Origin: a virus | Taxonomy: Duplodnaviria > Heunggongvirae > Uroviricota > Caudoviricetes | Virus record (IMG/VR): IMGVR_UViG_2778261505_000002 | Direction: 5' to 3' (one strand) | Length of the DNA: 64,000 nt | In this document: piece by piece, positions 1 through 64,000 of the stretch | Position numbering within the stretch: the first letter of the stretch is position 1 | Layout: every line of letters begins with the position of its first letter | Notes under the pieces: generated by a model | The model's database searches: none | What the model saw: the letters and a program-made list of their open reading frames with translations, nothing else | Told to the model about the DNA's origin: nothing | Position numbers and translations under genes: made by a program

Positions 1-8
1 TTCCGTGG

Positions 9-500
9 ATGATTCTGGCTATTCGCAAGAATGTTGAGGGAGATGCCCCTTTCCATTTTAGCGAGATGAATGTGATCACACCTGATGGTTTCGAAATGCC
101 ATACCTGGGTAGACCGTATGTATTTGGCGTATTCGATTGCTGGATGTTGTGTCGGGACTATTTGAAGCGTGAGTTTAACGTCGAACTAAACCCGAACGCA
201 CACCTGCATATTCCATCGTGGTACACCGGCGATAACGACATTCTCGATCAGAACTACCGTAACGAGGGATTGGTACGGCTTGCACCCGGAACAGAGCCTC
301 AACGTGGGGACGTATTCTTTATCCAATACGGGAAAATGCCTGACCACTGCGCGGTTTATATCGGCGATGGAATGATTCTTCATCACCAGATCGACCGCCT
401 AAGTTGTCGTGCTTATTACGGCGGAATGTATCAGAAACATACGACGCATCACTTGCGTCACAGAGACTTGCTCAAGGGAGATGAGACGTGTCTGAGTTAG
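9..500 (+). CDS. Tail tip assembly protein, lambda gpK-like (NlpC/P60-type); probably 5'-truncated by the window edge
   Basis: NlpC/P60-like Cys motif (FDCWMLCRDY) and a His-containing C-terminal half; reading frame is open to position 1; sits directly upstream of gpI-like and gpJ-like genes. Confidence 0.65.
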   Translation: MILAIRKNVEGDAPFHFSEMNVITPDGFEMPYLGRPYVFGVFDCWMLCRDYLKREFNVELNPNAHLHIPSWYTGDNDILDQNYRNEGLVRLAPGTEPQRGDVFFIQYGKMPDHCAVYIGDGMILHHQIDRLSCRAYYGGMYQKHTTHHLRHRDLLKGDETCLS

Positions 501-1078
501 TTCATGTGCAGCTTGGCGGCCCTATGGCCAAACATTTTGGCCGCCACTGGCATCTAAAGGTGCGTAATACAAAACAAGCTCTGGATTTAATTGAGGCCAA
601 CAAGCCTGGGTTTAAAGCATGGATGAAGCGCAATATCAAAACCTATGACAGATACCACATCCAGATCACCAATAAACAGGGCCACAAGTGGTCTGTGGAC
701 GAGAGTGAATATCAGATGATGGGGCAGTCTGACAATATTGCAAAAATCCGCATTACACCTGTTCCGCGAGGAAGCGGTGGATCTGCTTTTGGATGGTTTC
801 AGACGGTTGTTGGAGCAGTATTAATGGTTGCCTCGATATGGGTGCCCGCTCTTGCGCCTCTCGGTTTGTCACTGATGATGGGCGGTATAGCGCAAATCAT
901 ATCTCCGCAAGCCACTAACGAAAGTGTGAGGCAGGCGGATAACTCGAACTCTTATTACTTTGATGGACCTCAAAACACAACAAACCAGGGGAACCCTGTA
1001 CAGCTTATCTATGGCGAGGAAATTTTAGTTGGCTCACAGGTCGTGAGTTCTTCTATCACCATCGACCAGCTTATGTAA
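488..1078 (+). CDS. Tail assembly protein, lambda gpI-like
   Basis: Position between K-like and J-like genes, 13-bp overlap with the upstream gene, Gly-rich hydrophobic C-terminal half typical of gpI. Confidence 0.6.
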   Translation: MSELVHVQLGGPMAKHFGRHWHLKVRNTKQALDLIEANKPGFKAWMKRNIKTYDRYHIQITNKQGHKWSVDESEYQMMGQSDNIAKIRITPVPRGSGGSAFGWFQTVVGAVLMVASIWVPALAPLGLSLMMGGIAQIISPQATNESVRQADNSNSYYFDGPQNTTNQGNPVQLIYGEEILVGSQVVSSSITIDQLM

Positions 1079-1089
1079 TCAAGGATTTT

Positions 1090-4000
1090 TTGGACATGGA
1101 ACAGTTCAAGAAGAAAAAATTACCGCTTCTTATTGCCGGTGCTGGTGGCAAGAAAAGTAAAAGCTCCAGCCGTACCCCGGTTGAAGCTGATGATACTGTC
1201 AATTCTCGTGCTATGGCAGCCATCCTCGACCTTCTTGGCGAGGGGGTTATCGGTGGCCTGGTAAATGGCGCAAAGTCGATCTTCATCGACGATTTACCGA
1301 TCTTGAATGAAGATGGCTCTTCCAACTTCAGCGGTATTACATGGGATTTTCGTGACGGCTCACAAGACCAGACGCCAATGGCTGGTTTTGATTTTGTTGA
1401 AACGCCTAAGTCCGTAAATATTCAGCTTAAAAAAACACACGACGTTACGGTTTCAATCGATAACGATGAAGCTGATCGCGTTCGTGTCATCATGAAATTC
1501 CCCTCTTTACGTAGCGTTGATAAAAGCTCTGGCGATACAAATGGCACTACGGTGAAGTACAAATTCCAGATCGCCAACGCAGACGCAACATTTTCTGATG
1601 TAGTGGCAGAAGGTGAGAAAAGCGTTGATATCACGCTAACGGCAAAGAAAACCGGCGTGTATTACCGTAGCTATGAGCTGAAACTGCCTAAGCCTGGTCG
1701 TGCATACAAGGTTAGGGTGATTCGTCTTACAGATGATAATAGTAGCCAGTACCTCTACAACGACACATGGGTTGATTCCATCGGTGAGATTGTCGACACG
1801 CCAATGAACTACCCTAACTCTGCTCTTGTTGGCTTGAAGGTCAATTCAGAGCAGTTTGGTAGCACAATGCCTTCCCGTTCGTATTTGGTGCGCGGTATCA
1901 AAATCCGAGTACCGTCAAACTACAACGAATACACCAATACTTATGTCGGCGTATGGGACGGTACTTTTAAGCTGTTGTCTTCTTCAAACCCTGCGTGGAT
2001 TCTCTACGATTTGCTTACCAATACTCGGTATGGTCTTGGGCAATTTGTGTCGGAATCCATGATTGACCTCGGCCAGCTCTACCAGATTGGTCGATATTGT
2101 GACGAAGAGGTCGATGATGGCTTTGGGGGTAAAGAGAAACGCTTTGCAATCAATACGCAGATCACCAGTCGACAAGACGCATACCGATTAATTCAGGATA
2201 TTGCCGGTGCATTCCGCGGCATGGTGTTTTGGGCTGGTGGCATGGTTAACATCATGCAGGATAGCCCATCAGATCCGGTAATGATGTTTACCAACTCCAA
2301 CGTCAAAGATGGACTGTTTACCTATAAAGGTTCTGCGCGTAAAGATCGCCCATCCGTTGCGCTCGTAACCTACAACAACAAGGAGGACGGTTATAAGCAA
2401 AATATCGAGTACGTTGAAGATCAGGACGCAATGCGCCGTTATGGTGAGCGTAAAACAGAAGTCGTAGCATTTGGATGTACAAGCCGAGGCCAGGCTCACC
2501 GAGTTGGTTTGTGGCTGTTGTATACCGCCAGAATGGAGTCGGATGTAATTACATTTACTGCCGGCTTAGACGCCTCATTTCTGATGCCTGGTGAAACCGT
2601 TCTGATTCAGAACAAATATCGTGCAGGTAAACGTAACTCCGGTCGAATTGTGGAGTTTACCAAAAACAGCATCACTCTCGATGCGCCTGTGTCGTTAGCT
2701 AAAAGCGGCAGCTTTATTCGGATATTGAATCAGGAAGGCAAAATCGTTGAACGCGATGTTCTTGAAACTGGCGAAAACATAACAAAGGTTACGTTTTCAA
2801 AAGCCCTGTCGTCAGCGGAAACGCCTGTTTTGAACGGTGTCTGGACAATTACAGAACCAGATCTCGAACCTATGCGCGTTCGCATCGTTAACATCGCACA
2901 GGGGGAAACGTCGGGTAGCTTTGACATCACCGCTGTTGAGAACAATCCGTCTAAATATGAGGCAATCGACAATGGTGCAACGCTGATCCCGCAGAATACG
3001 ACGGTATTGGACCCAACTTACTCCAAGCCATCTAATCTGCAAATCACTGAAGGGACTTATCTCTCAAGCCCGGGCAACCTGTCAGTAAAACTGACTGCAA
3101 CATGGGAAGGGAAATCTCCAGAGTATTGGATCAGTTGGCGACGTTCTGATGAAAACAATGTATCGAACTGGCAATCGGCGCGTGTAACCGAAGAGCAATA
3201 CGAAATCGTTAATGTCGCGGAGAATGGACGCTACGACTTCCAGCTGTATGCGGTTTCATTCAACGGTAAAAAAACAGAGATTATCAGTACCGTTTATCAG
3301 GTGTTGGGCACAATGACACCGCCTGATGCCCCAACGTCATTAACGGCCGTTGGAGACTATCGTAATGTGATACTGAATTGGGTTAATCCAGATTCGGTAG
3401 ACCTTGATCACATTAATGTTTACGCATCCCAGACCAACAATCTGGATACGGCGAAACTGATCGCAGAGTCTGCAAGCACCACCTTTACACATGCTGGTCT
3501 TGGGGATAGCGAAACGTGGTATTACTGGGTTCGAGCATCGAACAAGCGAGGTATGTTAAGTCCTCCGAACTCAAACTTGGGTACAGAGGCGACAACTCGC
3601 GATGTACTGTCGTTCCTGACTGGCAAAATTACATCTTCCGAGCTTGGTCAGGCTCTGCTTGAGGACATCAACAGCAAAGTCTCTCAAGAAGCAGTTGACG
3701 AGTTAAATGAGCATATCAACCAGAGCGTCGAATCTTTAGAGGGGGCGGTAAACGACGTTAAGGAAGATATAGCTGAATTAGATAAGCAGTTCAGCGATAA
3801 CCTCGCGGGTTTTGAAATAAAATTCAACGAGCGTAGCGATGCTTTGGAGAACGCACAAACCGAGCTTAAAGGTGAGGTTTCGGCAACGATTAACAAGGTC
3901 AATGAAGCGTTTGAAAAAATTGATGCTACTGATGCTGCAATTGTTGAAATCGAAAACACCGTATCTGAACACGATAAAGCTCTCGCTAATACAGTCGAGG

Positions 4001-5820
4001 CAATAAAGGCTGCAAGAGATGAAGCGGCGGCTCTTATTGCTAAGGAAAGCGAGGCTCGTGTTGAAGGTGATGCTGCAAACGCTAAACAACTGGAAGTGTT
4101 GCAGTCAACGGTAGAGGAAAGCTCCGCTGCCGTTGAAGAAATGAAAAAGACGGTTGCAGAGGTCGATCGTGCCAGTGCAGAACTGACTACGAACATTGAG
4201 GCTTTGGCCAAAACAAATATTGACCTGGCTCTTCGTCAAGATGAAGACCAGCACAAGCAGATGGTCAATAACGCGAAGATCGCAACAACACAGAAAACCT
4301 TTGCTGATGATATGTCTGCAATGGCCACGAAGGTTGAGGAAATTCGCGTAGAAATTGGCGAAGATATTAAGGCCAGTATTCTGGAAGAGTCCACCGCTCG
4401 TGCCGATGGCGATGAAGCGTTGGCAAAGCGTGTCACTCAGCTGCAATCTAAGTTTGAAGGAGATATCAGCGCGGCGATTAGTACAGAGCAGGAGGCTCGT
4501 ACATCTGCCGATGAAGCTCTGACGACACAAATCACTCAGCTTGAGTCGAAAGTAAGCAACGATATCGTCGCAGCTATTAAGGAAGAGCAAGAAGCCCGAG
4601 CAACGGAAGATTCGGCTCTGGCAAGCCAGATCACCCAACTTCAGGCAAAGGTTGATGATGATATTTCTGCTGCAATACGCAGTGAGCAGGAGGCCCGAGC
4701 AAGCGGGGACTCTGCGTTAGCCAAACAAATAAACCAGCTTCAGTCAAAGGTTGACGGTGATATATCCGCTGCCATCACTCAGGAGCAGGAGGCCAGAGCA
4801 AGTGCTGACCAGGCGCTCTCACGAGAAATTAACAGCCTGCGAGCACAAACCGGAACTGATATTGCCGCAGCGGTTGCTGTAGAGACAAAAGCAAGGACTG
4901 ATGCCGATAGTGCATTGTCTACCCAGATTACGTCTCTTACAGCAAAAGCTAATGATCTCAAGGCGTCTCTTGCCAGAGAAACAACGGCTCGTGCAGATGG
5001 TGATACCGCTTTAACAAAAGAGGTTTCAAGTTTAAAAGCACAGACAGCGAAAGATATTAGTGCGGCCGTTGCAGTTGAAACGCAGGCTCGAACTGATGCT
5101 GACTCGGCGTTGTCGTCTCAGATCACCAAGCTGACCTCTCAATACAAAGAGGATATTAAAGCGGCTGTAGCAACCGAAACGAAAACGCGTACAGAGCAAG
5201 ATGCTGCATTGGCGACTCAAATCACAAACTTAGAGTCTCAAACGGCAGCCAACATTTCCGCGGCGGTCACAACTGAAACGAAAGCGAGAACGCAGGCAGA
5301 TAATGCTCTGAGTGGGCGAATCGATACTCTGAAAGCAGAGGTGAATGGAAATACCGCGACAATTCAACAGCAGGCAACAGCTATTGCTGATACCAACAAA
5401 AAAGTGTCAACCGCGTGGACGTTGAAAATGGAGACTTCAACGAGCGGAGGGCAGAAGTATGTTGCCGGTATTGCGCTTGGTATTGACACCACTGGGCTAT
5501 CTCAGTTTTTGGTTCAGGCGGACAGGTTTGGTTTGGTCAACTCTGTTAACGGGAAGATCACAACGCCATTTGTTATCGAAAACAGTATCGCCTATATGAA
5601 TGGAGCGTATATCAAGGATGGCACAATCACCAATGCAAAAGTAGGCGATCTGCAATCTACCAATTTTGTTAGCGGTAGATCTGGATGGCGGTTCGGCAAA
5701 AATGGAACGCTTGAGATCAACGGTAATAGCGGCGGCAATGGGCGATTGGTTATAAATGGTCAGCGGATTGACGTTTATGACGATAACAACGTCTTACGAG
5801 TAAGAATTGGCCGTCTGTGA
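1090..5820 (+). CDS. Tail tip / host specificity protein, lambda gpJ-like (central tail fibre), with a coiled-coil tandem-repeat domain
   Basis: 1576 aa; N-terminus resembles lambda J; FN3-like middle section; about ten tandem ~33-aa repeats (EQEARxxxDxALxxQIxxLxSKVxxDIxAAI) between ~4380 and 5340. Confidence 0.8.
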   Translation: MDMEQFKKKKLPLLIAGAGGKKSKSSSRTPVEADDTVNSRAMAAILDLLGEGVIGGLVNGAKSIFIDDLPILNEDGSSNFSGITWDFRDGSQDQTPMAGFDFVETPKSVNIQLKKTHDVTVSIDNDEADRVRVIMKFPSLRSVDKSSGDTNGTTVKYKFQIANADATFSDVVAEGEKSVDITLTAKKTGVYYRSYELKLPKPGRAYKVRVIRLTDDNSSQYLYNDTWVDSIGEIVDTPMNYPNSALVGLKVNSEQFGSTMPSRSYLVRGIKIRVPSNYNEYTNTYVGVWDGTFKLLSSSNPAWILYDLLTNTRYGLGQFVSESMIDLGQLYQIGRYCDEEVDDGFGGKEKRFAINTQITSRQDAYRLIQDIAGAFRGMVFWAGGMVNIMQDSPSDPVMMFTNSNVKDGLFTYKGSARKDRPSVALVTYNNKEDGYKQNIEYVEDQDAMRRYGERKTEVVAFGCTSRGQAHRVGLWLLYTARMESDVITFTAGLDASFLMPGETVLIQNKYRAGKRNSGRIVEFTKNSITLDAPVSLAKSGSFIRILNQEGKIVERDVLETGENITKVTFSKALSSAETPVLNGVWTITEPDLEPMRVRIVNIAQGETSGSFDITAVENNPSKYEAIDNGATLIPQNTTVLDPTYSKPSNLQITEGTYLSSPGNLSVKLTATWEGKSPEYWISWRRSDENNVSNWQSARVTEEQYEIVNVAENGRYDFQLYAVSFNGKKTEIISTVYQVLGTMTPPDAPTSLTAVGDYRNVILNWVNPDSVDLDHINVYASQTNNLDTAKLIAESASTTFTHAGLGDSETWYYWVRASNKRGMLSPPNSNLGTEATTRDVLSFLTGKITSSELGQALLEDINSKVSQEAVDELNEHINQSVESLEGAVNDVKEDIAELDKQFSDNLAGFEIKFNERSDALENAQTELKGEVSATINKVNEAFEKIDATDAAIVEIENTVSEHDKALANTVEAIKAARDEAAALIAKESEARVEGDAANAKQLEVLQSTVEESSAAVEEMKKTVAEVDRASAELTTNIEALAKTNIDLALRQDEDQHKQMVNNAKIATTQKTFADDMSAMATKVEEIRVEIGEDIKASILEESTARADGDEALAKRVTQLQSKFEGDISAAISTEQEARTSADEALTTQITQLESKVSNDIVAAIKEEQEARATEDSALASQITQLQAKVDDDISAAIRSEQEARASGDSALAKQINQLQSKVDGDISAAITQEQEARASADQALSREINSLRAQTGTDIAAAVAVETKARTDADSALSTQITSLTAKANDLKASLARETTARADGDTALTKEVSSLKAQTAKDISAAVAVETQARTDADSALSSQITKLTSQYKEDIKAAVATETKTRTEQDAALATQITNLESQTAANISAAVTTETKARTQADNALSGRIDTLKAEVNGNTATIQQQATAIADTNKKVSTAWTLKMETSTSGGQKYVAGIALGIDTTGLSQFLVQADRFGLVNSVNGKITTPFVIENSIAYMNGAYIKDGTITNAKVGDLQSTNFVSGRSGWRFGKNGTLEINGNSGGNGRLVINGQRIDVYDDNNVLRVRIGRL

Positions 5821-5913
5821 TGGTGGAAAAAAAATTTTATATCGGTAAAAATAGGTAAGTATCTACTTAATGGCGGGCAAGGATAGCCCGCCAAATCAAG
5901 GAGCATATTCAAC

Positions 5914-8900
5914 ATGTGGTACAGGGAAGGTACTATCACATTTACACAGGGCAGCAATACTCTGGTTGGGGCAGGGACAGCCTGGAACGTAACAGCTAAT
6001 GGTGTGTTGCCGGGGATGATCGTCATTGGCCCCGACAATAAGCTGTATGAGATCAAGCGCGTAACCAGTGATACGAACATTGTTCTCTCAGAACCTTATA
6101 CCGGCGAAACTCAGTCTGAAGTTCCGTGCCGAATCATTACGACCTATGAAGGCGACTTAACACAGTTTAGCGCGCGCTTTACTGCGCTAATGTCGCGTAT
6201 ATCGGCTGATTCCAAGTCCATACGCAGTTGGTTGACTGCGCTGGATGAGGTGACAATCGAGCGTGAAGACGGTACAGAAGTGACCGTTAAGCCGCTAATG
6301 CAGATCGTCAACGAGCACAACGAAAACGTTGAGTGGTATAAAAATAACACTGACGCGATTGATGCTGCTGGCGACAAAGCTCGTGAGGCGGCGGCCAGTG
6401 CTGCCGCAGCAGCAAAAAGCGCCAATGCCGCTGGAGAAAAAGCCTCTCAAGCGTCTCAAAGTGCATCCGCTGCGGCATCCTCACAAAGTGCCGCAAGTGC
6501 GAGTGCAACTGCTGCGAAAAAATCTGAAACGAATGCTGCAGCGTCACAAAAATCTGCAGCCACTTCTGCATCCACCGCGACCACGAAGGCGTCAGAAGCT
6601 GCCACCTCAGCCCGGGATGCGGCGGCCTCAAAAGAGGCAGCGAAATCATCAGAAACGAGCGCAGCCTCGAGCGCCAGTAATGCCGCTTCCTCGGCAACGG
6701 CGGCAGGAAATTCCGCGAAGGCGGCAAAAACGTCCGAGACGAACGCCAGGTCTTCTGAAACGGCAGCGGGACAGAGCGCCTCGGCTGCGGCAGGCTCAAA
6801 AACAGCGGCTGCGTCGTCTGCCAGTGCCGCGTCAACAAGTGCCGGGCAGGCCTCAGCCAGTGCCACCGCCGCCGGAAAATCGGCAGAAAGTGCCGCATCG
6901 TCTGCTTCAACTGCCACAACGAAGGCTGGCCAAGCCACTGAACAGGCCAGCGCAGCAGCGAGGTCTGCTTCCGCAGCGAAGACATCCGAAACGAACGCGA
7001 AAGCGTCGGAAACCCGTGCAGAATCCTCAAAAACGGCAGCCGCATCGTCCGCCAGTTCGGCGGCGTCATCGGCATCATCGGCGTCTGCTTCAAAAGATGA
7101 GGCGACCAGACAGGCGTCAGCAGCGAAGGGCAGCGCCACGACGGCATCCACGAAAGCAACAGAGGCGGCAGGCAGTGCGACGGCAGCATCTCAGAGCAAA
7201 ACTGCTGCTGAATCCGCTGCGACCCGTGCGGAAGCTGCTGCTGATCGTGCTGAAGAGATTGCCGGTGCAGTTGCGATGGAAGACGCAAGCCTTACAACTA
7301 AAGGTGTTGTGAAACTTAGCAGTGCTGTCGACAGCACCAGTGAATCGCTGGCCGCAACGCCAAAAGCAGTTAAAGCAGCCAATGACAATGCGAATAGCAG
7401 GGTGCCATCTAACCGAAAAGTTAACGGTAAAGCACTGACTGCGGATATCAAATTAACGCCGAAAGATATTGGTACTTTAAATTCAGTAACGATGTCTTTC
7501 TCTGGCGGGGCAGGGTGGTTCAAACTGGCTACGGTTACCATGCCACAAGCGAGTTCCATCGTTTACATCGCATTGATTGGTGGCGCTGGTTACAACGTCG
7601 GCTCCCCACATCAGGCAGGCATTTCAGAACTGGTTCTACGAGCAGGCAATGGAAACCCCAAAGGGATTACAGGTGCTTTGTGGAAGCGTACAGCTGTCGG
7701 ATTAACGAATTTCGCCTGGATCAACACATCCGGCGATACATATGATATTTACGTTGAGATTGGCAATTATGCGACTCGTGTAAATATCCATTGGGATTGT
7801 ACTGCAAATGCGACAGTTTCTATTTATACCTCGCCAACATATTCAGCGAGTAAGCCTTCCAGCGTTACCGATGGTGTTGTTTATACGATGTATAGCACAC
7901 ATCAGAAACCGACGCCGTTAGATATTGGAGCACTGCCAACAACCGGAGGAACAGTTTCAGGTCCGTTGTCTGTTACAGGTGGATTAACTGGTTCATTGAA
8001 TGGTAATGCAAGTACAGCCACGAAATTGCAGACGGCAAGATCTATCGGTGGAGTTGTTTTCGACGGTTCTGCAAATATTAACCTTCCAGGTGTAAACACT
8101 ACGGGTAATCAGAACACCACTGGTAATGCTGCAACTGCTACAAAACTTCAGACGGCAAGAACTATCGGCGGCGTGAGCTTTGATGGTACTGCGAATATTA
8201 ATTTGCCAGGTGTTAATACGACTGGTAATCAGAACACAACGGGCAACGCGGCTACTGCTACGAAGTTGCAGACTGCGCGTACTATCAATGGGGTGTCGTT
8301 TGACGGCTCGGCAAATATTGCCTTGTCGCCAGCAAATATAGGTTGCCCGGCATCTCCTACTGGTTGGTTAACTACAGGAAGTAATGGAGGAGCAATAACG
8401 ACAGCCCAGTTAGTTACTTTGTTGCAAAATAACGGGGCATTCAGTACGAAAGCATGGATCGCTCGTTGTGCATGGGCGTATGCGAATAGTGCATCCATAC
8501 CAGACAGTGAAACTGGTTGTGGCATTATTCCACTGGCGGGTGCTGTGATAGAAGTATTCAGCAATAATACCAACAATTACACCATTCGAATAACAACGGC
8601 CACTACGACAAATGTCTCTGGTGCACTCACTAATGCGGAGTTTATCTATGTGTCTAATGGCTCAAGTTATTCACCTGGATGGCGCAGAGCGTATAACACT
8701 AGAAACAAACCAACAGCTTCTGATGTAGGAGCATTACCGCTTTCAGGTGGCACATTATCTGGAGGGTTAACGTCTTCTGGTGAGATCGTTTCAAAATATG
8801 CAAATGGTTTCCGCATTGCTTACGGTAACTTTGGGTTCTTTATCCGTAATGATGGGGCGAACACATATTTCCTGCTAACAGCATCAGGAGACACATTAGG

Positions 8901-10065
8901 TTCATGGAACGGTTTGCGACCTATTACAATTAATAATACCAGCGGTGCTGTATCAATTGGTAATGGACTAAATGTGACTGGTGGCGTAAATGGTAGTTTG
9001 AACGGTAATGCTTCAACAGCTACGAAGTTGCAAACAGCGAGAAACATCAATGGTGTTAAGTTTGATGGTTCAGGCGATATCAATATTAATACATTGGTAT
9101 CTCGTGGCCGAGTTACGGCGTTAAGCGGCTCTACTCAAGGCACTGCTGGCATTCAAATGTATGAGGTGTACAACAATAGCTACCCGACCACGTATGGCAA
9201 CGTATTGCACATGAAAGGTGCGAGTGCTGCTGGTGAGGGCGAGTTGCTTATTGGCTGGAGTGGTACGAGCGGTGCACATGCGCCGGTTTTCATTCGCTCC
9301 CGAAGAGATTACACAGGTGCGGCATGGTCAGCGTGGGCGCAGGTATATACATCAAGGGACTCCATTCCTGGTGTGAATGCCACTGGTAATCAGAACACTA
9401 CTGGTAATGCCGCAACCGCCACAAAATTGCAGACAGCAAGGAAAATTGCTGGTGTGGCGTTTGATGGCTCTGCCGATATAACTTTGACTGCGGCTAACCT
9501 TAATGCTTACACGAAAACAGAGGTAGCAAACCTTCTAAGTTCCTATGCAAGCAGATCATCACTGACAGGCTATAGTGGCAACCTGGATATTGTTGCTGAA
9601 ACACTGGTTGTCAAATCAGGCGGTAGTGGAGGGTTTGCTATATGGGATATTGGCACAACTACTAGCGGTGCCAATATGTACATTGATCCAAACCCAGGTA
9701 TCAATACAGTTTGGCGTTCAACGTCTTCAAGGCGCTATAAAAAGGATATTGAAACATTACAAGATCGATATGCTGATGAACTTTTGTCATTAAGACCTGT
9801 TTGGTATCGTTCAATTTGTCGAGGTGACCGAAAGGATTGGGGGTATTACGGCCTTATTGCTGAAGAGGTTGGTGAGATTGCCCCGCAATATGTCCATTGG
9901 CGTGAACCAACAAATAATGATTCTCCAGAAGATATTTCCTCAAATGGTATGGTCGCTGAAGGAGTGATGTATGAGCGTTTGGTTGTACCACTCATTCATC
10001 ATATTCAGCAATTGACCAAAAGGGTTGAGGAGCTTGAAACGAAGTTAAATTCACCTAAAGAATAA
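5914..10065 (+). CDS. Tail fibre protein with C-terminal intramolecular chaperone (peptidase S74-like) domain
   Basis: 1383 aa; Ala/Ser-rich repeats (SETNA...); repeated NTTGNAATATKLQTARxIGGVxFDGxANI modules; C-terminal segment (YKKDIETL...GLIAEEV...ELETKLN) typical of the auto-cleaving chaperone domain of endosialidase/T5 pb1-type fibres. Confidence 0.8.
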   Translation: MWYREGTITFTQGSNTLVGAGTAWNVTANGVLPGMIVIGPDNKLYEIKRVTSDTNIVLSEPYTGETQSEVPCRIITTYEGDLTQFSARFTALMSRISADSKSIRSWLTALDEVTIEREDGTEVTVKPLMQIVNEHNENVEWYKNNTDAIDAAGDKAREAAASAAAAAKSANAAGEKASQASQSASAAASSQSAASASATAAKKSETNAAASQKSAATSASTATTKASEAATSARDAAASKEAAKSSETSAASSASNAASSATAAGNSAKAAKTSETNARSSETAAGQSASAAAGSKTAAASSASAASTSAGQASASATAAGKSAESAASSASTATTKAGQATEQASAAARSASAAKTSETNAKASETRAESSKTAAASSASSAASSASSASASKDEATRQASAAKGSATTASTKATEAAGSATAASQSKTAAESAATRAEAAADRAEEIAGAVAMEDASLTTKGVVKLSSAVDSTSESLAATPKAVKAANDNANSRVPSNRKVNGKALTADIKLTPKDIGTLNSVTMSFSGGAGWFKLATVTMPQASSIVYIALIGGAGYNVGSPHQAGISELVLRAGNGNPKGITGALWKRTAVGLTNFAWINTSGDTYDIYVEIGNYATRVNIHWDCTANATVSIYTSPTYSASKPSSVTDGVVYTMYSTHQKPTPLDIGALPTTGGTVSGPLSVTGGLTGSLNGNASTATKLQTARSIGGVVFDGSANINLPGVNTTGNQNTTGNAATATKLQTARTIGGVSFDGTANINLPGVNTTGNQNTTGNAATATKLQTARTINGVSFDGSANIALSPANIGCPASPTGWLTTGSNGGAITTAQLVTLLQNNGAFSTKAWIARCAWAYANSASIPDSETGCGIIPLAGAVIEVFSNNTNNYTIRITTATTTNVSGALTNAEFIYVSNGSSYSPGWRRAYNTRNKPTASDVGALPLSGGTLSGGLTSSGEIVSKYANGFRIAYGNFGFFIRNDGANTYFLLTASGDTLGSWNGLRPITINNTSGAVSIGNGLNVTGGVNGSLNGNASTATKLQTARNINGVKFDGSGDININTLVSRGRVTALSGSTQGTAGIQMYEVYNNSYPTTYGNVLHMKGASAAGEGELLIGWSGTSGAHAPVFIRSRRDYTGAAWSAWAQVYTSRDSIPGVNATGNQNTTGNAATATKLQTARKIAGVAFDGSADITLTAANLNAYTKTEVANLLSSYASRSSLTGYSGNLDIVAETLVVKSGGSGGFAIWDIGTTTSGANMYIDPNPGINTVWRSTSSRRYKKDIETLQDRYADELLSLRPVWYRSICRGDRKDWGYYGLIAEEVGEIAPQYVHWREPTNNDSPEDISSNGMVAEGVMYERLVVPLIHHIQQLTKRVEELETKLNSPKE

Positions 10066-10077
10066 ACAACTTCAATC

Positions 10078-10105
10078 GGGGCTGGAGCTAAACCAGCCCC
10101 TGCTT
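10078..10105 (+). terminator. Candidate terminator hairpin after the tail fibre gene
   Basis: GGGGCTGG-(7 nt)-CCAGCCCC stem-loop directly after the stop codon; T-tract is weak. Confidence 0.4.
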
Positions 10106-10125
10106 AAAAGTATAAGGATATATTT

Positions 10126-10380
10126 ATGAGCTATGGTGCACAGGTTTGGTCGCCATCAAGACAGGAGATGGTCAATGCGTTGGCCCCTGTTTATTACCTC
10201 GATTATTTTACTCCCTCTGGTTCAGGAAGTAGAACATATGAGGTTGAGGCGGGATTGGGAATCGACTATTACATAATGGACGTAACCAATGGAAAGTACA
10301 CAAGTCTTACGGTTTCTGGAAATACCATTTCGTGGTCTGGAGCTAGTGGTAATTTAAACATATTGGTTTTTCAAAAATAA
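10126..10380 (+). CDS. Hypothetical protein (tail-fibre-adjacent)
   Basis: ORF with upstream AAGGA RBS; no recognisable motif. Confidence 0.4.
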   Translation: MSYGAQVWSPSRQEMVNALAPVYYLDYFTPSGSGSRTYEVEAGLGIDYYIMDVTNGKYTSLTVSGNTISWSGASGNLNILVFQK

Positions 10381-10988
10381 TGTACGGAAGCAAGATATAT
10401 CGATCTGACGGGAAGGTCTGGATGTCTCCTTCTTTGTCTCCTATCGTTTTTCAGAGAAAGCAGGTTGTTTCTTTGTCCGGCGGAACAGAGTTTAACACCA
10501 AAATATCTCCAGATCGTTCACCGATTATTTTTGTTGCCTATTCGAAAGCTGTTTCATTAATAGCCAACAGAATAGTGCGTAACAACCAGGTGATTTACAG
10601 TTTCGGAGGTCAGGGTAGCGACTCTAGTGCCACGATATACGTATTTTCGAAAGGTATAGCCAAAAAAGAAACTTGGGGCATGAGTTTTTTCAATGCACAA
10701 GGGGAGGAAATCTATAATACGGCAAATATCCCACTTTCATTTACCTTTCTTAATAATACAGAGTGGAACAGCTCTGGAGGGCATGTTTTTGATTACCCTC
10801 CAGCGATAATCCCAACATATGCGAATGTGTTCGCTGTTCCAGTACCGGGCGGAGCCATGACAATGGTTTATGGATATGCGGCATATGGAAATACTGTTAG
10901 CTCGATATTCGTAAACCAACTTAATGGCGGCCATAGTTTTAGCGTAAATGGCAGAGTACCGGTAATAAATAGAAATCTGTATAACTGA
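10380..10988 (+). CDS. Hypothetical protein (tail-fibre-adjacent, possible fibre accessory or assembly protein)
   Basis: 202-aa ORF whose start abuts the upstream stop; Gly/Ser/Asn/Tyr-rich composition. Confidence 0.4.
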   Translation: MYGSKIYRSDGKVWMSPSLSPIVFQRKQVVSLSGGTEFNTKISPDRSPIIFVAYSKAVSLIANRIVRNNQVIYSFGGQGSDSSATIYVFSKGIAKKETWGMSFFNAQGEEIYNTANIPLSFTFLNNTEWNSSGGHVFDYPPAIIPTYANVFAVPVPGGAMTMVYGYAAYGNTVSSIFVNQLNGGHSFSVNGRVPVINRNLYN

Positions 10989-10995
10989 TGAGTAA

Positions 10996-11229
10996 ATGAT
11001 GAAAAGATTATTTCTAACAATAGCTGTTGTTCTCTCTCTTACTGGCTGCCAGAAATTGCCGACACCTATATGTTATGGTGAAGCTATCATTGGTGGACAG
11101 GAGACAGTCATACCCATATATGCTGTTAAAAAAGTGAACGACTATACCTTATACAAAGCGGGTAGCATCTATAACTGGCGATGGGTTGGAGTAGGTGCTT
11201 TCTCATCAATCGGTTGCAATGCTGAATGA
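10996..11229 (+). CDS. Small lipoprotein; candidate Cor/Llp-like superinfection-exclusion protein
   Basis: Signal peptide with lipobox (LSLTG|C); 77 aa; located immediately downstream of the tail fibre genes. Confidence 0.5.
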   Translation: MMKRLFLTIAVVLSLTGCQKLPTPICYGEAIIGGQETVIPIYAVKKVNDYTLYKAGSIYNWRWVGVGAFSSIGCNAE

Positions 11230-11298
11230 TAGGTAAGTACACACCTACAACAAAAGGGTGAAATGTGATATAAATCCGCCATCCCGATTTGACTTTTC

Positions 11299-11634
11299 AT
11301 GGAGGAAAACATGTCGAACGAGATGGCGGGCGTTACAACAGAGCAAGTTGAGCGTATTGCCGCGATCGTTGCTCGGGAGGTTGTTGGCAAATTAGGTAAA
11401 GAGCTACGTGAAGAAATTGGCCAGGAGGTCAATGATCAGCTGAAAACCTACTTTGGTGATATGACCCCGGCGCAACATAGTATTCAACACTCCAATCTGG
11501 ACAAACTCCTTAACCGGTTAGATTCCATCTCAAGTGGGTTCTTTGGCGGCATTGTTTCTAAAATAACGTCGTTCATTATTACCGCACTGCTTTTGGGGTT
11601 AGCCGCGTATGGCGTAAAAAGTGGACTGCAATAA
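11299..11634 (+). CDS. Hypothetical membrane protein; candidate holin
   Basis: 111 aa, soluble N-terminal part and one C-terminal TM helix; first gene of the putative lysis cassette. Confidence 0.35.
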   Translation: MEENMSNEMAGVTTEQVERIAAIVAREVVGKLGKELREEIGQEVNDQLKTYFGDMTPAQHSIQHSNLDKLLNRLDSISSGFFGGIVSKITSFIITALLLGLAAYGVKSGLQ

Positions 11635-11647
11635 CAGGAGATCAAGG

Positions 11648-12340
11648 ATGAAGACTCCGAGAGGCATTCGTAATAATAACCCCGGTAATCTTGATAAAGG
11701 ATCACCGTGGCAAGGTCTGGTTGCGAATCCAGACGAACCGCGCTTTTGCACGTTTAAAGACCCTGTTTGGGGGATTCGTGCGCTGGCGGTGACTCTAATT
11801 ACCTACCACGACAAACGTCGCGCAAAAGACGGCTCAAGTATCGATACCATTCGTGAAGTTATTGAACGTTGGGCACCGCCGAATGAAAACAATACTGACG
11901 CCTACATTAATGAGGTGTCTAAAGCCGTTGGTGTAACCGCAGACATGATCATCGATCTGCATGATTACGACATCCTTCGACCTTTGGTTGAGGCAATCAT
12001 TCGCCACGAGAATGGCCGAGGCCCGCTAAAAACGCTGAACACCTGGTATGCGGCAGAAGTTATTGAGGAAGGTCTGCGTCGAGCTGGCGTTGTTAAGCCG
12101 GTGAAAACCGTGAAGGCTGTTCCTGTAACTAAAGAAACCGCAGGCGCAACTGTTACAGCAGGTATTGGTCTGGCGCAGCTGGCCGATGTTATGCCGCAGG
12201 TTTCCGCTGCTATGGATAAAGCACAAGGTCATATCTCTAGCGGGGATACAGTACGCATCATCTTCGGTATTGCCACTATTGTTGTGGCAGGATTCATTGC
12301 CTGGTCGCAGGTAAGAAAACACCAGAAAGGGATGGTCTAA
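11648..12340 (+). CDS. Hypothetical protein with C-terminal TM anchor; candidate endolysin by position only
   Basis: Start chosen at the ATG preceded by AGGAG (the track ORF begins 27 nt earlier at 11621); conserved-looking N-terminal RNNNPGN motif; lies between the holin candidate and Rz/Rz1. Confidence 0.4.
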   Translation: MKTPRGIRNNNPGNLDKGSPWQGLVANPDEPRFCTFKDPVWGIRALAVTLITYHDKRRAKDGSSIDTIREVIERWAPPNENNTDAYINEVSKAVGVTADMIIDLHDYDILRPLVEAIIRHENGRGPLKTLNTWYAAEVIEEGLRRAGVVKPVKTVKAVPVTKETAGATVTAGIGLAQLADVMPQVSAAMDKAQGHISSGDTVRIIFGIATIVVAGFIAWSQVRKHQKGMV

Positions 12341-12341
12341 T

Positions 12342-12593
12342 ATGCTAGGCAGCCTGATGACAAAGCTAAAAGTTGCTTTGATTACGCTGGCTGCCGTTCT
12401 TTTCGTTCTTGTCGGCGCTTACACGATGGGCGGGAATGCGGCGCGACGAGCAATGGAAGAGAAGGCAAAACAGGAAGACAGAAAACGACTTCAAAGCACA
12501 GTGGAAGTGGTGAATGAGACGAGCAATAAAATACGTCAGAAAGATGCTTCTGCCGTTCATCGTGAGTTGTATGATAAGTGGGTGCGTCATTAA
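12342..12593 (+). CDS. i-spanin (Rz-like)
   Basis: N-terminal TM helix followed by a charged coiled-coil region; a +1-frame lipoprotein ORF overlaps its 3' end. Confidence 0.7.
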   Translation: MLGSLMTKLKVALITLAAVLFVLVGAYTMGGNAARRAMEEKAKQEDRKRLQSTVEVVNETSNKIRQKDASAVHRELYDKWVRH

Positions 12594-12729
12594 ACCACAA
12601 ACCGCCAGCGTATTGTTCTGCGATGGAGCTGGGCCTATCTATATCAGCAATAATGATGTGATGACCGAAGAAACCGAACGCCAAATCCTTTTTCACAATA
12701 CGATGGGAGAGAGAGTTTGCGGTTGGTGA
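12544..12729 (+). CDS. o-spanin (Rz1-like outer-membrane lipoprotein)
   Basis: Lipobox (MISG|C) in an ORF overlapping the 3' end of the Rz-like gene in another frame; start set at the internal Met before the signal peptide (track ORF begins at 12514). Confidence 0.65.
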   Translation: MLLPFIVSCMISGCVIKPQTASVLFCDGAGPIYISNNDVMTEETERQILFHNTMGERVCGW

Positions 12730-12738
12730 TGCGAAGTT

Positions 12739-12754
12739 CCCCTCACTTGAGGGG
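12739..12754. terminator. Hairpin between convergent genes (candidate bidirectional terminator)
   Basis: CCCCTC-ACTT-GAGGGG stem-loop between the Rz1 stop and the stop of the minus-strand GNAT gene. Confidence 0.4.
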
Positions 12755-12760
12755 AGTACA

Positions 12761-13282
12761 TTATTCTTCGAACAATTTTTCGATAGATTTTGTAGGATAG
12801 AACAAAGAACGCTCGTTGTTACCAACCAGCTGGATAAAGTCTAAACTTTTATAAAACGCCTTGGCTTTGTCATTTAACGCCTCAACGAAAAGTCCATGAA
12901 TGCCTACAGCAAGAGATGCATTGTACACAACGCGCATTGCATGTGTTACAAGCATTGAGCCAAATCCTTGACCTTGAAGGGACTTGTCCAAAGCCAGCCT
13001 ACCCAAAGTAACACTTGGAACATTCCGATAAGGTACCTTCTTTTGCTGGCTTCTTGAAGGTAAGGACTCCTTTTCAAAGCAGCTACCTGACAAAGTGTAA
13101 TACCCTAACACTTTTGGTCTGCCTTCTTTCGTGCAAAGCACATAAGCGCGAAGAATTTTTCCCTCATGCTGCCTTTTTAAGTGGTTGGTTAAAAAGGCAT
13201 TTAGTGATTCTTCACCGCAATCAAAACCATTCAAATCATAATCTTTCTCTCCAGAGAAAATTTCTATCTTTATATTATCCAC
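12761..13282 (-). CDS. GNAT-family acetyltransferase toxin (TacT/AtaT/KacT-like)
   Basis: GNAT fold motifs (QGQGFGSML, acetyl-CoA binding region); 173 aa; immediately downstream of a DUF1778-type RHH antitoxin gene. Confidence 0.8.
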   Translation of the reverse strand: MDNIKIEIFSGEKDYDLNGFDCGEESLNAFLTNHLKRQHEGKILRAYVLCTKEGRPKVLGYYTLSGSCFEKESLPSRSQQKKVPYRNVPSVTLGRLALDKSLQGQGFGSMLVTHAMRVVYNASLAVGIHGLFVEALNDKAKAFYKSLDFIQLVGNNERSLFYPTKSIEKLFEE

Positions 13283-13289
13283 GAGTAAA

Positions 13290-13559
13290 CTACTCCATGC
13301 TTTTCAGACGATCAGCAGCTCGTTTCAGCTTGTCGTTCGGTGCCGGAGGATTGCTTATAGCGTCCATAACCAGATTCCAGGATTCTTCATTCAGAACTAG
13401 TCTACGGTGTTGCTCTATAACTTTCACGGCACGTTCAGATGCACTGCTAACCATAAACTGAGTAATGCTCTGGTTAGACATTGCGGCAGCTTCCTCGATG
13501 ATGCTTTTATCGTCATCGGTTAATCTCAAATCGATGCGCTGCTTTTTTAGTGCTGACAT
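13290..13559 (-). CDS. RHH antitoxin (TacA/DUF1778-like) of the GNAT toxin
   Basis: About 90 aa; start set at the ATG preceded by AGGAGG (track ORF extends to 13598); operonic with and upstream of the GNAT gene. Confidence 0.75.
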   Translation of the reverse strand: MSALKKQRIDLRLTDDDKSIIEEAAAMSNQSITQFMVSSASERAVKVIEQHRRLVLNEESWNLVMDAISNPPAPNDKLKRAADRLKSME

Positions 13560-13877
13560 GTATTCCTCCTGATGGCCGTGATGTAGGAAGGCCATCAATC
13601 TCCTCTGTTCAAACTGAGTTTTCGACTCAAAAATTACTTTAAAAGGCTATAGCCCATTACGTGTGCATTATCAAATTGTGTACGGCATATCACCGTACTT
13701 GTAATATAGAGGTCATTGTTACTTTTTTCAACAGACAAATACAAGCTATGTTTGCCAATTGTTAATCACAACCTACCATTTAACCTTTACACCGCAGCCG
13801 TAGGCATTTAGGCTATATCACATATAAGAAAACAAGTTGTTTCAGACGATAATTATATACGCAAAGGGAACTCTCCA

Positions 13878-14546
13878 ATGACCAAGATCTTTGTGGTTGG
13901 CGGCACAAAGGGCGGGCCTGGCAAATCCACCGTTGCCCAGCAAATTGCCGTTTGCCTGAAAGTCAAAAAGAAGAAGAAGGTTTATATTACCGATATAGAT
14001 ATTCAGCGCACGACAACGAGCTGGTGTGAAGACCGTCGACAGAACGAAGACCTTGAGCTGATTCCTTTTGCATACGTTCAGGATGACATCATTAAGCACC
14101 TAAAATCGCTTCAGGGTAGAGCTGAGTTTGTAGTGGTAGATGCTGGTGGCTTCGACTCCGAAATTCAGCGACAAGCGATGCTGATGGCTGACGTTATCAT
14201 TATCCCGCTGCGTCCTAAGCGTCGTGATTTGAAATCTTTACGTGACATCGATCCTATTATCGACAATGTTCGCAATGTAAACGATAAAGTGAAGGTCCGC
14301 GCGGTCATGAACCAGTGCCCGGCTTTGCCATCACAAGTGTCTCGCATTCTGGCGGCTAAAGAGATTGTTGAGACGTTTGGAATCGAGTCTGCGCCAGTCA
14401 ATCTATATAACCGCAACGTCTATGATGATGCGGAAGAGTCTGGTCGTTCTATCTTTGAAATGACCGGTAGCGAGCGCGACAAAAAGGCGGAAGCCGAGTT
14501 TGAAGAATTTGTAGATTATCTGTTGAGTCTGGAGGAAGAAGAATAA
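13878..14546 (+). CDS. parA: ParA-family partition ATPase
   Basis: Deviant Walker A (GGTKGGPGKST); 222 aa; followed by a small basic ParB/ParG-like gene whose start overlaps the parA stop. Confidence 0.85.
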   Translation: MTKIFVVGGTKGGPGKSTVAQQIAVCLKVKKKKKVYITDIDIQRTTTSWCEDRRQNEDLELIPFAYVQDDIIKHLKSLQGRAEFVVVDAGGFDSEIQRQAMLMADVIIIPLRPKRRDLKSLRDIDPIIDNVRNVNDKVKVRAVMNQCPALPSQVSRILAAKEIVETFGIESAPVNLYNRNVYDDAEESGRSIFEMTGSERDKKAEAEFEEFVDYLLSLEEEE

Positions 14547-14905
14547 TGTCCATGAAAATGGGTGACCTAGCAAAGCGCAAAGAGCCTGATGCACCGGCTA
14601 AGAACACAACTCCTTTGCGCCAACCAGTCAGACCACAGGGACGCCCGACTCGTGGCAAAGAGAAAATTAAAAGCCGCACAATGTCACTGGAGGACGAATA
14701 CTTCGAACTGCTGGAGATGATGAAGTTCATCCCTCGCTTCGAGAAGTTCACTCGTTCTGACGTGATTCGAGCAGCCATTTTCCATCTGGCAGAGAAGTCA
14801 CCGCAGGAAATCGAGGACATCGTGAAATTGAATGAGGCGATCACCGCTGCCGATGTCACGATGCGTACCGATGAAATCAAACGAGAGTTGATGAAGAAAG
14901 GTTAA
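14546..14905 (+). CDS. Small centromere-binding partition protein (ParG/ParB-like, type Ib)
   Basis: 119 aa, basic N-terminal tail, operonic with parA (overlapping start/stop). Confidence 0.6.
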   Translation: MSMKMGDLAKRKEPDAPAKNTTPLRQPVRPQGRPTRGKEKIKSRTMSLEDEYFELLEMMKFIPRFEKFTRSDVIRAAIFHLAEKSPQEIEDIVKLNEAITAADVTMRTDEIKRELMKKG

Positions 14906-14910
14906 AAATC

Positions 14911-14941
14911 ATGCATTGGCGCGTACATTGCGCCAATGCAT
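14911..14941. terminator. 12-bp perfect hairpin between convergent genes (terminator or protein-binding site)
   Basis: ATGCATTGGCGC-GTACATT-GCGCCAATGCAT; a T-run follows on the minus strand. Confidence 0.5.
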
Positions 14942-14957
14942 AACTACAGTGTCAGCT

Positions 14958-15725
14958 TTATGCCGCGCTAACACTATGTTCAGTCCTAACCACCCCAACC
15001 TTCACAAAAGGGCTACCGTAGCTTGGTGGCTTCTTGATTAATTTGCCTACATACAGTTTTCTAATATGCTCATCGGCTATTCTGCCAACAAATTCATAAC
15101 GTTTTGTGTCGGGGCCAAGAGCTATATCCCTTGTAAAGTACTGCTGAGAACCGGCTTTGACCCAGCATTCAATCTGATAAACTTCCATTATCAGCCCACC
15201 ATATGTAGCGTAGGCATATTTGAGATTCTCGTCTCTTGGAACCTTTGCCCATACGCCACGCGTAGCTTCATATAATGCCAGAGCGGACATTCCTGACTTG
15301 TAGGTGCTGTTTAGCAGGAAGGCAAGACCGGCGTGCTCAGGAGCAATTTCAGTTTCCTCTTGCAGCACTAAGTGATGGTAGGCGTCTAGTGATATTCTGC
15401 CCATCATGGAACCACTTCCTCGTACCTTATTCGTAAGCTCTCCGACCCCCATAAGGTCGATGCATGTCGCCTCAACAAGTTTGGCTGTGGTTTCATCCAT
15501 ACCATGACGAAGTATATCTATGCCTAATTTTTTATTAGCCAAAAGTTCTTTGATCCGCATGGATTTGGGAGAGTCATCGGGATACTTGATGTGATCGAGA
15601 CAACGAGTCGATTTGCCTTTTCCTATGTAAAACGGTCTTTTCATCTTGTCTTCTGTATCATAGAGACAGTAAACATAGTATTTAGCCTTATCCAATGATC
15701 TCGCGTATACCGATAAATCGTCCAT
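14958..15725 (-). CDS. GIY-YIG nuclease-domain protein
   Basis: N-terminal YVYCLYD...PFYIGKGK motif (GIY-YIG); 255 aa; isolated on the minus strand. Confidence 0.6.
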   Translation of the reverse strand: MDDLSVYARSLDKAKYYVYCLYDTEDKMKRPFYIGKGKSTRCLDHIKYPDDSPKSMRIKELLANKKLGIDILRHGMDETTAKLVEATCIDLMGVGELTNKVRGSGSMMGRISLDAYHHLVLQEETEIAPEHAGLAFLLNSTYKSGMSALALYEATRGVWAKVPRDENLKYAYATYGGLIMEVYQIECWVKAGSQQYFTRDIALGPDTKRYEFVGRIADEHIRKLYVGKLIKKPPSYGSPFVKVGVVRTEHSVSAA

Positions 15726-15837
15726 TATTGCATCTCTTTGCTACTGACTAATGCGTTCTATTTTACACATAAGTTTTTAATCAATTTAACAGGCTCAAAG
15801 TGTAGAGCTTCTGGGCGTCTAAGACGACAAGTTATGC

Positions 15838-15892
15838 CTGCTTCCGTATATATAAATAATAAGTAACTTATTAAATATATACGGAAGCAGGT
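15838..15892. repeat. Large palindrome (17-bp inverted arms around an AT-rich palindromic core)
   Basis: CCTGCTTCCGTATATAT ... ATATATACGGAAGCAGG; a near-identical element recurs at 61770-61825. Confidence 0.7.
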
Positions 15893-15998
15893 CTTTTAAA
15901 AGACACCACCAGAACAACTCCCTTCCGTTTCCACTTCCAAAAACTGCCACCAGTCGCTATCATCCGCTCATTGTGATAAGTAAGTAACTACCTACCAG

Positions 15999-16748
15999 GT
16001 GAGCCACATGAGCCAAATCTTTTTCGATACCATCGACAACGACCAGTACGACTTCATGACAGAGTGGAATACCGCTGTTATGGACAAGTGGGTCGCTGAA
16101 AACATTGGTTTGTCGCGCTGTAAAGACGAGGCTGAACTCTTCGAGACGAAGTGGTTTGATTACCGCGACATGCATCCTCTCATGGCCACCTGTCTTTTTA
16201 CGGAGGCATACAAACGTCAGTACTCAAATATCATGCTGACGCACGGTCGCGAACACTTTGAAACAGCTCCGTTCACCACCGGGTTAAAACGTCTGCCTTA
16301 TCAGGAGTTGTCGACTGCCAATAAAACGTCGCTATGGAAAGCACGCCAGTTTGCGGATCGCTATTGCTGCTCATACGACTACTTTATCTCCACCGTTCTT
16401 TCCGCAGCTGCACGACGGCTGTGGGACAAGCTGCCGCGCCCACAGCATTTATGGCAGCCAGAACTGATTGAGATATTTGAAGAGAAATTAGCCAGACGCG
16501 CAACAACCCGTCTGGATGACTCTCTGGTTAGCTTTAAGCATATGGGAGACATGCAGTTCAACCCGATTCAGGAAAGCTATTTTGAGTGGATTCTGGAGCG
16601 TTTGCGCACCATCCCTCGCAGCAAGCGCATACGCGCAATTTTCTCCGCTATCTGGCTAATGGAAATCGTTCCAGAGCGCCTTATTTCCGCCCACTTTCCA
16701 GAAGAACTGGAAGAAGCACGGCGGTTTATTGATCCCCTATCTAATTAA
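15999..16748 (+). CDS. Hypothetical protein (first gene of the replication block; possible helicase loader)
   Basis: 249-aa ORF directly upstream of the DnaB-like helicase; no motif recognised. Confidence 0.4.
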   Translation: MSHMSQIFFDTIDNDQYDFMTEWNTAVMDKWVAENIGLSRCKDEAELFETKWFDYRDMHPLMATCLFTEAYKRQYSNIMLTHGREHFETAPFTTGLKRLPYQELSTANKTSLWKARQFADRYCCSYDYFISTVLSAAARRLWDKLPRPQHLWQPELIEIFEEKLARRATTRLDDSLVSFKHMGDMQFNPIQESYFEWILERLRTIPRSKRIRAIFSAIWLMEIVPERLISAHFPEELEEARRFIDPLSN

Positions 16749-16791
16749 CTAATACTAGAAAACAATTTGTTTAAAAAACAAAGGAAAGCAC

Positions 16792-18132
16792 ATGACCGAA
16801 CTTTGCCATACAGGACGCGGGCTGTCCGAAGAATTTGATGAAGATTTCCAGAACAGACTGACGGCATATTTTTGTCGTGATCACGAGTTTCTTACTCGTG
16901 CGGGAGATCTGGTTGTGCCTAGCCAGTTTGCCAATGCGGCCAATGCCATATTGGTTAATATGGTTTCGGGCTATTACCGTATGTACAAGAGCGCGCCCTC
17001 TTCATCTGCAATTCTGGATATGCTTAAGCGTGCGAAACGCGATAAGACTATCCGTGAGGAACTATTCGCCGATGTTGTTGCTGCGTTTAAGCGCATCCTT
17101 GCAGAAAAATTGTCCGATACCTCGTACATGGTTGACCAGGTATCAACCTTCGCAAAAAGTGTAGCGTTTGATGATGCTCTGATTAAGGCTGCTGAACTGA
17201 AAGAGAAAGGCGACTTTCAGGGGGCGATGGCAATCATGGCCAAGGTTCAGCAGATTGGATCGAACGAAGCGACCGGAATCTATGACTACTACACCTCCGC
17301 AAGTGAGCGATTGAAAGCGCGTGAATATGAGGCTTCAGAGGAGTATGTACCAAACAGTATTACAACTGGACTCCCTCTTCTCGATAGGTTGCTGTACCAA
17401 AAAGGCTGGGCAAAGCGCGAAATGGTGCTCTTCATGGGGTTCGCTAAATCCGGTAAATCGACCGCAATGGGGGAGTTTTCCATAAACGCAACACTTGCTG
17501 GCTACAATGTTCTGTATCTCTCGCTGGAGGTTCACACCACCATTTTATCCGACCGTTTTGATGCAAGATTGTCGGAGACGGAAATGTCCAAGTTGGTGGA
17601 ACGGCGCGATGAAGTTCATCGTAAGTTGGCAGAGTTGGGAGCCTCTAAGGGGATTGGTAGTTTGTGGGTTGTTGAGCGTCCGTCAGGAAGTATGTCACCG
17701 GCAGATCTGGACCGTATGCTTAACAGTATGAAAGCCAATGGCATGGTGCCTGACATGGTTGTTGTCGACTACGCAGATTTGATGCGTGCCAGTTATGACC
17801 TTCGTGATGATCGCGCCAACATTCGTAGTATCTACACCGATTTACGTGCTCTTTATGACAAGCATAACGTTGCTGGGATCACGGCATCGCAGACAAACCG
17901 TGAAGGTGGCGCGTCAGAAGTTGCCACAATGATGCACGCTGCCGACAACATCGAAAAAGTACGTATTGCTGACCTGGTAATAACGATCAACAAAACCGAA
18001 GAAGAAGAAGCGAAAGGAGAGGCTCGTCTCTACTTTGCTGGTTCACGTAACCAGCAGGGAGGGATCAGCATTCGCGTTAAACAAAACCTCGAACAAATGC
18101 GCTTCATTGAGCGAATCTTAGACGTTACCTAA
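16792..18132 (+). CDS. Replicative DNA helicase (DnaB-like, RecA-fold C-terminal domain)
   Basis: Walker A GFAKSGKST, Walker B VVVDYADLM, and arginine-finger region (ASQTNREG). Confidence 0.8.
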   Translation: MTELCHTGRGLSEEFDEDFQNRLTAYFCRDHEFLTRAGDLVVPSQFANAANAILVNMVSGYYRMYKSAPSSSAILDMLKRAKRDKTIREELFADVVAAFKRILAEKLSDTSYMVDQVSTFAKSVAFDDALIKAAELKEKGDFQGAMAIMAKVQQIGSNEATGIYDYYTSASERLKAREYEASEEYVPNSITTGLPLLDRLLYQKGWAKREMVLFMGFAKSGKSTAMGEFSINATLAGYNVLYLSLEVHTTILSDRFDARLSETEMSKLVERRDEVHRKLAELGASKGIGSLWVVERPSGSMSPADLDRMLNSMKANGMVPDMVVVDYADLMRASYDLRDDRANIRSIYTDLRALYDKHNVAGITASQTNREGGASEVATMMHAADNIEKVRIADLVITINKTEEEEAKGEARLYFAGSRNQQGGISIRVKQNLEQMRFIERILDVT

Positions 18133-18213
18133 AAAATAAGCGTGGAGAACACCTCCACGCTTGATTCATTGGTGAAACAACTTTTCTTTTGCCAAACCAC
18201 AAAAGAAAAACAC

Positions 18214-19395
18214 ATGAGCCTTTATGTTATATCAACATTTAGGTTGGTCACAATATTGCCTGTTAAAAGTGGAATTATCGTGAGCGAGCTGAAAGAGCTA
18301 ATTACCGAATTAGATTTTGAACAATGGTTGGATACTGAAGGTATCGTTTATCGACGTGGAGGCGTGAGTGCTCGCGGTCGTGAAGTGAATATCAAGGAGT
18401 GTCCGGTATGCGGCAGCTCCAACTGGAAGGTATATTTCAATCTGACCAGTGGCGTCGGTAAATGCTTCGCTGGTGATCATCCCGAAGAGATTCAGTTCAA
18501 TAAGCTGGTCTTCCTCAAGCACTACAGCGGCAAATCACGACGACAGTTCGAGGAATATGTGCAGAACGCCCTTCTTTCCCAGGGGTGGGCACCAAAGAAA
18601 GAAGAGCTAGTGCTTGCAAGCACAGTCGAGTTAGAGGGGCCAGTTGCACTCCCTCGTCATTACGAGCTTCCTATAGATGGTCGTCTTCCAGACTATCTGG
18701 TTGAACGAAACATATCGCCTGAAATGGCAAAGTATTTTGACCTACGATACTGCGTCGAAGGCAAGCACGCCTATGTAGATCCGTATACAGATCAGGTTAA
18801 AGGACAGATATTCGATATGCGAATACTGATACCGGTTTACGATCTGGATGGGGTAATGAAGACATTTCAGGGACGAGACATTACCGGTACAGCAGAACGC
18901 CGCTACCTCTTTCCTATGCAGCTTCCAGCTTCAGGTAAATTTCTCTACAACGGCCATAATGCAGTCGGCAAACAGACTGTAGTTGTCTGTGAGGGTGCGT
19001 TCGATGTTATGGGGGTCAAACGAGCTATTTTCGACGAAGAAACATTACGTGATTACGTGGAGCCAATAGGAACGTTCGGGATGCATCTATCTGGCAACAC
19101 CACTCAGGATGCAGAAGATCAGTTGGGCGCGTTCCTGACGCTCAAGGCGCGTGGATTACGTAATGTGATCATGATGTGGGATAGTGAAAAGCAAGCTATA
19201 CGCAACACGATGGCCGCAGCCAGGCGACTGACCAGTATTGGTCTTAATGTCAAAGTGGCGTGTTTGGGCGAGGAAGGACTCGACCCGGGCGATGCAACGC
19301 CAGAGCAAATCATCAAAGCCTATTATCGGGCAAAACCGTATACCAAGCAGTTGGAGTTGCAAAGCAAGGTTTTGGGCATTAAGGCTCTATCATAA
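18214..19395 (+). CDS. DNA primase (zinc-binding + TOPRIM)
   Basis: CPVCGSS...CFAGDH zinc-ribbon-like motif and TOPRIM-like VVVCEGAFDVMG; start ambiguous (track ORF starts at 18142; 18214 carries the conserved AAAGAAAAACACATG context). Confidence 0.7.
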   Translation: MSLYVISTFRLVTILPVKSGIIVSELKELITELDFEQWLDTEGIVYRRGGVSARGREVNIKECPVCGSSNWKVYFNLTSGVGKCFAGDHPEEIQFNKLVFLKHYSGKSRRQFEEYVQNALLSQGWAPKKEELVLASTVELEGPVALPRHYELPIDGRLPDYLVERNISPEMAKYFDLRYCVEGKHAYVDPYTDQVKGQIFDMRILIPVYDLDGVMKTFQGRDITGTAERRYLFPMQLPASGKFLYNGHNAVGKQTVVVCEGAFDVMGVKRAIFDEETLRDYVEPIGTFGMHLSGNTTQDAEDQLGAFLTLKARGLRNVIMMWDSEKQAIRNTMAAARRLTSIGLNVKVACLGEEGLDPGDATPEQIIKAYYRAKPYTKQLELQSKVLGIKALS

Positions 19396-19470
19396 CAATC
19401 ACCTTCAAAATAAGTAGATGATTACTTATCTTTCTGTGAGAATACTTTCATCTGTTAGCTAGGAGTTGGT

Positions 19471-20253
19471 ATGAAAGACGAAATTCAGAAATTAGCCTGC
19501 GACATCATTGATAAAACTGGTTTAGAAATCAGCGAGAGCAATCGGCTAGACATCATTGAAAAAGCCGTAAAAACAGCAATGGATCATATCGCCACTCGTT
19601 TGGTCGAGATCCCGCTACCGGGGCTACCTTATCTGAAGGTTAAGTTACACGTATGGGGTGAACCTTCTTGTGCACGGCGTTCTGCATTAGTTGTTTTTAT
19701 TAGCAAAGAAAACCCGATCAGTCTTAAAGTGCAGGTTGGGGCATGGATGGATGGCAAAGTGATCTACACAAATACCGTTTTTTGTGCGTCAAATGACAGT
19801 ATTATTGAAGAGGCTATTCAAGAATCACTTCTAACTATGCATAGCTTATTTTTGCTGGAAGACAAGCAAAACTACGAAGAGTACTTACGGTCGATAAAAG
19901 GTGAGAGAACATTGTCACTTAAAGCCGATTTCGTTACCCCGACAAACCTGTTGGAAGTCTTGCTTAATAAAGGGGCTAATGATGCCGTAAATGTAATCAG
20001 AGAGAGTGAGTATGCGTCTCTTTGCGACATGTGCAAAAGCCAGTTGGATCTGGTGCATATCGTTATTGATGCTGGGAAGGCATGTGATGGCGTAATGGCG
20101 GAGTTTGCTGGGAAGATGGTCAGGATTGCTAACGAATTACCGATGATAGAGCAAGAGGCTAAATCATACGCCACCAATCATGTCACAGAGCTTCTTGTCC
20201 CCTATCGCTTAGAAAGCGATCAGCGCAAGATGATTAGCTGGGGAAGTTGGTAA
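19471..20253 (+). CDS. Hypothetical protein
   Basis: 260-aa ORF with upstream palindromic motif and GGAG RBS. Confidence 0.45.
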   Translation: MKDEIQKLACDIIDKTGLEISESNRLDIIEKAVKTAMDHIATRLVEIPLPGLPYLKVKLHVWGEPSCARRSALVVFISKENPISLKVQVGAWMDGKVIYTNTVFCASNDSIIEEAIQESLLTMHSLFLLEDKQNYEEYLRSIKGERTLSLKADFVTPTNLLEVLLNKGANDAVNVIRESEYASLCDMCKSQLDLVHIVIDAGKACDGVMAEFAGKMVRIANELPMIEQEAKSYATNHVTELLVPYRLESDQRKMISWGSW

Positions 20254-20308
20254 GCTCTCAGTGTGTCGTTTTTTACGCAAATAATGATAGGTAAGCACAA
20301 GATTATTT

Positions 20309-20791
20309 TTGGCGGTAATTGTGAAAGCTGATTTGTCAAAAATCCCCTCTATTTCAGGAAATAATGGTTATTCACTTCGTTGTGAGGAAGTAAAGATAAA
20401 CGGTGAGTCGGCATATTGCAGCTACTCCGTTTGCCAGCACACCATTCTTGCCTTCAAAGAAAACCGTCTTCCTCGAACTTCATTCCAGTCGTGCGCAACC
20501 GCTATCAAAGCAGGCAAATGCAAGGCGTTAAAAATGATGGTTGAAGAGATTCGTAAAGGAGAATCTCTGTATTTCGAAGATATGACCGCGCTCATTAAGG
20601 AGGTTGAAGAACGGAATAAACAAGCCAGAACTTTAAAACGAAAACGTGACAGTGTAACGATTAATAGCATGGTTAAGAAGAGCGCCACATCACAAACAGC
20701 GATCACTGACGTGTATGCGGCGTTGCTTGAAGAAACAACAAAAGAAACACATGAGCAAATCGATCAACATATGGAGGTAAAACAACAATGA
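20309..20791 (+). CDS. Hypothetical Cys-rich protein
   Basis: 160-aa ORF; several Cys in the N-terminal half; 3' end overlaps the ligase start. Confidence 0.4.
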   Translation: MAVIVKADLSKIPSISGNNGYSLRCEEVKINGESAYCSYSVCQHTILAFKENRLPRTSFQSCATAIKAGKCKALKMMVEEIRKGESLYFEDMTALIKEVEERNKQARTLKRKRDSVTINSMVKKSATSQTAITDVYAALLEETTKETHEQIDQHMEVKQQ

Positions 20792-22110
20792 AAAAGTTGA
20801 TCGCACTTAAGCATAAGCTGGACGAAATGAAAGTTATGGGCACCAATGCAAAAAAAGAGGCATTGGCCAACATGGATGACTTTGAACAAAGCATGGTTTC
20901 ATTGATGCTCAACCCTTTCATCCGTTTTGGGGTAAAGAAATACAAAGTGGCAGAGCCGCTTAGTGAGTCCATCCCAAGTGACGAAAAAGCCATTGATGTA
21001 CTGAATAAGCTGGCCTCTCGCGAGCTAACGGGGAACGCAGCAATAGCAGCTGTTGAGTCTATCGTGGCGTCAATGTGCGCCGATGGGCAGGACGTGTTCC
21101 GTCGTTTCCTCTTAAAAGACCCGAAAGCTGGCGTTGGGATTAGCCTATGCAACAAGGTTTTTGAAAATCCCATTCCGAAATTCGAGGTGCAGCTGGCGTC
21201 ACCGTATAAAGAAAAAGGCGACAAATACCCCTTCAAGCCAAATCCTAAAGCAAAATGGCCGATGATTGGCAGTCTTAAGCTCGATGGTTTGCGAGTAATT
21301 TGCGAGGTTATTGTTGACGAGGAAGAGGTTAACTTCCTTTCTCGTACTGGTAATCCAATCACGTCTCTCGATCACCTAAAGCCAGCCATGCTCGAATTAG
21401 GCAAACTTTCAGGCCACAAACACATCTTCTTCGATGGTGAAGGAACTGCCGGTTCATTTAACCAGTCCGTATCTGCATTGCGCAAAAAGAACGTGCAGGC
21501 AATTGGCGCTATTTATCATGTTTTCGACTTCTTCCTACCGGAATGGCGAGCACAGGCTAAATCCAAAGAGTATGCAAAGACAGGTATGAAGCTGAAAGAG
21601 CGCCTGGCTATGCTGGTGGCGTTGTTCAAAAACGATCGCAGTGAAGGCTACACACAAGACATTCACCTGCATCCGTTCTATATCATCCATAGCCACGAAG
21701 ACTTCATCGAACGCTTCATGAAACGCCTGGACGATAACGAAGAAGGGGAGATGGGCAAAGATCCGAACTCTGTTTACGAGTTTAAACGTACCCGCAGCTG
21801 GTGGAAGTTAAAAGACGAAGATTCAGAAGATGGTGAAATTATCGACTTTGAGCCGGGCGACCCGGACTCTGGTTTTGCCAACACACTTGGAAAAATTGTT
21901 ATTCGTCTTGAAAACGGCGTCATCGTTCGTGCGAGCGGCATTAAGCATAAATATCTGGATGAGATCTGGAACAACAAAGAGAAGTACCGTGGTCGTATTG
22001 TCGAGGTTCATTGTCACGAGAAAACACCGGACGGCAGCTTACGCCACCCACGACTGAAATGGCCGCGTTGCTTACGCGATACAGAAGATCGAATCGGAGA
22101 TAAAGAATGA
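20788..22110 (+). CDS. ATP-dependent DNA ligase
   Basis: Adenylation motif I (KLDGLR) and downstream nucleotidyltransferase motifs; 440 aa. Confidence 0.8.
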   Translation: MKKLIALKHKLDEMKVMGTNAKKEALANMDDFEQSMVSLMLNPFIRFGVKKYKVAEPLSESIPSDEKAIDVLNKLASRELTGNAAIAAVESIVASMCADGQDVFRRFLLKDPKAGVGISLCNKVFENPIPKFEVQLASPYKEKGDKYPFKPNPKAKWPMIGSLKLDGLRVICEVIVDEEEVNFLSRTGNPITSLDHLKPAMLELGKLSGHKHIFFDGEGTAGSFNQSVSALRKKNVQAIGAIYHVFDFFLPEWRAQAKSKEYAKTGMKLKERLAMLVALFKNDRSEGYTQDIHLHPFYIIHSHEDFIERFMKRLDDNEEGEMGKDPNSVYEFKRTRSWWKLKDEDSEDGEIIDFEPGDPDSGFANTLGKIVIRLENGVIVRASGIKHKYLDEIWNNKEKYRGRIVEVHCHEKTPDGSLRHPRLKWPRCLRDTEDRIGDKE

Positions 22111-22269
22111 TGCTCGGCTGGATGATTGCATTTTTAGCAGTTGGTTTTTTCATAGGTATTGTGGTGATGTCCAGTTGCATCAATGACTACATTAAAAGCG
22201 GTGTTATAGAAAGACGCGGTCGTATTTATCGCATTGTAGAAATAACCAACACCCTGAAGGAGATTAAGG

Positions 22270-22485
22270 ATGATCGTATTAAGTAAACGGGAGAAGGAAA
22301 CGCTTCATGAAATCAGTAAGTGGCCGGAGTTCCCTGAGTACTGGAAGCCTAAAACGCGAGCTAAGTTAGAGCGTTTAGGGTTGGTTGCAAACGTTTCTGA
22401 AACGTGGTGTTCGGCCAACTACCAGTTAACTGATAAAGGGAAAGTATTGCTACAGCAATTAGTAGAATCAGGAGCGTTAAAATGA
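22270..22485 (+). CDS. Hypothetical small protein
   Basis: 71-aa ORF with AAGGAG RBS. Confidence 0.4.
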   Translation: MIVLSKREKETLHEISKWPEFPEYWKPKTRAKLERLGLVANVSETWCSANYQLTDKGKVLLQQLVESGALK

Positions 22486-22630
22486 TTCCATACATCTCAT
22501 TAGCTTTTATGGGTGGCTTCCTTATCGGCTTCGGCATCTGTCGTGATTTAATTAAGCAGGAACTTAAAACCAAAACACTGTGCATCGGAAAGCGTGTGTA
22601 TCGGGTAGTTCATGAAACAAAGGTGAAAAT

Positions 22631-22921
22631 ATGAGCAATTTAACTTCTTGGGAATGGTGGTTGGCCACCTATTTCTTAGCGGCCGGAGTCGCATTCGCCT
22701 TTTACGTAGGTCAGTTAGTCGTAAAACTGTTGCTGATTAAATTTGCTAGTCATAAACGTATCGATGATGGTCTGTGGCGTCTTGGCACCCTGGTGGAAAC
22801 TCGCTACGGGCAACTTAAGGAGAACGAAACCATTACTATCCAAGCGAAACGATTCACTGCCACCATTACAAGAACACCTAGTCGTAGAGTGGCCTTGATC
22901 AAAAAAGTCACAACCGAATAA
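22631..22921 (+). CDS. Hypothetical membrane protein
   Basis: 96-aa ORF with an N-terminal TM helix. Confidence 0.4.
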   Translation: MSNLTSWEWWLATYFLAAGVAFAFYVGQLVVKLLLIKFASHKRIDDGLWRLGTLVETRYGQLKENETITIQAKRFTATITRTPSRRVALIKKVTTE

Positions 22922-23699
22922 AAACATATTGATAAGTATTTACTTACTTATCTTTTATGTATAAGATGACTTTGTTTTCGTTGAGACGCGACTGTTTGAA
23001 CTTAAATACAAGTGCAAACGAAGAAGTCTATCTGGCAGTAGCCTAATAAGCCAAACACCAGCGAGGTCAGTTTCCAGCCTCGTTACCGAAATGGGACACA
23101 CTGAGCGAGTGTGATTGCAGAACGCAGGAGGGAACATTCATGTTCCCTCCGATGAAGTAACAGAATGGGCGGTTGGTATATTTTCAACTCCATATGACTC
23201 CCGGATTCTTAGCCACTGACCGCCCATCCTGTTACGTCATTTTGTTCAATTATGTCGTTTATACTGGGTTAAAAAGCGGCGACGTAGCCCGGCTGGTATG
23301 GTTAGCCAGCACACAACGTTGAGGCCATTACATTTTTATCAATTCTAAGGTTCTATTCACAGAGATACCGGCGAGCGTTGATATGTAACATGTTGGGCAA
23401 ACATTCAATCGGAGTAGTGGCCTCAACGTTGTGAAGACAGGATTGTTGTGTAGGTTTAACCACTGTTGCCATTGGTGCCTGTTTTCACAACAAATGATTC
23501 CATACATCACATTGTATAAATTACAAAGTAGGTGCTGTCCTCAGAAACATCATCTACTTAAAGATTTTGCCTTCTACTATTGAGCGAAGTCGAAAGCGTC
23601 TGGCACTAACGAAAAGTGCAAGTAGCGGTGCGTTTCCTGGCAGAAACTAAACCGTCGCGATTGGCACTGTTGAGTAATAAATACTGGCAGTGCTGAATT

Positions 23700-23774
23700 G
23701 ATGGTGTAGCTCAGCGGTAGAGCAGTTGGCTGTTAACCAACTGGTCGGTGGTTCGAATCCACCCACCATCGCCA
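23700..23774 (+). tRNA. tRNA-Asn (anticodon GTT)
   Basis: Cloverleaf folded by hand: 7-bp acceptor stem GATGGTG/CACCATC, anticodon loop CTGTTAA, GGTTCGAATCC T-arm, encoded CCA. Confidence 0.85.
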
Positions 23775-23779
23775 ATTTA

Positions 23780-23866
23780 GGGGAGTTAGTCCGTAGAGGT
23801 AGCGGTGTAGACTGTAAATCTACTGTCATTGCGACTCGGGTGGTTCGACTCCATCACTCCCCACCA
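23780..23866 (+). tRNA. tRNA-Tyr (anticodon GTA), long variable arm
   Basis: Acceptor GGGGAGT/ACTCCCC, anticodon stem-loop GTAGA-CTGTAAA-TCTAC, long variable arm, T-loop TTCGACT, CCA; D-arm pairing is atypical. Confidence 0.75.
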
Positions 23867-23870
23867 AATT

Positions 23871-23946
23871 GCCGGTTTAGCTCAGTTGGTAGAGCGCCTG
23901 CCTTGTAAGCAGGATGTCAGCGGTTCGAGTCCGTTAACCGGCACCA
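23871..23946 (+). tRNA. tRNA-Thr (anticodon TGT)
   Basis: Acceptor GCCGGTT/AACCGGC, D-arm GCTCAGTTGGTAGAGC, anticodon loop CTTGTAA, T-loop TTCGAGT, CCA. Confidence 0.85.
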
Positions 23947-24163
23947 ACACAACAGGAAAGAGCATTGAAAACCGCCGAGACTGCCCTGTTTTAAGCGTAA
24001 GTCCGTGCAAACGTCATACAGTGCTCTTTTCGTTGTGGTTGATGCGCAGACTGATGCGCGGAAAGAAATGCCCCAGCGACACACGAGGCGAGTTCACACA
24101 CTGCAATGCAGTCAGTAGCCGGGGTCGCTAAGCCGGAGATCAGTACCGGTAACCACAACAATT

Positions 24164-24250
24164 GGAGAGTAGGGAGCATGGTGCTCAAGCGGTCTTGAAA
24201 ACCGTCCCATTGTGCAAGCGATGATGGTTCGATTCCATTACTCTCCGCCA
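24164..24250 (+). tRNA. tRNA-Ser (anticodon TGA), type II with long variable arm
   Basis: Acceptor GGAGAGT/ACTCTCC, anticodon loop CTTGAAA, 17-nt variable arm, T-loop TTCGATT, CCA. Confidence 0.75.
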
Positions 24251-24405
24251 GACACAGCGTTGAGCGGTTTGGCCTTTTAATCACCCAGATTAAGACTCCG
24301 CTAACATAAACCAGACCGCTCAACGCTGTGATAGACAATTACGGCAGACGTTCTTAACCATAGCTTGCTAACATCCTAGCAACACTTTTTTTCAGCGCAA
24401 AATTC

Positions 24406-24428
24406 AAAGGGGCTTCGGCCCCTTTTTT
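24406..24428 (+). terminator. Rho-independent terminator
   Basis: AAAGGGGC-TTCG-GCCCCTTTTTT: GC stem, tetraloop, T-tract; closes the tRNA cluster. Confidence 0.85.
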
Positions 24429-24471
24429 GCAACTGAAAGAGTCAAGTCTACGAACTTTGTAGGAAGAAATA

Positions 24472-24822
24472 ATGACCAGCAAAGAGAACACACCACTAAA
24501 AGTCACCCCTGAACACATTGAACAACTCATTCAAAGTGAACATTATTTCACTGCATATGATGCCAGCCACGGGGATAACTTCATCTCTGTTTACAATTCA
24601 AAAACAGATATCGACAAAGGTCATGAGTCGTTAAAACTCTTAACGTTCTGCGTTATGGTTCTCAAAAATGGATATACCGTAACGGGAAAATCTGCGTGCG
24701 TAAGACCAGAAATCTTCAACTTTGATGTTGGTCGCGAGTACGCTCGAAAAGATGCTATCGATCAAATCTGGCCCCTGGAAGGCTATCTCCTGAAGCAAAA
24801 GTGGCATGAGGCAAAGCAATGA
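24472..24822 (+). CDS. Hypothetical protein
   Basis: 116-aa ORF; stop overlaps the glutaredoxin start. Confidence 0.45.
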   Translation: MTSKENTPLKVTPEHIEQLIQSEHYFTAYDASHGDNFISVYNSKTDIDKGHESLKLLTFCVMVLKNGYTVTGKSACVRPEIFNFDVGREYARKDAIDQIWPLEGYLLKQKWHEAKQ

Positions 24823-25064
24823 CGATCACTATCTACGGACGAGATAACTGCTCATACTGCAAACGTGCGGTCGAGCTGGCGAAGCAACTAAAGGGACATG
24901 GCTACGGTGATTATGAGTACATCGACATCACCACTGCCGGTATCGACAAGGAAAAACTAAGTGAAATTGTTGGTAAACCGGTAGAGACTATCCCCCAAGT
25001 GCTGATCGATGGCCAACCGATTGGCGGATACACTGAACTGGCTGCATACGTCAGCACCCTCTGA
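24819..25064 (+). CDS. Glutaredoxin (NrdH/NrdC-like redoxin)
   Basis: 81 aa with CSYC redox motif near the N-terminus and TIPQV...G motif; thioredoxin-fold size. Confidence 0.8.
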   Translation: MTITIYGRDNCSYCKRAVELAKQLKGHGYGDYEYIDITTAGIDKEKLSEIVGKPVETIPQVLIDGQPIGGYTELAAYVSTL

Positions 25065-25066
25065 TT

Positions 25067-25095
25067 TTAACGGCTCACAGGAGCCGTTTTTATTC
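25067..25095 (+). terminator. Rho-independent terminator
   Basis: AACGGCTC-ACAG-GAGCCGTT followed by TTTTATT. Confidence 0.75.
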
Positions 25096-25274
25096 CCACC
25101 AAACTCACTCCCGTTTCCCTTAAAATTCAAAAAACAACGTCAAAATGATTCCATACCTACTATGTATGGAATCATTACTGAAAATGAGTTACTTTTACTC
25201 TTGATCCTATAAGAATCTATGCCTAATATACTGTTTACTTATACAGTGAATCGGCGTAACTCGGTGATTGTCAT

Positions 25275-26378
25275 ATGAAAAATAGCTTTGACAGAGCACG
25301 CGCTGCGGAGAACACCTCAAAAGAGGCGATTGAGTATCTCGAAAGAGCATCTCAAATGCAGGCCGTTATGATCTCGCAGGTTAGCAATGATATGAGATTC
25401 TCGGACGCATTCATGTTATTTACTCGCTTATCTCTGCTGATAACCAGACGTCGGCCAGAGATCGCTGTTCATTGTATTTTGATACATGTTTTGCCGCACA
25501 TTGCCGATGTAAAAGTAAGTGACATTAATAGGTTCATGGTGAACCAACTGGTCAACCCACTAATACTGGATGGCAAAATTGTTATGGGCCGCCGCGTTTT
25601 CTCTCTGATGAAGCAGTTCCTTAGCTGGTGCGCCTTCCAGGGGATGATAGACGTGTCACCGTTAAACGATATGTCACTTAACAAAGTTGCCGGTGGCGCA
25701 AAGCCCACACCTCGCGAGCGGAAGCTGACCGACGCAGAGGTATGGGTGTTCTGGAATATATGGGACTACTTCAATGTGTGCGCTGGTACAAAATGGGCGG
25801 CCAGGCTGTGTCTTGTATCCGCAAGACGACCTGACGAAGTACTGCGGGCTAAAAAAAGTGAGTTCAATCTTAAGCGTGGGGTTTGGAATCAAGGCAAGAG
25901 GAACAAATCTGCCCGTGAGCATTCGCTGCCTTTAAGCACATTAATGCGCACATGTATTGAAGAGTTGTTCGAATACGGTAAAGGCAGCCAGTGGCTCGTG
26001 CCTTCGAATAAAAAAATCGGGAAAGACCTTCCTATGTCTAAAGTGGCAATAGCCCAGGCATTACGTCGTATTCTGGAACGACCAGAACTGATGGAGCTTG
26101 AGCCATTTACACCCCGAGACTTGCGCCGTACTGCGCGTAGTTACTTCCCAGCATTAGGCATAAGCCAGGAGGTATCACGTAAAATCATGAACCACAGTCT
26201 TGAGGGGATAGATCGAGTCTACGACCGGCACGATTATATGGACGAGATGCGAGACGCCTTAGAAAGTTTCTCGACGTACATCGCATCAATCGTAGAGCAA
26301 CCGGATTTAGACGAAATTGACCACAAATTCAAGGGAGATCGTCTATCAACAGAGCTTATTCGTGTAAATTTTTCATAG
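25275..26378 (+). CDS. Tyrosine site-specific recombinase (integrase or resolvase)
   Basis: C-terminal catalytic-domain pattern (…RRPDEV…, FTPRDLRRTARSY, MNHSLEGIDRVYDRHDY) consistent with the R-H-R-Y signature. Confidence 0.7.
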   Translation: MKNSFDRARAAENTSKEAIEYLERASQMQAVMISQVSNDMRFSDAFMLFTRLSLLITRRRPEIAVHCILIHVLPHIADVKVSDINRFMVNQLVNPLILDGKIVMGRRVFSLMKQFLSWCAFQGMIDVSPLNDMSLNKVAGGAKPTPRERKLTDAEVWVFWNIWDYFNVCAGTKWAARLCLVSARRPDEVLRAKKSEFNLKRGVWNQGKRNKSAREHSLPLSTLMRTCIEELFEYGKGSQWLVPSNKKIGKDLPMSKVAIAQALRRILERPELMELEPFTPRDLRRTARSYFPALGISQEVSRKIMNHSLEGIDRVYDRHDYMDEMRDALESFSTYIASIVEQPDLDEIDHKFKGDRLSTELIRVNFS

Positions 26379-26759
26379 AGACTTTATGGCCTCAACAACC
26401 TTTTGTGATGCGCCTTTCTCTTTACCGAATCGCTCGTTATATGCAGCAAGAACCTGTTTTTCGTCCTCGTTAAGAGGAGCGGTGCCTTCTTTGTATAAAA
26501 ATGCTGCGAGTTCAGGTTGGCGTTCTTCCAGCACCATCATCATAAGACGACTTGGCTCAATACCCAGCGCCAGCGCCAACGGACGAACCTTATCGATAGG
26601 CAAAGGAATTTTGCCACTTTTAATTAAAGAAAGGTTGTTGGCATTTTTATAACCAATAAGTCTGGCTATTTGGGCCTGACTCATAGGTGAGGATTCAATC
26701 AGCCCTGCGATAAAAGCAGCATAGCGACTTTCTATAAATTCAATCTTGTTGTCAGACAT
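26373..26759 (-). CDS. XRE-family helix-turn-helix transcriptional regulator
   Basis: HTH segment (MSQAQIARLIGYKNANNLSLIKSGK); start set at internal ATG (track ORF extends to 26789); divergent from the downstream AT-rich region. Confidence 0.65.
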   Translation of the reverse strand: MSDNKIEFIESRYAAFIAGLIESSPMSQAQIARLIGYKNANNLSLIKSGKIPLPIDKVRPLALALGIEPSRLMMMVLEERQPELAAFLYKEGTAPLNEDEKQVLAAYNERFGKEKGASQKVVEAIKSL

Positions 26760-27010
26760 TGTTACAACCTTTGCGCGTTCAATTCTCACTGGTAAGTGCT
26801 TACCGATATTACATCAAAGGTTAGGGTTGTAAAGCTATTATCATTTTTTTCGATAGGCACTTAAAAGACCGGTTAAAGGCCATTGCACGGAGAAAAATTA
26901 GCCCAAAACAGGTAAGAAAATTAACTTGTATATGATATGAATGTATTCAGTATTGATATAAATTTTAGTAGTATTCCTTACCATAGTATAAGTTAGAATG
27001 GATTGATTGA

Positions 27011-27223
27011 ATGAACACCACTATTTCCAGCCTAATCGCTCTTGAGATCGGACACGTACAGAAATTAGCTGATGAGTGTGTAGCTGACATCCTCACCGAT
27101 CTACCGAATGAGCAGATTCAGGTTGGTGTGAATGACACAACTGGCTTTATATTCGAATTTAACAACAAACGCTTCACGCTTCTCAATACCGGCTCCGGGT
27201 CTTTAGCCGTCAGAATCTGTTAA
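27011..27223 (+). CDS. Hypothetical small protein
   Basis: 70-aa ORF followed by an inverted repeat (CTGCGCGAA...TTCGCGCAG). Confidence 0.35.
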   Translation: MNTTISSLIALEIGHVQKLADECVADILTDLPNEQIQVGVNDTTGFIFEFNNKRFTLLNTGSGSLAVRIC

Positions 27224-27321
27224 CCCCTCTTCTCCCTGCGCGAATGGCTTAGTTCCCTGTTCGCGCAGTGCTACATTAAACACACTAGTAAATAATTTGT
27301 TTTCATAACAAAGGATTAGCC

Positions 27322-29430
27322 ATGTCTAAAAAACGTTCCATCAAAGAGGTTCAGGACTTCCGTGACAGTGTAAAACGAGTAGTCGCTCTCCTTTCAGGTA
27401 AAAACATCCCTGTTGCAGAACGAGGGGACGACGCTTATGTTCGCTATAACGATGATGGAGAGCCAATTCTCGTAAACATCCCATCAATCCCGGATAACGC
27501 AACACCGGCATTGATGAATGCTGTGCGCGGATTTCTCGATCATGAGGTTGCTCACATTTTGTTTACCGATATTCGTGTGTCCAACAAAATGAGAGAAAAA
27601 GGACGCGTTCCTTCCTGGTCGCTATGGAATGCCTTAGAAGACGTGTTCATCGAGCGAAAAATGGGTCAGGTCTTTAACGGAACAAGACGTAATCTGATGG
27701 CAACTCAGCGCCTTATAATCGAAAAAGTCTTTAAACCAAAGGCTTCAGAGGCTATTGCTTATTGTGGCAAAGATCAGCGCGCGCTTTTTCTAAACTTCTT
27801 TCTCTGTCCGGTTGTAAGAGCCTGGGATGGCCAAGCACCGTTCGTAGATTTCATGGATGAATATTGGCCTGTCATTGAGAAACCAATTTCATTATTAAAA
27901 GAACATGGTATCGATGTGGCCGTGCGTAACATGTCTTGCACCGAGGATTGTGTAAAGGTGGCTGCGACCATAGCTAAGATCCTCAAAGACACTGAAAGTG
28001 AAAGCAAAGGTAAGGAGTCAGCTCCGGGAAAAACTTCCGATCCTTCAGACGCTGACCAGACGGATGCCTCTGGAGAAAACAGTGAAGACAACGAAGATCA
28101 TGAGACACCCTCAGTGTTAGATAATCACAAATCTATCAAATCAGAATCACACAGTAAGCACAAACATGATAATAACGACAGTGATGATTCAGATAATTCT
28201 GAATCATCAGAAACAATATTCGATGATACAGAAAATGATAAAGAGGTATCAGATTCTGATGCTTCTGATAACGCGGCGTCAGAATCATTAACCGCTGACC
28301 ACGAAAAAAGAAAAACGACAGAAGACGGCTCTTCAGATATCCCAACTCCGTCAAAAATGAGTCTGGAAGAGGCTTTAGAGGAGTTGGATAGCATGGAAGA
28401 TGAAGTCGGAGGCATGACAGAAGATGCGCTATCCGAAACGATTAAAAGCGAGTTAACAGAAAGCTCGAAAAGCGAATACAGGCCATACAATCGCTCATAC
28501 GACTTCATCGGCTCGATTGATCAGGCAGAAGCCCATATCAAACGGCTTATTAAAACATTCTCCGATATTGATTTGGGAGGATATCCAATCAGCCGCTATC
28601 GCATCGTTCCTGAAGGCAACCAGCTCTTCGACAAATATATTGAAAAGCATCTTTCGTCAGGTGTTTCGTCGACGCTGGCAAAAGACCTGGAGCGAGCAAT
28701 AGCAAGCAGAAACAGAGTTCAGTTTATACCGGGCCAGCGTCGGGGGCGCATTCATGGTTCTAGTATCTACAGATTAGCAATGAATGATGCTCGCGTGTTT
28801 CGTAAAAAAGAAGAATCTAAAGCCGTTAACGCCTGTGTTCAACAAGTGATTGATTTATCAGGTTCAATGAGTGGTATAACGATACAATTGGCTCTTGCAA
28901 GTGCATATACCATCGCCGATGCCCTTGATCGAATAAATGTTCCCAACATTATCACCGGCTTCACTACATTTGGTAGTCATATGGCGGCAGGAGAACTTAA
29001 GGCTGTCAAGTATGAGTTCTCTCGCTTTGAATCTTTAATGCTACCTATCATCAAAAATTGGAATGAAAAGGTAAATTCTCGCGAAGTTCGCTCACGTATG
29101 GGGTGCGTAGGCTACACATTCCCACTTCTTAATAACGTGGATGGTGAAAGCATAGCCAGCCTTGCATCGTTATTTTCCGGTCGCTTGGAGGACAGGAAGA
29201 TCATGCTTGTTCTGAGTGATGGCGCGCCGTGGGCTGTTGGGAGAGGTTTTGACGCTCATTTGCGTTCAGTTGCGAAGCAAATTGAAACGCAGACTGATAT
29301 TGATTTGATGGCAATTGGCATCATGACTGACGCACCGGAGAGATTTTACTCAAATCATGCCCTGGTAACGAGCGTTGATAGTCTTGGTTCATCTGTAGTT
29401 ACTGAACTATCTCGTATCATTTTAAAGTGA
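27322..29430 (+). CDS. vWA-domain protein with acidic Ser/Asp-rich linker (CobT-like partner of an AAA+ ATPase)
   Basis: C-terminal MIDAS-type motif (VIDLSGSMSG ... LVLSDGAP); ~130-aa low-complexity acidic stretch (SDDSDNSESSE...); directly upstream of a MoxR/CobS-like AAA+ gene. Confidence 0.65.
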   Translation: MSKKRSIKEVQDFRDSVKRVVALLSGKNIPVAERGDDAYVRYNDDGEPILVNIPSIPDNATPALMNAVRGFLDHEVAHILFTDIRVSNKMREKGRVPSWSLWNALEDVFIERKMGQVFNGTRRNLMATQRLIIEKVFKPKASEAIAYCGKDQRALFLNFFLCPVVRAWDGQAPFVDFMDEYWPVIEKPISLLKEHGIDVAVRNMSCTEDCVKVAATIAKILKDTESESKGKESAPGKTSDPSDADQTDASGENSEDNEDHETPSVLDNHKSIKSESHSKHKHDNNDSDDSDNSESSETIFDDTENDKEVSDSDASDNAASESLTADHEKRKTTEDGSSDIPTPSKMSLEEALEELDSMEDEVGGMTEDALSETIKSELTESSKSEYRPYNRSYDFIGSIDQAEAHIKRLIKTFSDIDLGGYPISRYRIVPEGNQLFDKYIEKHLSSGVSSTLAKDLERAIASRNRVQFIPGQRRGRIHGSSIYRLAMNDARVFRKKEESKAVNACVQQVIDLSGSMSGITIQLALASAYTIADALDRINVPNIITGFTTFGSHMAAGELKAVKYEFSRFESLMLPIIKNWNEKVNSREVRSRMGCVGYTFPLLNNVDGESIASLASLFSGRLEDRKIMLVLSDGAPWAVGRGFDAHLRSVAKQIETQTDIDLMAIGIMTDAPERFYSNHALVTSVDSLGSSVVTELSRIILK

Positions 29431-29525
29431 ACAAAACAGCCTTAATGATAAGTAACCACTTACGATAGATGATGATATATTTATATAAGAAGTTGAACGC
29501 TCATTAGAGAACAAAGGAAAAACGC

Positions 29526-30761
29526 ATGACGACTACTGCACTGCAAAATGAAAAAAATCCTTCTGATTACCTTGTTTGCAAGTGGTGCGGCAAATCATTT
29601 CACTATTTTAAGTCCCATGTAGCCAATGGTAATTGCGAGGGCATTCCTGAGTCAGTAAAAGATGCCGATCCTGACACCGTACTGAAAATGTACACAACGC
29701 AGTTTCCAGATGAACCAACGCTATCGAAAAAGGCACTTGATGCAATTCAAGCTAAACGTGCCGAGCAAAAAAGCGAAATGGCCAAATCTTCTGGCTTGAC
29801 CAGTAGCCCTGGCTACACAGGCACAGTTGAGTACAAGACAGATCTGGTCGCAGCTCACGAACTGCTAAACGTAACGGTGGAAGAACTCGGAACAAAACGT
29901 GGGACGCCGCTCATGGTTAGCGTCAACGTCAATACGCCGTATCCAGAGTTCGTTCCCGAAGTGAAGAAAGGCTACGTATATGGCGACTTCGAACTGATCA
30001 AAGATATTTTCATGATGCTTGAACTTGGCATACCTGGCTATTTGTGGGGTCATGCAGGAACAGGCAAATCGTCATTGCCTACACAGCTATGTGCTTTGCT
30101 CAATCGTCCGTTGATCCGTGCCCAACATACAGCATCAATGGAAGAGGCACATGTTACGGGGCAAATTCTGGCGCGTGATGGCTCTACGTATTTCGAACCT
30201 GGCTTGCTTGCGCTCGCAATGAAGCATGGCTGGGTTTACCTCGCGGATGAATACGACTTTGCGTTTCCACAAATTCTTGGCGTGTATCAGCCAGTGCTGG
30301 AAGGTGAAGCGTTGGTCATCAAAGAGGCAACTCCAGAATGGCGTCGCATTACTCCGCATGAACGGTTTGCTTTCATTGGCACTGGCAACACGAACGGATC
30401 TGGTGATGAAACCGGCTTGTACCAGGGTACAAACATCCAGAACGCCGCGAACTTTTCGCGTTTTGGCATCGTTTCGAATGTGAAATACATGAGCAAAGAC
30501 GCAGAGATCAACATGCTGACAAATGCAGGCATCGTGGATGAATACGCTGAAAAGATGGTTAAGTTTGCCGGTATCGTTCGCGATGGATACGAAGAACACC
30601 TCATTAGTCAGCCAATTGGCCCTCGTGAACTTTTGTTGTCGGCCAAGATTGGAATGATGCGAGGCGACTTTGTGACAGGTATTGAGCGTTCTTTCATTAA
30701 CAAACTCCCTTCAGCTTCTGCACAAGCGGCTCGTGAAGTTGTTCAAAAAATATTTGGTTAA
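29526..30761 (+). CDS. AAA+ ATPase, MoxR/CobS-like
   Basis: Walker A GHAGTGKSS, Walker B (WVYLADEYD), sensor region; N-terminal Cys/His cluster (CKWCGKSFHYFKSH). Confidence 0.7.
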   Translation: MTTTALQNEKNPSDYLVCKWCGKSFHYFKSHVANGNCEGIPESVKDADPDTVLKMYTTQFPDEPTLSKKALDAIQAKRAEQKSEMAKSSGLTSSPGYTGTVEYKTDLVAAHELLNVTVEELGTKRGTPLMVSVNVNTPYPEFVPEVKKGYVYGDFELIKDIFMMLELGIPGYLWGHAGTGKSSLPTQLCALLNRPLIRAQHTASMEEAHVTGQILARDGSTYFEPGLLALAMKHGWVYLADEYDFAFPQILGVYQPVLEGEALVIKEATPEWRRITPHERFAFIGTGNTNGSGDETGLYQGTNIQNAANFSRFGIVSNVKYMSKDAEINMLTNAGIVDEYAEKMVKFAGIVRDGYEEHLISQPIGPRELLLSAKIGMMRGDFVTGIERSFINKLPSASAQAAREVVQKIFG

Positions 30762-30941
30762 TCGTGCGTAAAGGATGTTTCGGCTCTCTTATCGCTGCTT
30801 CTGAAACTGGTAAGGCTTGTCTGGTGTGTCCAGACAAGCCCGATTGTCACCAATCAGCAAAAGAAGTTGCGATTTCGATGCATGGGAAGTTCGTAGGCTT
30901 CCCCAATGACAAAATCAAAAAAACCAGAAAGGTAAAAACAC

Positions 30942-33900
30942 ATGAAGGCACTGATGGTTCGAACTGACTTCTCACTTGGGGAGTCGGCTCTAAAAGCAGA
31001 AAACGCGGTGAAGATTGCCAGAGAAGCTGGCTACACCGCTGTAATTTCAGCAGATAGCATGAATATTGCGAGCGTTATTCCACTACAACGTGCCGCTGGT
31101 GACGACATGGCGGTTATTTGTGGTGTGAAACTAAACATTGTTGATGATCCCACATACGAGCACCGGGCTAAACTTGCTAAAGAATCTATGAGATGTATGG
31201 AATCATTAGAGCGAGGACGTAACTACTCGTTTACCGCTCTAATTAAAAATGAGAAAGGATATCGCGACATCTGCGAACTAATGACGGCGGCCAACACACG
31301 AGAACAGTTCTACTTTGTACCGCGTCTCTCGCTCGAACAGTTGGTTTCTACATATGCCAAAGGCAACATCATCCTGCTTACTTCCGACATCGGTAGCGTG
31401 TTCCAACGCAACGATTTTGCAAAAATCATAAGCACACTGATTACAGCGGGTGGAAAAGACAACTTCTATAGTGTGGTTTATCCGCACCCTACCCCATTCT
31501 ACGACCAGATTAACGTCCGGGCGATGAAAGTCGCCAGCGCATTGAAAATAGAGCCAGTGGCGTTCTATCCCGCTTATTACGAATCGATCGACGATGCAGA
31601 CATTAAAGACATTGCGCACATGGTTACGAACAACATCAAAATCGACCAGCCGCATCGTCTGCGTATCCCCCACCAGCGAGATAACGCCGTCAATGGTCGC
31701 CGCCATCTCCTTGAGGCGCTTAAAGCCTTCTCCGTTCGCATGGATGTGCCGGTAACAGCTGCAATGGCCTCAACAACGCAGGATACCATTATCGATGCCT
31801 GCACATGGCGCTGGCATGAATTGCCGCCAGCACTGCCAAAGATGGCAGACGACGAGCCTGCAACGCTGATGAAACTGGCTGTTGCAGGGCTGCGTAAACG
31901 TCTTACCACAAAAGAGTTTGGATACACACCACCTGCTTCTGAGAACAGGGTTTATGTTGAGCGGCTAAAGTACGAAATGGACACGCTGACTCGCCTGGGA
32001 TTCTGTGGTTACTTCCTGATGGTACGCGATCTGATGAATCACAGCCGTGAAACTGGCATTCCTGTCGGGCCTGGTCGTGGTTCCTCCGCTGGATCTCTGG
32101 TGGCATGGTGCATAGGCATAACCAACGTCGACCCAATCCGTCACGGTCTTCTGTTTGAGCGTTTCATCAACCCTGAGCGTCTCGACTTGCCAGATGCGGA
32201 TTTGGACTTCAGCCAGGCACGTCGCCATGAGGTGATCGAGTATCTGAATGAACGATACGGCGAAGATTACGTTGCAGGTATTCCTAACTTCACATATCTG
32301 GGCGCAGCCTCTGCACTACGTGACACCGCTCGTATTTATGGTGTGGAGTCCGCAGATATGGCGGTATCAAAAGAGCTGAGGAACGTCGAGGATGATAGCC
32401 TTCCATTGGAAGAGCTGCGCGAACAACTGGCAAGTCTCGACAAATACGCGACAAAATACCCTGATGCATTCAATGCAGCCTGCAAGTTACAAAGCCTTAT
32501 GCGTGGCTTTGGTAGACATGCGGCAGGGATGATTGTAGCAGGTGTTCCTCTGACAGAACGTACACCGGTTGAACGACGTGGTGACGCGCGTTGTATCGCA
32601 TTTGACAAGCGTTACTGCGAGGCTATGGGCCTAATTAAGCTGGACGTGCTTGGCCTGGCAACTCTCGATTTGCTCGATAGTGCAAAACGCTACATAAAAG
32701 AGAACACAGGTGAAGATATCAATCTTGATGCCATTTCTCTTGAAGATCGCAAGGTGCTGGATGGTTTTGCTGCTGGGTACACTCAAGGTGTTTTCCAGCT
32801 TGAATCAGGCCCAATGCGCAAGCTGCTTAAAGATTTAGGTGGTGGAATTGAGCCAATGAGCTTTAAAACGGTCGTTGCTACGACTGCGCTCTTCCGGCCG
32901 GGGCCAATTCAGTCAGGCATGTTGGATGATTATGTTTCTGTCGCCAAAGGCTTTATGACGCCGGAATCATTACACCCCGTTCTTGATGAACTTACCGCAG
33001 AAACAAATGGCGTGATTCTTTATCAGGAACAGACGATGAACGCGACTCGATTGCTTGCTGGCTTCACAATGGCTGAAGCTGACGGCGTTCGTAAAGCGAT
33101 CGGCAAAAAAGACATGGAGAAAATGAAGAGCATGGGTGAGAAGTTCATCGTTCAGGCTCAAGCTGGCTGGATAGACGTTGAGCTGGAAGATGGCACTACA
33201 CAGCGCATTCACCGTGCGGAACATTTTAAATGCGAAGACGGAACACTGAAAACTGTCGAAGAGGCACTTGAGTACGGCGCAAAACTACCTATAAACGCAG
33301 TACGCGTTACAGCGTCACATCCAGGGCTATCAGAGATGAAAGCGAAGGAGATCTGGACCGCATTCGAAAAGAATGGTGCCTACCAGTTCAACAAATCACA
33401 CTCTGTTGCTTACTCCTTAATCAGTTATCAATCTATGTGGTTGAAAACTCATTATCCCGCAGAGTTTTTCGCTGCTGCTCTCACTATTCTTGGCGAAGAT
33501 AAACACCAGGGGCTGGTTAAAGATGCGCTGACCTATGGTATTCGCGTATTGCCACCAGACGTTAACGTGTCATCTAACCGAATCGAGATCCGCACGCTTG
33601 AAGATGGCAGCCAGGTGCTGTATGCGCCCTTCTCTGCTGTGAAAGGGTGTTCTGAGAATGGCTGCCAAGCCATCATGAGAGCGCGAGAAAAAGTTGGCGG
33701 CAAATTCGAGTCACTGGCGCAATTCGAAGAAGCTGTCGAGAAACGTGCCTGTAATAGTCGAGTGCGCGAATCACTGCAAAAAGTAGGTGCGTTTGCATCC
33801 ATCGAGCCAGGTAGTCTGCCAGCAACTGATCCAGAGCGTCTCCGCGACCAGGCTGAATTGATGGGAAACCTTGTCATAGACGCAGTTAAAGCCTCACGTC

Positions 33901-34460
33901 CGTTTGAGATGAACCCCAAACGTTCGGCTGAAATTAACGCACTCATGACACGGATGGCGGCTGAAATGGGCTTAGGTGATGAACTAATCCGCCCCAGCAT
34001 TGGTATTAAGCCGAAAATCATGATCATTCTGGACAATGCGAACGGCAATGATGCTCGAACCGGTTACTTCATGGAGAACGGATACGACGACTTTAAGGCC
34101 AAGCTATTGACGGCTGGAGATTTACGCATGGGCGATCTCTATGTCACAGGCGTTTGCAAGAAGGTTAAAGACAAAGAAAAAGACTACACCAAAGACGAGA
34201 TCGGCCAGTTCACCGACTTTATACGTGAAGAGATCAATCTGGTGCGTCCGACCTATGTGCTGACGTGTGGCAGCCGGGCAACGGCATTGTTTAACAACAA
34301 AAACAAGCCATCCGATTTGGTCGGCAGGAAGGAGTATCTTCCAGACCTTGACGTTACTGTCTTTTACGGGTTTAACCCCAACATTCTTTACTTCAGACCT
34401 GAAGAGGGAGAACGACTAGAAGCGATATTAGCCGACGTAGCAGAAACTATTAAGACGTGA
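30942..34460 (+). CDS. dnaE: DNA polymerase III alpha subunit (DnaE-type, with PHP domain)
   Basis: 1172 aa; N-terminal PHP-like start, polymerase core motifs GPGRGSSAGSLVAWCIGITNVDP and FERFINPER...DADLDF, downstream HhH-like segment. Confidence 0.9.
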   Translation: MKALMVRTDFSLGESALKAENAVKIAREAGYTAVISADSMNIASVIPLQRAAGDDMAVICGVKLNIVDDPTYEHRAKLAKESMRCMESLERGRNYSFTALIKNEKGYRDICELMTAANTREQFYFVPRLSLEQLVSTYAKGNIILLTSDIGSVFQRNDFAKIISTLITAGGKDNFYSVVYPHPTPFYDQINVRAMKVASALKIEPVAFYPAYYESIDDADIKDIAHMVTNNIKIDQPHRLRIPHQRDNAVNGRRHLLEALKAFSVRMDVPVTAAMASTTQDTIIDACTWRWHELPPALPKMADDEPATLMKLAVAGLRKRLTTKEFGYTPPASENRVYVERLKYEMDTLTRLGFCGYFLMVRDLMNHSRETGIPVGPGRGSSAGSLVAWCIGITNVDPIRHGLLFERFINPERLDLPDADLDFSQARRHEVIEYLNERYGEDYVAGIPNFTYLGAASALRDTARIYGVESADMAVSKELRNVEDDSLPLEELREQLASLDKYATKYPDAFNAACKLQSLMRGFGRHAAGMIVAGVPLTERTPVERRGDARCIAFDKRYCEAMGLIKLDVLGLATLDLLDSAKRYIKENTGEDINLDAISLEDRKVLDGFAAGYTQGVFQLESGPMRKLLKDLGGGIEPMSFKTVVATTALFRPGPIQSGMLDDYVSVAKGFMTPESLHPVLDELTAETNGVILYQEQTMNATRLLAGFTMAEADGVRKAIGKKDMEKMKSMGEKFIVQAQAGWIDVELEDGTTQRIHRAEHFKCEDGTLKTVEEALEYGAKLPINAVRVTASHPGLSEMKAKEIWTAFEKNGAYQFNKSHSVAYSLISYQSMWLKTHYPAEFFAAALTILGEDKHQGLVKDALTYGIRVLPPDVNVSSNRIEIRTLEDGSQVLYAPFSAVKGCSENGCQAIMRAREKVGGKFESLAQFEEAVEKRACNSRVRESLQKVGAFASIEPGSLPATDPERLRDQAELMGNLVIDAVKASRPFEMNPKRSAEINALMTRMAAEMGLGDELIRPSIGIKPKIMIILDNANGNDARTGYFMENGYDDFKAKLLTAGDLRMGDLYVTGVCKKVKDKEKDYTKDEIGQFTDFIREEINLVRPTYVLTCGSRATALFNNKNKPSDLVGRKEYLPDLDVTVFYGFNPNILYFRPEEGERLEAILADVAETIKT

Positions 34461-34468
34461 TCCCATAA

Positions 34469-34495
34469 ACATGGCCTCTATGGCCATGTTTTCCC
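34469..34495 (+). terminator. Rho-independent terminator
   Basis: AACATGGCC-TCTAT-GGCCATGTT followed by TT run. Confidence 0.6.
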
Positions 34496-34585
34496 TTATC
34501 CCCTCATATCCCCTATCCTCGAACTCCTTGCCTTATCATCACAATGATATAATCAATATAAGATGATAAGTAAAAAGGAAAGCAC

Positions 34586-35017
34586 ATGATCACCGATATT
34601 TACGAGAAAATAATGTCTGATCTCGAGTTTGACCGAGACAATCTGGAGGAAGTCTGGCGTAGACAACCCCGCCTTTTAATGGAGTATGGCTCAAAACTCG
34701 CTCATGCAGAAAGAAGTGTCGCAGAGGCAAAACTTAACCTTGAAGCTGTTGAAGCAAAGCTATACGACACAGAGCGTAAGAACTTGAGTATGAACGGCAT
34801 TAAGTTCAACGAATCTGTACTGGACGCTAAGGTTAAAACAAACCCACAGTATCTGTCTAAACGGCAGAAGTTGGATGAAGCACGGCACATCGCAGACATA
34901 TACAAACATGCTGTCGCCGCCTTTTCGCATCGCCGAGACATGATCGTTCAGGCGTCAAAGATGGCCATCGTTGAATTAGAGCGATTAGGCTCTGAACGCT
35001 TTATTACTCCCCGTTGA
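34586..35017 (+). CDS. Hypothetical protein; possible recombination mediator (UvsY-like)
   Basis: 143-aa mostly helical ORF directly upstream of the gp32-like SSB; UvsY-like size and charge pattern only. Confidence 0.3.
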   Translation: MITDIYEKIMSDLEFDRDNLEEVWRRQPRLLMEYGSKLAHAERSVAEAKLNLEAVEAKLYDTERKNLSMNGIKFNESVLDAKVKTNPQYLSKRQKLDEARHIADIYKHAVAAFSHRRDMIVQASKMAIVELERLGSERFITPR

Positions 35018-35134
35018 TTTTTGATAGATAATAAGTAAGTACTGATCTATCATTTAACAGCTCGAAAGAGCCACGAATGAACGAAAGCCCAACGCGCATA
35101 GCGCCATCGGCCAAATCACAACAAGGAGAAACAC

Positions 35135-36163
35135 ATGTCTAAGACATTACTTGATTTGCTTAACAAAACTCGTGAAGACATTGCCGCCAAACGTGGTAAC
35201 AACGTTGATCTGACTCGCTTAAAAGACGGCGTCAACTATATTCGCATCTTCCCGAATAAAGACGACCCAAACGGTAAGTTCTTCCAGACTTTCGGTATGC
35301 ACTACGTTAAGTATCAGAACGAGGAAGGTAAAGAAGCAACCAACGCTTATATTTGTGAGCAACATACTCACGGTCGCGCTTGTCAGCTATGCGAAATGGT
35401 GATGGAAGGTCGCGCTCGTCACAAGGGTAACAAAGCAATGGAAGAACGCATCGGTCAAATGCGTGCCACTCCTCGCTACCTGGTCAACGGCATTCTTTCT
35501 GCTCGTGAGGATTTCGCAGATGCTGAGAAATGCCAGTTAATCGAGCTGCCGTCTACTGTATTCGATGATATCTGCAAAGCAATCACCGAAGACATCGCTG
35601 ATGATATCGGCAATCCACTGAGCAAAGAGGAAGGCTACGCATTCCTGATTAAACGTACTGGCTCTGGTCGCGATACCAAATATGACGTCTCGCCTAAGCG
35701 TAAAGTCTACAAAGGCGATATCGAAGATAAATTCTGGAATACCCAGCATGATCTGATCGCATACGCAAATCAGGCTGATGAAACTCGTCTTCTGTCGACA
35801 GTTCGCACTATGGGTCGTCTGATTGGCATCGCTGCACCAACTGCCGCAGCATCTGCACCAGCAATTTCCTCAACCGCGAAAACATCGGCTGCGGCACTAC
35901 CTGGATTTGGCTCTGTCACTGGTCATACGGAGGGTGCGACTGCTGTAGCTACCGCTCATACCCCAGCTTCTGAACCAACCAGTCTGGTTGATGAAGAAAT
36001 CCTCCGTGCCGTTGAAACTGAATTTAAACCAGAAGCAAGTCCCGCTGCCGTTGCAGTATCAGTCAAAGAGTCTGAAGCAGTCGCAGCGACATCTGTAGCA
36101 GCCGCATCTGCGACGGAAGATGAAGGTCTGGATGACCTACTGAGAGAGCTGGACTCTCTGTAA
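35135..36163 (+). CDS. Single-stranded DNA-binding protein, T4 gp32-like
   Basis: IRIFPNKDD motif and His/Cys cluster (CEQHTHGRACQLC) matching the gp32 zinc-binding subdomain; acidic C-terminal tail (EDEGLDDLLRELDSL). Confidence 0.75.
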   Translation: MSKTLLDLLNKTREDIAAKRGNNVDLTRLKDGVNYIRIFPNKDDPNGKFFQTFGMHYVKYQNEEGKEATNAYICEQHTHGRACQLCEMVMEGRARHKGNKAMEERIGQMRATPRYLVNGILSAREDFADAEKCQLIELPSTVFDDICKAITEDIADDIGNPLSKEEGYAFLIKRTGSGRDTKYDVSPKRKVYKGDIEDKFWNTQHDLIAYANQADETRLLSTVRTMGRLIGIAAPTAAASAPAISSTAKTSAAALPGFGSVTGHTEGATAVATAHTPASEPTSLVDEEILRAVETEFKPEASPAAVAVSVKESEAVAATSVAAASATEDEGLDDLLRELDSL

Positions 36164-36177
36164 TCCCATTACGTGAC

Positions 36178-36208
36178 CAGTAAGGCGTCTACGGACGCCT
36201 TACTTTTT
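36178..36208 (+). terminator. Rho-independent terminator (GGCGTC hairpin family)
   Basis: TAAGGCGTC-TACG-GACGCCTTA followed by CTTTTT. Confidence 0.85.
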
Positions 36209-36223
36209 GGAAGGAATGTACCG

Positions 36224-37168
36224 GTGAATTATCTCTTCGTAGATGGCAATAGCCTGGGTTATTACCACCAACAATCTGACAAATTGCACAACGGCGAAAT
36301 GGAAGTACAGGCTGCTTTCGGCTTTGTTAAGAACGTCCGTCGTTATGCCTCCATCCTTCATGCCCGACCTATGATTCTTTGGGATGGATTTAGTGACAAG
36401 CGTCGCGACTTTTACCCGGACTACAAAGCAAATCGCGACGACGATCCTGATATGAAAAAGATGAAGGAAGGCTTTGCTATCCAGAAGCCATACATCCTCA
36501 AAATGATGACCGCGCTTGGAGTTACCCAACTCATTGCAAAAGATGCAGAAGCGGATGATCTGGCCGGGCTGCTGGTAGCCAGCATTGCACCGCAGCCAAT
36601 CGTTGAACACATCTATCTGTTAACAGGCGATAGCGACTGGCTTCAGTTAGTTCGCGAAAACGTAAGCTGGGTAAGCCTGCGCGAAGACGCCAAAAACAAG
36701 CAGGTTAATTTTGAGCAATTTGCGGAACTGACAGGATTCGCTACTCCTCGCGCATTTTTGGAAGCAAAAGCATTACAAGGCGATAACTCGGACAACATTA
36801 GCGGTGTTGGTGGCATTGGTGCTGGCGGTGCGAAAGAGCTGCTGCATGAATGGGGAAGTGTCGCAACGATGGTACGCGGCATCAACGACGGCTCAATCGT
36901 GGTTAATAAAGGGCGTCATAAGACCGCCTTCAACAAACTAGCGAAGAATGCCTTCAACGAGAAAACAGGCTGTCGAATGCTCGAAGCGTTCAAGAGAAAC
37001 ATCACGCTAATGAACCTGATTGAGACGAAGTTTCCGCCTACCGAAATCGAAACAATCAAAGGCAATCGTGACGTGAAAGCATTCGAGCAACTGTGCTACG
37101 AGCTGAATTTCCGTTCGTTCCTTGAAGACCTTGAAGTGTTTGTTCTTCCATTCGAAAGGTATTGCTAA
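36224..37168 (+). CDS. 5'-3' exonuclease / flap endonuclease (FEN, RNase H-like)
   Basis: LFVDGNSL, AKDAEADD and LLTGDSDWLQL acidic motifs; start set at GTG after GGAAGGAA RBS because the track ATG at 36173 lies inside the upstream terminator. Confidence 0.75.
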   Translation: MNYLFVDGNSLGYYHQQSDKLHNGEMEVQAAFGFVKNVRRYASILHARPMILWDGFSDKRRDFYPDYKANRDDDPDMKKMKEGFAIQKPYILKMMTALGVTQLIAKDAEADDLAGLLVASIAPQPIVEHIYLLTGDSDWLQLVRENVSWVSLREDAKNKQVNFEQFAELTGFATPRAFLEAKALQGDNSDNISGVGGIGAGGAKELLHEWGSVATMVRGINDGSIVVNKGRHKTAFNKLAKNAFNEKTGCRMLEAFKRNITLMNLIETKFPPTEIETIKGNRDVKAFEQLCYELNFRSFLEDLEVFVLPFERYC

Positions 37169-37434
37169 TGCTTAAATCGATTATCAATGGCGCTACAACC
37201 ACCCCTGCCCAACTGGCAAAAGAGATTGTCTTTTATCACGGTGAGTACGCTGTCATCGCACTGCCGTCAATTCTAGGCGCTGCCGGAATGAAAGCGACAG
37301 ATCGCGAGTTTGGATTAGTCAGCGAGCAGGTCGTAAAAATCCTCGCTCGTGTATCCAGACTCCTTAACCACGATGCGATTGTATTCGATGAATCCGCCGC
37401 TTTAAAACGAATCAACGAAACAAAAGGAGCCTGA
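37162..37434 (+). CDS. Hypothetical protein
   Basis: 90-aa ORF overlapping the FEN stop; AAAGGAG RBS precedes the following gene. Confidence 0.4.
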   Translation: MLMLKSIINGATTTPAQLAKEIVFYHGEYAVIALPSILGAAGMKATDREFGLVSEQVVKILARVSRLLNHDAIVFDESAALKRINETKGA

Positions 37435-37436
37435 TC

Positions 37437-38510
37437 ATGGCAAAAGGAAAATCCGCACTGGCACTTGCTCTGAAAAAGAAAATCGGTAGCAACGACGAAA
37501 TTCAGAAAGTAACTCATTGGATTGATACAGGCTTTCCACCGTTAAACAAAGCTATTTCTGGTCGTTACGATGGCGGCTTCCCATGTGGTCGTATCGTCGA
37601 AGTATTCGGTCCTCCAAGTGCAGGGAAAACGTTCCTTGCAACAGCAGCGATGATCTCCGCTCAAAAACAAGATGGTCTGGCGGTATTCCTCGATCATGAA
37701 AACAGTTTTGACGTTGGCCTGGCTGTCGCCAATGGCCTGAACGCAGATGAGGATGACGGTCAGTGGGTATACAAGCAGCCTGACACCTTCGAAGACTCTG
37801 TAGAGTTGATCGGCACAATACTTAAATTGGTACGTGATGAAGAGCTTATCCCTGAATCAGCACCTATCTGTATCGTGGCTGACTCACTTGCGTCTATGGT
37901 TCCGAACTCCAAAGCCGAGAAGTTCGAAAAGATGGCTGAAGGCACTGCCAAAGACAAAGATCAGCTAAACATGAACGACAATACGGCACTGGCTCGTGCG
38001 ACAAGTGCGAACTTCCCTACTCTGGCTTTGTGGGCACGCAAATACAACGCCTGCATCATCTTCTTGAATCAGGTTCGCACAAAAATCGGTGTAATGTTTG
38101 GCGACCCTACTACGTCGCCAGGTGGAGATTCACCGAAGTTCTACGCTTCTGTACGTATCCGTCTTGGTGCATCGGTGATGAAGGATGGTAAAGAGAAGAT
38201 CGGCCAGGACGTAGGCGCAGAATGCATCAAAAACAAAGTTGCACCACCGTATGGCAAATGCACCTGGAAATTCTACTTCGATCCTACTCGTGGCCTCGAC
38301 GTTATCGAATCGCTCGTCGAGTACATGCTGGAAGAAGGATACCTGCCAAAGAACGCCAGCGGGCGAGTTGAAATTGGTGACAAGAAATACACCAAATCAC
38401 AGATCGTCGAGATGTATCGGGAGAAGCCACTGGCTGAAATCATTGCGGCTTTGCAGGCAATCGACGACCGAAGAGCAAAAGACAACCCCACCGAGTCAGT
38501 AGAAGAGTAA
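37437..38510 (+). CDS. RecA/UvsX-like recombinase
   Basis: Walker A (FGPPSAGKT), Walker B-like IIFLNQVR, and RecA-signature GGDSPKFYASVRIRL. Confidence 0.8.
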   Translation: MAKGKSALALALKKKIGSNDEIQKVTHWIDTGFPPLNKAISGRYDGGFPCGRIVEVFGPPSAGKTFLATAAMISAQKQDGLAVFLDHENSFDVGLAVANGLNADEDDGQWVYKQPDTFEDSVELIGTILKLVRDEELIPESAPICIVADSLASMVPNSKAEKFEKMAEGTAKDKDQLNMNDNTALARATSANFPTLALWARKYNACIIFLNQVRTKIGVMFGDPTTSPGGDSPKFYASVRIRLGASVMKDGKEKIGQDVGAECIKNKVAPPYGKCTWKFYFDPTRGLDVIESLVEYMLEEGYLPKNASGRVEIGDKKYTKSQIVEMYREKPLAEIIAALQAIDDRRAKDNPTESVEE

Positions 38511-38514
38511 ACAC

Positions 38515-38541
38515 AAGGCGTCCACAGGACGCCTTTTTTAT
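38515..38541 (+). terminator. Rho-independent terminator (GGCGTC hairpin family)
   Basis: AAGGCGTCC-ACAG-GACGCCTT followed by TTTTATC. Confidence 0.85.
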
Positions 38542-38602
38542 CTCTTGAAAATATATAAGTACTTACTTATTATTTTCGCATAACAACCACATAGGAAAAC
38601 AC

Positions 38603-38803
38603 ATGATCAAAATCTATCTATTGGCAGTAGCCACAGGCGTTTCAGTGGCTCTCATCTACGGTTTACTGGTTCCGTCGCTGATTTCTACCAAGAGTGATTT
38701 AGCCGTCATGTTTGGAGTTATCGTTGGTTTTGGTGCTCCTGTAATCGGTCTTATTGCTGGTCGTAAGTTTATCAACTCATTAATCAAAGCAAAGGGGAAA
38801 TAA
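38603..38803 (+). CDS. Small membrane protein
   Basis: 66 aa, two predicted TM helices; AGGAAAACACATG start context. Confidence 0.5.
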   Translation: MIKIYLLAVATGVSVALIYGLLVPSLISTKSDLAVMFGVIVGFGAPVIGLIAGRKFINSLIKAKGK

Positions 38804-38806
38804 GTA

Positions 38807-39637
38807 ATGAAGAAAGGTTTACTTGCAGTTGCTCTGGCGGCTATTTGCACAATGGGTCTTACTGGCTGTGATCGCGTGGAGCCTGGATACGTTGGCATCA
38901 AAGTAAACAAATTAGGTGAAGACAAAGGGATCGGTGAAGTGGTTGGCGTTGGGCGCCAATGGACAGGTCTTAACACCGAACTTTACGTATTCCCGACCTT
39001 CAAACAAATGAAGACCTACGACGAACCGTTCACATTCCAGATGAGTGACGGTACTGCTATTGGTCACAAAATTGGCGTTGCGTATCTGGTTAATCGTGAC
39101 AAGGTAACGACGGTGTTCCAGACCTATCGCAAAGGCGTAGACGATATCACCGAATCAGATCTGCGTCAGAAAATTGCCGACTCTCTAAACCGTTTGGCCA
39201 GCCGTATGACCACTGACTCATTTATCGACGGTGGTAAGGCGCAATTGCTGGACAACGCACTGAAAGATATTCAGAAAGAGATGTCTCCGGTTGGTATTGA
39301 GGTACTGAGCCTGTCATGGGTTGGAAAGCCTGATTACCCAAAAACCGTCATTGAATCTATCAACGCCAAAGTAACGGCTAACCAGCGTACTCTGCAACGT
39401 CAGCAGGAAGTTGAACAACGTAAAGCTGAGGCGAATATGCTACGTGAACAGGCTAATGGTGAAGCTGATGCTATCCGTGCTCGCGCGCAAGCAGAAGCCG
39501 ACGCCATTCGTCTGCGCGGTGAAGCTCTGCGTCAAAACCCGAACGTTATGGAGCTGGAAGCCATCAATAAATGGAATGGCCAGTTACCGCAGTACATGAC
39601 TCAAGGGGCTAACACTCCTTTCATTACAGTGAAATAA
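38807..39637 (+). CDS. SPFH/band-7 domain lipoprotein
   Basis: Lipobox (GLTG|C) then a prohibitin/HflK-like core and a C-terminal coiled coil (EADAIRARAQAEADAIRLRGEA). Confidence 0.6.
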   Translation: MKKGLLAVALAAICTMGLTGCDRVEPGYVGIKVNKLGEDKGIGEVVGVGRQWTGLNTELYVFPTFKQMKTYDEPFTFQMSDGTAIGHKIGVAYLVNRDKVTTVFQTYRKGVDDITESDLRQKIADSLNRLASRMTTDSFIDGGKAQLLDNALKDIQKEMSPVGIEVLSLSWVGKPDYPKTVIESINAKVTANQRTLQRQQEVEQRKAEANMLREQANGEADAIRARAQAEADAIRLRGEALRQNPNVMELEAINKWNGQLPQYMTQGANTPFITVK

Positions 39638-39653
39638 CTCTCATTAAGAAGAT

Positions 39654-39682
39654 CAGGCGTCCAGTTGGACGCCGTTTTATTC
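39654..39682 (+). terminator. Rho-independent terminator (GGCGTC hairpin family)
   Basis: CAGGCGTCC-AGTT-GGACGCC followed by GTTTTATT. Confidence 0.85.
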
Positions 39683-39732
39683 TCGTTATTATCACACACA
39701 AGAAAACAATTTGTTAAAAGGTTAAGTTAATT

Positions 39733-40557
39733 ATGCCCAACCACATTACAAACGAAATCCGAGTCATAGGTGGTACAAATAAACAACGCTTAGATTTCAT
39801 ACGTGCCATAACTAACAAAAAAGGTCTAATTGACTTTAATACCATTTGCAGACGTCCGAAAAGTATAGAAATGGAAGAAAACAATCATATCAGGCGCATG
39901 GCCTCTGCAATGGCGGGCGAAACAGTTTACGACCACATGTTCGGTGAATTAAAAACTCCAGAACAGGTCGAATTAGCTATGCGTGAATCAGGAATGACAC
40001 GCAAGGAAATTCGCAAAATCAAAGAGCAGGCTCTTATGCGGCTTGAGAATTATCGTCGCTATGGCTATTACTCATGGTTTGACTGGTCGCGAGCTAATTG
40101 GGGAACAAAATGGAATGCCTACAACATCGAAATGCCCGTAAAACGTATCCCTACACGTATTAAGTACGGCCATAATTTCCGCCATACACACGTTCGAGCA
40201 TATGCAAAACGAATCTATAAAAAACGTCTTGCAAGACATGCCGCAACTGGTGGTGAGTTGGTGATTCGCTTTGAAACAGCATGGTCTATGCCAAAACCAA
40301 TTTATCAGGCGATGGCTAGAAAGTTCCCGCACCTTGAGTTTGTAATACGTTATGCAGACGAAGACTTCGGCAATAACTGCGGATTCATTTTACTTCGCAA
40401 CGGCAAATGGGAATATGACTACATTGCACCGGCGAATAACGAACAATCGTCAGAAGAAAAAATCAAATGGTGCAAGTTCGCCTTTGAGTTATGTTGTCCT
40501 GGTATCACTCCACAAGAATACGGTCTAAATGAAAAATACGAATACGCCGGATATTAA
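39733..40557 (+). CDS. Hypothetical protein (Trp-rich SWFDWSRANWGTKWNA motif)
   Basis: 274-aa ORF preceded by the AAAACAATTTGTT palindrome; family not recognised. Confidence 0.45.
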   Translation: MPNHITNEIRVIGGTNKQRLDFIRAITNKKGLIDFNTICRRPKSIEMEENNHIRRMASAMAGETVYDHMFGELKTPEQVELAMRESGMTRKEIRKIKEQALMRLENYRRYGYYSWFDWSRANWGTKWNAYNIEMPVKRIPTRIKYGHNFRHTHVRAYAKRIYKKRLARHAATGGELVIRFETAWSMPKPIYQAMARKFPHLEFVIRYADEDFGNNCGFILLRNGKWEYDYIAPANNEQSSEEKIKWCKFAFELCCPGITPQEYGLNEKYEYAGY

Positions 40558-40589
40558 TGCTTTACGCACGAAGCATAGAGGTTAAGAAG

Positions 40590-41330
40590 ATGAAAAGAAA
40601 AATTGAAGAACCAAAAACGACCCTTAATAAACATGGGGAAAAAATTCAAACACACCCAGCGTTCGGTCTTGTGAAAACAAGCCGTGTTAGCACGACTGGC
40701 ATTCGTCTATTTGATTCAGAACTGGAACATAGAGACTATATTGAAATAGGCGTTTACGAGGCTGAACTATCCTTGGATAATGAACGAACCCGGCCACAAA
40801 GGAGTAGCAATAGACGGCCTTTAGTTGAAATTAGACTTAGCCAGGCACAATGGGCTGCTATGGTTAGCAGTTTTGGTGTGGGCGAAGGTGTGCCATGCAC
40901 TATTTCATATAAAACCATTGGCGACTCAATTAGAGTTCATGATATTGCCGAGCAAAAAAGTATTCGACAAAAATTCAACGATCAAATAAAGGCAGCTACG
41001 AATAGTGAGATTGATCGACTTAATCAGCAAGTATCAGAGCTAGGTGAGCTTGTGAAAAAAGGAAGAGCTGGAAAACGTGACCTTGAAGAACTATATAGAA
41101 AACTTGCATCTGCTGTAGCTAACCTTCCTGAAAATCTGTGCTTTGCTACCGAATTAATGCAGGAGCAAATGGATGAAATTGTCTCATCTGGAAAGGCGGA
41201 GATTGAGGCGTATGTTGCAGGCACTGTTATGCGTAAAGGGTTAGCAGCATTAGGCACAGAATCATGCATTAACGATGCTCCTACTGTCTCTATCACCAAA
41301 ATGGAAAGCGGTAAAGAATTACTGCCATAA
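40590..41330 (+). CDS. Hypothetical protein with central coiled coil
   Basis: Start set at ATG after GAGG RBS (track ORF begins at 40557); no motif recognised. Confidence 0.4.
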   Translation: MKRKIEEPKTTLNKHGEKIQTHPAFGLVKTSRVSTTGIRLFDSELEHRDYIEIGVYEAELSLDNERTRPQRSSNRRPLVEIRLSQAQWAAMVSSFGVGEGVPCTISYKTIGDSIRVHDIAEQKSIRQKFNDQIKAATNSEIDRLNQQVSELGELVKKGRAGKRDLEELYRKLASAVANLPENLCFATELMQEQMDEIVSSGKAEIEAYVAGTVMRKGLAALGTESCINDAPTVSITKMESGKELLP

Positions 41331-41398
41331 ATGTATCTGAGGTACTGACAATGCTTTTAATTCAACCTGGGTTCGGTTTAAAGATAAAAAAAGGACAT

Positions 41399-41740
41399 AT
41401 GTTCGGTTTCAAAGAATCGAAACGAAAAATTCTGTCCATTAGATTGCCGTTTATCACCATTCATTGGTTAAACAGAGAGTCAACCGATTATTGGTATAAA
41501 TGTGCTCTGGCCGCATTTAACGACCCTGACTGGTTTATAGAAAACCACCATGCTGTTCGTCAGGCAAAGAGAAAAGCTAATACGACATACATGAAGGCGT
41601 ATCGGAAGGCATGGAAAGAACACCGCGATCGATACCAAAAAGACATGGAGAAACTTGAATTGGAAAATATGGATCTAAGAAGGAAGCTCGGTGAAGCACG
41701 GCGAGATATTGAAGCATATAAACGTCTTGTATCGGAGTGA
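41399..41740 (+). CDS. Hypothetical basic protein with C-terminal coiled coil
   Basis: Start at ATG after AAGGA (track ORF begins at 41351). Confidence 0.35.
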   Translation: MFGFKESKRKILSIRLPFITIHWLNRESTDYWYKCALAAFNDPDWFIENHHAVRQAKRKANTTYMKAYRKAWKEHRDRYQKDMEKLELENMDLRRKLGEARRDIEAYKRLVSE

Positions 41741-41873
41741 ATATGACTTTACATTGTTTTTTCAAAGGGCATTGCTTTTCACTATACAGAAACAGAAATA
41801 ATAATGGGGCATTCTACATATGTAGTAAATGTGGGAGGACAAAATATCTTCCAGATGTCAAATTTGAAGGTCC

Positions 41874-42320
41874 TTGAATGTTTGCATTAAATGGGCAATA
41901 CAGATGATCACAACAGACTTTTCTAAATTAAGTGATTTTGAAATTAACAGACGAGTATGTGAGGCTTTAGATATGGAGGAGTATTTCTTCATACCTGATG
42001 ACGAAGCAGATTTCGATTCGGAGATCCCCACTGACGAAAGAGGTCCTGTTTGGCAGACGTCAAAAAGGGATATTAATGGCTTCCGTGCTTCAAACGGAAA
42101 TTGCTTCAATCCTTGCAACAACCCGGCGGACGCAAAGCCCATTATCGTAGAGAACAGAATTGGCATTATTCCTGCGCCAGAAAATGGATTATGGAAGGCA
42201 GCGCATAGAAAGATTGGTAACGATAATACTCCATACCATATGACTCAAAATGTAAATCCACTCCGCGCCGCCATGATTGTCTTTCTGATGATGAAAGAAA
42301 GTGAGAGTTGTACCGATTAA
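41874..42320 (+). CDS. Hypothetical protein
   Basis: 148-aa ORF; no motif recognised. Confidence 0.35.
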   Translation: MNVCIKWAIQMITTDFSKLSDFEINRRVCEALDMEEYFFIPDDEADFDSEIPTDERGPVWQTSKRDINGFRASNGNCFNPCNNPADAKPIIVENRIGIIPAPENGLWKAAHRKIGNDNTPYHMTQNVNPLRAAMIVFLMMKESESCTD

Positions 42321-42619
42321 TGAATATATACGATTTTTTTAAAAAACCTAACACATGTGTCAGAAAAGGGTATAAACCGTCAGTCATCGATTGCTGGTCG
42401 CTATCAGCAAATAATCTCAACAATGTATTCAAAATGCATTGGGAGTTTCTTTGTGAAGCGCGCGGCGTTCTCGACATGACAGTCAGAGAAGCAATTATCT
42501 GGATTCTTTGGTTTCCGGTAAGAACATTTATGACTCTGACGTACCCATTTACCTTCTGGATTTGGGGAACCGTCCTTTATTTCATATTAAAAGGAGAAGT
42601 AAAACATGGCAGCAATTAA
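42308..42619 (+). CDS. Hypothetical membrane protein
   Basis: 103 aa; Trp/Phe-rich predicted TM segments. Confidence 0.35.
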   Translation: MYRLMNIYDFFKKPNTCVRKGYKPSVIDCWSLSANNLNNVFKMHWEFLCEARGVLDMTVREAIIWILWFPVRTFMTLTYPFTFWIWGTVLYFILKGEVKHGSN

Positions 42620-43031
42620 GAAACTCTACGATGCCGCAAACGCGGCTCTGGATGTTATTGATGATGAAGTATCAAAAGGCTTTCCTGAACCTGATTGGGC
42701 GCATCAGCTACGAAACGCTATCGCCGAAATGAATCCACCAGATCCGACCACCGACGAGACAGACTGGCAGCGATTTATCCGTATGTACGCTCAGGAAATA
42801 GGTCCAACGCCAACGGCAGAGCAAGCAATGCTGCTGAAATACTTCAAAGAGGCGGGAGAGGATTTACCAATTGATGACTCAGCATATTGGTTCCACTGCG
42901 CATGGCGTAAGTATGACGTGATATTCACACAAGGCATGGGAAGCAAAGATATGGTTGTGTGGCATCTACTCCATATAGACACAGCCGTTGACAGAGTTAT
43001 TGAACAGTTTTTCCCTAACCAAGAAGATTGA
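42606..43031 (+). CDS. Hypothetical protein
   Basis: 141-aa ORF with GGAG RBS. Confidence 0.4.
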   Translation: MAAIKKLYDAANAALDVIDDEVSKGFPEPDWAHQLRNAIAEMNPPDPTTDETDWQRFIRMYAQEIGPTPTAEQAMLLKYFKEAGEDLPIDDSAYWFHCAWRKYDVIFTQGMGSKDMVVWHLLHIDTAVDRVIEQFFPNQED

Positions 43032-43086
43032 TCGCCTATTCATAACTAACAAAATAAGTAAACACTAACCACAAAAGGAAAAACAC

Positions 43087-43362
43087 ATGAGAGTTTTAGT
43101 TCGAATCGTTACCAGCACTGTCTATGACGTGTTTCCGCTTTTTATGGTCAAAGTCGATGGCCTTAACGATGAAGAAACTGACGCGCTGATCCAGCGTACT
43201 CTTGTTGAATATACAGGTCATGACGCTGATTCAGTGATGGTTGATGATGATGGTGTTTGTTGGCATAACGGCAACTGTTGGTACGTAGAAGAGACTCAAC
43301 AAATCAGTAATGAAGATGCTGAACATCTTGAGCGTATTTTAAGCATCAGCACTTTTGAGTGA
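43087..43362 (+). CDS. Hypothetical protein
   Basis: 91-aa ORF with the conserved AAAGGAAAAACACATG start context. Confidence 0.45.
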   Translation: MRVLVRIVTSTVYDVFPLFMVKVDGLNDEETDALIQRTLVEYTGHDADSVMVDDDGVCWHNGNCWYVEETQQISNEDAEHLERILSISTFE

Positions 43363-43577
43363 GTTTACAGTAAAGTTTATATAAGTTAGTATCTACCTAT
43401 CATGAAGATTTTTATTGAATACTTGTTACTCATCGTTTCAATAGCTTTTGTCATCGACTGCATTTTCACTGGTGTCATTCGTAAAGTCTTTTCCCCGGTG
43501 CACGACGTAGTCATAAACGCTTTGGCTATCGTGCTCGTATTTAATTCAGCATTTGATGTAATCAAAGAGGTGGCAGC

Positions 43578-43913
43578 ATGAAGACCATCCCATTCGCGCT
43601 GTTGTTTCTTTCTTCGATCGTTGTGGCCGACACCACTGTTTATCAGTGTGAAATGTCTGTAGCCGACGTTAAGAATGGCACTCTTACCGACGTCATAAAA
43701 GCACCATATGGAGCGATGGTCGTAGACAGCGGCGACCAGTTCTATGTTGTGCGTGACGATCGAGTGTTGTCATCCCCATATCTCACAAATCGTAATGGCA
43801 AATTAACCGGCGTCGGAGAAGACCACTTCGTATACAACAAATACAAGGGCTTCTATGGCGTTCACGCTTCTCAGCAAAGCTACCTTTTCGATGACTGCAA
43901 GGAGGTTGGGTAA
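43578..43913 (+). CDS. Hypothetical secreted protein
   Basis: N-terminal signal peptide (MKTIPFALLFLSSIVVA); 111 aa. Confidence 0.45.
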   Translation: MKTIPFALLFLSSIVVADTTVYQCEMSVADVKNGTLTDVIKAPYGAMVVDSGDQFYVVRDDRVLSSPYLTNRNGKLTGVGEDHFVYNKYKGFYGVHASQQSYLFDDCKEVG

Positions 43914-44125
43914 TGGCATTAACACTGGCAGGTCTGGAAATCGAGAAAACAAGCGGCTACTGGCGTGCTAAGGGTTTCAAGCAGCCTGGCATTCTTGAGC
44001 GTCTGGAACGTGAAGATGGGTATATCGTCCACCAGCGGCGTGAATGGCGTATGTACGATCCAGAAACAGGAAAACTGACTACAAAAGCCGGAACACTTTG
44101 GGGTCTGTTAAAGAAAATACACTAA
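43913..44125 (+). CDS. Hypothetical small protein
   Basis: 70-aa ORF whose start overlaps the upstream stop. Confidence 0.35.
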   Translation: MALTLAGLEIEKTSGYWRAKGFKQPGILERLEREDGYIVHQRREWRMYDPETGKLTTKAGTLWGLLKKIH

Positions 44126-44172
44126 ATGCAAACTGACTGCGGAACGTGCCGCAGTCATATTTCATAGTCGTC

Positions 44173-44705
44173 ACCGCTGACAGCATACACAATCAACTAC
44201 CGCTGATAGCATATCGAGAGTCTATCTCACCGCTCACAGCATACATTACTCGATTTTTTACCGCTGACAGCATACTTAAGAAATTGCATGAATAATGTGT
44301 CCCGGTATGGGTATAACCAGAACAAAATTACCGCTGGCAGCATACGAATGTCTGACATATACCATTAATTACCGCTGATAGCATATCCAAACAAAAATTC
44401 CTCAATAAAACACCGCTGACAGCATACATTCTATCAGAGAGTAGCAGGCAATAAATGCCTTTCACTACAAGCAATCAGCGCAATAGCAATAGAATGTTAG
44501 TGAGCGCAAACCTATATGGAATGCACTCTTCGAGGTTAGTAACCACTGGGGAGGTATGACAGAGCATTGAGTGGTGATAGATGATTTACCGCTCACAGCA
44601 TACGTTCATCTCACTATACCGCTGGTAGCATATCTTTAACCGTTCACAGCATACTTTTCAGAAAAATAGCCGCTGATAGCATACATTTCACCGCTGACAG
44701 CATAT
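44173..44705. repeat. Iteron array downstream of repA (incA-like), about 12 copies of a 16-bp repeat
   Basis: ACCGCTGACAGCATAC and close variants at about 44173, 44199, 44228, 44259, 44329, 44370, 44411, 44587, 44618, 44639, 44668, 44690; variable spacing; ends at the rep stop codon. Confidence 0.85.
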
Positions 44706-45799
44706 CAAAGCAGTTTGAGACTATTGGAAAGGATCTCAATCATCTTGATATTTTCAGGCGTCAAATTCTGCGAAAGTTCGGTTATCTTGTTGATAATGTT
44801 CTGTTTGGCATCAATTTCCCCAGCTTTCTCATCTGGTTTTTTGGGTTCGATGTCTTCAGGTTTTGGCGGTGCGACTTTGAGTTTTGGATTGCGGCTGTGA
44901 ATCTGGATATAGATCGACCGCCCACGCTTAATCTCGCTGTATTCGAGATAGCCCAAATCTTGGAGAGCTTTTAAGCCGTTACGTATAGTCTGATTCTGCG
45001 AGCTGACATTCCTGCTACTCAAATTGAGTCGCGCACGCAATCGAGCAAGCGATACCGGCGCAGGCTTGGTTGGAAGACTTTCGATGAAGGTGTACAGAGC
45101 CTGTGCTGTTTCTTTGCGTGGTAGCTTATTGATAACCTTTAACTGCAAAAGAACCTTATGGTCAAAGCGATATAGTTCGGCCAGCTTCGGTTCTGCATAG
45201 AACACCACCGTATCTTTCTGCTCGTTGTAGTCCACGCTATTGATGAGGTGCACCATCAGAAGCGAGATCTTGTTAGAGCCGTCGACGTTCTTTTCTTCAT
45301 ACGTTCTCTGGAAAGACAGAGTTGTACGCATGATCTTCAAAAGACTGTTTGTAAGCCGGTCGCGGAGTGTTTTGCGGATCTGTGACGATGGATAGCCACA
45401 AAACTTAGCAAATTTCGTGATACTTAACTCGACACGACCGTTAGGTTCGCCGTATTCTGCCAGCGAACGCACAACGCCCACCCACGTTTTGAAATCATGA
45501 TCCATGTCGAGACGAGGACCGGTTATCTTGATATCGGAATAGCCTTCAGAACGGGCTACTTCGAGCTGGACAAGCTCCTTTGAAGCATCGATCTCATTTG
45601 GCTTGTTACGTTTACTGTATTTTGTTCCCTTAAGCGTGGGGACGAACAACCCCAGTCGCATCAACGCAATTGGTTGGACTGTATTGTTGCTATTAGGGAC
45701 AAGTTCCCCTGTGTACAATTCAAGGGAACCTTCTTCAAAGTTGTCGATGTTATCTTCTACTTCTTTGTTATTTTTACCTTTTTTATTTTTTGTGGACAT
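44705..45799 (-). CDS. repA: Plasmid-type replication initiator (RepA-like, iteron-binding)
   Basis: Flanked on both sides by arrays of the same 16-bp iteron; start set at ATG after AAAGG RBS (track ORF extends to 45919 across the upstream iterons); basic protein of RepA-like size. Confidence 0.7.
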   Translation of the reverse strand: MSTKNKKGKNNKEVEDNIDNFEEGSLELYTGELVPNSNNTVQPIALMRLGLFVPTLKGTKYSKRNKPNEIDASKELVQLEVARSEGYSDIKITGPRLDMDHDFKTWVGVVRSLAEYGEPNGRVELSITKFAKFCGYPSSQIRKTLRDRLTNSLLKIMRTTLSFQRTYEEKNVDGSNKISLLMVHLINSVDYNEQKDTVVFYAEPKLAELYRFDHKVLLQLKVINKLPRKETAQALYTFIESLPTKPAPVSLARLRARLNLSSRNVSSQNQTIRNGLKALQDLGYLEYSEIKRGRSIYIQIHSRNPKLKVAPPKPEDIEPKKPDEKAGEIDAKQNIINKITELSQNLTPENIKMIEILSNSLKLL

Positions 45800-45819
45800 G
45801 TGGACACCTTTGTCATTCA

Positions 45820-45921
45820 ACCGCTGACAGCATACTTGATTTGCCGCTGACAGAATACCAAAAACAGTTGGCAGCATACGGTGAACCGCTGACAGACTAT
45901 CAATTACCGCTGACAGCATAC
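45820..45921. repeat. Iteron array upstream of repA (incC/origin-like), 5 copies at ~21-23 bp spacing
   Basis: ACCGCTGACAGCATAC-type repeats at 45820, 45843, ~45864, 45885, 45906, overlapping the presumed rep promoter. Confidence 0.85.
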
Positions 45922-45959
45922 ATGAACATGACTTCAGACCAGTCGTGGCGCGGCTTACA

Positions 45960-46040
45960 GCGATCGGGGATCTTATTTGATCTATATAAGGATCTATCTA
46001 TGGATCTCTTTATTAGGATCTATCCTGTGGATATGTGAAT
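45960..46040. promoter_or_regulatory. Candidate replication origin core: GATC cluster in AT-rich DNA plus DnaA-box-like site
   Basis: Six GATC sites within ~60 bp (45962-46020) and TGTGGATAT (46026-46034, 8/9 match to the DnaA box complement) immediately beyond the upstream iterons. Confidence 0.65.
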
Positions 46041-46120
46041 AATTAAAACAGGCATTTACTACCTTCGGCGCACCTGGTGGGTTATCGTTGCCTCGGCTAA
46101 CAATCACAGAAAAATGACAT

Positions 46121-46765
46121 ATGGATCTAAAACGCACGCGCTGGGTTCGTCGTCTTGAAGACGGCTCCTACACTATCGAATCAAATTCCAACCTGAATAA
46201 GCAGAAGTTGCTTTGTGACATCTGCGGTATAGCGGCGAAGTGCCCGATCTACGAAACCAGAATTAAACTTGATAAGGCTGGTGTGAATTTTCATTTAAAC
46301 AGTTGCATCAGGTACGTTCCATTACTCGCATTTCGTAAACCGATCATCGGATTGGATGCCCCCTACTTCAACACACTCCGTTCAGGTGTGACGTGGCGAG
46401 ATCGTTTATCACCAGACAAGCTGATTTGCCTCGTATCCGCAGACACAGGGAAAATCATCCGTTTTGGGAAAGTAGACAAGGTTTACTCAGGCCCAGTAGA
46501 CGAAATGTTGCGGAAACACAGCCGGTTTAATCATCTCTGTATGGGTGGTGAGAAAATCGAGAAGGTAGAAGAAGTGATCCGCAAATCCTACGGACACTTT
46601 CTGACCAAAGATAGCCTGCTCACCGCAATCTACATCAGACATGTAAAACGTGAGTTCGACCTCGAATACCACAGCGAAGAAGAGCTTAACCTTGTTGACC
46701 CACGTCCAAAAGCTGGCGTCATAAGCATAAACGCAGCGCGTAAAAAGCCCACTGACGCGCTGTAA
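46121..46765 (+). CDS. Hypothetical protein
   Basis: 214-aa ORF adjacent to the origin region. Confidence 0.45.
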   Translation: MDLKRTRWVRRLEDGSYTIESNSNLNKQKLLCDICGIAAKCPIYETRIKLDKAGVNFHLNSCIRYVPLLAFRKPIIGLDAPYFNTLRSGVTWRDRLSPDKLICLVSADTGKIIRFGKVDKVYSGPVDEMLRKHSRFNHLCMGGEKIEKVEEVIRKSYGHFLTKDSLLTAIYIRHVKREFDLEYHSEEELNLVDPRPKAGVISINAARKKPTDAL

Positions 46766-47019
46766 CCCTCCAGATCGTATATTGGCGTAGATAGAATCTA
46801 CGCCTCCTCAAAATAGCTCTCATAGCGTTCTACAGTGATCCTGTCTTATTTTTAGTCATACAGACAAGCAAAGTTGCGCCACAATAAATAGGTATATACT
46901 TACTTATAAATTTTGTATATTAAGACGCTCGTTTCATTCCTAACATACCGTTATGCATAGTTGTTTACCTTCTCATTGCTCTTAAAATTTGTATCAAAAT
47001 AACCACAAAGGAAAAACAC

Positions 47020-48105
47020 ATGACTTTGCCATACGGCGTCATTTCTGACTGCCACTACCACAAATGGGATGCGTTCTCCACGACGAACGCAGAGGGGCTT
47101 AACTCCAGACTTGAAATACAGTTGGAAGCAACGAAAGAAGCAGCCATCGCCATGAAGAAGGCCGGTTGTAAGTACATGTTGGTTGCCGGTGATACATTTC
47201 ACGTCCGAGGAACTGTGTCCCCTTCTGTTTTGCATTACGTAACTGAAACGTACAAGTGGATTATCAACGAGCTTGATCTGACAGTAGTAATGCTGGCCGG
47301 TAATCACGATCTTGAAACCAACGATTCAGTATATAGCGCCAACGCAGCAGCATCGCTGAGTTCTATCGGCGTGGTAATCGTATGTGGCAAACGCCCACAC
47401 TCAATAAAAATTGGTGATGTGACTGTCCACCTGATTAGCTGGCGTAACAATCATGCGGAGCTTATCAGCGATCTGAAAGCATTACGTAAGAGCGTAGAAG
47501 GTGATAATCATGACGTTGTTATCCATACATCCATTAACAAAGCCATTCCAACAATGCCTGACGTCGGTATCGATGCGCAGGAGTTAAAGGATATCGGCTT
47601 TCGTCTCGTGCTTAGTGGGCATTACCACAACCACAAAGAGGTCATTCCTGGAGTTATCAGTGTCGGTGCGCTGACCCATCAAAATTGGGGAGATGTTGGA
47701 TCTCTGGCTGGTTACATGATCGTAAACCCGGACGGCAGTTTCAGTCACTACGAAACCAGTGCGCCTAAATTCATTAACCTGGAAGATTATGTTGCCGATG
47801 ACCAAATTCGCGGCAACTACGTGCGTTTCCGCGCCGTAATTGAGAACGATGAAGAAGGCATTAAGTACCAGAACATCCTCAAAACAATGGGTGCAAAAGG
47901 TGTCGTGTGCAACTTCATCCGTAAGTCATCAATGATGGAAGGGACAGCAAGCACAACGGAAACCAGCAAAATCGATAGCCTGGGAGAGTCGGTATCTGCT
48001 TATTGCAAGATTGTCCACGATACTGACGGCGGATTTGATCTGAGCAAGTTGGATATTTTGTGTCAGGAAATCCTCACCGAAGCGGAGAGTTCGGAGGCTG
48101 TGTGA
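47020..48105 (+). CDS. SbcD/Mre11-like nuclease (calcineurin-like phosphoesterase)
   Basis: Metallophosphoesterase motifs (VAGDTFH, LAGNHD, GHYH); followed by an SbcC-like gene. Confidence 0.8.
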   Translation: MTLPYGVISDCHYHKWDAFSTTNAEGLNSRLEIQLEATKEAAIAMKKAGCKYMLVAGDTFHVRGTVSPSVLHYVTETYKWIINELDLTVVMLAGNHDLETNDSVYSANAAASLSSIGVVIVCGKRPHSIKIGDVTVHLISWRNNHAELISDLKALRKSVEGDNHDVVIHTSINKAIPTMPDVGIDAQELKDIGFRLVLSGHYHNHKEVIPGVISVGALTHQNWGDVGSLAGYMIVNPDGSFSHYETSAPKFINLEDYVADDQIRGNYVRFRAVIENDEEGIKYQNILKTMGAKGVVCNFIRKSSMMEGTASTTETSKIDSLGESVSAYCKIVHDTDGGFDLSKLDILCQEILTEAESSEAV

Positions 48106-48334
48106 GGCAAAGTCGTTATGGGAGCTTTCGAGACTTTGCCATCACGATGAAAAGACTTGAACGAGGCCAGACGGTGATGTTTCACAAGCCCTACCCGCCA
48201 CAAGGAAATCCCGTAGCGTTTTATCTTGGAAGGTTAACCAGAAAAGGCGTATTGAGGCGCAGATCCTTCCCGGCGCATACGGAGTTCAGATTGAAAGAAG
48301 GTCAAAAGCTAACACACGGTATCAAAGGTGTTAT

Positions 48335-50251
48335 ATGAAGTTTTTAAAGCTCCAGGTTGAGAATTTTATGGCTATCGCCAGCGCGGAGGTCGAGTTAGAT
48401 CAGCGTGGTTTAGTGCTCATTCAGGGTGTTAATAGTGATGATAGTTCCGCATCAAGTAATGGCTCTGGAAAGTCAACGCTAATGAATAGCCTGATGTGGT
48501 GTCTTTATGGCGAAACAGCTCATGGTGTGAAGGGTGACGATGTGTTGTCTACCGACCATGAAAAGAACTGTCGTGTTGCAGTAACCATCGAGGATGAAGG
48601 CAAGAGATATGCGATCATTCGTCACCGTAAACACAAAGAGTTCAAAAATCGGCTTATCGTTCGTGGTGAAGACGGCGATATGACGAAAGGCAAAGATGCG
48701 CTGACGCAAGAGTTCGTCGAGCGTCTGATCGGTGCATCTAAAGAGGTTTTCATGGCTTCCATCTATGCGAGCCAAGAAGCTATGCCAGATTTACCTGGAA
48801 TGTCCGACAAAAACCTCAAAACCATCGTAGAAGAAGCCGCTGGCGTTGACAGACTGACACGCGCCTACGCTATTGCTCGTGAGCGAGCTAATGCAGCTGC
48901 CGCACGTATGGATGTGGTTAAAACCAAATTGGAGTCGACAATCTCGACCATTGAGGCAACACAGTCAGAAATTGAGTCAGCGAAAGCCTCCTCTGAATCA
49001 TGGGAGCAAGAGCGTTCTAAACGTTATGACGATGCCCTGGCTGGGCTGGCCAGTGCCGAAGTTGAGTTAACGGAAGTTGAACTTGAGATCCGCACTCTTC
49101 CCGAACAGATCCGTGATACCGAGAAGGCAATCGAAAGTGAGCGCAAAAAGTTAGCCTCAAAAGAAGAACATGACGCCAAGTTGCTCAAAGTTCGTGGTGC
49201 GATAACTGATATTCGGGCAAGCATCAAAGCTACAGAAAATAGTCAGGCTGATGCAATGAGCCGCGCGCGTAATTTTAAGACCAAAGCAGAAGAGGTTGGT
49301 ACTAAAGTGGGATCACCATGCCCTACTTGTGGCAAAGCCTACTGCGAAGAAGATCTATCAACGGTGAAGGAGAATTTCATTGAACAAGCACGTCAGGAAA
49401 TTGGTCAGGCGAAGACACTTGCAGAGGCAATGGCTAAACACAAAACGAATCTTGAGAAAGCGTTAAGCATTGAGTCTGCCCTTGTTAAAACGACACCTGA
49501 TGTAACGGCTATCATTGCCCGGATTGAAGAGCTTACGAAACAACTCTCATCTTTGCGTCATCGTGAGAAGGAGGTTGTTGCTATTGAGTCTCTTGTGACT
49601 CGTGCTCGTACTGAGGTCGATCGTATATCAAAAGAGATTAATCCGTTTATTGCTCTTATCGCCAGACACGAAGATAACCTGGTATCCAGTAAGTCTACCT
49701 TCAAGTCCTTAAAAGATGAGTTGAAGGCTATTCAGGAACAAACGTTGCTATTGGAAAAAGCTCGTCAGGTCTACTCTCCTGCCGGGGTGCGTTCTCATAT
49801 TTTGACGTCTGTTACGCCTTTCCTGAATACACGCACTGCCGAGTACCTCAATACGTTGTCTGACGGGAATATTACTGCTGAGTGGTCGACGATGGATGTC
49901 ACCAAAAAAGGTGAGTATCGCGACAAATTCAACATTAGTGTGCAGAAGAAAGGTTCAAGTAAGTCGTTCCAGACCCTCTCTGGTGGTGAGAAGCGGAAGG
50001 TTCGCATTGCGTGTTCTTTGGCATTGCAGGATCTGGTTAGTAACCGGGCGAGTAAAAACATCGATTTGTTTATCGGCGACGAAATTGACGATGCACTCGA
50101 TACAGCCGGTCTTGAACGCCTCATGGGTATTCTGGAGTCCAAAGCTCGCGAGCGAGGTACTGTGCTGATTATCTCCCATAAAGAGATGAAGTCATGGTTC
50201 CGGGAAACTATTACGCTGGAAGTTAAAGAGGGGCGCAGCTATGTCGTTTAA
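48335..50251 (+). CDS. SbcC/Rad50-like ATPase
   Basis: N-terminal Walker A (GSGKSTLMNSL), long coiled coil with CPTCGK zinc hook, C-terminal ABC signature (LSGGEKRKV) and Walker B (LFIGDEID). Confidence 0.85.
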   Translation: MKFLKLQVENFMAIASAEVELDQRGLVLIQGVNSDDSSASSNGSGKSTLMNSLMWCLYGETAHGVKGDDVLSTDHEKNCRVAVTIEDEGKRYAIIRHRKHKEFKNRLIVRGEDGDMTKGKDALTQEFVERLIGASKEVFMASIYASQEAMPDLPGMSDKNLKTIVEEAAGVDRLTRAYAIARERANAAAARMDVVKTKLESTISTIEATQSEIESAKASSESWEQERSKRYDDALAGLASAEVELTEVELEIRTLPEQIRDTEKAIESERKKLASKEEHDAKLLKVRGAITDIRASIKATENSQADAMSRARNFKTKAEEVGTKVGSPCPTCGKAYCEEDLSTVKENFIEQARQEIGQAKTLAEAMAKHKTNLEKALSIESALVKTTPDVTAIIARIEELTKQLSSLRHREKEVVAIESLVTRARTEVDRISKEINPFIALIARHEDNLVSSKSTFKSLKDELKAIQEQTLLLEKARQVYSPAGVRSHILTSVTPFLNTRTAEYLNTLSDGNITAEWSTMDVTKKGEYRDKFNISVQKKGSSKSFQTLSGGEKRKVRIACSLALQDLVSNRASKNIDLFIGDEIDDALDTAGLERLMGILESKARERGTVLIISHKEMKSWFRETITLEVKEGRSYVV

Positions 50252-50984
50252 ATTAAGCCGCTCGCAGTTTTTGCAGGTATTTGCAGTGATGCAGTCGATA
50301 AAACTGATCAATGGGCATACTTCCAATGGTGCGGCTCCACGTATTCTGTGGGGCAGCAACAATATTGACGGAGTACAATTTGCCGCGTTGCTTGGTCTAA
50401 TATCCGAGACGCCATTGATGCAAAGTTTGAAATCACTACCACCTGGATGTATTGCGCCGATCCTGATTAATCCTTTTGTTGAGGGGGGATATCTTCCCAA
50501 CGTCGGGCCTGGGTTTATTGCATCCCATGAAAATGAAGATCTTAACATTAATAGCGAAGGGTTCTTTGGGGGAATGGGTGCGCATCACTGTATGGCTTTC
50601 ACGAACCTTATTCGACTTGCCAATAAGCGGGTGGATAGTTTGGCATCGCCAGGTGATGCTTTTACTGGTTTCCTTATCCAAAGGAGGGATAAAAAGTACA
50701 GTGCGGACAAACTACAGTTTGTTGGTAAGTATGGAGAAATGGTAGAAATCGAACTTCAGCTCCCGCATGTTTTAGCAAACGATAGTGCAGACAGTCGGAG
50801 GCTGTTGGGCATCATGCGTCATTTCATAGCAAGTGGCGTTAAACATGCCGTAGATAAACGTGTCACGCAGGAAAATGAGTATTCAGACTTTGCAAACTCT
50901 CCCCAACCAACGTTGCAAACGGCAATAGTAACCAATTCGTTGGAGGCGAGATTATTGGAAAACCCTATATGGGGAACATGGTAA
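50241..50984 (+). CDS. Hypothetical protein
   Basis: 247-aa ORF overlapping the sbcC stop. Confidence 0.45.
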   Translation: MSFKLSRSQFLQVFAVMQSIKLINGHTSNGAAPRILWGSNNIDGVQFAALLGLISETPLMQSLKSLPPGCIAPILINPFVEGGYLPNVGPGFIASHENEDLNINSEGFFGGMGAHHCMAFTNLIRLANKRVDSLASPGDAFTGFLIQRRDKKYSADKLQFVGKYGEMVEIELQLPHVLANDSADSRRLLGIMRHFIASGVKHAVDKRVTQENEYSDFANSPQPTLQTAIVTNSLEARLLENPIWGTW

Positions 50985-50993
50985 GGAGACTAT

Positions 50994-51563
50994 ATGAGTA
51001 AAAAAATCAGCGTAGTTGGTGTTGATCCCTCAATGAGCAACTTTGGGCTTGCTGTGGGCACTTTAGACCTTGAGACGGACGAACTTGAGATTCACGGCCT
51101 TACTCTTGTTGAGACTAAAGCGGGGAGTAACAAAAAGACCGTTCGTGTGAACAGTGACGATCTGCGCCGAGCCAGTGAAATATGGCGTGTTGCGAAGCCA
51201 ATCATTGATAAGGCAAATATGGTTTTTTGTGAGCTACCGGTTGGGAGCCAAAGCTCTCGTTCGCAGACGTCTTACGGTATTTGTATCGGTGTACTTGCGT
51301 GTGTGGATAAGCCATTGATCCAGGTTACTCCAAACGAAATTAAGCATTTTGTCGGCAATAAACTTACTACATCGAAAGAAGAGATTATCCAGTGGGCTAC
51401 GAAAAAACACCCTAAAGCACCGTGGCTGCGTCGTAAGCAATCTGGACAGGATGTTCTCGTGAACAAAAACGAACATTTGGCTGATGCGGTGGCTGCCATC
51501 CATACCGGTATGCAAACAGATCAGTTCCGCCAGGTGCGCGATGTTCTTAAGTCTCTCATTTGA
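50994..51563 (+). CDS. RuvC-like Holliday junction resolvase
   Basis: N-terminal VVGVDPSMSNFGLAV (RuvC-fold first strand with catalytic Asp) and size ~190 aa. Confidence 0.55.
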   Translation: MSKKISVVGVDPSMSNFGLAVGTLDLETDELEIHGLTLVETKAGSNKKTVRVNSDDLRRASEIWRVAKPIIDKANMVFCELPVGSQSSRSQTSYGICIGVLACVDKPLIQVTPNEIKHFVGNKLTTSKEEIIQWATKKHPKAPWLRRKQSGQDVLVNKNEHLADAVAAIHTGMQTDQFRQVRDVLKSLI

Positions 51564-51636
51564 TTTCATTGATAGGTAAGTACTTATCTATTAACATGGG
51601 CCACTATATTTAGTGGCCCTCTTTATTTGGTGATAC

Positions 51637-53952
51637 ATGATAAGCATCGTAAAACGTAACGGCCAAACAGAGCCGTTATCCGAAGAAAAATACAACCGCG
51701 TCGTAATGTATGGCGTAGAAGGCATTCGTGGTGTAAGCGCATCCGCTGTAGCAATGGGAGCTGCGGCCAGCATTTTTGATGGGATGACCACCAGCCAGTT
51801 GCATGAGGCTTTGGTTAAATCTGCCGCTGATTTGATCTCACCAGAAGCACCAAATTACTCACAGGTGGCTGCCCGCCTGAACATTTTTAAAATCCGCAAA
51901 GATGCCTTCGGTCGTTACGACTATCCGAACTTCTACCAACACATTGTCAAGAACGTTAACAAGGGCGTTTATGACAAGGATTTGCTGACACATTATTCGT
52001 TTGAAGAGATCGAAGAACTCGGCAATTACATTAAGCCTAAACGTGACGATCTTTTTGGCTATGCAGCTACGGTGCAGTTGCAAAGCAAATACCTCGTTCA
52101 AAACCGTGTTACTGGTGAGATTCATGAGGGGCCGCAACATATCTATATGCTGGTAGGCATGTGTCTGTTCCAGAATTGGGAAGACGACTGCGCTGGCAAA
52201 ACACGTATGGAGATGGTCAAAGGTTTCTATGACGTTACAAGTACGTTCAAACTGTCTCTGCCCACACCAATCATGGCCGGCGTCCGTACTCCAACCCGTC
52301 AGTTCTCCAGTTGTGTGCTGATTGAGTCTGGCGATAGTCTGAAAGGGATTAGTGCAGCTTCAGCCGCAATTATCGACTACGTTTCACGTCGTGCTGGAAT
52401 TGGTATTGGTTTTGGCCGTATCCGTGCGCTGGGCAGCGAGATCCGCAATGGTGAAGCCACCCATACCGGAGTTATTCCATTCCTGAAGCATTTCCAGACA
52501 GCTGTTAAATCTTGTTCGCAAGGTGGTGTTCGTGGTGGCGCAGCAACAGCGTTTTACCCGATCTGGCATCTTGAAGTTGAAAGTCTGCTGGTGGTGAAAA
52601 ATAACCGTGGTATTGATGAAAACCGCGTTCGCCATCTTGATTACGGCGTCATGAGTAACCGTCTAATGTACCGTCGACTCGTCAGAAGCGAGAACATCAC
52701 TCTGTTCAGCCCGCATGATGTGCCTGATATGTACGAAGCCTTCTTCACAGACCAGGAGCTGTTTGAAAAGCTGTACCATAAATACGAAGCCGATGATTCA
52801 ATTCGCAAGAAGTCAGTACCTGCCATTGAGCTGTTCTCATCTCTGATGCAGGAACGAGCGTCCACGGGCCGAATTTATATTGCGAACGTCGATCATATTA
52901 ATGAGCATGGCGCTTTCATTCCTGCTCTTGCACCTGTCCGCCAGTCAAACCTGTGTATGGAGATCACCCTACCCACCCGTCCACTGGCATTTACCGACGA
53001 CCCGAACGGTGAGATCGCGCTATGCACTTTATCCGCTTTTAACCTCGGAGCCATCCGTTCACTGGAGTCTCTTAAAGAGGTGGCGTTCTATGCCGTTGCT
53101 GCACTGGATTCGTTACTGGATTATCAAGACTATCCGATGGAGGCAGCCGAAGTGCCTGCCAAAGCTCGTCGTAGCTTGGGAATTGGTGTAACCAACTTTG
53201 CTTATTACCTGGCAAAGAATGGCGTTCGTTATTCTGATACCGCTGGTAATAAACTGGTGCATGAAACATTCGAAGCTATCCAGTATTACCTTCTTGATGC
53301 CAGCTGCCGACTTGCTGAAGCAAAAGGTGAGTGTGACTGGTTTGAGCAGACCAAGTACGCAATTGGTCAGTTGCCGATCGACCATTACCGTTCTTCATTA
53401 GACGAAAGTGGCGAAACCAACTTTGAGTTAAAGATGCCGTGGGAAGAACTGCGTGAACGTATTGCAAAATACGGCCTTCGCAACTCCACACTGACGGCAC
53501 AAATGCCATGCGAGACTTCCAGCCAGATCACTAATTCCACCAACGGCATCGAACCGCCTCGTGGCCCGGTGTCGGTGAAATCTTCTAAGGACGGCATCGT
53601 TAAGATGGTCGTGCCTGAGTTTGAAAAACTGAAGGAACAGTATGAATACCTGTGGGATATGCCGGACAACCGCGGCTATCTGACAAAGGTGGCGATCATC
53701 CAGAAGTTCTTTGACCAGGCTATTTCAGCCAATACCAACTATGACCCTTCTCGCTTTGAAGGCGATAAAGTCCCAATGATGACGCTACTGTCAGATTTGC
53801 TTCTCGCCTACAAGATGGGAGTTAAAACGCTTTACTACCACAACACCAGAGATGGTGCAGGAAAGCGTGATGACGACGAACCGCAGAATCCACTGGCGCA
53901 AGCTGTAGCCGTCGAGCCAGAAGATGAGTGCGACGGAGCCTGCAAAATCTGA
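51637..53952 (+). CDS. nrdA: Ribonucleotide reductase class Ia large subunit
   Basis: N-terminal ATP-cone, active-site regions (SSCVLIE, NLCMEI, ETSSQ), C-terminal redox CxxC-type tail (ECDGACKI); strongly resembles enterobacterial NrdA as I recall it. Confidence 0.9.
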   Translation: MISIVKRNGQTEPLSEEKYNRVVMYGVEGIRGVSASAVAMGAAASIFDGMTTSQLHEALVKSAADLISPEAPNYSQVAARLNIFKIRKDAFGRYDYPNFYQHIVKNVNKGVYDKDLLTHYSFEEIEELGNYIKPKRDDLFGYAATVQLQSKYLVQNRVTGEIHEGPQHIYMLVGMCLFQNWEDDCAGKTRMEMVKGFYDVTSTFKLSLPTPIMAGVRTPTRQFSSCVLIESGDSLKGISAASAAIIDYVSRRAGIGIGFGRIRALGSEIRNGEATHTGVIPFLKHFQTAVKSCSQGGVRGGAATAFYPIWHLEVESLLVVKNNRGIDENRVRHLDYGVMSNRLMYRRLVRSENITLFSPHDVPDMYEAFFTDQELFEKLYHKYEADDSIRKKSVPAIELFSSLMQERASTGRIYIANVDHINEHGAFIPALAPVRQSNLCMEITLPTRPLAFTDDPNGEIALCTLSAFNLGAIRSLESLKEVAFYAVAALDSLLDYQDYPMEAAEVPAKARRSLGIGVTNFAYYLAKNGVRYSDTAGNKLVHETFEAIQYYLLDASCRLAEAKGECDWFEQTKYAIGQLPIDHYRSSLDESGETNFELKMPWEELRERIAKYGLRNSTLTAQMPCETSSQITNSTNGIEPPRGPVSVKSSKDGIVKMVVPEFEKLKEQYEYLWDMPDNRGYLTKVAIIQKFFDQAISANTNYDPSRFEGDKVPMMTLLSDLLLAYKMGVKTLYYHNTRDGAGKRDDDEPQNPLAQAVAVEPEDECDGACKI

Positions 53953-53957
53953 CATAT

Positions 53958-53984
53958 GGTGGGGGATATCCCCACCTTCTCTTT
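53958..53984 (+). terminator. Rho-independent terminator
   Basis: GGTGGGG-GATAT-CCCCACC followed by TTCTCTTT. Confidence 0.7.
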
Positions 53985-54058
53985 GATTTGTAAGCCTTGT
54001 TTAAACACATAAGATAACAACTTGTTTAAACGCACCAAAAAAGAAAAAGGAAAAACAC

Positions 54059-55201
54059 ATGTCATATTCAACGTTCCGTTTGGGTGCTAATGATGCAACC
54101 AAAGAGCCTATGTTCCTCGGACAATCTGTCAACGTGGCACGTTACGATCAGCAAAAATACCGTGATTTTGAAAAGTTGATTGAACGTCAATTGTCTTTCT
54201 TCTGGCGGCCGGAAGAAGTTGATATTTCGAGCGATCGTATCGACTTCAACACGAAGCTGCGGGACCACGAACGTCACATTTTTCTGAGCAATCTCCGTTA
54301 TCAAACGTTACTCGATTCAGTTCAGGGACGTAGTCCAAATGCAACGCTGCTGCCGCTTATCTCTATTCCTGAACTGGAAACGTGGGTTGAAACGTGGTCT
54401 TTCTCTGAGACTATCCATAGCCGCAGCTACACCCACATTATTCGTGGCATGGTGGACGATCCGAGCATTGTTTTTGACGGTATTGTTACGGATGAAGAAA
54501 TCATCAACCGAGCGATCAGTATCTCTGCTGAATATGACAGGCTTTATGGGATGACCTGCGAGCGCCAGTCGTTAGGTGAGAAGGAATTTGAGCGTCTGTA
54601 CGTAAATGAATATGGCTGGGAGCCATACCCTTTGCATCGTCAGCTTTTCCGCACGTTGGTGTCCATTAATGCGCTTGAGGCGATCCGTTTCTACGTAAGT
54701 TTTGCATGTACGTTTGCCTTTGGTGAACGGAAGTTGCTTGAGGGTAACACCAAAATTATGCGCTTTATTGCCCGTGATGAAGCTCTGCATTGCGAAGGAA
54801 CTGAACGCATGATCCGCTTCATGCGTACCGGTCGCGAAGGTTTATTGTGGAAAGAGATTGCTGCTGATGAAGAAAACGTCATTTACGACACCATGAAATC
54901 AGTCGCCGAACAAGAAATGAACTGGGCAGACTATCTCTTCAAAGACGGTTCGATGATTGGTTTAAACGCGGATATTCTCAAAACCTATGTAAAATACCGC
55001 ACCAATCTGGCTATGAATCGTCTTGGCCTGAAGGCTTTATTTCCAGAAGTTACCACTGATCCGCTGGTCTGGATGAACAAGTGGTTGTTAACCGACACAC
55101 TGCAAATTGCGCCACAAGAGGCAGAGCAAAGCACATATCTGGTAGGTCAGATCGATTCTACCGTGGATAAGGCTTCTCTAAGCCAGTTTGCAGACCTGTA
55201 A
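54059..55201 (+). CDS. nrdB: Ribonucleotide reductase class Ia small subunit
   Basis: Di-iron/tyrosyl-radical motifs ([23 protein letters not shown]); N-terminus closely resembles enterobacterial NrdB as I recall it. Confidence 0.9.
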
Positions 55202-55278
55202 ACCGATACAAAGCATTATATGGCCTGGCAACGCTGGGCCACAATGGATCACAAGAATTAAGAAGGAGCAAAACTAGC

Positions 55279-56148
55279 ATGAACTTTACCAAACTGACTG
55301 ACCACCTGAAACTTGCCACCGATCGACTCATTGGATTTAAGCCAGAACCATATGAGTTGCATGAAGGCCATGGTGTAGCCACTGAAAGTATTTACAAGAT
55401 GGTCGATCAGTTTCATGAACTCTTCCAGCATCCGAGACGCGTTATGCCGACACCAGAGCTGCTTCGTCTCCGTGCAAGCCTGATTCATGAAGAAGCTGTA
55501 GTGGAAGGTATTCCAGCCGCAATGAATGGGGATATTGAGCAACTGCTGGATGCAATGGCCGACTTTTTATACGTTGGTGTTGGTACGATGGTCGCCATCA
55601 AAGGTGGTATTTCTACCGGCATGACTTATTACACGCAGGAACAGAGCATTGATCGCTTTATGCAGACAATTTTTGTGCCTGGTAACACTGTTTTCGATGA
55701 TATGGCAATGCCATTTCAGGAAGCTCGTGAGGCGTCATGTATGCTCGAAGAGCTGGCAGATAAACTTGAGAAGAAGACTGTTAAGGATTCTGAGCTGATT
55801 CAGGAACTGCGCCGTGTAATGAACAAAATCTATGTGGCGTGCATGATGACTTATCGACTGGCTGATTTTCTCGGTATCAATGTCGTCGAGCTGGTTGGCG
55901 AAATTCATCGGTCCAACATGACAAAATTATGGCCTGCAGATGCCGAAGAGCGTCGCCATGCTGTGGCCAACTGCAAATACGACTCTTCTGACCTGGGATT
56001 TCGCCATGCTGATGGCACCGATAAGATGATCGGTTTTCGAATTTCCGATGGAAAGATTCTGAAGTCTCCAACCTATAGTGATGTCGATTTATCCTCCTTT
56101 GTTGAGCAAGCTAAAGCCTCAGCAATGTACGGAATGATCAAAAAATAA
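55279..56148 (+). CDS. Hypothetical protein; possibly MazG-like all-alpha NTP pyrophosphohydrolase
   Basis: Helical protein with EExxE...D acidic pattern (LIHEEAVVE...DAMADFLYV); weak assignment. Confidence 0.3.
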   Translation: MNFTKLTDHLKLATDRLIGFKPEPYELHEGHGVATESIYKMVDQFHELFQHPRRVMPTPELLRLRASLIHEEAVVEGIPAAMNGDIEQLLDAMADFLYVGVGTMVAIKGGISTGMTYYTQEQSIDRFMQTIFVPGNTVFDDMAMPFQEAREASCMLEELADKLEKKTVKDSELIQELRRVMNKIYVACMMTYRLADFLGINVVELVGEIHRSNMTKLWPADAEERRHAVANCKYDSSDLGFRHADGTDKMIGFRISDGKILKSPTYSDVDLSSFVEQAKASAMYGMIKK

Positions 56149-56292
56149 TTGTAGGTAGTTATCTATCTGTGTATATTGCGCTGGCGCGTTAAATTTCTGA
56201 AACAACTATTCGTTTTTGGTGGCCTATGGCCACCATTTTTTTATCTGTCTGGTCTTGTTCTCTCAATAAATGTAAACTCACGCAATGAATAA

Positions 56293-57423
56293 GTGGTTAC
56301 TTATCTTTGTGAGGTTTTTGTGTCACTCCTTTTGAATCGTGAGCATACGAACGGTCAGGTAACAAACGCATCGTATGCAAAAGTTATTGAGACGGTGCTT
56401 AAAAGCGGCGTGCAGGCTGATGATCGCACAGGCACTGGTACTTTAAGCACCTGCTACGTTCCCTCTTACTACATGCTTACTGGTGGGACTGTGCCGCTTA
56501 TTTCTGGAAAGGCGGTAAATCTTAAGCCACTGCTTGTCGAACTTGAGTGGTATCTGAAAGGCACGGGCAACATCCAATTTCTCAAGGATAACGGCGTTAA
56601 GATTTGGGATGCATGGGCCGATGAGAATGGCGATTTGGGGCCGGTTTACGGTAAGCAGTGGCGTCGATGGGAAGATACCCGCATCGTGAGCCATAGTGAA
56701 TATCTGAGCAAGATCGCTACTTTCCGTGAACGCGGGTACAAAGTCGAGGGATACCTGGGTATCAGTGAAGATCGCGTAGTGCTGTCCCGTGAAATCGATC
56801 AGCTACAGCGTATTGTCGATACACTGCGCACGAACCCTACCGATCGTCGCATCATGCTTAACGCATGGAACGTAGGCGAGCTTGAGGATATGAAACTGCC
56901 ACCTTGCCACTTTGTCTTCTCTTTGTGGAGTCGTGAACTGGATTTTGAAACCCGTTTAACGATGGCAACTGACATTGGTCTTCAACACAGTCGCCTCGGT
57001 TACGAGTCTATCTACACCAAGATGCTATACGATCTGGAGATGGACGGCAGTGTTACTGAAACTGAACTGGATGAACTTGGAATCCCCAAACGCATCCTCA
57101 ACTCCTGCCTCGTACAGCGTAGCGTAGACACTTTTGTTGGTATGCCATTCAATATTGCTGGCTATGGCATTCTCACTCATTTTCTCGCGAAGATTACGGG
57201 TCACATGGCCGGTGCATTTGTGCATTTTGGCTTTGACGTGCATTTGTACAACAACCACATGGAAGGTGTGTGTGAGCTAATGCAACGACAGGCTCCAGAG
57301 CATTCAGATCCGGTCGTTATATTCCCTAATGAATGGTCTGAGCTGGATGATTTCAAATGGGACGAGATTCTTATTCTTGGCTATGCCCCTCTACCGTGGA
57401 TCAAGGTTCCAGTGGCGGTGTGA
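56293..57423 (+). CDS. thyA: Thymidylate synthase (ThyA family) with internal insertions
   Basis: DRTGTGTLS, IWDAWADENGDLGPVYGKQWRRW, RRIMLNAWNVGEL, LPPCH, PFNIAGY motifs; ~45-aa insertion after the PCH active-site segment; start may be the GTG at 56320. Confidence 0.8.
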   Translation: MVTYLCEVFVSLLLNREHTNGQVTNASYAKVIETVLKSGVQADDRTGTGTLSTCYVPSYYMLTGGTVPLISGKAVNLKPLLVELEWYLKGTGNIQFLKDNGVKIWDAWADENGDLGPVYGKQWRRWEDTRIVSHSEYLSKIATFRERGYKVEGYLGISEDRVVLSREIDQLQRIVDTLRTNPTDRRIMLNAWNVGELEDMKLPPCHFVFSLWSRELDFETRLTMATDIGLQHSRLGYESIYTKMLYDLEMDGSVTETELDELGIPKRILNSCLVQRSVDTFVGMPFNIAGYGILTHFLAKITGHMAGAFVHFGFDVHLYNNHMEGVCELMQRQAPEHSDPVVIFPNEWSELDDFKWDEILILGYAPLPWIKVPVAV

Positions 57424-57424
57424 T

Positions 57425-57838
57425 ATGGCAAGAGGTATGTATGTCTTATGCGAAATTGAAGGTGTGCTGGCAAATACCAGCCATCGTAAATCTGTATCTG
57501 ACTCGGATGCAGGCCAATTCATTGCCGGTGATGAACTCATTTTCCCCACCAGCCGTATGTTGCGTGGTTTTGCTCGCTCAGGGGCTGAAGTGGTGCTTAT
57601 CAGTAGCCGCTCTGAAACTCTTGAAGCGCCCACTAAACGATGGCTGAAAGATTTTGGTGTTGATTACGACTGGCTTCACCTCGTACCGAATAGCACTAGT
57701 TATGAGAAGCATATTAAGCGCACATTAGCGGAGCATAAAGGCGATCTGCTTATCGCTGCGCTGGTGCACGATCCTCGACTCCGTGCCGCTTTAGCTGACT
57801 CTCATCATAGACCGGTCATCTATGAGGTGAGCAAATGA
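57425..57838 (+). CDS. Hypothetical protein
   Basis: Start set at ATG overlapping the thyA stop (track ORF begins at 57329 inside thyA); 3' end overlaps the DHFR start. Confidence 0.4.
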   Translation: MARGMYVLCEIEGVLANTSHRKSVSDSDAGQFIAGDELIFPTSRMLRGFARSGAEVVLISSRSETLEAPTKRWLKDFGVDYDWLHLVPNSTSYEKHIKRTLAEHKGDLLIAALVHDPRLRAALADSHHRPVIYEVSK

Positions 57839-58311
57839 AGATGATAGCTGCTGTTGGCCGTAACTATGAGATCGGCATAGCGAACGAACTGCCCTGGCGT
57901 TGTTCTACCGATCTGAAGCTATTTAAGAGACTCACCAAAAACGCCACTGTCGTTATGGGGCGTAAAACGATGGAAAGTCTCAAACGCCCTCTTCCAGAGC
58001 GTCATAACCTCGTTTTGACGCGCTCTCATGGCTTTGTACCAAATGGATTCTACCCTGCTGGTGTGGATGATGTGTTGCGATTACCAGAGCCTGTGTGGGT
58101 GATTGGCGGGGAACAAATTTACTCGCTATTCATGCCGCATGTTGAAGAGATTTGGCTCTCCCACATCGGCGTTGATGTGCCAAACGCCGATGCATTCTTC
58201 CCGGCAAGCATGATGCGTAATTTAGGCTTTGTGCCTGTTGAAACAGCTTATACCCAACGAGCCAGCGAGGAAGAGCCTGGCTTTTCGCAGATCGTATACA
58301 GAAGGTCGTAA
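57835..58311 (+). CDS. Dihydrofolate reductase
   Basis: DHFR motifs (IAAVGRN...LPW, VVMGRKTMESL, VWVIGGEQIY); 158 aa. Confidence 0.85.
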   Translation: MKMIAAVGRNYEIGIANELPWRCSTDLKLFKRLTKNATVVMGRKTMESLKRPLPERHNLVLTRSHGFVPNGFYPAGVDDVLRLPEPVWVIGGEQIYSLFMPHVEEIWLSHIGVDVPNADAFFPASMMRNLGFVPVETAYTQRASEEEPGFSQIVYRRS

Positions 58312-58955
58312 TGGATTACCGGATTGGGATCACTGGTGCTCAGGGCAGTGGGAAAACAACCCTGGCTAAATATATCGACAAACATTACGGAATCCCTTAC
58401 GTGGATGCTGGTGTCGGAAGTTTGATGAGCCGCCTCGGTGTTCGAGTAAGTGATTCTATGCCTCTATATGAGCGGCTTCAGATTCAAATGGAAATAGCAA
58501 AGCATATAGAGCTACTTACGCGTGGTGCTGAAGGCTTTGTTATCGATCGCACACCTGCTGATGTTATGGCCTACACGTTGGATTTGGTCGGCCATACAAA
58601 TGAAGATCGGTGTATTGAGTTAGCCCTCGATATCGAAAAGTTTTGCCACAAAACTGCTATTTCAAACTTTAACGCCATTGCTGGCCTACGCCCGGGGGTC
58701 GCTCTCTCAGAGCGAGATTACTTGCGGTCACAACGAGCATCATTAGACCGTCTGTATGTCGCTCGTATTGATGCGTTGATGTGCGGGGAACTGACAAAAA
58801 TTCACCTGCATCCGCAAAGGGGAGATCTGCAAACCTTCGTCGTTTCCAACCGGTATCGCACAGTTGAAGCAAGAGCCAGATCAGTGATGAGAATGCTAGA
58901 TAACGCTGTAGAAAAGATAGAAAACCGGTTCTGTGGCCGAGTGACCGTTCATTAG
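58311..58955 (+). CDS. P-loop kinase (putative nucleoside/nucleotide kinase)
   Basis: N-terminal Walker A (GITGAQGSGKTTLA); size and context within the nucleotide-metabolism cluster. Confidence 0.5.
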   Translation: MDYRIGITGAQGSGKTTLAKYIDKHYGIPYVDAGVGSLMSRLGVRVSDSMPLYERLQIQMEIAKHIELLTRGAEGFVIDRTPADVMAYTLDLVGHTNEDRCIELALDIEKFCHKTAISNFNAIAGLRPGVALSERDYLRSQRASLDRLYVARIDALMCGELTKIHLHPQRGDLQTFVVSNRYRTVEARARSVMRMLDNAVEKIENRFCGRVTVH

Positions 58956-59016
58956 AAATTGTTCGCCTCTTCGACATTGCGACAATAAAACTCTCAAAAT
59001 GGGTTAAGGATAAAAA

Positions 59017-59436
59017 ATGTTTAGTGAAATGTTGCTTGAAGATGAACTGGATCGGAAAACAACAGAGGCTTTGATTCGTGTAGCGGACGAACATTCCCGG
59101 TCGCTTATGAGCGATCGAGAGGCTCGTCTGGCTATTCGTGCCATATTCGAAACTGCGCAGGGGCTTGTTGGTACACAAGTGGGTGAAGCCATTAACATCG
59201 CCATGTCTCAGTTCAGTGAAGGCAGTAAAAAGCCTCTGTTTCCTATGCATTTGATGCTGGCTGGTGGCACGGTGCTTTATATCTCTGTTTGTCTGGATAG
59301 CAACCAAATCAATATTCTCAACACTGTGTCAGGTAAGTGGAAAGATCCGATTGTCTGTGAAACCAGTGAAGAAACTTTGAAAAAAGCGGCTCAATTTGTA
59401 CGTAGCGCACTACTTAAGGGCGCTAAGAAGTTGTAA
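59017..59436 (+). CDS. Hypothetical protein
   Basis: 139-aa ORF. Confidence 0.4.
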   Translation: MFSEMLLEDELDRKTTEALIRVADEHSRSLMSDREARLAIRAIFETAQGLVGTQVGEAINIAMSQFSEGSKKPLFPMHLMLAGGTVLYISVCLDSNQINILNTVSGKWKDPIVCETSEETLKKAAQFVRSALLKGAKKL

Positions 59437-59445
59437 GGAGTTCTG

Positions 59446-60003
59446 ATGACAACGATTGTTGCAGGCATCGATATCGAGTCTACGGGACTGGATTTCCTTG
59501 CTGGTCATAAAATTATTGAAATCGCAATTACCCGCTATGAACTGGAGACACAGAGACATATTGATAGTCTGGAGATGCGTTTTAACCCTCGCAGAAACAT
59601 AGATCCGAAAGCTCAAGCCGTTCATGGCATTTCATTGGAACAGCTCGCAGCTGAACCTTTGTTGTCAAATCATGCCAGCGAAATTGGCGCTTATATGGGG
59701 GCATGTAGTGTGTGGGTTGCTCATAACGGCGAAGCATTTGATATACCATTTATTCGACACGAGTTTTCAGGGTATGGAGTAAGACTGCCAGAAGTTCCTG
59801 TTATAGATACTATGTTATCGGGATTTTGGGCCACAGAAGACGGTAAACGTCCCCGCCTTGAAGAGTTGGCCTTCTCTCTTGGCTTTATATACGATCATGC
59901 CAAAGCACATAGTGCCTTATATGACACAAACTTAATGATGCAATGCTTCTTTAAGGCACGTAATAAGTACGGATTTTTTAAATTACCCTCTGAAATTGTG
60001 TAA
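59446..60003 (+). CDS. DnaQ-like 3'-5' exonuclease (DEDDh family)
   Basis: Exo I (GIDIESTGL), Exo II (VAHNGEAFDIPFI), Exo III (HSALYDT) motifs. Confidence 0.8.
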   Translation: MTTIVAGIDIESTGLDFLAGHKIIEIAITRYELETQRHIDSLEMRFNPRRNIDPKAQAVHGISLEQLAAEPLLSNHASEIGAYMGACSVWVAHNGEAFDIPFIRHEFSGYGVRLPEVPVIDTMLSGFWATEDGKRPRLEELAFSLGFIYDHAKAHSALYDTNLMMQCFFKARNKYGFFKLPSEIV

Positions 60004-60007
60004 AACA

Positions 60008-60046
60008 AAAGCCTACTTTAAAAAGTTTAAAGTAGGCTTTCTTTTA
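60008..60046 (+). terminator. Rho-independent terminator
   Basis: AAAGCCTACTTTAAA-AAG-TTTAAAGTAGGCTTT followed by CTTTT. Confidence 0.8.
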
Positions 60047-60161
60047 AAGAACAGTCGCCTTTCAATCATTTCCTGCCTGTATTTAATACTTTTCCGCCTG
60101 ATAGGTTTAGTCAAAATGCAGCCATCGAAACGCAAATGTAACCAAACAGAAGGAGACTTAC

Positions 60162-60971
60162 ATGAGTTCGGTTGAAAATGTAATGACAAATGATGATCTG
60201 GACGAGCTGACAGCCATGTTGCAATCACTTGATGAACCAGTAAAAAAAGCTGCACAGGTTGAAAATACTGATGATATTGACGATCTGCTGCTCGGCCTAG
60301 ATGCTGGCGTAGCCATGAGTTCTGATGATGTTGCCGAAGAACTGTTCAATGAAGAAAAAGCAGGTGATTTCAGCTCTGCTTTAAATGAGTTGGAGTTAGC
60401 GCATGAGCCTATAAACGTAATTAACGCTGAAAGTGTTGAAGCTGCCGAAAACGAGCCAGAACAATTGGGATTTATTGAGGTTGAAGAGTGTGTTGAGGTT
60501 AATGATGAATTAAAAGTTCAACAGTCAAATGATAGCAATACAAATAAAAAAGCTCGTACTGCAAGAGGTCCTCGTTTTACTTTAAGTGATAAAGATGATT
60601 CGTTTTTCAATAAAGCGGGCTTAGAAAAAGATATTTTCTTAGACGCTTACGATAACGCGCCTGTCAAAGCAAAGGATAAGATATTAAACCTTCTTAATTG
60701 GTTTAGCGGAGGTCCAGATATTAGTGTTTACACGGTAATTTCCATGAGACACCTTCTCACAGAAAAGAAGGCTACAAGTAATAGTATTAAGATTGCTTTA
60801 ATGAGCAATCCAGAAAAACCGTATCCGCTTAATACTGCGTCAACTCAGGCTGGGCAAATGATGGCTGTATTTCCAGCGACAGGAATTGCCGTTAGAGACG
60901 GTGGAAATCTAACATTGAACGAAGAATCACCGATCGTTAAGAAGTTTGTCGCGGAGTACACTATTGGATGA
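60162..60971 (+). CDS. Hypothetical protein with strongly acidic N-terminal half
   Basis: 269 aa; D/E-rich N-terminal ~110 aa; immediately upstream of the Dam-family MTase gene. Confidence 0.45.
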   Translation: MSSVENVMTNDDLDELTAMLQSLDEPVKKAAQVENTDDIDDLLLGLDAGVAMSSDDVAEELFNEEKAGDFSSALNELELAHEPINVINAESVEAAENEPEQLGFIEVEECVEVNDELKVQQSNDSNTNKKARTARGPRFTLSDKDDSFFNKAGLEKDIFLDAYDNAPVKAKDKILNLLNWFSGGPDISVYTVISMRHLLTEKKATSNSIKIALMSNPEKPYPLNTASTQAGQMMAVFPATGIAVRDGGNLTLNEESPIVKKFVAEYTIG

Positions 60972-61154
60972 CGTTCCCCTACTTAAAATAAAGCCCATAG
61001 AGAGCTTTATAGTACTGGGTAAGCCAATCACATACCCAGCACCACAAAAACGCGCTAGAGAGCTTCTCGTTTGCATTTCTGGCGCGTTTTATTTGATTGC
61101 CAGACATAAAATCAAATGCAAAAATAGGTATATACTTACCTATCGAGAAAGAAG

Positions 61155-61748
61155 ATGATTGCAGCCGAAAAAATCAAACAGCGAAAGCGCGACAACTCTC
61201 TTCGTGACCTCTGGAGAACACCTGACTGGCTGTTTTCTGCCATTCAACGTTATCTTGGAGTGACATTTGATGTTGACGTTGCCTGCAACAAGGACAATGC
61301 AAAGCTGCCTAATTTCATAGGCGTTGAGCGTGATGCTTTGAAATCTGAATGGGGACAGCCAGGTACAATTGCCTTCCTCAATCCACCCTACTCCAAAATC
61401 TACCCCTGGATTGATGCGGCTATACGTGAGCAGGCTCGCGGAGTTACAACAGTGATGCTAATTCCTCAATCCCTAGATACAAAGTGGTATGAGCGTGCAA
61501 CAGAGTGTGCGAATGAGACGATTATTCTGTCTGGTGGCCGCGTAGCGTTTGTCGAGCCTGACGTAAATCTGGGGCAGGTAGAAGTAAACATCAACCCAGG
61601 TGGCAGTATGCTCGTTGTTTTTCGAGGATTCTGTCAGGACGCTGGGCACTCTATAAGCAAGATCCCTTTGGACGTCATGAAAAGTCTGGGAGGGTATGAT
61701 CCTGCGAATGTGATCAGGAAAAAAAGACCATCAAAGAAGGCTGCTTAG
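61155..61748 (+). CDS. DNA N6-adenine methyltransferase (phage Dam family)
   Basis: Catalytic NPPY motif (IAFLNPPYSKIYPW) and T1-Dam-like architecture; 197 aa. Confidence 0.8.
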   Translation: MIAAEKIKQRKRDNSLRDLWRTPDWLFSAIQRYLGVTFDVDVACNKDNAKLPNFIGVERDALKSEWGQPGTIAFLNPPYSKIYPWIDAAIREQARGVTTVMLIPQSLDTKWYERATECANETIILSGGRVAFVEPDVNLGQVEVNINPGGSMLVVFRGFCQDAGHSISKIPLDVMKSLGGYDPANVIRKKRPSKKAA

Positions 61749-61769
61749 TTTGTTCTGGCGTCTGTAATT

Positions 61770-61825
61770 AGCCTGCTTCTGTATATATAAATAACTACAT
61801 ATTAATTATTAATATACGGAAGAAG
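61770..61825. repeat. Second copy of the large palindrome (CTTCTGTATATAT ... ATATACGGAAG)
   Basis: Near-identical in arms and AT-rich core to the element at 15838-15892. Confidence 0.65.
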
Positions 61826-61933
61826 GCTGTTTTGTATCAGAGACTCCAGACCTGAACATCACTACAGAATCCACTAGAACCCCTTCCCAGACGCTTTAAA
61901 ATCGATTTTATGAACCACTTTAAGGAAACCAAC

Positions 61934-62164
61934 ATGTCATACCCGACTAATGTCGTTGCGCTCGTAGAGAGCGATTTTCTGGCCCAGGCTCGTGAAATGA
62001 TGAAAGATCGTGAGCAGGCTTTCAACTTGTACGAATGGGCAATTAAGTGCTTGCATCTTGGCGAGCATCGCGAACTTGTTGAACAGCTTTTAGGTGAGTT
62101 GATCAATGAGGTGTTTGCCTTGAATGTTCAACTACATGGTAGAGAAAATAATCAATCACAATGA
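61934..62164 (+). CDS. Hypothetical small protein
   Basis: Start at ATG after AAGGAAAC (track ORF begins at 61910). Confidence 0.4.
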   Translation: MSYPTNVVALVESDFLAQAREMMKDREQAFNLYEWAIKCLHLGEHRELVEQLLGELINEVFALNVQLHGRENNQSQ

Positions 62165-62747
62165 TAGATAAGTACAAACTATTCATAAAGTGAATTGTAA
62201 GTGCTAAGATCTGATAGTTTCCAGTCGTAGACTGGAGACTCGACCTGATGGGTGGGGGTAAGCGTCACTGGCGTCAGGTTTAAAAAAAGCTCACTACCAG
62301 CGTAGAACTGGTGCCGTTTAGGTGTCGGGGAAGGGGGAACCAAAGTGAGCAGAGACAAGGGTCACTTTATGATTGTCGAGTCTGGGGTGTTTCGAGAGGT
62401 TGAATCCAGTACTCCCCTTCATAAAGTGTGGGAAGATCTCGGTTCTGGGGTGCTGTCATCCATAACTTCCCAAGTCTAAGCTGGCAGTAGACTTAGACCA
62501 TAACTTTTCAGGTTATGAAACGACCAGGTTGGTGAGAGATTTTTATACTCACCTCCCTGGGAGAGTATTACCTGAAAAGACAACCTCTCACTTCGTTCGA
62601 GGTGAACTTCACTCACTTCGTTCGTTCAGTTCAGGTTTATAAAAACCTGTTCTGGGAAGTAATTTGTTTATTTTAATAATTATTAACACGCACGCGTGTG
62701 CGCACGCGCGAGGAAAAATCGGCGCGGCGCTTGATTCAGGAGTTTAT

Positions 62748-63338
62748 ATGACGACGAAGACACCAGCCCGATCGCAAGCAAAAACTCGCAAAAAAGCCAA
62801 AAACAAAAATTCCCCCCGCACCAATCCCACAACGCCTGTCGTAGAGTTCAATCCCCAGCTTAAAACCGTGAAAATCTTTAGTGATGGCTCTTGCCTTAAA
62901 AATCCGGGTGGCCCGGGCGGTTACGGTATCGTTCTCCAGTATCGTGGTGAGGAACGCGAGTTCTCAGATGGTTTTCATAGCACCACCAATAACCGCATGG
63001 AGATGATGGGGGCACTTATCGGGCTGGAGCGTTTGAAATATCCATGCAACGTTATTTTGCACTCTGATAGCCAGTATCTGAAAAACGGCATGACACAGTG
63101 GATGAAATGGTGGAAACGCAATGGATGGATGACTTCTGACAAAAAACCAGTAAAGAATGTTGATCTGTGGAAGCGTCTGGATGAGGCCGCAAGTCGACAT
63201 AATGTTCGCTGGAAGTGGGTTAAAGGTCACGCCGGGCATCGTGAAAATGAAATATGTGATCGACTCGCGAAGATCGCAGCTTTTTCAGCAGCAGATATGC
63301 CTCACAAGAAAGATATTGGTTTTGTTTATAATAAATAG
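62748..63338 (+). CDS. rnhA: Ribonuclease HI with a basic N-terminal extension
   Basis: [60 protein letters not shown] closely match the enterobacterial RnhA motifs as I recall them; start set at ATG after GGAG (track ORF begins at 62664). Confidence 0.85.
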
Positions 63339-63486
63339 TAAGTAAGTGTTTACCTATCATTTTAAATCATGTATCTTATCGGCGTCAGGATGACAATGTG
63401 TCGGTAAGACACAGTTCCAGGATGGAACGAGAAAGGCGGCTGGCAATCGCCAGCCGCAACTCTTTCTGACACTGGATGGAGTCCAC

Positions 63487-63981
63487 ATGGCACGTCAAAC
63501 CTATTTCACTTCTGTAACTAAACGTCCTCGTTCTTTACGTCAAATTTTGGCCGAATTATTTAGCGGTCGGGTTATGTCACGCCTTGATGAACTAGAGACT
63601 ACCGTTCGGTTGCTGAATGAACGTTTAGATAATCAAGCGTCAGTTGTTGCGAACGTGGGGGCGATTGTTGCCTCTGGTTCTTCACGCGAAGCGAAAAATG
63701 CACGGCCTTTAGTGAAGGAGAAAAACAACAAGGACAGTTCGAATGGAAAATTTTCAAAGAAAGAGGCTGAAACCAATGGCCTACGTTCTCATTATAGTTT
63801 CACTGGCGACGGTAGCCGTTCCAGCCGGTCAGAGCCTTTTGATGCCGGATTCATCCATCACCACACCTTCGTCGACGACAATTACCACCACTCCAGTGGA
63901 GCGTCCTGTCACTCTGGATGGGATGGCGGTGGATGCGATACCTCAAGTTCATCCAGTTACTCAGGATCATGCTGTGACTAA
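63487..63981 (+). CDS. Hypothetical protein with Ser/Cys-rich C-terminus
   Basis: 164-aa ORF near the window edge; an alternative-frame ORF (63743-63994) with a TM helix overlaps it, so the true frame is uncertain. Confidence 0.3.
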   Translation: MARQTYFTSVTKRPRSLRQILAELFSGRVMSRLDELETTVRLLNERLDNQASVVANVGAIVASGSSREAKNARPLVKEKNNKDSSNGKFSKKEAETNGLRSHYSFTGDGSRSSRSEPFDAGFIHHHTFVDDNYHHSSGASCHSGWDGGGCDTSSSSSYSGSCCD

Positions 63982-64000
63982 GGCGGTTGTATGAACTGGT

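Follow-up and report, generated by a model that had tools for sequence, protein, structure and literature searches.

The window, as we call the whole 64-kb stretch of DNA analysed here, carries a predicted two-gene toxin-antitoxin (TA) operon on its minus strand, between the Rz1 spanin gene and a partition gene. The first gene encodes a ribbon-helix-helix (RHH) antitoxin of the DUF1778/TacA1 type and the second, which begins 7 nt beyond the antitoxin stop codon, a GNAT acetyltransferase toxin (Table 1). The initial annotation had placed the two minus-strand open reading frames at 12761-13559, and these coordinates are exact. Holin, endolysin and Rz/Rz1 genes are located on the upstream side of the module. 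On its other side, and divergently oriented, a small ParA gene is followed by a gene for a 119-amino acid partner, confirming the earlier description of a module that adjoins the partition genes. A G+C-rich hairpin lies between the convergent Rz1 and toxin genes; in a terminator scan it was returned as a 9-bp stem with five GC pairs, situated inside the boundary of the accessory cassette described below.

Table 1 Features of the toxin-antitoxin locus and its surroundings. Positions are those of the window.
Feature	Position	Strand	Details
Whole accessory cassette (hairpin, toxin, antitoxin, leader, operator, promoter)	12727..13770	(-)	1,044 bp
G+C-rich hairpin, terminator-like on the plus strand	12736..12757		Between convergent Rz1 spanin and toxin genes
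GNAT toxin gene	12761..13282	(-)	173 aa, GTG 13282 to TAA 12761; AtaT/KacT clade
RHH (DUF1778/TacA1) antitoxin gene	13290..13559	(-)	89 aa, ATG 13559 to TAG 13290
5' leader, about 120 nt, three predicted hairpins	13560..13679	(-)	Homology and covariance model
Shine-Dalgarno (SD)-adjacent (third) hairpin, TGATGGCC-N12-GGCCATCA	13570..13597	(-)	Inverted repeat I7
Operator palindrome GTACGG-N7-CCGTAC	13680..13698		Predicted antitoxin/TA-complex site, 4 nt past the -10 box
Putative sigma-70 promoter	13703..13731	(-)	-35 TTGAAA 13731-13726, 17-nt spacer, -10 TATATT 13708-13703
Small ParA	13878-14546	+ (divergent)	Pfam MipZ/AAA_31/CbiA/ParA; 318 bp from antitoxin
PD-T4-3-like GIY-YIG defence gene	14958-15725		PADLOC 1.3e-23, Pfam LEM-3_GIY-YIG

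Family assignment, functional residues and gene starts

Profile HMMs, which had been suggested as a check on the pair, matched the antitoxin to the Pfam family TacA1/DUF1778 (PF08681, 5.7e-26) and the toxin to the GNAT families Acetyltransf_7 and Acetyltransf_1 (about 1e-6, both above their gathering scores). A search of NCBIfam returned no specific model matching the pair, and RefSeq labels the two genes generically as GNAT and DUF1778. Using phmmer against the PDB, the toxin aligned over its full length with AtaT from E. coli O157:H7 (6GTS/6AJM; 8e-79, 267 bits) and about as closely with KacT from Klebsiella pneumoniae (5ZGN/5XUN; 4e-74, 252 bits), and the antitoxin was matched to KacA (7e-42) and AtaR (1e-40). 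The strength of these matches is far beyond chance for both proteins; the remaining solved GNAT toxins in the PDB reach at most 77 bits, with E-values of 1e-20 or worse. The toxin is thus nearer to AtaT and KacT than to toxins of the ItaT, TacT, AtaT2 or GmvT type. BLASTP against the chromosomal proteins of O157 yielded gap-free alignments with 69% identity for the toxin and 76% for the antitoxin. Together, the PDB matches and the O157 identities place the predicted operon among the bicistronic GNAT-DUF1778 type II TA systems, specifically in the AtaRT/KacAT clade (clade A of PMC9177977 and clade 1 of K. pneumoniae in PMC9431474). A genome-wide comparison recovered relatives at 63-72% identity, every one of them an Enterobacterales locus of this type.

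The module had initially been called TacAT-like. This description stands at the level of the superfamily, that is, for the GNAT/DUF1778 pairing and for the aminoacyl-tRNA acetylation chemistry shared with TacAT of Salmonella, but not for the precise family, where identities of 69-76% point to AtaRT/KacAT. TacAT as the specific family was ruled out, with TacT (5FVJ) matching the window toxin at 6e-11 versus 8e-79 for AtaT. Clade D toxins, which are of the TacT type, are almost specific for Gly-tRNA, whereas those of clade A are promiscuous (Bikmetov et al., PMC9177977). AtaT acetylates Gly-, Trp-, Tyr- and Phe-tRNA as well as Met-tRNAfMet (Yashiro et al., PMC7595197). Identification of the module is not new, since a 97%-identical copy in Escherichia phage Cyrano has already been published as a KacT-type toxin/antitoxin (PMC9928086) and the genes are annotated in RefSeq, and knowledge of the GNAT-DUF1778 family is left unchanged by the findings on the cassette.

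A gap-free alignment to AtaT was used to compare functional residues. The acetyl-CoA motif Q/R-x-x-G-x-G/A is present as QGQGFG, including G108, and the catalytic Tyr144 is found within FYKSL; in AtaT, mutagenesis has linked G108 to acetyl-CoA binding and Y144 to catalysis (PMC7595197). Fifteen of the 21 functionally important AtaT residues are identical in the window toxin (G108, Y144, L27, F30, H34, R37, S76, S78, K81, K82, P84, Y85, R95, L136 and K165), two are conservatively changed (R71K and K77R) and four, at tRNA-contact or pocket positions, are different (R40E, N41G, K79Q and A26S). The residues through which AtaT contacts the acceptor stem (H34, R37, R40, N41, R71, S76-K82, Y85, R95 and K165) are mostly identical or conservatively replaced, the exceptions being R40E, N41G and K79Q. 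The allele of pO102 plasmids departs from AtaT at the same four positions, partly to other residues. We predict an active enzyme whose tRNA preference may be slightly altered; due to the four differing contact and pocket residues, its activity or substrate range may differ from that of AtaT. On the antitoxin side, the DNA-reading residues R8, D10 and R12 of KacA are all kept, of which R8 and R12 are essential and D10 is important for operator binding in the Klebsiella protein (PMC6698736).

AtaRT (6AJM, 6GTS, 6GTP) also resembles the window module in its antitoxin-first order and in protein size, with 88 and 175 amino acids compared with 89 and 173 here, and G108, Y144 and the operator core GTACGG-N7-CCGTAC behind the -10 box are common to both. 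The two systems differ in location, AtaRT being chromosomal between livJ and panM and the window copy residing on a phage-plasmid, and in their leaders, which measure 26 nt in ataRT and about 120 nt, with hairpins, in the window. The GTG start of the window toxin, unlike that of AtaT, and the R40E, N41G, K79Q and A26S substitutions complete the list of differences.

The initial annotation credited each gene with a good ribosome binding site. This is true of the antitoxin, which has the SD sequence AGGAGG at a spacing of 5 nt from its ATG. It is not true of the toxin, where the sole SD-like element is GGAG, located 10 nt 5' of the GTG and within the last antitoxin codons, so that the toxin start is weak and probably translationally coupled to the antitoxin. 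Weak, coupled starts are usual in type II toxins. A longer form of the antitoxin, starting at ATG 13595 or TTG 13598 and annotated as a 101-amino acid protein in Cyrano, was considered and dropped. Both AtaR and KacA begin at an MSA/MPA equivalent to position 13559, which argues against the longer form, and in the 89%-identical allele (ET350) a 1-nt insertion throws the upstream ATG out of frame. Comparison of the three allele groups of the cassette shows purifying selection on the toxin gene (dN/dS 0.07-0.15) as well as on the antitoxin gene (dN/dS 0.04).

Promoter, operator and structured leader

The predicted sigma-70 promoter upstream of the antitoxin gene was recovered in a promoter scan with 10 of 12 consensus matches for its TTGAAA and TATATT boxes. 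It is followed by the palindrome GTACGG-N7-CCGTAC, which occurs a single time in the window, with 0.06 occurrences expected by chance. The same motif is present upstream of the antitoxin gene in 21/21 intact clade-A loci. Its carriers include O157 ataRT, two other plasmid alleles and 16 chromosomal relatives, the latter distributed over Enterobacter, Hafnia, Leclercia, Lelliottia, Silvania, Cedecea, Rahnella and other genera. In a comparison of related loci, the motif was absent wherever the cassette was absent. Further, TTGAAA and TATAnT boxes are found at a constant distance from the operator in most relatives, O157 ataRT among them.

The operator of kacAT is a palindrome across the transcription start and is bound by a KacT-KacA2-KacA2-KacT hexamer, with regulation by conditional cooperativity (PMC6698736). 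Because the promoter/operator layout of the window matches this published operator, autoregulation of the operon can be predicted with good support, and by homology the W-shaped T-A2-A2-T hexamer and the conditional cooperativity described for KacAT (5ZGN, 5XUN; PMC6698736) would be expected in the window module as well. KacAT clade-1 loci are mainly chromosomal (PMC9431474), whereas the window module is phage-plasmid-borne and is known from its sequence.

The distance from operator to antitoxin ATG is 120 nt in the window compared with 21-26 nt in O157 ataRT and several chromosomal relatives, and the additional sequence forms a leader with three predicted hairpins, the third of which ends directly at the SD. 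Homologous leaders are found in pO102-type E. coli plasmids, on the chromosomes of Enterobacter soli, Lelliottia and Huaxiibacter and on many metagenome contigs. In a MAFFT alignment of 12 leaders from outside the phage-plasmid group, the third helix is 99% paired and four of its ten pairs are compensatory, while register-shifted controls, taken over the three leader helices together, drop to 21-46% paired. A covariance model (R1) was built from 12 leaders with the phage-plasmid sequences left out, and it yielded one match in the window, at 13554-13679 on the minus strand (38.5 bits, E 2e-6). In the model-fitted alignment of 17 leaders, which leans to the model, the third helix is 92% paired with 8/10 compensatory pairs. 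The window and E. soli share the same loop in this hairpin, TTCCTACATCAC, though their stems differ, and the UUCCU within it could pair with the SD.

Other measures of the leader were unremarkable. Its overall folding energy is ordinary (z -0.42), and an Rfam search of the leader and intergenic region matched no family, giving one chance miRNA match at E 0.38. When all leaders were aligned with MAFFT alone, the phage-plasmid group was shifted by one column and RNAalifold missed the hairpins for this reason; the model built without this group was therefore used instead. The leader is probably a cis-acting RNA element that would act on mRNA stability or on antitoxin translation. The SD-adjacent hairpin is missing from the two structurally characterised systems and offers a small new handle on post-transcriptional control of GNAT-RHH modules.

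Cassette boundaries, host element and distribution

The window is an SSU5-like E. coli phage-plasmid, in agreement with the initial description of an extrachromosomal prophage. A 1.5-kb stretch covering the locus is 97-100% identical to SSU5-like E. coli phage-plasmids; it is 100% identical in plasmids such as CP025888 and p15ODDR and 97% identical in Cyrano, the plasmid-prophage of strain LF82. From about 7.3 kb on, most of the window aligns to Cyrano at 84-98%, with gaps. Homology to PhiR41_1 and SSU5 ends at 12726/12711 and restarts at 13771. Position 12726 belongs to the Rz1 stop codon and 13771 lies 107 bp before parA. This break at both edges defines the TA module as a discrete 1,044-bp cassette. 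In SSU5 and PhiR41_1 the same slot is occupied by two plus-strand genes (phrog_2594 and phrog_3307) and in Klebsiella phage pJN2-26 by one unrelated minus-strand gene (phrog_28020), none of which has a Pfam or PADLOC match. A further segment of 2.9 kb, at 39.7-42.6 kb, is specific to the window; for the slot cargo genes and this segment taken together, Pfam and PADLOC give just DUF1281_C and NinX. The next variable slot, at 14904-15826 on the other side of parAB, is occupied by the PD-T4-3-like gene.

In PLSDB the cassette was identified in 145 plasmids, at full length in 143, with 140 from Escherichia and three from Shigella, and most of the records listed are about 95-120 kb in size. A broader query that includes parA matches 232 Escherichia records compared with the 140 that have the cassette, leaving about 40% of the Escherichia relatives without it. 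Among complete E. coli genomes, 152 of 5,426 carry the full-length cassette. A large share of the sampled Escherichia SSU5-like phage-plasmids would therefore carry a translation-blocking toxin of the AtaT/KacT type, the importance of which is modest. It should be noted that SSU5-like phage-plasmids can spread resistance and defence genes, and the presence of the toxin at a defined cargo site next to par bears on the question of why such elements resist curing.

Cassette alleles fall into three groups, of at least 99%, about 97% and about 89% identity. Cassettes that are at least 89% identical are bordered by the same spanin and parA flanks in 47/47 independent metagenome and IMG/VR loci. Cassette and flank alleles are shuffled with respect to one another, as illustrated by one locus (L134) with a 96% spanin, an 89% cassette and a 98% parA, and the toxin gene contains a mosaic patch. 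A search of species-representative genomes for a donor locus found no toxin more than 72% identical, and chromosomal ataRT shares about 65% nucleotide identity with the cassette. For these two reasons, the phage-plasmid allele is a long-resident lineage of its own, as opposed to one captured recently from a chromosomal ataRT locus.

About 30% of complete E. coli genomes have a chromosomal ataRT that shares its operator with the cassette (1,626 matches on chromosomes). It is found together with the cassette in at most 71 genomes, where 90 would be expected (OR at most 0.72, p 0.016); this co-occurrence was bounded from summary counts and ignores phylogeny, and we take it as a hint and not as evidence. 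The chromosomal antitoxin, at 76% identity, might neutralise or cross-repress the phage-plasmid module and thereby cancel addiction in such hosts. With a matching operator and a similar antitoxin present on this share of E. coli chromosomes, cross-repression between chromosome and phage-plasmid, or anti-addiction, can be tested directly.

Proposed role and alternative explanations

We consider it probable that the AtaRT/KacAT-type operon is an accessory cassette of the phage-plasmid that backs up ParA through post-segregational release of the toxin. The sigma-70 promoter would drive transcription of the antitoxin and then the toxin gene. Translation of the toxin would begin at a weak GTG, 7 nt past the antitoxin stop, so less toxin than antitoxin is expected to be made. 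The antitoxin would dimerise via its N-terminal ribbon-helix-helix, and its C-terminal half would wrap the toxin, blocking both toxin dimerisation and acetyl-CoA binding. A T-A2-A2-T hexamer seated on the palindrome just past the -10 box would then repress the operon. Upon loss of the phage-plasmid, the labile antitoxin would decay, and the freed toxin dimer would use acetyl-CoA to acetylate the alpha-amino group of aminoacyl-tRNAs. Likely targets, as in clade A (PMC9177977, PMC7595197), are Gly-tRNA, the initiator Met-tRNA and tRNAs carrying a hydrophobic or aromatic amino acid. Translation would stop and plasmid-free segregants would be halted or killed, thus reinforcing the ParA partition system. 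From its sequence relatives we infer that the window toxin is toxic, that a labile antitoxin neutralises it and that the pair stabilises the element.

Post-segregational stabilisation of the phage-plasmid is, in our assessment, the best-supported role, as judged from the low-copy nature of the replicon, the adjacency to par, expression in lysogeny, the predicted autoregulation, the selection acting on both genes and the precedent of GmvAT. Regarding expression, transcription of the 97%-identical Cyrano homologues CYRAN_26 and CYRAN_27 reaches 35-fold and 60-fold over the prophage background in LF82 lysogens, and these homologues yield more antitoxin than toxin transcript in lysogeny (PMC9928086). 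The window pair reads as an ordinary member of a well-studied TA family that most likely helps its element avoid loss.

Precedents for such a role exist on other low-copy or phage-related elements. The Doc toxin is a Fic-family kinase. The phd-doc module of phage-plasmid P1 (noted in PMC7969092) is a functional analogue of the window module, with stabilisation shown for the former and predicted for the latter. The GNAT-RHH system GmvAT promotes vertical transmission of the Shigella plasmid pINV (PMC6519299). It is an analogue on a low-copy element for which the effect on inheritance has been shown, while for the window module this effect would be expected; moreover, GmvT is a Gly-specific clade D GNAT (PMC9177977), unlike the clade A toxin of the window. 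TA systems are also among the shell genes of SSU5-group genomes (PMC7969092). Several points weigh against addiction. The lineage can do without the cassette, as SSU5, PhiR41_1 and pJN2-26 hold other genes in the slot. The four substitutions at tRNA-contact or pocket positions may alter the toxin, and the ataRT found on about 30% of E. coli chromosomes might neutralise it. The literature consulted on chromosomal AtaRT and KacAT is concerned with stress response, tolerance to antibiotics and virulence.

Abortive-infection defence against other phages had been raised in the initial annotation, and a device of this kind, or one for competition between elements, would have an invader lower the antitoxin level so that the toxin stops translation, the module being one of several defence cargos flanking par. 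We regard this as unlikely. The PD-T4-3-like gene in the next variable slot (PADLOC 1.3e-23), the report of PD-T4-3 in SSU5-group phage-plasmids (bioRxiv 10.1101/2025.09.12.675607), the variable cargo of the TA slot, a hotspot for which three or more different contents are known, and the recognised role of tRNA-targeting toxins as immune effectors (PMC12409363) are all consistent with it. However, PADLOC models match neither protein of the pair, no phage defence by a GNAT-RHH TA system was found in the literature searched, and a single neighbouring defence gene carries little weight, leaving the earlier suggestion unsupported. A dual function appears similarly doubtful, in which addiction would be combined with abortive-infection or anti-competitor defence that uses aminoacyl-tRNA acetylation as its immune effector, in a small island with the PD-T4-3-like gene and with the leader tuning antitoxin translation so that the module trips on host shut-off by infection.

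A lysogenic-conversion (moron) function, which we hold to be rather improbable, would rest on low or stochastic toxin activity that leads to tolerance or persistence, or on acetylation of host proteins affecting virulence, with stabilisation as a secondary effect. KacT overproduction does induce antibiotic tolerance (PMC6698736, PMC9431474), AtaT is reported to acetylate EspB at K206 and to raise EHEC virulence (PMC7957018), and the Cyrano homologues have been classed as morons expressed in lysogeny (PMC9928086). Against this, the tolerance phenotypes stem from overexpression, the tight operator/promoter layout predicts repression at steady state and no virulence link is present at the locus.

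Stabilisation of the phage-plasmid is also preferred over a purely selfish cassette that poisons recombinants which lose it and spreads between phage-plasmid backbones by homologous recombination in the conserved flanks with no gain to the phage-plasmid, a very improbable explanation in our view despite the cassette alleles (99-100, 97 and 89%) being shuffled against flank alleles, the mosaic patch within the toxin gene and the roughly 40% of Escherichia relatives without the cassette, as it invokes the same mechanism as addiction and differs just in who benefits, and as the par-adjacent site kept in all 47 loci suggests stable integration into the maintenance region.

Cargo slots on either side of the partition genes

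The interval between the Rz1 spanin gene and parA, which holds the toxin-antitoxin (TA) cassette in the window, is a cargo hotspot. In the relatives SSU5, PhiR41_1 and Klebsiella pJN2-26, other genes occupy the same slot (L002, L003 and L008 in the table), and searches against Pfam and PADLOC returned no match for any of these alternative genes. A second variable slot is located directly past parAB. It houses the gene of a 255-aa GIY-YIG protein whose PADLOC match, PD-T4-3, is an anti-phage system consisting of a single gene; PD-T4-3 has previously been reported from SSU5-group phage-plasmids (2025 preprint, bioRxiv 10.1101/2025.09.12.675607). The same slot is filled by a DUF2971 gene in SSU5 and Cyrano, an Escherichia phage maintained as a plasmid-prophage in LF82, and by a 357-aa gene in the plasmid p15ODDR.

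The 119-aa gene that follows parA has a Cyrano homologue annotated as 'RelE/ParE putative toxin'. Its PHROG is a group of unknown function, and a Pfam search with the protein gave no hit with E <= 0.01. Because of its position by parA, the gene more likely encodes a ParB/ParG-type partner of ParA than a toxin.

Features of the window and of the comparison loci
Feature	Coordinates	Strand	Content or match
Spanin-parA slot, window	12727-13770		TA cassette
Spanin-parA slot, SSU5 and PhiR41_1	L002 2567-4000 and L003 2578-4000	+	two unknown genes, phrog_2594 and phrog_3307
Spanin-parA slot, pJN2-26	L008 2734-3291		one unknown 185-aa gene, phrog_28020
TA operon leader	13560-13679	-	
Leader hairpin	13570-13597		
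119-aa gene	14546-14905	+	overlaps parA stop
Second variable slot	14904-15826		
GIY-YIG protein gene, 255 aa	14958-15725	-	PADLOC PD-T4-3, 1.3e-23; Pfam LEM-3_GIY-YIG
tRNA cluster, four genes	23700-24250	+	Asn-GTT, Tyr-GTA, Thr-TGT, Ser-TGA
Segment without Cyrano counterpart	39727-42586		DUF1281_C/Api92-like protein, coiled-coil protein, 129-aa protein, NinX-like protein
Segment without Cyrano counterpart	44126-45932		includes Rep3-type initiator gene
Rep3-type replication initiator	44705-45919	-	allele other than Cyrano's

Leader RNA and relatives of the TA operon

The leader of the TA operon, about 120 nt in length, is conserved and has no family in Rfam. A covarying hairpin within the leader adjoins the Shine-Dalgarno (SD) sequence, to which the UUCCU of its loop is complementary. 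This leader is common to a sub-clade of AtaRT-like operons, both plasmid-borne and chromosomal, whereas the characterised ataRT locus of E. coli O157:H7 lacks the long hairpin leader.

Chromosomal ataRT, located in the livJ-panM interval, has an operator core in common with the phage-plasmid cassette. In a collection of 5,426 complete genomes of E. coli, approximately 1,626 carry it. Chromosomal and plasmid-borne copies occur together in at most 71 of the complete genomes, slightly fewer than the 90 expected (OR 0.72, p 0.016, phylogeny ignored).

Divergence from Cyrano

Relative to Cyrano, the toxin gene carries approximately 25 substitutions concentrated in its 5' half (13034-13279), while the 3' half differs by a single substitution and the antitoxin, leader, operator and promoter (compared over 13280-13750) by none. 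This uneven divergence looks like a recombination patch within the toxin gene. Elsewhere, Cyrano's HicA/HicB toxin-antitoxin pair (CYRAN_50/51) is missing from the window, where about 190 bp (34417-34607) stand in place of approximately 2 kb. No TA module besides the cassette came to light in the window, of which only part was scanned for TA genes. Cyrano's tRNA set comprises Asn, Thr and Ser and lacks the tRNA-Tyr of the window. Tyr-tRNA is one of the reported substrates of AtaT (PMC7595197), and this correspondence is probably a coincidence. Two further segments of the window are without a counterpart in Cyrano, the second of which encodes the Rep3-type replication initiator.

Follow-up and report, generated by a model that had tools for sequence, protein, structure and literature searches.

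The region at 13878-14941 of the window (the whole stretch of viral DNA analyzed, 64,000 nucleotides) likely holds the plasmid-partition operon of an SSU5-family phage-plasmid, made up of the genes for a small ParA ATPase and a small basic partner protein, and the 12-bp hairpin that closes the region is likely the terminator of a convergent GIY-YIG gene and lies outside par. The biology of the operon is probably conventional, that of a known kind of system. The features on which this reading rests are collected in Table 1.

Table 1. Positions in the window of the par genes, the promoter elements, and the neighboring features
Feature	Position	Strand	Assigned or candidate role	Basis
Predicted -35 hexamer TTTACA	13786-13791	+	par promoter	Conserved position across lineages
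Promoter spacer and -10 (TAGGCT, 13809-13814), GCCGTAGGCATTTAGGCTATA	13797-13817	+	Candidate autoregulatory operator or centromere core	
Palindromic motif AGAAAACAAGTTGTTT, 12 nt 3' of the -10	13827-13842	+	Copy of a plasmid-wide promoter-proximal operator	Motif counts
parA, 222 aa	13878-14546	+	Small deviant Walker A partition ATPase	Pfam, NCBIfam, PHROG, and PDB matches
Small partner gene, 119 aa	14546-14905	+	Presumed centromere-binding and ParA-activating protein	phrog_5111, parA coupling
Perfect hairpin, 12-bp stem and 7-nt loop	14911-14941	-	Predicted intrinsic terminator of the GIY-YIG gene	Fold, T-run, gene linkage
Convergent GIY-YIG gene	14958-15725	-	Accessory cassette, not par	Pfam LEM-3_GIY-YIG, E = 5.5e-7
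AT-rich palindrome with GC clamps, 56 bp	15836-15891		Alternative centromere candidate	Three copies per plasmid

Host replicon and limits of the cassette

Across 13878-14941 the DNA is 100% identical to the Escherichia coli plasmid p4_0.2 and 80 to 99% identical to SSU5, Cyrano, and Klebsiella phage-plasmids; judged by its sequence, the whole window belongs to an E. coli phage-plasmid of the SSU5 family. The par cassette, whose conserved limits are 13771-14905, is present in about 750 plasmid records, and the succession of tail fiber, lysis, par, and dnaB genes is shared across lineages. We found no SSU5 relative that has dnaB and lacks the par pair, the sets of records with dnaB and with par being nearly identical.

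The replicon that hosts the par pair is a 110-kb phage-plasmid, and the plasmid copy number in a close relative is 5.5. SSU5/pHCM2-like phage-plasmids, some of which bring resistance genes with them, are frequent in clinical E. coli, Salmonella Typhi, Shigella, Klebsiella, and Enterobacter. The par operon presumably ensures that they are stably inherited; the partner protein is currently annotated as “hypothetical” or even as “toxin,” and the literature on SSU5/pHCM2 partition consists of annotations, with no stability, binding, or localization experiment found. The limits of the cassette make the downstream hairpin irrelevant to partition, bring the constrained cis-acting DNA down to about 60 bp, and provide a defined construct for stability, incompatibility, and binding work.

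A ParF-like ATPase and a coupled partner gene

ParA carries a deviant Walker A motif (GGTKGGPGKST, residues 8 to 18) and a Walker B motif (FVVVD, at residue 84) and matches the Pfam families MipZ, AAA_31, CbiA, and ParA. It also matches phrog_164 (ParA-like; E = 4e-51) and NCBIfam ParA_partition (E = 1.9e-33), the latter with a score of 115.7 bits that is below the cutoff of 180. Its best solved relatives are the ParF/ParA proteins of TP228 (4dzz and 5u1g; E = 1.2e-10), with residues 9 to 199 aligning to ParF residues 8 to 189, near full length, and by this comparison the protein is nearest to ParF of TP228, a type Ib ParA. With 222 aa and a Walker A that begins at residue 8, it is a small ParA that lacks the N-terminal HTH/regulatory domain of type Ia ParAs.

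The stop codon of parA (TAA) overlaps the ATG of the partner gene as TAATG, so that the two genes are translationally coupled; in RefSeq the partner starts at the next ATG (14552) and has 117 aa. ParA proteins of 221 to 229 aa occur together with the partner in the same synteny even where partner identity is only 26 to 67%, and the partner is co-inherited with ParA in every lineage examined. The open reading frames, the motifs, the overlap, and the co-inheritance bear out the proposal of the first-pass annotation that a deviant Walker A ParA and a small basic partner form one operon, and its description of the pair as type Ib-style agrees with ParF being the best solved relative and with the partner being coupled to ParA and inherited with it.

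The ParA and partner genes are co-transcribed at similar levels in the lysogen of Cyrano, a 98%-identical relative. The values reported for LF82/Cyrano lysogeny are 49.8 for ParA, 89.1 for the partner, 6.2 for the next module, and 95.8 for the repressor (PMC9928086, S1 table).

An orphan partner protein

The partner is a member of a narrow orphan family (25 and 18 clusters). It matches phrog_5111, to which PHROGs assigns no function, at E = 4.5e-80, and it has no match in Pfam at E <= 0.1. An overall pI of 9.56 conceals two unlike halves, with a pI of 11.4 for residues 1 to 47 and of 5.0 for residues 48 to 119. Besides a basic tail, members of the family have in common the N-terminal motif MGDLAK[RK] and a core, ..SxE..R.D..R..L, that is invariant; the predicted structure consists of a disordered tail followed by helices at residues 48-59, 70-82, 86-97, and 101-118.

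A sub-threshold but coherent ribbon-helix-helix signature is apparent in this protein. The matches to RHH_1 (E = 0.0053 and 0.11; profile positions 3 to 36 of 39) fall exactly on the predicted strand-helix-helix of the partner, and aCcr1, a ribbon-helix-helix protein, is matched at E = 2.3e-4; the monomer model of the partner gives no support to this fold. The term “ParG-like,” applied to the partner in the first-pass annotation, is an analogy and not a statement of membership. No ParG match (PF09274) was obtained in Pfam even at E <= 5, and hhalign of the partner family profile against ParG (sequence checked against 1p94) returned a probability of 0.1%; by these searches the partner does not belong to the ParG family. 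Neither a ParB/Srx N-terminal domain nor an HTH was found in the partner with Pfam and NCBIfam, so that it lacks the feature of a type Ia ParABS partner.

The small open reading frame might instead encode a toxin, or an adaptor for a ParB/Srx protein that would be the true centromere binder, in which case the pair would not itself be a DNA partition system. The DNA-binding fold of the partner is a putative one, the small open reading frame of phage Cyrano is annotated as a “RelE/ParE putative toxin,” and two genes with a ParB/Srx N-terminal domain do exist elsewhere on the plasmid. Those two genes, however, lie about 30 kb away in the packaging module, near the terminase gene, with no ParA beside them, while the partner gene is translationally coupled to parA and always inherited with it. 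Searches of Pfam, NCBIfam, PHROGs, and PADLOC matched the partner to no RelE/ParE or other toxin family. Small ParF-type ParAs, moreover, work with a small partner encoded immediately downstream, as in TP228 parFGH and pB171 par2. We regard a role outside DNA partition as very improbable. The toxin label of the Cyrano open reading frame is not supported by these profile searches.

For the partition operon that we prefer, we infer the fold of the partner and its contacts with DNA and with ParA as follows. A sigma-70-type promoter (TTTACA-N17-TAGGCT, 13786-13814) would drive a bicistronic, translationally coupled message whose first product would be a small ParF-like ParA ATPase. The basic disordered tail of the partner, with its MGDLAK[RK], may serve as a ParA-ATPase-activating motif, and the center of the protein (about residues 40 to 82), which precedes two further helices, may dimerize as a ribbon-helix-helix DNA-binding domain. 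If the system works as type Ib systems do, both a centromere and the par promoter would be targets of the partner, and nucleoid-bound ParA-ATP would move or space the roughly 5 plasmid copies.

The promoter region and the search for a local centromere

A predicted promoter of the form TT[TG]AC[AC]-N17-TAnnnT occupies the corresponding site in 8 of 11 lineages, the distant L014 and L016 among them, and also in L023, and the -35 hexamer TTTACA is invariant among 58 unique sequences. Within the main lineage the spacer bases are nearly invariant, whereas 87% of the third-codon-position columns of parA are variable (194 of 222, against 22 of 75 columns upstream); L023, a more distant lineage, does not show this conservation of the spacer. 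Most of the upstream constraint falls on the promoter hexamers and on a palindrome without specificity for par. The spacer/-10 segment GCCGTAGGCATTTAGGCTATA contains two copies of TAGGC, 8 bp apart, and may be bound by the partner. Our best guess is that the centromere would be located in the constrained spacer/-10/+1 region, 13797-13842.

That centromere repeats are not obvious upstream, as had been remarked from the sequence at the outset, was confirmed. No tandem repeat array was detected either upstream or downstream of the par operon, no k-mer (k = 4 to 7) was enriched in 13765-13877 over dinucleotide shuffles (fraction at or above the observed value, 0.19 to 0.95), and no centromere-like array was detected elsewhere on the plasmid, where only rep iterons and coding repeats were seen. 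An iterated centromere is the defining feature of type Ib loci. Its absence here is atypical for a type Ib system and counts against the partition reading.

Two more extended candidates in the upstream DNA were considered. An 8-bp periodic array of “ACC/GGC boxes” in 13772-13815 was rejected because there was no k-mer enrichment over shuffles and the boxes 5' of the -35 are variable. The idea that all 100 bp of the upstream block form one par-specific element was weakened because invariance is limited to the -35 and -10 hexamers, part of the spacer, and the motif found across the plasmid, and because the spacer differs in L023.

The hairpin and the GIY-YIG gene

Immediately downstream of the operon, the perfect 12-bp inverted repeat described earlier is indeed present: the arms ATGCATTGGCGC (14911-14922) and GCGCCAATGCAT (14930-14941) are 100% complementary over 12 nt and enclose a 7-nt loop. 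As RNA, the minus strand folds at -25.1 kcal/mol (z = -5.1; 0 of 200 shuffles as good) and the plus strand at -22.3 kcal/mol (z = -3.7). After the hairpin, the minus strand continues as GATTTTTAACC, with GAUUUUUAA as the U-tract portion; the plus strand has no U-tract. The hairpin lies 16 nt past the stop codon of the GIY-YIG gene and 6 nt past that of the partner gene. It has an AT-rich stem base, with the T-run beginning 2 nt past the stem, and a consensus terminator scan did not flag it, probably because extension of the stem consumes part of the T-run.

Every occurrence of the hairpin was accompanied by the GIY-YIG gene. Relatives of 86% identity that have this gene show the same arms with an inverted loop; in SSU5, pSTM_Phi, Cyrano, and relatives from Klebsiella, Enterobacter, Citrobacter, and Cronobacter, the par genes are kept and the hairpin is absent. 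Homology among relatives ends at the partner stop codon, beyond which there is a lineage-specific terminator or a different next gene, and other lineages have a canonical terminator of their own directly 3' of the partner gene. The first-pass annotation had left open whether the inverted repeat is the terminator of the convergent gene or the centromere lies elsewhere; the end of homology at the partner stop codon and the linkage of the hairpin to the GIY-YIG gene favor a terminator of that gene, with the centromere elsewhere. On the sequence evidence, the hairpin is the intrinsic terminator of the GIY-YIG gene and not part of the par system, and at most it possibly also stops par transcription.

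A perfect palindrome so close to the partner stop codon invites the alternative that the hairpin is itself the centromere or operator bound by the partner, but its absence from relatives with the same par genes, its T-run on the GIY-YIG strand, and a loop that is free to invert make this exceedingly improbable. As a centromere, the hairpin is rejected because it falls outside the conserved cassette and is linked to the GIY-YIG gene.

The GIY-YIG gene matches the PADLOC model for PD-T4-3 (PDLC04031) at E = 1.3e-23 over nearly the whole length (residues 11 to 231), and it is, by this match, a putative anti-phage defense gene like PD-T4-3, a single-gene GIY-YIG system, whose insertion separates the par operon from the large palindrome. 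It is absent at the equivalent position in SSU5, pSTM_Phi, and the Klebsiella and Enterobacter relatives.

A palindrome shared by plasmid promoters

The palindrome AGAAAACAAnTTGTTT is common to about 18 promoters of the plasmid, that of par included. With up to 2 mismatches allowed, it has 7 hits in the window against 0.39 expected, which represent five gene-proximal sites and one likely chance hit; outside the window, the same plasmid has 21 further hits, corresponding to about 13 sites, where 0.25 would be expected. Sites 5' of annotated genes are co-oriented with those genes and lie 10 to 50 nt before the start codons, and in distant lineages the promoters of par and dnaB retain the motif. 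It is missing from the immunity (repressor) region, where another recurring motif, GGTAAGTGCTTACC, is found instead. The CI-like repressor is probably not the protein that binds AGAAAACAAnTTGTTT, because the repressor/integrase region lacks the motif, and AGAAAACAAnTTGTTT as the operator of this repressor is not supported. A par-specific operator at 13827-13842 was ruled out because the plasmid has about 18 copies of the palindrome.

Given these sites, the partner might bind AGAAAACAAnTTGTTT at par and at about 17 other promoters and act as both centromere binder and global regulator. The motif is the only par-promoter palindrome kept across the main, pCAV/Kqq, L016, and L023 lineages, it is strongly over-represented and always promoter-proximal, its absence from the immunity region points away from the CI-like repressor, and the lack of a local repeat array leaves room for a dispersed centromere. 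We nevertheless think such a dual role quite unlikely, as L014, L015, L019, and L024 have lost the motif at the par promoter or keep it only in degenerate form, although the predicted DNA-reading strand of the partner (SRTxS) is conserved there, and the fixed orientation of the motif and its distance to the -10 and to start codons are more in keeping with a promoter or operator element than with a centromere. In Cyrano, furthermore, the par operon is expressed while the motif-bearing gene CYRAN_47 is at background, and because of this difference the AGAAAACAAnTTGTTT sites do not behave as one regulon in lysogeny.

The 56-bp AT-rich palindromes

Near-identical copies of a 56-bp AT-rich palindrome are located at 15836-15891, at 61771-61826, and in L013 at about 16560-16613, near the terminase gene. 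Such palindromes occur at 3 to 6 places per genome in all SSU5-like phages, and one directly follows the par operon in pSTM_Phi, L024, pCAV1099-111, and L016. In phage N15, the Sop centromere sites are dispersed and consist of four inverted repeats, and the palindromes of about 56 bp could form a centromere of this kind. The N15 precedent, the three near-identical copies per genome, the presence in all SSU5-like phages, and the position of one copy directly 3' of the par operon in lineages that lack the GIY-YIG insertion are consistent with such a role. The shared core TTATTAAATATATAC, however, is conserved whatever the divergence of the partner protein, the center contains an ATAAGTA-type motif that is also found in the immunity region and suggests a repressor or promoter function, and the best copy in SSU5 lies past the next gene and not beside par. 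An origin or terminators at module boundaries would explain the palindromes equally well, and we hold their service as the centromere to be decidedly improbable.

It is unlikely, in our estimation, that the SSU5 family lacks a repeat-array centromere altogether and that the partner binds dispersed palindromes, whether the approximately 18 AGAAAACAAnTTGTTT sites or the three 56-bp palindromes. Were it so, one small protein would couple partition to phage gene expression, in the manner of KorB, omega, and the N15 Sop system, but the ParA would be of type Ib and the partner of a new family.

Comparison with known partition systems

TP228 parFGH is a type Ib partition system comprising the ATPase ParF, the ribbon-helix-helix protein ParG, and the centromere parH. 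The operon described here resembles it in its small ParA, which lacks an N-terminal DNA-binding extension and has ParF as its best solved-structure match, in the small partner encoded directly downstream, whose N-terminal tail is basic and flexible and whose core may be of the ribbon-helix-helix type, and in having its most constrained noncoding DNA in the promoter-proximal region. It differs in that the partner has no detectable sequence similarity to ParG, is longer (119 versus 76 aa), and has two extra predicted C-terminal helices, in that no upstream array of short repeats like parH is present, and in that the host replicon is a phage-plasmid.

The partition proteins of pSM19035 (delta/omega) and RK2 (IncC/KorB) double as global regulators at dispersed operators. 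The palindromic operator that the par promoter shares with about 17 other promoters is a point of likeness to these systems. Here, however, the partner is only a putative binder, and several lineages that retain it have no copy of the motif at the par promoter. KorB belongs to the ParB family and is a large HTH protein, and the target of omega is an array of heptads, not a single palindrome.

The systems of P1 (ParABS) and N15 (SopAB) are of type Ia, with a large ParA bearing an N-terminal domain and a ParB/SopB HTH protein, in contrast to the type Ib-like pair with an orphan partner in the SSU5 family. Maintenance of a low-copy plasmid prophage is nonetheless the role of both and the presumed role of the SSU5-family pair, and, as the Cyrano data illustrate, the SSU5-family operon is expressed in lysogeny.

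The partition pair and its replicon

The 1.4 kb around the par operon matches the E. coli plasmid p4_0.2 (NZ_CP023851.1) at 100% identity; identity is 98 to 99.9% with further plasmids of E. coli and E. albertii and with phages CMS-2020a, Cyrano, and PhiR41_1, and 80 to 87% with Salmonella phage SSU5 and with phage-plasmids of Klebsiella, Enterobacter, Citrobacter, and Cronobacter. These identities place the window within a phage-plasmid of the SSU5/pHCM2 family, whose genes run in the order tail fibre, lysis, toxin-antitoxin, parA and the small partner ORF, GIY-YIG gene, ORF249, dnaB, primase, and ligase. The TacA-like/GNAT toxin-antitoxin cassette, directly upstream of the par promoter, is accessory and confined to some lineages, as is the GIY-YIG gene; its transcript level is high in Cyrano lysogens.

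Features of the par region and related elements (L013, the part of NZ_CP023851.1 outside the window; L020 and L021, relatives)
Feature	Coordinates	Strand	Remarks
TacA-like antitoxin and GNAT acetyltransferase toxin (KacT/TacT type)	12761-13598	-	antitoxin PF08681, E = 8.6e-26
par promoter, sigma-70 type (predicted)	-35 TTTACA 13786-13791; -10 TAGGCT 13809-13814	+	N17 spacer
parA	13878-14546	+	222-aa ORF
Small partner gene	14546-14905	+	119-aa ORF; start overlaps parA stop as TAATG
Hairpin loop	14923-14929; inverted-loop hairpins L020 8111-8196, L021 8285-8370		GTACATT vs AATGTAC
Convergent GIY-YIG gene	14958-15725	-	Pfam LEM-3_GIY-YIG, E = 5.5e-7
Integrase gene	25275-26378		GGTAAGTGCTTACC half-sites adjoin
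XRE-type repressor gene	26373-26789	-	GGTAAGTGCTTACC half-sites adjoin
Rep3-type initiator gene	44705-45919	-	PF01051, E = 5e-9
Palindrome AGAAAACAAnTTGTTT	13827, 16757, 27287, 39701, 54012; ~13 more in L013		~18 promoters in total
Second palindrome ATAAGTAnnTACTTAT	26790-26803 and ~20 other sites, e.g., 15976, 22932, 38555, 51572, 56289
56-bp AT-rich palindromes with GC clamps (GCCTGCTTCCGTATATATAAATAATAAGTAACTTATTAAATATATACGGAAGCAGG)	15836-15891, 61771-61826, L013 ~16560-16613		near-identical; at module boundaries
Two adjacent ParB/Srx N-terminal-domain genes and an ABC-ATPase-domain gene	L013 18469-19817 (NZ_CP023851.1 65666-67014)		outside window; adjoin terminase genes

ParA carries the deviant Walker A motif reported in the first-pass annotation (GGTKGGPGKST), together with a Walker B motif (FVVVD). 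It matched the Pfam families MipZ, AAA_31, CbiA, and ParA, PHROG 164 "ParA-like partition protein" (E = 4e-51), and NCBIfam ParA_partition (E = 1.9e-33), the last at 115.7 bits, short of the equivalog cutoff of 180. The nearest solved structures were TP228 ParF (4dzz) and the TP228 ParA-ParB complex (5u1g), both at E = 1.2e-10 over nearly the full length, followed by MipZ and Soj. Walker A starts at residue 8 of the 222-aa protein, which lacks the type Ia N-terminal domain and is type Ib-like.

The small basic partner proposed for the operon was likewise recovered (pI 9.56), and its charge is polarized, with a pI of 11.4 for residues 1 to 47 and 5.0 for residues 48 to 119. A Pfam search found no family for it; it falls in PHROG 5111 (function unknown), and its family is very narrow, with 25 clusters in a search of 5.8 billion proteins and 18 in a profile search of 1.84 billion representatives. 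All homologues located are encoded beside a ParA in SSU5-like contigs. A ParA of 221 to 229 aa adjoins the partner in the same neighborhood even where the partner is only 26 to 67% identical to that of the window, and this co-inheritance argues for a two-component machine.

Alignment of the partners revealed a conserved N terminus, M-G-D-L-A-K-[KR] (also seen as FGGLGKK and MAGLAKQ), which a variable linker separates from a conserved basic stretch, RPQGRPTRGK, and an invariant core, I-K-S-R-T-x-S-x-E-[DE]-E ... [FL]-[TS]-R-S-D-V-x-R-A-A. This core is patterned like a ribbon-helix-helix protein, with an alternating-hydrophobic strand followed by helix A and, after a T/S-R-S N-cap, by helix B. 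Exactly there, two homologues matched Pfam RHH_1 (profile positions 3 to 36 of 39), both below threshold (E = 0.0053 and 0.11), and the window partner matched aCcr1, itself a ribbon-helix-helix protein (E = 2.3e-4). In the AlphaFold monomer (pLDDT 67), residues 1 to 47 are disordered or extended and helices span residues 48 to 59, 70 to 82, 86 to 97, and 101 to 118; structure comparison with this model gave no match, as would be expected if the putative ribbon-helix-helix protein is an obligate intertwined dimer. No similarity to ParG was detected, so that the earlier description "ParB/ParG-like" stands for a small coupled partner with a flexible basic tail but not for membership in the ParG family. 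By analogy, the partner's N-terminal G-x-L-x-K-[KR] may correspond to the N-terminal peptides, containing Lys or Arg, through which ParB, Spo0J, and ParG stimulate ATP hydrolysis by their cognate ParA proteins.

In phage Cyrano the partner is annotated "RelE/ParE putative toxin" (CYRAN_29, L011 2447-2806) and has been listed as a moron (PMC9928086). That toxin label is probably wrong, because no similarity to RelE/ParE or any other toxin family was found in any profile library searched.

A partition system must be expressed in the plasmid state. Cyrano, an SOS-inducible phage-plasmid of E. coli LF82 with a copy number of 5.5, is 98% identical at the par region. In the transcriptome of the LF82/Cyrano lysogen, ParA scored 49.8, the small ORF 89.1, and the next gene 54.6, with 6.2 for the following replication-module gene and 95.8 for the putative master repressor (PMC9928086 S1 table), which shows the par operon to be active while the phage is a plasmid.

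System class and centromere candidates

The type of ParA, its small size, the coupled small partner, and the flexible basic tail are present or plausibly present, and the pair is therefore described as working like a type Ib system. The "type Ib-style" label of the first-pass annotation holds to this extent; however, a repeat-array centromere, one of the defining features of type Ib (ParF/ParG-type) systems, was looked for and not found. Upstream of parA the search recovered no array, in agreement with the earlier impression, and across the whole plasmid there was none beyond the iterons around the Rep3-type initiator gene (44167-45920). The pair thus looks like a sequence-orphan member of the type Ib kind, outside the ParG family. 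ParA is already annotated in many records, with the partner "hypothetical" nearly everywhere, and we found no experimental work on partition in SSU5/pHCM2-like phage-plasmids. The ParB/Srx-domain genes near the terminase, possibly what some surveys name SSU5 "parB," are not paired with this ParA.

The main lineage and the distant lineages L014, L016 (TAGTAT), and L023 have the par promoter at equivalent positions; in pCAV1099-111 and L024 it reads TTGACC-N17-TAACAT. Among 58 unique sequences with parA 76 to 100% identical, 22 of 75 columns varied in 13771-13845, compared with 194 of 222 third-codon and 51 of 222 first-codon positions of parA; smaller comparisons made before this one agreed with it. 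Invariance extends over the -35 hexamer, GC.GT.GGCATTTAGGCTATA (spacer and -10), and CATATAAGAAAACAA.TTGTTTCA, and bases upstream of the -35 are variable. The L023 spacer differs from that of the main lineage; the spacer constraint is therefore lineage specific, which would fit a co-evolving protein-binding site. The constrained spacer, -10, and +1 region (13797-13842), which moves with the par cassette, is our first-preference candidate for the centromere. The dispersed 16-bp motif AGAAAACAAGTTGTTT (13827-13842 at par) is the second candidate, and the 56-bp palindromes, at three per genome, are the third.

Recurring palindromes

The palindrome AGAAAACAAGTTGTTT at 13827-13842 was ruled out as a par-specific element by its copies at other genes across the plasmid. 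Allowing up to two mismatches, the window holds seven matches (0.39 expected), resolved as five gene-proximal sites, upstream of parA, dnaB, a cobT-like gene, ORF 39733, and nrdB, and one likely chance match at 10455; the remaining 46 kb holds 21 matches at ~13 sites (0.25 expected). Where the gene that follows is annotated, the site points the same way as that gene and lies 10 to 50 nt before its start codon and ~10 to 12 nt past a GATAAT-like hexamer, an arrangement that marks AGAAAACAAGTTGTTT as a predicted plasmid-wide operator/promoter element at the +1 region. Two tandem AGAAAACAAnTTGTTT copies precede the terminase module.

A dispersed-site model, in which the partner itself would bind AGAAAACAAGTTGTTT at the par promoter and ~17 others, would if true raise the interest of the par system. 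The palindrome is retained at the par and dnaB promoters of the pCAV/Kqq, L016, and L023 lineages, but at par it is lost or degenerate in L014, L015, L019, and L024, where the predicted DNA-reading strand of the partner is conserved, and the partner is a possible but not a favored binder. AGAAAACAAGTTGTTT is absent from the integrase/repressor region, which carries GGTAAGTGCTTACC and related half-sites of the second palindrome, ATAAGTAnnTACTTAT (27 matches, 2.3 expected), probably the operator of the master repressor. ATAAGTAnnTACTTAT often lies ahead of the first gene of a module and AGAAAACAAnTTGTTT ahead of the second.

The 56-bp palindrome type occurs at three to six places in each SSU5-like phage genome and could be a terminator, an origin, or a centromere. 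One copy directly follows par in lineages without the GIY-YIG insertion, in keeping with a centromeric role, and in pCAV1099-111 and L016 the palindrome after the par operon is longer and split.

The downstream hairpin

The perfect 12-bp inverted repeat noted downstream of the operon was found at 14911-14922 and 14930-14941, with a 7-nt loop, and folds far better than shuffled sequence (-25.1 kcal/mol on the minus strand). On that strand it begins 16 nt past the stop codon of the GIY-YIG gene and is followed by GATTTTTAACC; the plus strand has no T-run after it. Homology among relatives stops at the partner stop codon (14903-14905). Beyond it, another gene follows at once in SSU5 and pJN2-26; a canonical terminator, different in each, is present in Cronobacter, Enterobacter, Citrobacter, Cyrano, L023, L014, L015, and L019; and pSTM_Phi and L024 have a large palindrome immediately afterwards. 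Database matches spanning the hairpin are exactly those that also have the GIY-YIG gene, and the two together form a ~930-bp insertion (14906-15835) that separates the par operon from the large palindrome and is missing from SSU5, pSTM_Phi, and the Klebsiella relatives. Residues 11 to 231 of the 255-residue GIY-YIG protein matched the PADLOC model for PD-T4-3, an anti-phage system that consists of one gene (E = 1.3e-23). Co-occurrence, the minus-strand T-run, and the homology break therefore identify the hairpin as the terminator of an inserted, predicted defense cassette, the first of the two alternatives originally offered, the other placing the centromere elsewhere. Because it lies where other lineages have a par terminator, it may incidentally stop par transcription as well. 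A consensus terminator scan did not list it, probably because stem extension uses up part of the T-run. In pRHB27-C06_3 and pLR-62-2_1 (only 86% identical) both arms match those of the window to the base but the loop is present as its exact reverse complement, a flip between inverted arms that leaves the structure unchanged.

Other features of the plasmid

Two clusters, together about 20 iterons (ACCGCTGACAGCATA), stand on either side of the Rep3-type initiator gene, 30 kb from the par operon, an arrangement like oriR/incA of P1. In the distant metagenomic relative L019, the sequence at ~1480-1550, ~180 bp upstream of parA, resembles the 3' half of a tRNA (…GGTTCGAGTCCCGCTGCCTGCTCCA). The early region carries metG and apbC (mrp), at L013 30725-34016 outside the window, apparently captured chromosomal genes.

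Follow-up and report, generated by a model that had tools for sequence, protein, structure and literature searches.

The closest described relatives of the gene considered here belong to PD-T4-3, an anti-phage system encoded by one gene, which later work characterized under the new name CMoRE (PMC12923530). CMoRE is a type IV restriction endonuclease directed against the DNA of T-even phages, which bears 5-hydroxymethylcytosine (5hmC) or its glucosylated form (glucosyl-5hmC, 5ghmC), and it restricts T2, T4 and T6 by approximately five logs in a non-abortive manner. DNA containing either 5hmC or 5ghmC is cut, with cleavage occurring at CN11/N9G, whereas DNA containing C or 5mC is spared (PMC12923530). 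The enzyme is a tetramer organized as a dimer of dimers, an arrangement that requires V92 and L96 together with the β1-β2 loop. Its N-terminal GIY-YIG domain is typified by an extra tyrosine (GIYxY-YIG), and its active site is covered by an acidic autoinhibitory loop between α2 and α3, where “most” members possess four consecutive acidic residues. [quoted passage not shown]

Several other studies bear on this family. PD-T4-3 has been found active in a native clinical isolate of Escherichia coli (10.1101/2024.12.20.629700). PD-T4-3Capno, a 48%-identical Capnocytophaga homologue recovered by metagenomic selection, is a modification-dependent nuclease that at high dose also cuts the DNA of Mu, in which carbamoylmethyl-adenine occurs (PMC12366544). 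The modification dependence of this homologue indicates that function in the family is kept across a large sequence distance. Fusions of EVE and GIY-YIG domains have been catalogued as well, among the type IV enzymes that join a reader of the PUA superfamily to a nuclease (PMC7641849).

A PD-T4-3/CMoRE-family gene in an SSU5-like phage-plasmid

The DNA analysed here, hereafter the window, is a stretch of 64,000 nt that represents an SSU5-like phage-plasmid of E. coli. This assignment follows from the nucleotide matches of a 3-kb region, which shares 99.7% identity with Escherichia phage CMS-2020a and 98.7% with phage PhiR41_1, has flanks that match phage Cyrano and Salmonella phage SSU5, and finds further matches in hundreds of enterobacterial plasmids of ~110 kb that are non-mobilizable. 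Within the window, an open reading frame on the minus strand (14958-15725) begins with ATG, encodes a protein of 255 aa and is supported as a gene by PADLOC, phmmer, Foldseek and PHROG. RefSeq labels its product either “LEM-3-like GIY-YIG domain-containing protein” or “hypothetical.” Nearly all large open reading frames of the window lie on the plus strand, and this gene stands alone on the minus strand between two plus-strand groups. To its left are the partition genes, encoding ParA (13878-14546) and a 119-aa par partner (14546-14905) that is convergent with the GIY-YIG gene; to its right is the replication block, comprising a gene for a 249-aa protein (15999-16748), a DnaB-like helicase gene (16792-18132) and a primase gene (18142-19395). 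An earlier note on this DNA, made from the sequence alone, had proposed a minus-strand gene with an N-terminal GIY-YIG motif at this position between the partition and replication genes, and in both respects it was correct.

The window carries further features of plasmid and phage biology. Directly upstream of parA lies a TacT/TacA-like toxin-antitoxin pair (12761-13598, minus strand) consisting of a GNAT acetyltransferase toxin of 173 aa and a TacA1-family antitoxin of 102 aa (Pfam PF08681, E=9e-26); the pair is named KacT in the annotation of phage Cyrano and is missing at the same position in PhiR41_1. Four tRNA genes (Asn, Tyr, Thr and Ser) are clustered at 23700-24250, and a Rep3-family replication initiator gene (Pfam PF01051) is found at 44705-45919 on the minus strand. 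Genes for an ATP-dependent DNA ligase (20788-22110) and an RNase H (62664-63338) are also present.

The 255-aa protein can be divided into three parts. Its N-terminal GIY-YIG region (15444-15692, minus strand) is delimited by a Pfam match, by invariant residues, by alignment to CMoRE and by Foldseek. A flexible interdomain linker follows at aa 95-107 (15405-15443, minus strand), where the AlphaFold2 model, with an overall pLDDT of 82.7, falls below 50; density for the interdomain linker is likewise missing from the CMoRE crystal structures. The C-terminal domain, at approximately aa 108-245 (14991-15404, minus strand), is homologous to the modification-sensing domain of CMoRE. Pfam recognizes a single domain in the protein, the LEM-3-like GIY-YIG family PF22945 (aa 32-104, E=5.5e-7), at 30.1 bits against a cut-off of 27 bits, and NCBIfam returned no match to it. 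Homology over the full length is provided by PHROG 5356, a family of “unknown function” (E=1e-99), and nearly so by the PADLOC model for PD-T4-3 (PDLC04031, E=1.3e-23), in which aa 11-231 align with profile positions 11-238 of 256. When the sequences of the PDB were searched with phmmer, the sole matches were the CMoRE chains 9u7u_A and 9u75_A (E=2e-15), which span aa 12-230 and thereby both domains, and this match improved to E=6.3e-23 with a profile built from 33 homologues. Foldseek searches with the predicted model agree, returning CMoRE entries as the top four hits (9u75 and 9u7u first, probability 1.00, E down to 4.6e-12), followed by the UvrC GIY-YIG domains 1yd5 and 1ycz with a target-normalised TM of ~0.6. 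Superposition of the full-length model on CMoRE yields a poor global TM of 0.38, which we attribute to the relative orientation of the domains around the disordered linker.

The conservation of individual residues leads to the same assignment. Among the 33 homologues, which share 50-78% identity, Y17, Y19, Y33, G35, R41, H45, E85 and N99 are invariant, and with them the catalytic Arg, Glu and Asn. The segments Y17-V-Y19 and F-Y33-I-G, together with R41 and E85, align with Y17, Y19 and Y31 of CMoRE, with its catalytic Arg and Glu and with its VEA motif, and these are the residues whose mutation inactivates that enzyme (PMC12923530). [quoted passage not shown] Like a single-component system, it is encoded by a lone gene with its own probable terminator in a cassette of 0.93 kb, and its homologues on chromosomes and IncF plasmids have unrelated neighbors. 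On sequence grounds, membership of the protein in the PD-T4-3/CMoRE family is secure, and the invariant motif and its alignment to inactivating CMoRE positions make an active nuclease with a CMoRE-type reader the well-supported reading. The C-terminal domain that the earlier note had regarded as uncharacterized is therefore part of a full-length PD-T4-3/CMoRE homologue, and the nuclease effector that it had offered as one of two options has gained support from homology in both domains to an anti-phage nuclease. Taking this evidence together with the genomic context described below, we consider the gene to be very probably a phage-plasmid-borne, divergent member of the PD-T4-3/CMoRE family, encoding a modified-DNA restriction nuclease and carried as optional defence cargo in an exchangeable slot.

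The exchangeable slot, its boundaries and the spread of the gene

Pairwise BLAST comparison delimits the segment that carries the gene. Homology with Cyrano, the CMS-2020a genome CP054387 and SSU5 stops at 14903, in the stop codon of the 119-aa gene, and homology with the cargo-swapped relatives restarts at 15827-15837, at the left edge of a large palindrome. From these breakpoints it follows that the mobile unit spans 14904-15836, a stretch of 0.93 kb made up of a terminator hairpin, the gene and the 111 bp upstream of it. The flanks of the slot remain 97-99% identical in Cyrano and CP054387 even though the cargo has been swapped. Whereas the slot holds the PD-T4-3/CMoRE-family gene on the minus strand in this window, in the CMS-2020a genome CP053388 and in PhiR41_1, it is occupied in Cyrano by a gene for a DUF2971 protein that matches the PADLOC candidate PDC-S31, in CP054387 by a gene for a 567-aa KAP-family P-loop NTPase that matches PDC-S49, and in SSU5 by three genes, one of which encodes another DUF2971 protein. 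The slot of E. albertii pEA11_2 is nearly empty, at ~35 bp (slot positions in our comparison loci: L001 2603-3406, L004 2649-4352, L002 5105-7017 and L013 1700-1790). Since the cargo of relatives is swapped or missing, neither replication nor partition can depend on the gene, and the slot has the character of a hotspot for defence cargo. A search of the literature on SSU5 phage-plasmids for a described “defence hotspot” found nothing specific.

The left end of the unit is formed by a hairpin that is a probable intrinsic terminator of the GIY-YIG gene (14904-14941, minus strand), identified by repeat search and RNA folding. It consists of a stem of 12-16 bp at 14911-14941, with perfect 12-bp arms at 14911-14922 and 14930-14941, and of a U5 tract (14904-14908) that follows the hairpin on the strand of the gene and overlaps the stop codon of the convergent 119-aa gene. 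Folded as RNA, the hairpin forms 16 pairs with a ΔG of -25.1 kcal/mol (z=-5.3), and none of 200 shuffled sequences folded equally well. A consensus-based terminator scan of 14800-16100 did not call the hairpin at 14911-14941, so the designation as terminator relies on the fold energy and the U-tract. At the other end of the unit, the homology breakpoints define an upstream region of 111 bp (15726-15836, minus strand) that is carried in the cassette with the gene and presumably supplies its own promoter and ribosome-binding site; a sigma-70 scan of 14800-16100 yielded no promoter at threshold.

The right-hand boundary of the slot is a palindrome of 55 bp (15837-15891), recognized by repeat search, DNA folding and conservation. 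It has perfect 17-nt arms at 15837-15853 and 15875-15891 as well as inner arms, and its fold as DNA has a z of -8.1. The palindrome is conserved in SSU5, in Cyrano, in CP054387 and in the E. albertii plasmid with the empty slot, and a diverged second copy lies 46 kb away at 61772-61826, where 0.14 matches would be expected by chance. This second copy is directly downstream of a gene for a Dam-family N6-adenine methyltransferase (61155-61748; Pfam PF05869). Because it is retained across cargo-swapped relatives, we regard the palindrome as a backbone element that lies outside the cassette and may serve as an operator, a centromere or part of an origin. We had also considered the palindrome as part of the module of the gene, and rejected this on account of its second copy and its persistence where the cargo differs or is missing. 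The earlier note had described the gene as bounded by a hairpin on one side and a large palindrome on the other. Both structures are real and exceed chance, but they are not equivalent as bounds: the hairpin travels within the cassette, and the palindrome belongs to the conserved backbone. The comparison with related genomes that the same note had recommended, in order to distinguish a mobile gene from a universally conserved one with a housekeeping function, showed that the gene varies at this locus and is not universally conserved, so that the housekeeping alternative, which would have refuted the note's reading, does not apply.

Among 5426 complete E. coli genomes we detected the gene in 107 (~2%), invariably on plasmids (109 copies); in PLSDB, 135 plasmids carry it at ≥99% protein identity. 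It has also reached another type of replicon. The IncF conjugative plasmid NZ_CP062888.1 (141 kb; positions 4623-6237 of our comparison locus L005) contains a 1.6-kb piece of phage-plasmid between copies of IS3 and IS2. This piece runs from the 3' end of parA through the 119-aa gene, the PD-T4-3-like gene and the palindrome into the first part of the gene beyond, which shows that the defence gene is transferred from one kind of replicon to another. A 76%-identical homologue on a Citrobacter IncFIB plasmid adjoins relBE and recombinases. Homologues with 53-79% identity are solitary genes in the chromosomes of Providencia (near mutS), Shewanella and others, consistent with a single-component system.

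Carriage of PD-T4-3 by these elements has been reported previously. In a 2025 survey of phage-plasmids, DefenseFinder calls place PD-T4-3 in elements of the SSU5 group from E. coli and Shigella, and the supplementary file of that survey names the system at least 44 times (10.1101/2025.09.12.675607). A partial protein from Shigella sonnei (P0040) is 100% identical to the window protein, and for this reason the survey entries likely refer to the same gene. More distant homologues, with 25-30% identity over 71-88% of the protein, are encoded by jumbo phages of Serratia, Pectobacterium and Klebsiella (MK994515, Serratia phage Moabite, 6439-7125; ON287375; MN642089; and others), where they are annotated as GIY-YIG or homing endonucleases. 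These may be CMoRE-like modification-dependent nucleases that serve in phage-phage competition.

Divergence from the tested enzymes and rival readings

The window protein stands at a considerable distance from the tested members of its family. Its pairwise identity to canonical PD-T4-3 is 33%, and the PADLOC PD-T4-3 model gives it 82 bits, whereas a canonical copy from an E. coli plasmid (L008) reaches 464 bits, with the window protein and five tested homologues of its clade falling between 80 and 103 bits. Consequently, substrate specificity cannot simply be transferred from one to the other. This distance is the starting point for a reading in which fold and logic are those of CMoRE, but the clade senses a modification other than 5hmC or 5ghmC, or exercises looser self/non-self control, and restricts other phages or mobile DNA. 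Several observations are in its favor. The α2-α3 “safety-catch” loop is five residues shorter than that of CMoRE, reading YPDDSPKS (within HIKYPDDSPKS) in place of GEVAAADDDELLS, and it is less acidic, with DD where CMoRE has DDDE within its 15-residue insert, although the acidic content varies across the clade. The segment that contains the 5hmC-contacting Y127 of CMoRE aligns to the window protein across an indel, where two alignments disagree, and a further deletion of four residues precedes the RHG strand. At the tetramer interface, CMoRE L96 corresponds to C88, an invariant Cys in the clade, and CMoRE V92 to the conserved V84. The cleavage of carbamoylmethyl-adenine DNA of Mu by PD-T4-3Capno (PMC12366544) attests to the plasticity of such enzymes, and the superfamily is large and graded: an exhaustive homology search with a threshold of E≤1e-3 recovered 1781 sequences, each standing for one cluster at 50% identity, and among the best 150 of these, most of them full-length proteins of ~240-265 aa, identities in near full-length matches grade continuously from ~54% to ~32%. 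Judged by this gradation, the superfamily is large and continuous, and the window clade is a single branch within it. We nonetheless regard a change of specificity or control as unlikely, and 5hmC or 5ghmC, by analogy with CMoRE, as the expected substrate. A related proposal, which we entertain tentatively, is that the clade constitutes a functionally distinct branch of CMoRE acting on other or broader hypermodifications or under other control, with a reader domain, and with it the supposedly novel fold of CMoRE, that may be a diverged PUA-like domain (ASCH/EVE/YTH). If this were true, its ancestry would bring CMoRE among the classical reader-nuclease type IV enzymes.

Two further readings deny the gene a defensive role altogether. 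The earlier note had suggested a homing-endonuclease-like mobile gene, that is, a selfish, free-standing GIY-YIG enzyme of the Seg or I-TevI type whose gene is inserted by repair after the enzyme has cleaved an empty allele in a related phage-plasmid. The catalytic domain (PF22945, with its UvrC-like fold), the intergenic position on the opposite strand, the polymorphism of presence and absence between near-identical flanks, which includes a nearly empty allele, and the homing annotation of the distant jumbo-phage homologues would all be compatible with this. Against it stands the C-terminal half of the protein, which is the sensing domain of CMoRE rather than a DNA-binding module of the NUMOD, IENR1, HTH or zinc-finger type; no such family was detected in the 255-aa protein by Pfam at E≤1. 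Moreover, homing would predict confinement to phage or intron contexts and an endonuclease-free target allele, whereas close homologues are solitary in the chromosomes of Providencia, Shewanella and others and occur on conjugative IncF plasmids, most alternative alleles hold unrelated defence candidates, and an artificial empty junction is covered by just 5 of 729 plasmids. All experimentally tested full-length members of the family are defence nucleases. We therefore reject homing as highly improbable, given the CMoRE reader domain, the chromosomal spread of the family and the cargo-filled alternative alleles. The RefSeq name of the protein, along with the location of its gene between par and rep genes and next to a large palindrome, could instead suggest a maintenance nuclease of the phage-plasmid, for instance a structure-specific enzyme (LEM-3/Slx1-like) that acts on the palindrome in replication, partition or multimer resolution. 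This is barely credible, as most SSU5-like elements with this palindrome and these par and rep genes either lack the gene or have other cargo in its place, the palindrome copy at 61772-61826 is unlinked to the gene, and its homologues occur without such a backbone. In sum, we see here a rather commonplace defence gene, not one for a homing endonuclease.

Proposed function and relation to known systems

As a modified-DNA restriction nuclease of the CMoRE type, the window protein would act in the following manner. Its C-terminal domain would bind DNA in which a base is modified, the most likely candidates being the 5-hydroxymethyl- and glucosyl-hydroxymethyl-cytosine of T-even phages, and binding by this reader would place the N-terminal GIY-YIG domain (Y17/Y19/Y33, R41, E85 and N99) on the modified DNA. 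Mg2+-dependent double-strand cuts by the GIY-YIG domain would then lead to degradation of the modified phage DNA, and the host chromosome and the DNA of the phage-plasmid, which contain ordinary cytosine, would be spared. In this way direct immunity, as opposed to abortive infection, would guard the lysogen and its resident phage-plasmid when lytic phages superinfect, and immunity to T-even-like phages would benefit the resident element. The nuclease activity, the modification sensed and the protective phenotype of the window protein are here predicted by analogy with CMoRE, and we infer its oligomeric state and expression as well.

The analysis suggests a concrete function, by analogy, for a gene that is present in ~2% of complete E. 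coli genomes under a purely domain-based or “hypothetical” label. By implication, the hosts of this common family of phage-plasmids, in E. coli and Shigella alike, are probably shielded against T-even-type phages, a point of relevance to phage therapy and to competition between phages. Conceptually nothing is new in this. The gene adds a divergent representative to an established defence family, in a setting that earlier literature has already noted. The residual novelty would reside in a change of specificity or of regulation and in a PUA-like descent of the reader domain, both of them possibilities; the divergence of the clade, with its short acidic loop and putative specificity, offers a modest opportunity for enzymology and for tools to detect 5hmC. 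The slot itself is now precisely defined within the SSU5-like backbone, extending between the 119-aa gene, at its stop codon, and the conserved palindrome, and the alternation of defence candidates within it makes it a convenient place to seek new defence genes.

With respect to described systems, the window protein is most similar to CMoRE/PD-T4-3 (E. coli ECOR68, APEC O1 and O157:H7; PDB 9U7U, 9U7Z, 9U75 and 9U8D), which is likewise encoded by a single gene for ~255 aa and is detected by the same PADLOC PD-T4-3 model, and it differs in being carried by a phage-plasmid. PD-T4-3Capno, which we compared by description only, is like the window protein a divergent member of the family. Outside of CMoRE, the closest structural relative of the nuclease domain is the N-terminal GIY-YIG domain of UvrC (1YCZ/1YD5), as has also been reported for CMoRE, but UvrC is a subunit of nucleotide excision repair and lacks both a reader domain and the extra tyrosine. 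Nucleases joined to readers of the PUA superfamily, also among the closest described systems, include the EVE-HNH enzyme VcaM4I (PDB 6YEX) and archaeal McrB with its YTH-like N-terminal domains (6N0S/6P0G). In PUA-like comparisons of the reader domain (values in parentheses), we recorded the YTH domains 6fpx (5.0) and 6zd9 (4.8), the EVE domain of THYN1 bound to 5mC DNA, 5j3e (4.5), VcaM4I, 6yex (4.5), and the archaeal McrB N-terminal domains 6n0s (4.4) and 6p0g (3.1). Finally, the homing enzymes I-TevI and SegA-G carry a C-terminal sequence-specific DNA-binding module where the window protein has a putative reader of modified bases, and the window protein differs from them further in having homologues in bacterial chromosomes and plasmids and in sharing its slot with genes that are themselves candidates for defence.

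Follow-up and report, generated by a model that had tools for sequence, protein, structure and literature searches.

In phage lambda, the terminator hairpin of tI/sib can extend into a longer duplex on read-through, and the RNase III sites of phage T7 resemble one another in sequence. Intergenic repeats of the ERIC and Correia type can terminate transcription or be processed, and the plasmid prophage N15 carries four dispersed centromere inverted repeats, located near its replication and late genes. The palindromes described here, which lie at the gene-block borders of an SSU5-like phage-plasmid, resemble Rho-independent terminators in that a stable GC-based hairpin follows soon after a stop codon, with a T-run behind copies 1 and 2 and a drop of expression at the orthologous site 1. 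Unlike such terminators, however, their stem of ∼25 pairs is mostly A-U and far longer than that of the ordinary terminators in the same DNA, their sequence is common to three paralogous copies and conserved across genera, and the copy at site 3 lacks a U-run. With lambda tI/sib and the T7 sites they share the long two-tier hairpin and the location at operon junctions in a phage with mostly unidirectional transcription, but here much larger internal loops separate the outer helix from the inner one, the outer helix is significant at some copies only, and a processing role is putative. Like the N15 centromere repeats, several palindromes are scattered over a plasmid prophage, but their arms covary at variable spacing and the ParB-domain genes are silent in the lysogen. 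As in loxP and FRT, inverted arms with a ...TTC(C)GTATA... motif surround an A+T-rich centre, which is 21–110 nt long instead of 8 nt, and three direct copies per replicon coexist without deletion products. Finally, they are similar to ERIC and Correia repeats in being ∼100–130 nt long, intergenic, transcribed and hairpin-forming, yet they occupy three fixed syntenic positions and are not dispersed in host chromosomes.

The DNA stretch of 64,000 nt analysed here (the window) belongs to an Escherichia coli SSU5-like phage-plasmid (99.8% identity over 2 kb to NZ_CP070135.1), whose kin include the phages SSU5, Cyrano (pLF82) and PhiR41_1, and carries almost all of its genes on the + strand. Copy 1 is a palindrome of 55 nt, CCTGCTTCCGTATATAT-AAATAATAAGTAACTTATTAA-ATATATACGGAAGCAGG, whose two 17-nt arms, CCTGCTTCCGTATATAT and ATATATACGGAAGCAGG, pair perfectly and enclose a centre of 21 nt, AAATAATAAGTAACTTATTAA; the axis of its inner palindrome is shifted by one base versus the outer axis. 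Copy 2 shows 79% identity with copy 1; its centre is degenerate, and the clamp formed by its arms contains a G.U and a G.A mismatch. The preliminary description had set copy 1 one base too high (15838–15892) and copy 2 at 61770–61825, both of which are corrected in Table 1, but was right in placing both copies in intergenic regions, the first at the entry of the replication block and the second after the N6-adenine methyltransferase gene.

Table 1. Positions of the two palindromes, their parts and the adjoining genes in the window.
Feature	Position	Strand	Remarks
GIY-YIG (LEM-3-like) nuclease gene	14958..15725	-	left of copy 1; lineage-specific
Upstream outer box TTCTGGG of copy 1	15809..15815	+	outer inverted repeat weak here (z 1.7)
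Copy 1 (site 1)	15837..15891	+	GC clamp CCTGCTTCCG / CGGAAGCAGG, AT-rich stem, inner core; fold −32.4 kcal/mol
Inner palindrome TAATAAGTAACTTATTA	15857..15873	+	holds TAAGT..ACTTA motif, also in promoter spacers elsewhere in the window
T-run/tail TCTTTTAAAAGA	15892..15903	+	directly 3' of copy 1 stem; proposed terminator U-tract
Downstream outer box CCAGAA of copy 1	15909..15914	+	inverted partner of TTCTGG
First replication-block gene	16008..16748	+	downstream of copy 1; CYRAN_31 orthologue, silent in lysogen
N6-adenine methyltransferase gene	61155..61748	+	stop codon 23 nt before copy 2
Upstream outer box TTCTGG of copy 2	61753..61758	+	4 nt past methyltransferase stop; outer inverted repeat z 3.1
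Copy 2 (site 2)	61772..61826	+	55-nt variant palindrome, degenerate core
Tail CTGTTTTGTAT	61827..61837	+	3' of copy 2 stem
Downstream outer box CCAGACC of copy 2	61846..61852	+	extra CCCAGAC at 61886–61892

That both palindromes are real was confirmed by arm-pattern counts and by fold energies compared with shuffled sequences. The 17-nt arm pattern, with up to three mismatches allowed, matched four times in the window against 0.14 matches expected, and none of 100 shuffles reached four. As + strand RNA, copy 1 (z = −8.9) folds more stably than any of 200 shuffles, and the same holds for copy 2 at −21.1 kcal/mol (z = −4.1; 0/200 shuffles), both giving the stable stem-loop with a GC-rich base in the transcript that characterizes an intrinsic terminator. 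The predicted RNA fold has an 18-bp stem and a 7-bp stem joined by a 3x1 internal loop, as compared with the ∼20 bp or more of near-continuous dsRNA, often interrupted by an internal loop, taken as the criterion for RNase III. A search of the whole window with Rfam 15 at the gathering score returned three tRNAs only and no match for the palindromes, and in E-value mode the region 15740–16010 yielded only sub-threshold miRNA-precursor hairpins (≤22 bits versus cut-offs of 50–211). Three consecutive tRNA genes lie at 23700–23943 of the window, in a region where the Cyrano annotation lists tRNAs for Asn, Thr and Ser.

The surroundings of copy 1 differ between lineages. Homology with Cyrano and SSU5 stops exactly at its left edge, and other genes occupy the slot of the GIY-YIG gene in these phages; this gene may be a free-standing homing endonuclease insertion. 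The parA operon of the window (13878–14905) reads toward copy 1, across the GIY-YIG gene in antisense, and between these two convergent units lies a perfect 12-nt inverted repeat, ATGCATTGGCGC N7 GCGCCAATGCAT (14911–14941), whose hairpin is followed by a T-run on the minus strand only and resembles a terminator of the minus-strand GIY-YIG gene. No centromere-like iterons were found near parA, where this inverted repeat was the sole structure. To the right of copy 1, the first replication-block gene is followed by genes for a DnaB-like helicase, a primase and a ligase, and downstream of copy 2 a small gene precedes RNase H.

Repeats of other kinds are also present in the window. At least 11 iterons of ∼20 nt (ACCGCTGACAGCATAC) form two clusters ∼1.1 kb apart (44169–44708 and 45839–45921), in a region for which a RepB-family plasmid replication initiator gene is annotated in a related plasmid, and the tail-fibre region contains in-frame periodic repeats of 99 nt and 120 nt (4486–5285 and 7964–9497). 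A further motif, GAAAACAAKTTGTTT, recurs just before start codons (13814–13845, 16744–16775, 39688–39719 and 53999–54030 of the window, and ∼6950–6985 on the minus strand of L002, a stretch of NZ_CP070135.1); two of its copies lie between site 3 and terS, and it may be a late or translational control site.

The search for further copies, as the preliminary description had proposed, revealed a third one outside the window in near-identical relatives. In NZ_CP070135.1 this copy (site 3; L002 7022–7076, minus strand) has the same orientation as the others and a centre identical to that of copy 1, and is located between a gene of 88 aa and the terS-like and terL genes. Distances of ∼30–46 kb separate the three copies on the circle of ∼108 kb. 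In IMG/VR, a pattern scan yielded 116 stretches, usually three per ∼100-kb contig, and BLAST analysis of PLSDB detected the element in 800 plasmids of Klebsiella, Escherichia, Enterobacter, Yersinia, Salmonella, Citrobacter and Cronobacter. Among complete E. coli genomes it was present in 260 of 5426, at 1390 places on plasmids versus four on chromosomes (the median of six places per genome corresponds to three copies counted on both strands), and three co-oriented, syntenic copies were the norm in both the 800 plasmids and the 260 genomes. Yersinia pestis pMT1 has retained only the terS-adjacent copy, next to terS/terL. The element is thus a fixed feature of SSU5-like phage-plasmids and no host repeat, as its syntenic copies and its distribution between plasmids and chromosomes demonstrate, and for the same distribution (1390 versus 4 in 5426 E. 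coli genomes) a MITE or host repeat was excluded. None of the matched PLSDB or E. coli records annotates it, and none of the papers searched prints the arm sequence or describes palindromes in SSU5, pHCM2, pMT1 or pLF82. The three copies represent a conserved and unannotated fold-back family of these phage-plasmids. In the phage collection, no TerL relatives were found between 95% and 60% identity.

In the enteric clade, the clamp and the adjoining TATATATAAATA are nearly invariant even though the flanking genes are just 77–82% identical. The arm variants that do occur comprise single changes and compensated ones, for example CTG...CAG, CCTGTTTCT...GGAAACAGG and CCTGCGTCTG...CAGACGCAGG, the compensated changes affecting arm positions 5, 6 and 9. 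Scanning species-representative genomes with the Dam protein uncovered distant relatives in Kluyvera, Xenorhabdus and Morganella (Dam 61–86% identical), and the Xenorhabdus element, used in turn as a BLAST query against PLSDB, brought in plasmids of Moellerella, Pectobacterium and Providencia. In Xenorhabdus, Morganella and Moellerella, a longer palindrome with a different GC clamp is found at the same post-Dam place (clamps of this distant clade are, for example, TGCCTTGCTCCCATA / TATGGGAGCAAGGCA and CCTAGCTCCCATA / TATGGGAGCTAGG), and a complete Moellerella plasmid carries the element at all three syntenic sites together with one half copy. The spacing of the arms, 21 nt in the window, ranges from 52 to ∼110 nt in Moellerella.

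For covariation analysis, the clamp regions of both clades were aligned after exchanging the variable centre for a fixed linker. Between the clades, nine of the 14 clamp pairs were changed on both sides, most of these double changes separating the two clades and hence representing few events that affect many pairs. In this alignment 93.6% of the cells were paired, as opposed to 32–49% when the partner was slid, and the observed covariation was reached in none of 500 shuffles. Since the clamp pairs covary while the arm spacing varies, the aligned sequences indicate that selection acts on intrastrand pairing and not on a fixed dimer site; the variable spacing also speaks against binding of duplex DNA by a protein dimer and makes ready extrusion of a cruciform doubtful. 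Copies within one genome nevertheless resemble one another much more closely than hairpin formation would demand: in E. coli lineages the 55-mers of sites 1 and 3 are identical, and the same 26-nt arm, CCTAGCTCCCATAGTATTTATATAAT, recurs in each of the four Moellerella copies, which implies gene conversion or a sequence-specific partner. Regarding the nature of the paired strand, G.U outnumbered A.C mismatches in the arms (11 versus 5 haplotypes), a weak + strand bias, but not in the flanks (22 versus 34), by which RNA is not established over DNA as the carrier.

At site 1 of both Cyrano and Moellerella, the asymmetric centre has the opposite orientation. Natural variants of the palindrome include this flipped centre (Cyrano site 1, L153 7011–7063), a centre that is symmetric throughout (L072) and arms with double compensation (L127), all of which look like products of template switching or of recombination within the palindrome. 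The Moellerella half copy, the fourth in that plasmid, is nested in a separate perfect 14-nt inverted repeat, GTACCTATGTTTAT ... ATAAACATAGGTAC (L163 512–596).

Many copies are in addition nested in a longer, imperfect inverted repeat of the form TTCTGG ... CCAGA, which in enterics reads TCTGGGAG upstream and CTCCCAGA downstream and in the Morganellaceae CCGCAGTG and CACTGCGG; more CCAGA boxes follow downstream. Compared with shuffled flanks, this outer repeat had a mean z of 2.2; it attained z-values of 6–9 at site 2 of several lineages and was weak or absent at other copies, including copy 1 of the window. As it is significant at some copies only, it is a frequent but not a defining part of the element.

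Several lines of evidence point to termination of transcription at copy 1 and, by analogy, at copy 2. On the + strand the stem is directly followed by TCTTTT behind copy 1 and by CTGTTTTGT behind copy 2, whereas the minus-strand tails, CATAACTTG and CTAATTACAG, respectively, contain no T-run. The preliminary description had suggested strong bidirectional terminators; termination as such gains support from these + strand T-runs and from the expression data given below, but the minus-strand tails speak for one direction only. All enteric lineages have a + strand T-run at their sites 1 and 2, and Moellerella has one at its site 1; at site 1 a TCTTTT-type tail is conserved throughout the lineages, Moellerella included. 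The T-run is absent from site 3 in all enteric lineages examined and from sites 2 and 3 in Moellerella, Xenorhabdus and Morganella. All copies are oriented with transcription. Wherever the gene upstream of it is co-oriented, which is the case at sites 2 and 3 and, in SSU5 and Cyrano, also at site 1, the element starts 23–24 nt past the stop codon of that gene. An automated terminator scan of the window called neither copy because their loop or stem is over its limits and only four T are present, the U-tracts UCUUUU (copy 1) and CUGUUUUGU (copy 2) each having four U and thus remaining under the threshold of five of eight. Ordinary short GC-rich terminators of unrelated sequence exist in the same window, for example at 38515–38535 and 56217–56235, and for this reason the palindromes are considered a separate class located at module borders.

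A short conserved GC hairpin of another type, AGAGCGC-ATGGAC-GCGCTCT with the T-rich tail GTGTGTTTTAG, occurs ∼25 nt before the terS start (L002 6916–6943, minus strand; SSU5, L123 ∼95–125) and resembles an attenuator ahead of the late genes.

Expression on both sides of site 1 could be compared in the RNA-seq table of the Cyrano lysogen. CYRAN_30, just upstream of the site, reached log2 values of 8.6–10.4 in eight of ten samples and ∼5.8 in two LB samples, while CYRAN_31, just downstream, remained at background (2.3–4.2) (PMC9928086). These per-gene values, from a relative and for site 1 only, correspond to a drop across the orthologue of copy 1 from log2 ∼10 to ∼2.6–3 in the LF82/Cyrano lysogen, that is more than 100-fold (PMC9928086). 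The 193-nt gap between CYRAN_30 and CYRAN_31 contains no terminator-like element besides the palindrome, which in Cyrano folds at −42 kcal/mol and is followed by UCUUUU, so the hairpin is the probable cause of the drop. The parA/toxin module upstream of site 1, as the values of CYRAN_30 show, is expressed in this lysogen (PMC9928086). The most highly transcribed prophage locus in lysogeny, at ∼700 times background, is CYRAN_43 (Cyrano 40268–40822, between the glutaredoxin and integrase genes; PMC9928086), which may be a regulatory RNA instead of a protein gene.

Taken as a whole, the element is most likely a terminator or insulator hairpin in the transcript and not a recombination or partition site. 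In its full form, our proposal, to which we assign roughly an even chance of being correct, is that the palindromes constitute a three-copy family of boundary hairpins, formed in + strand RNA, which would act as one-directional terminators where a U-run follows and as protection or processing structures elsewhere. The fold-back elements mark the three main operon junctions, namely that from plasmid-maintenance and lysis genes to replication genes (site 1), that from the nucleotide-metabolism genes and dam to the next block (site 2), and that from the ParB-like and ABC genes to terS and the structural genes (site 3). The functional form would be an intrastrand hairpin with a GC clamp closing a long A+T-rich stem; its likeliest carrier is the + strand transcript, RNA appearing more probable in this role than single-stranded DNA. 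Where the clamp precedes a U-run, as in both window copies, a one-directional Rho-independent terminator would result. At copy 1, the evidence supports such a terminator or insulator, which would block transcription originating in the constitutive parA/toxin–antitoxin module from entering the lytic replication operon that is silent in the lysogen; copy 2, by analogy, may serve the same function and close the replication/nucleotide block. Termination cannot be the function common to all copies, because site 3 of enterics and sites 2 and 3 of the Morganellaceae relatives have no U-run. By analogy with the known phage hairpins, these copies may form 3'-end-protecting or RNase III-type processing structures in read-through transcripts. 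A plain terminator, moreover, leaves unexplained the likeness of the copies within a genome, the U-run-less site 3 and the opening of the SSU5 record in a palindrome.

The most interesting remaining reading is a role at the DNA level in origin function, programmed breakage or packaging, which we regard as rather unlikely. The palindromes would in this case be cis sites for a phage factor or nuclease, that is lytic origins, sites of hairpin cleavage by an SbcCD/gp46-47-like enzyme starting recombination-dependent replication, or recognition or cut sites of the terminase. The use of one clamp within a genome and of different clamps between clades would fit such a role, as would the spacing of the copies around the circle, the flipped cores, flanks without G.U bias, and a T4-like set of recombination and replication genes (UvsW, UvsY, gp32-like, RecA, SbcCD-like and RuvC, as annotated by the depositors). 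For an origin, an A+T-rich unwinding element closed by GC clamps lies beside helicase and primase genes, but no iterated initiator sites were found besides the short CCAGA boxes. For packaging, site 3 is located 117 nt upstream of terS, is the copy kept next to terS/terL by Y. pestis pMT1, and contains both the start and the end of the SSU5 record NC_018843.1. However, this version would demand three cos or pac sites per genome, for which we know of no precedent, and the phage record PQ492289.1 was not opened in a palindrome. With central spacers of 50–110 nt, as in Moellerella, duplex DNA is unlikely to extrude a cruciform, and the per-gene drop of RNA at site 1 is already explained by termination.

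The linear SSU5 record has both of its ends in the site-3 palindrome (L124 10238–10300 and L123 1–40), with ...ACTTATTA at one end and AATATATACGG... at the other, so that the cut falls between nt 37 and 38 of the palindrome, and the ends of the Cyrano record show the same layout (terS at 135–767; 62 nt after the last gene). PV340561.1 was deposited as circular. The SSU5 ends may represent either a physical end or an assembly break, and since IMG/VR contigs break at all three sites (L108, L046 and L011), an assembly artefact is the simpler reading.

A related and equally tentative idea, more doubtful than the boundary hairpins as such, is that the hairpins are no plain terminators but serve as cis sites for a clamp-reading system specific to the phage, either as an antitermination or processing switch at the time of induction or as DNA fold-back sites cut by an SbcCD-like nuclease or the terminase. 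If true, either version would explain the identical copies per genome, the differences between clades and the retention of the hairpin without a U-run. The antitermination or processing version would mean that all three module borders are switched together on induction, whereas the DNA version would start recombination-dependent replication or packaging and would explain why the SSU5 record ends in the terS-adjacent copy.

It appears quite improbable that the element is a promoter or operator, in which the invariant TATATATAAATA would serve as a −10 box or as a T4-late-type TATAAATA box, a repressor would bind the TAAGT-ACTTA core as its operator, and the downstream block would be driven from there. 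The + strand of both copies does carry TATAAATA, a functional block follows each copy, and the core TAAGTAACTTA is one of a family of motifs that is overrepresented in the window (eight found, 0.6 expected) and present in predicted promoter spacers. On the other hand, the GC clamp would fall in the spacer although no other part is as constrained, the asymmetric part has the reverse orientation at site 1 of Cyrano and Moellerella, the core of copy 2 is degenerate, and no sigma-70-like site was called on the + strand at either copy. The box TATAAATA does not lie upstream of other genes, and a T4-type late promoter was rejected since the box is not enriched (four in 64 kb versus 1.9 expected) and changes strand in some copies.

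The TAAGT..ACTTA family itself is found upstream of genes at 5856, 19411, 22933, 29449, 38556, 51577 and 56290, with further positions at 35028, 46889, 61125, 63340 and 15975 of the window. Several of its members lie in the spacers of predicted sigma-70-like promoters (for example 38545, TTGAAA-17-TATTAT, and 51569, TTGATA-17-TAACAT), and the family is probably the operator of a phage regulator.

Likewise very improbable are dispersed partition (centromere) sites of the N15 type, to which the ParB-domain proteins or the 119-aa partner of the small ParA would bind, although parS-like sites were among the functions first considered. The plasmid prophage encodes a ParA-type ATPase (13878–14546) and two proteins with a ParB_N domain, it has no iterated centromere-like repeats beside parA, and its palindromes are several and dispersed as in N15. 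The ParB_N genes, however, precede terS in the late operon and, with log2 values of ∼2.3–5.2, are silent in the lysogen (PMC9928086), in which a partition protein should be expressed. While parS half-sites have a fixed geometry and a conserved sequence, the spacing here varies and nine of 14 clamp pairs are changed on both sides, and arms 21–110 nt apart with compensatory changes do not fit a dimer on B-DNA. The variable spacing and the compensatory evolution of the arms thus tend to disfavour a parS-like site.

A third function initially suggested, target sites of the tyrosine recombinase (25275–26378) for multimer resolution or module exchange, is hardly credible. The arm ...CTTCCGTATA distantly resembles the loxP arm ...CTTCGTATA, a likeness that is no test; the left edge of copy 1 coincides exactly with a break of homology between lineages, and in the site-2 variant L008 the left flank is that of one lineage and the right flank that of a different one. 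Such breakpoints are, however, as expected from homologous recombination at any conserved island. Three direct repeats would resolve into sub-circles, but all are kept in most of the 800 plasmids, while the integrase is expressed in the Cyrano lysogen (PMC9928086). No chimera between different sites was detected in ∼115 loci, and the two shortened plasmids (69.9 and 72 kb) retain normal site 1 flanks, by which deletion between copies was ruled out for both. In place of the 11–13-bp arms and 6–8-bp spacer of lox, dif or FRT cores, 17-nt arms stand 21 nt apart, or 52 to ∼110 nt in Moellerella. As far as can be judged from the sequences, the stable direct repeats in the presence of an expressed integrase, the lack of chimeras and the arm spacing speak against a recombination or resolution site. 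It is equally implausible that the palindromes derive from a small mobile repeat of the MITE, ERIC or Correia type and have no function for the phage. The intergenic, palindromic unit of ∼100–130 nt with short terminal inverted boxes would suggest such an origin, but its positions are fixed and syntenic across genera, on plasmids rather than chromosomes, and its structure is kept by compensatory change across deep divergence.

SSU5-like phage-plasmids are common in clinical Enterobacterales, as illustrated by the 800 PLSDB plasmids and the ∼5% of complete E. coli genomes that carry the element; some members of the group carry resistance genes, and their switch between maintenance and lytic growth is essentially unstudied. 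An unannotated element located at exactly three module borders therefore offers a good handle on the regulation of phage-plasmids. As it breaks short-read assemblies and marks the edge of a variable cargo region, the element is also useful for annotation and typing. With respect to the boundary hairpins proposed here, copy 1 appears to be a barrier that silences the lytic replication operon beside constitutively expressed maintenance genes.
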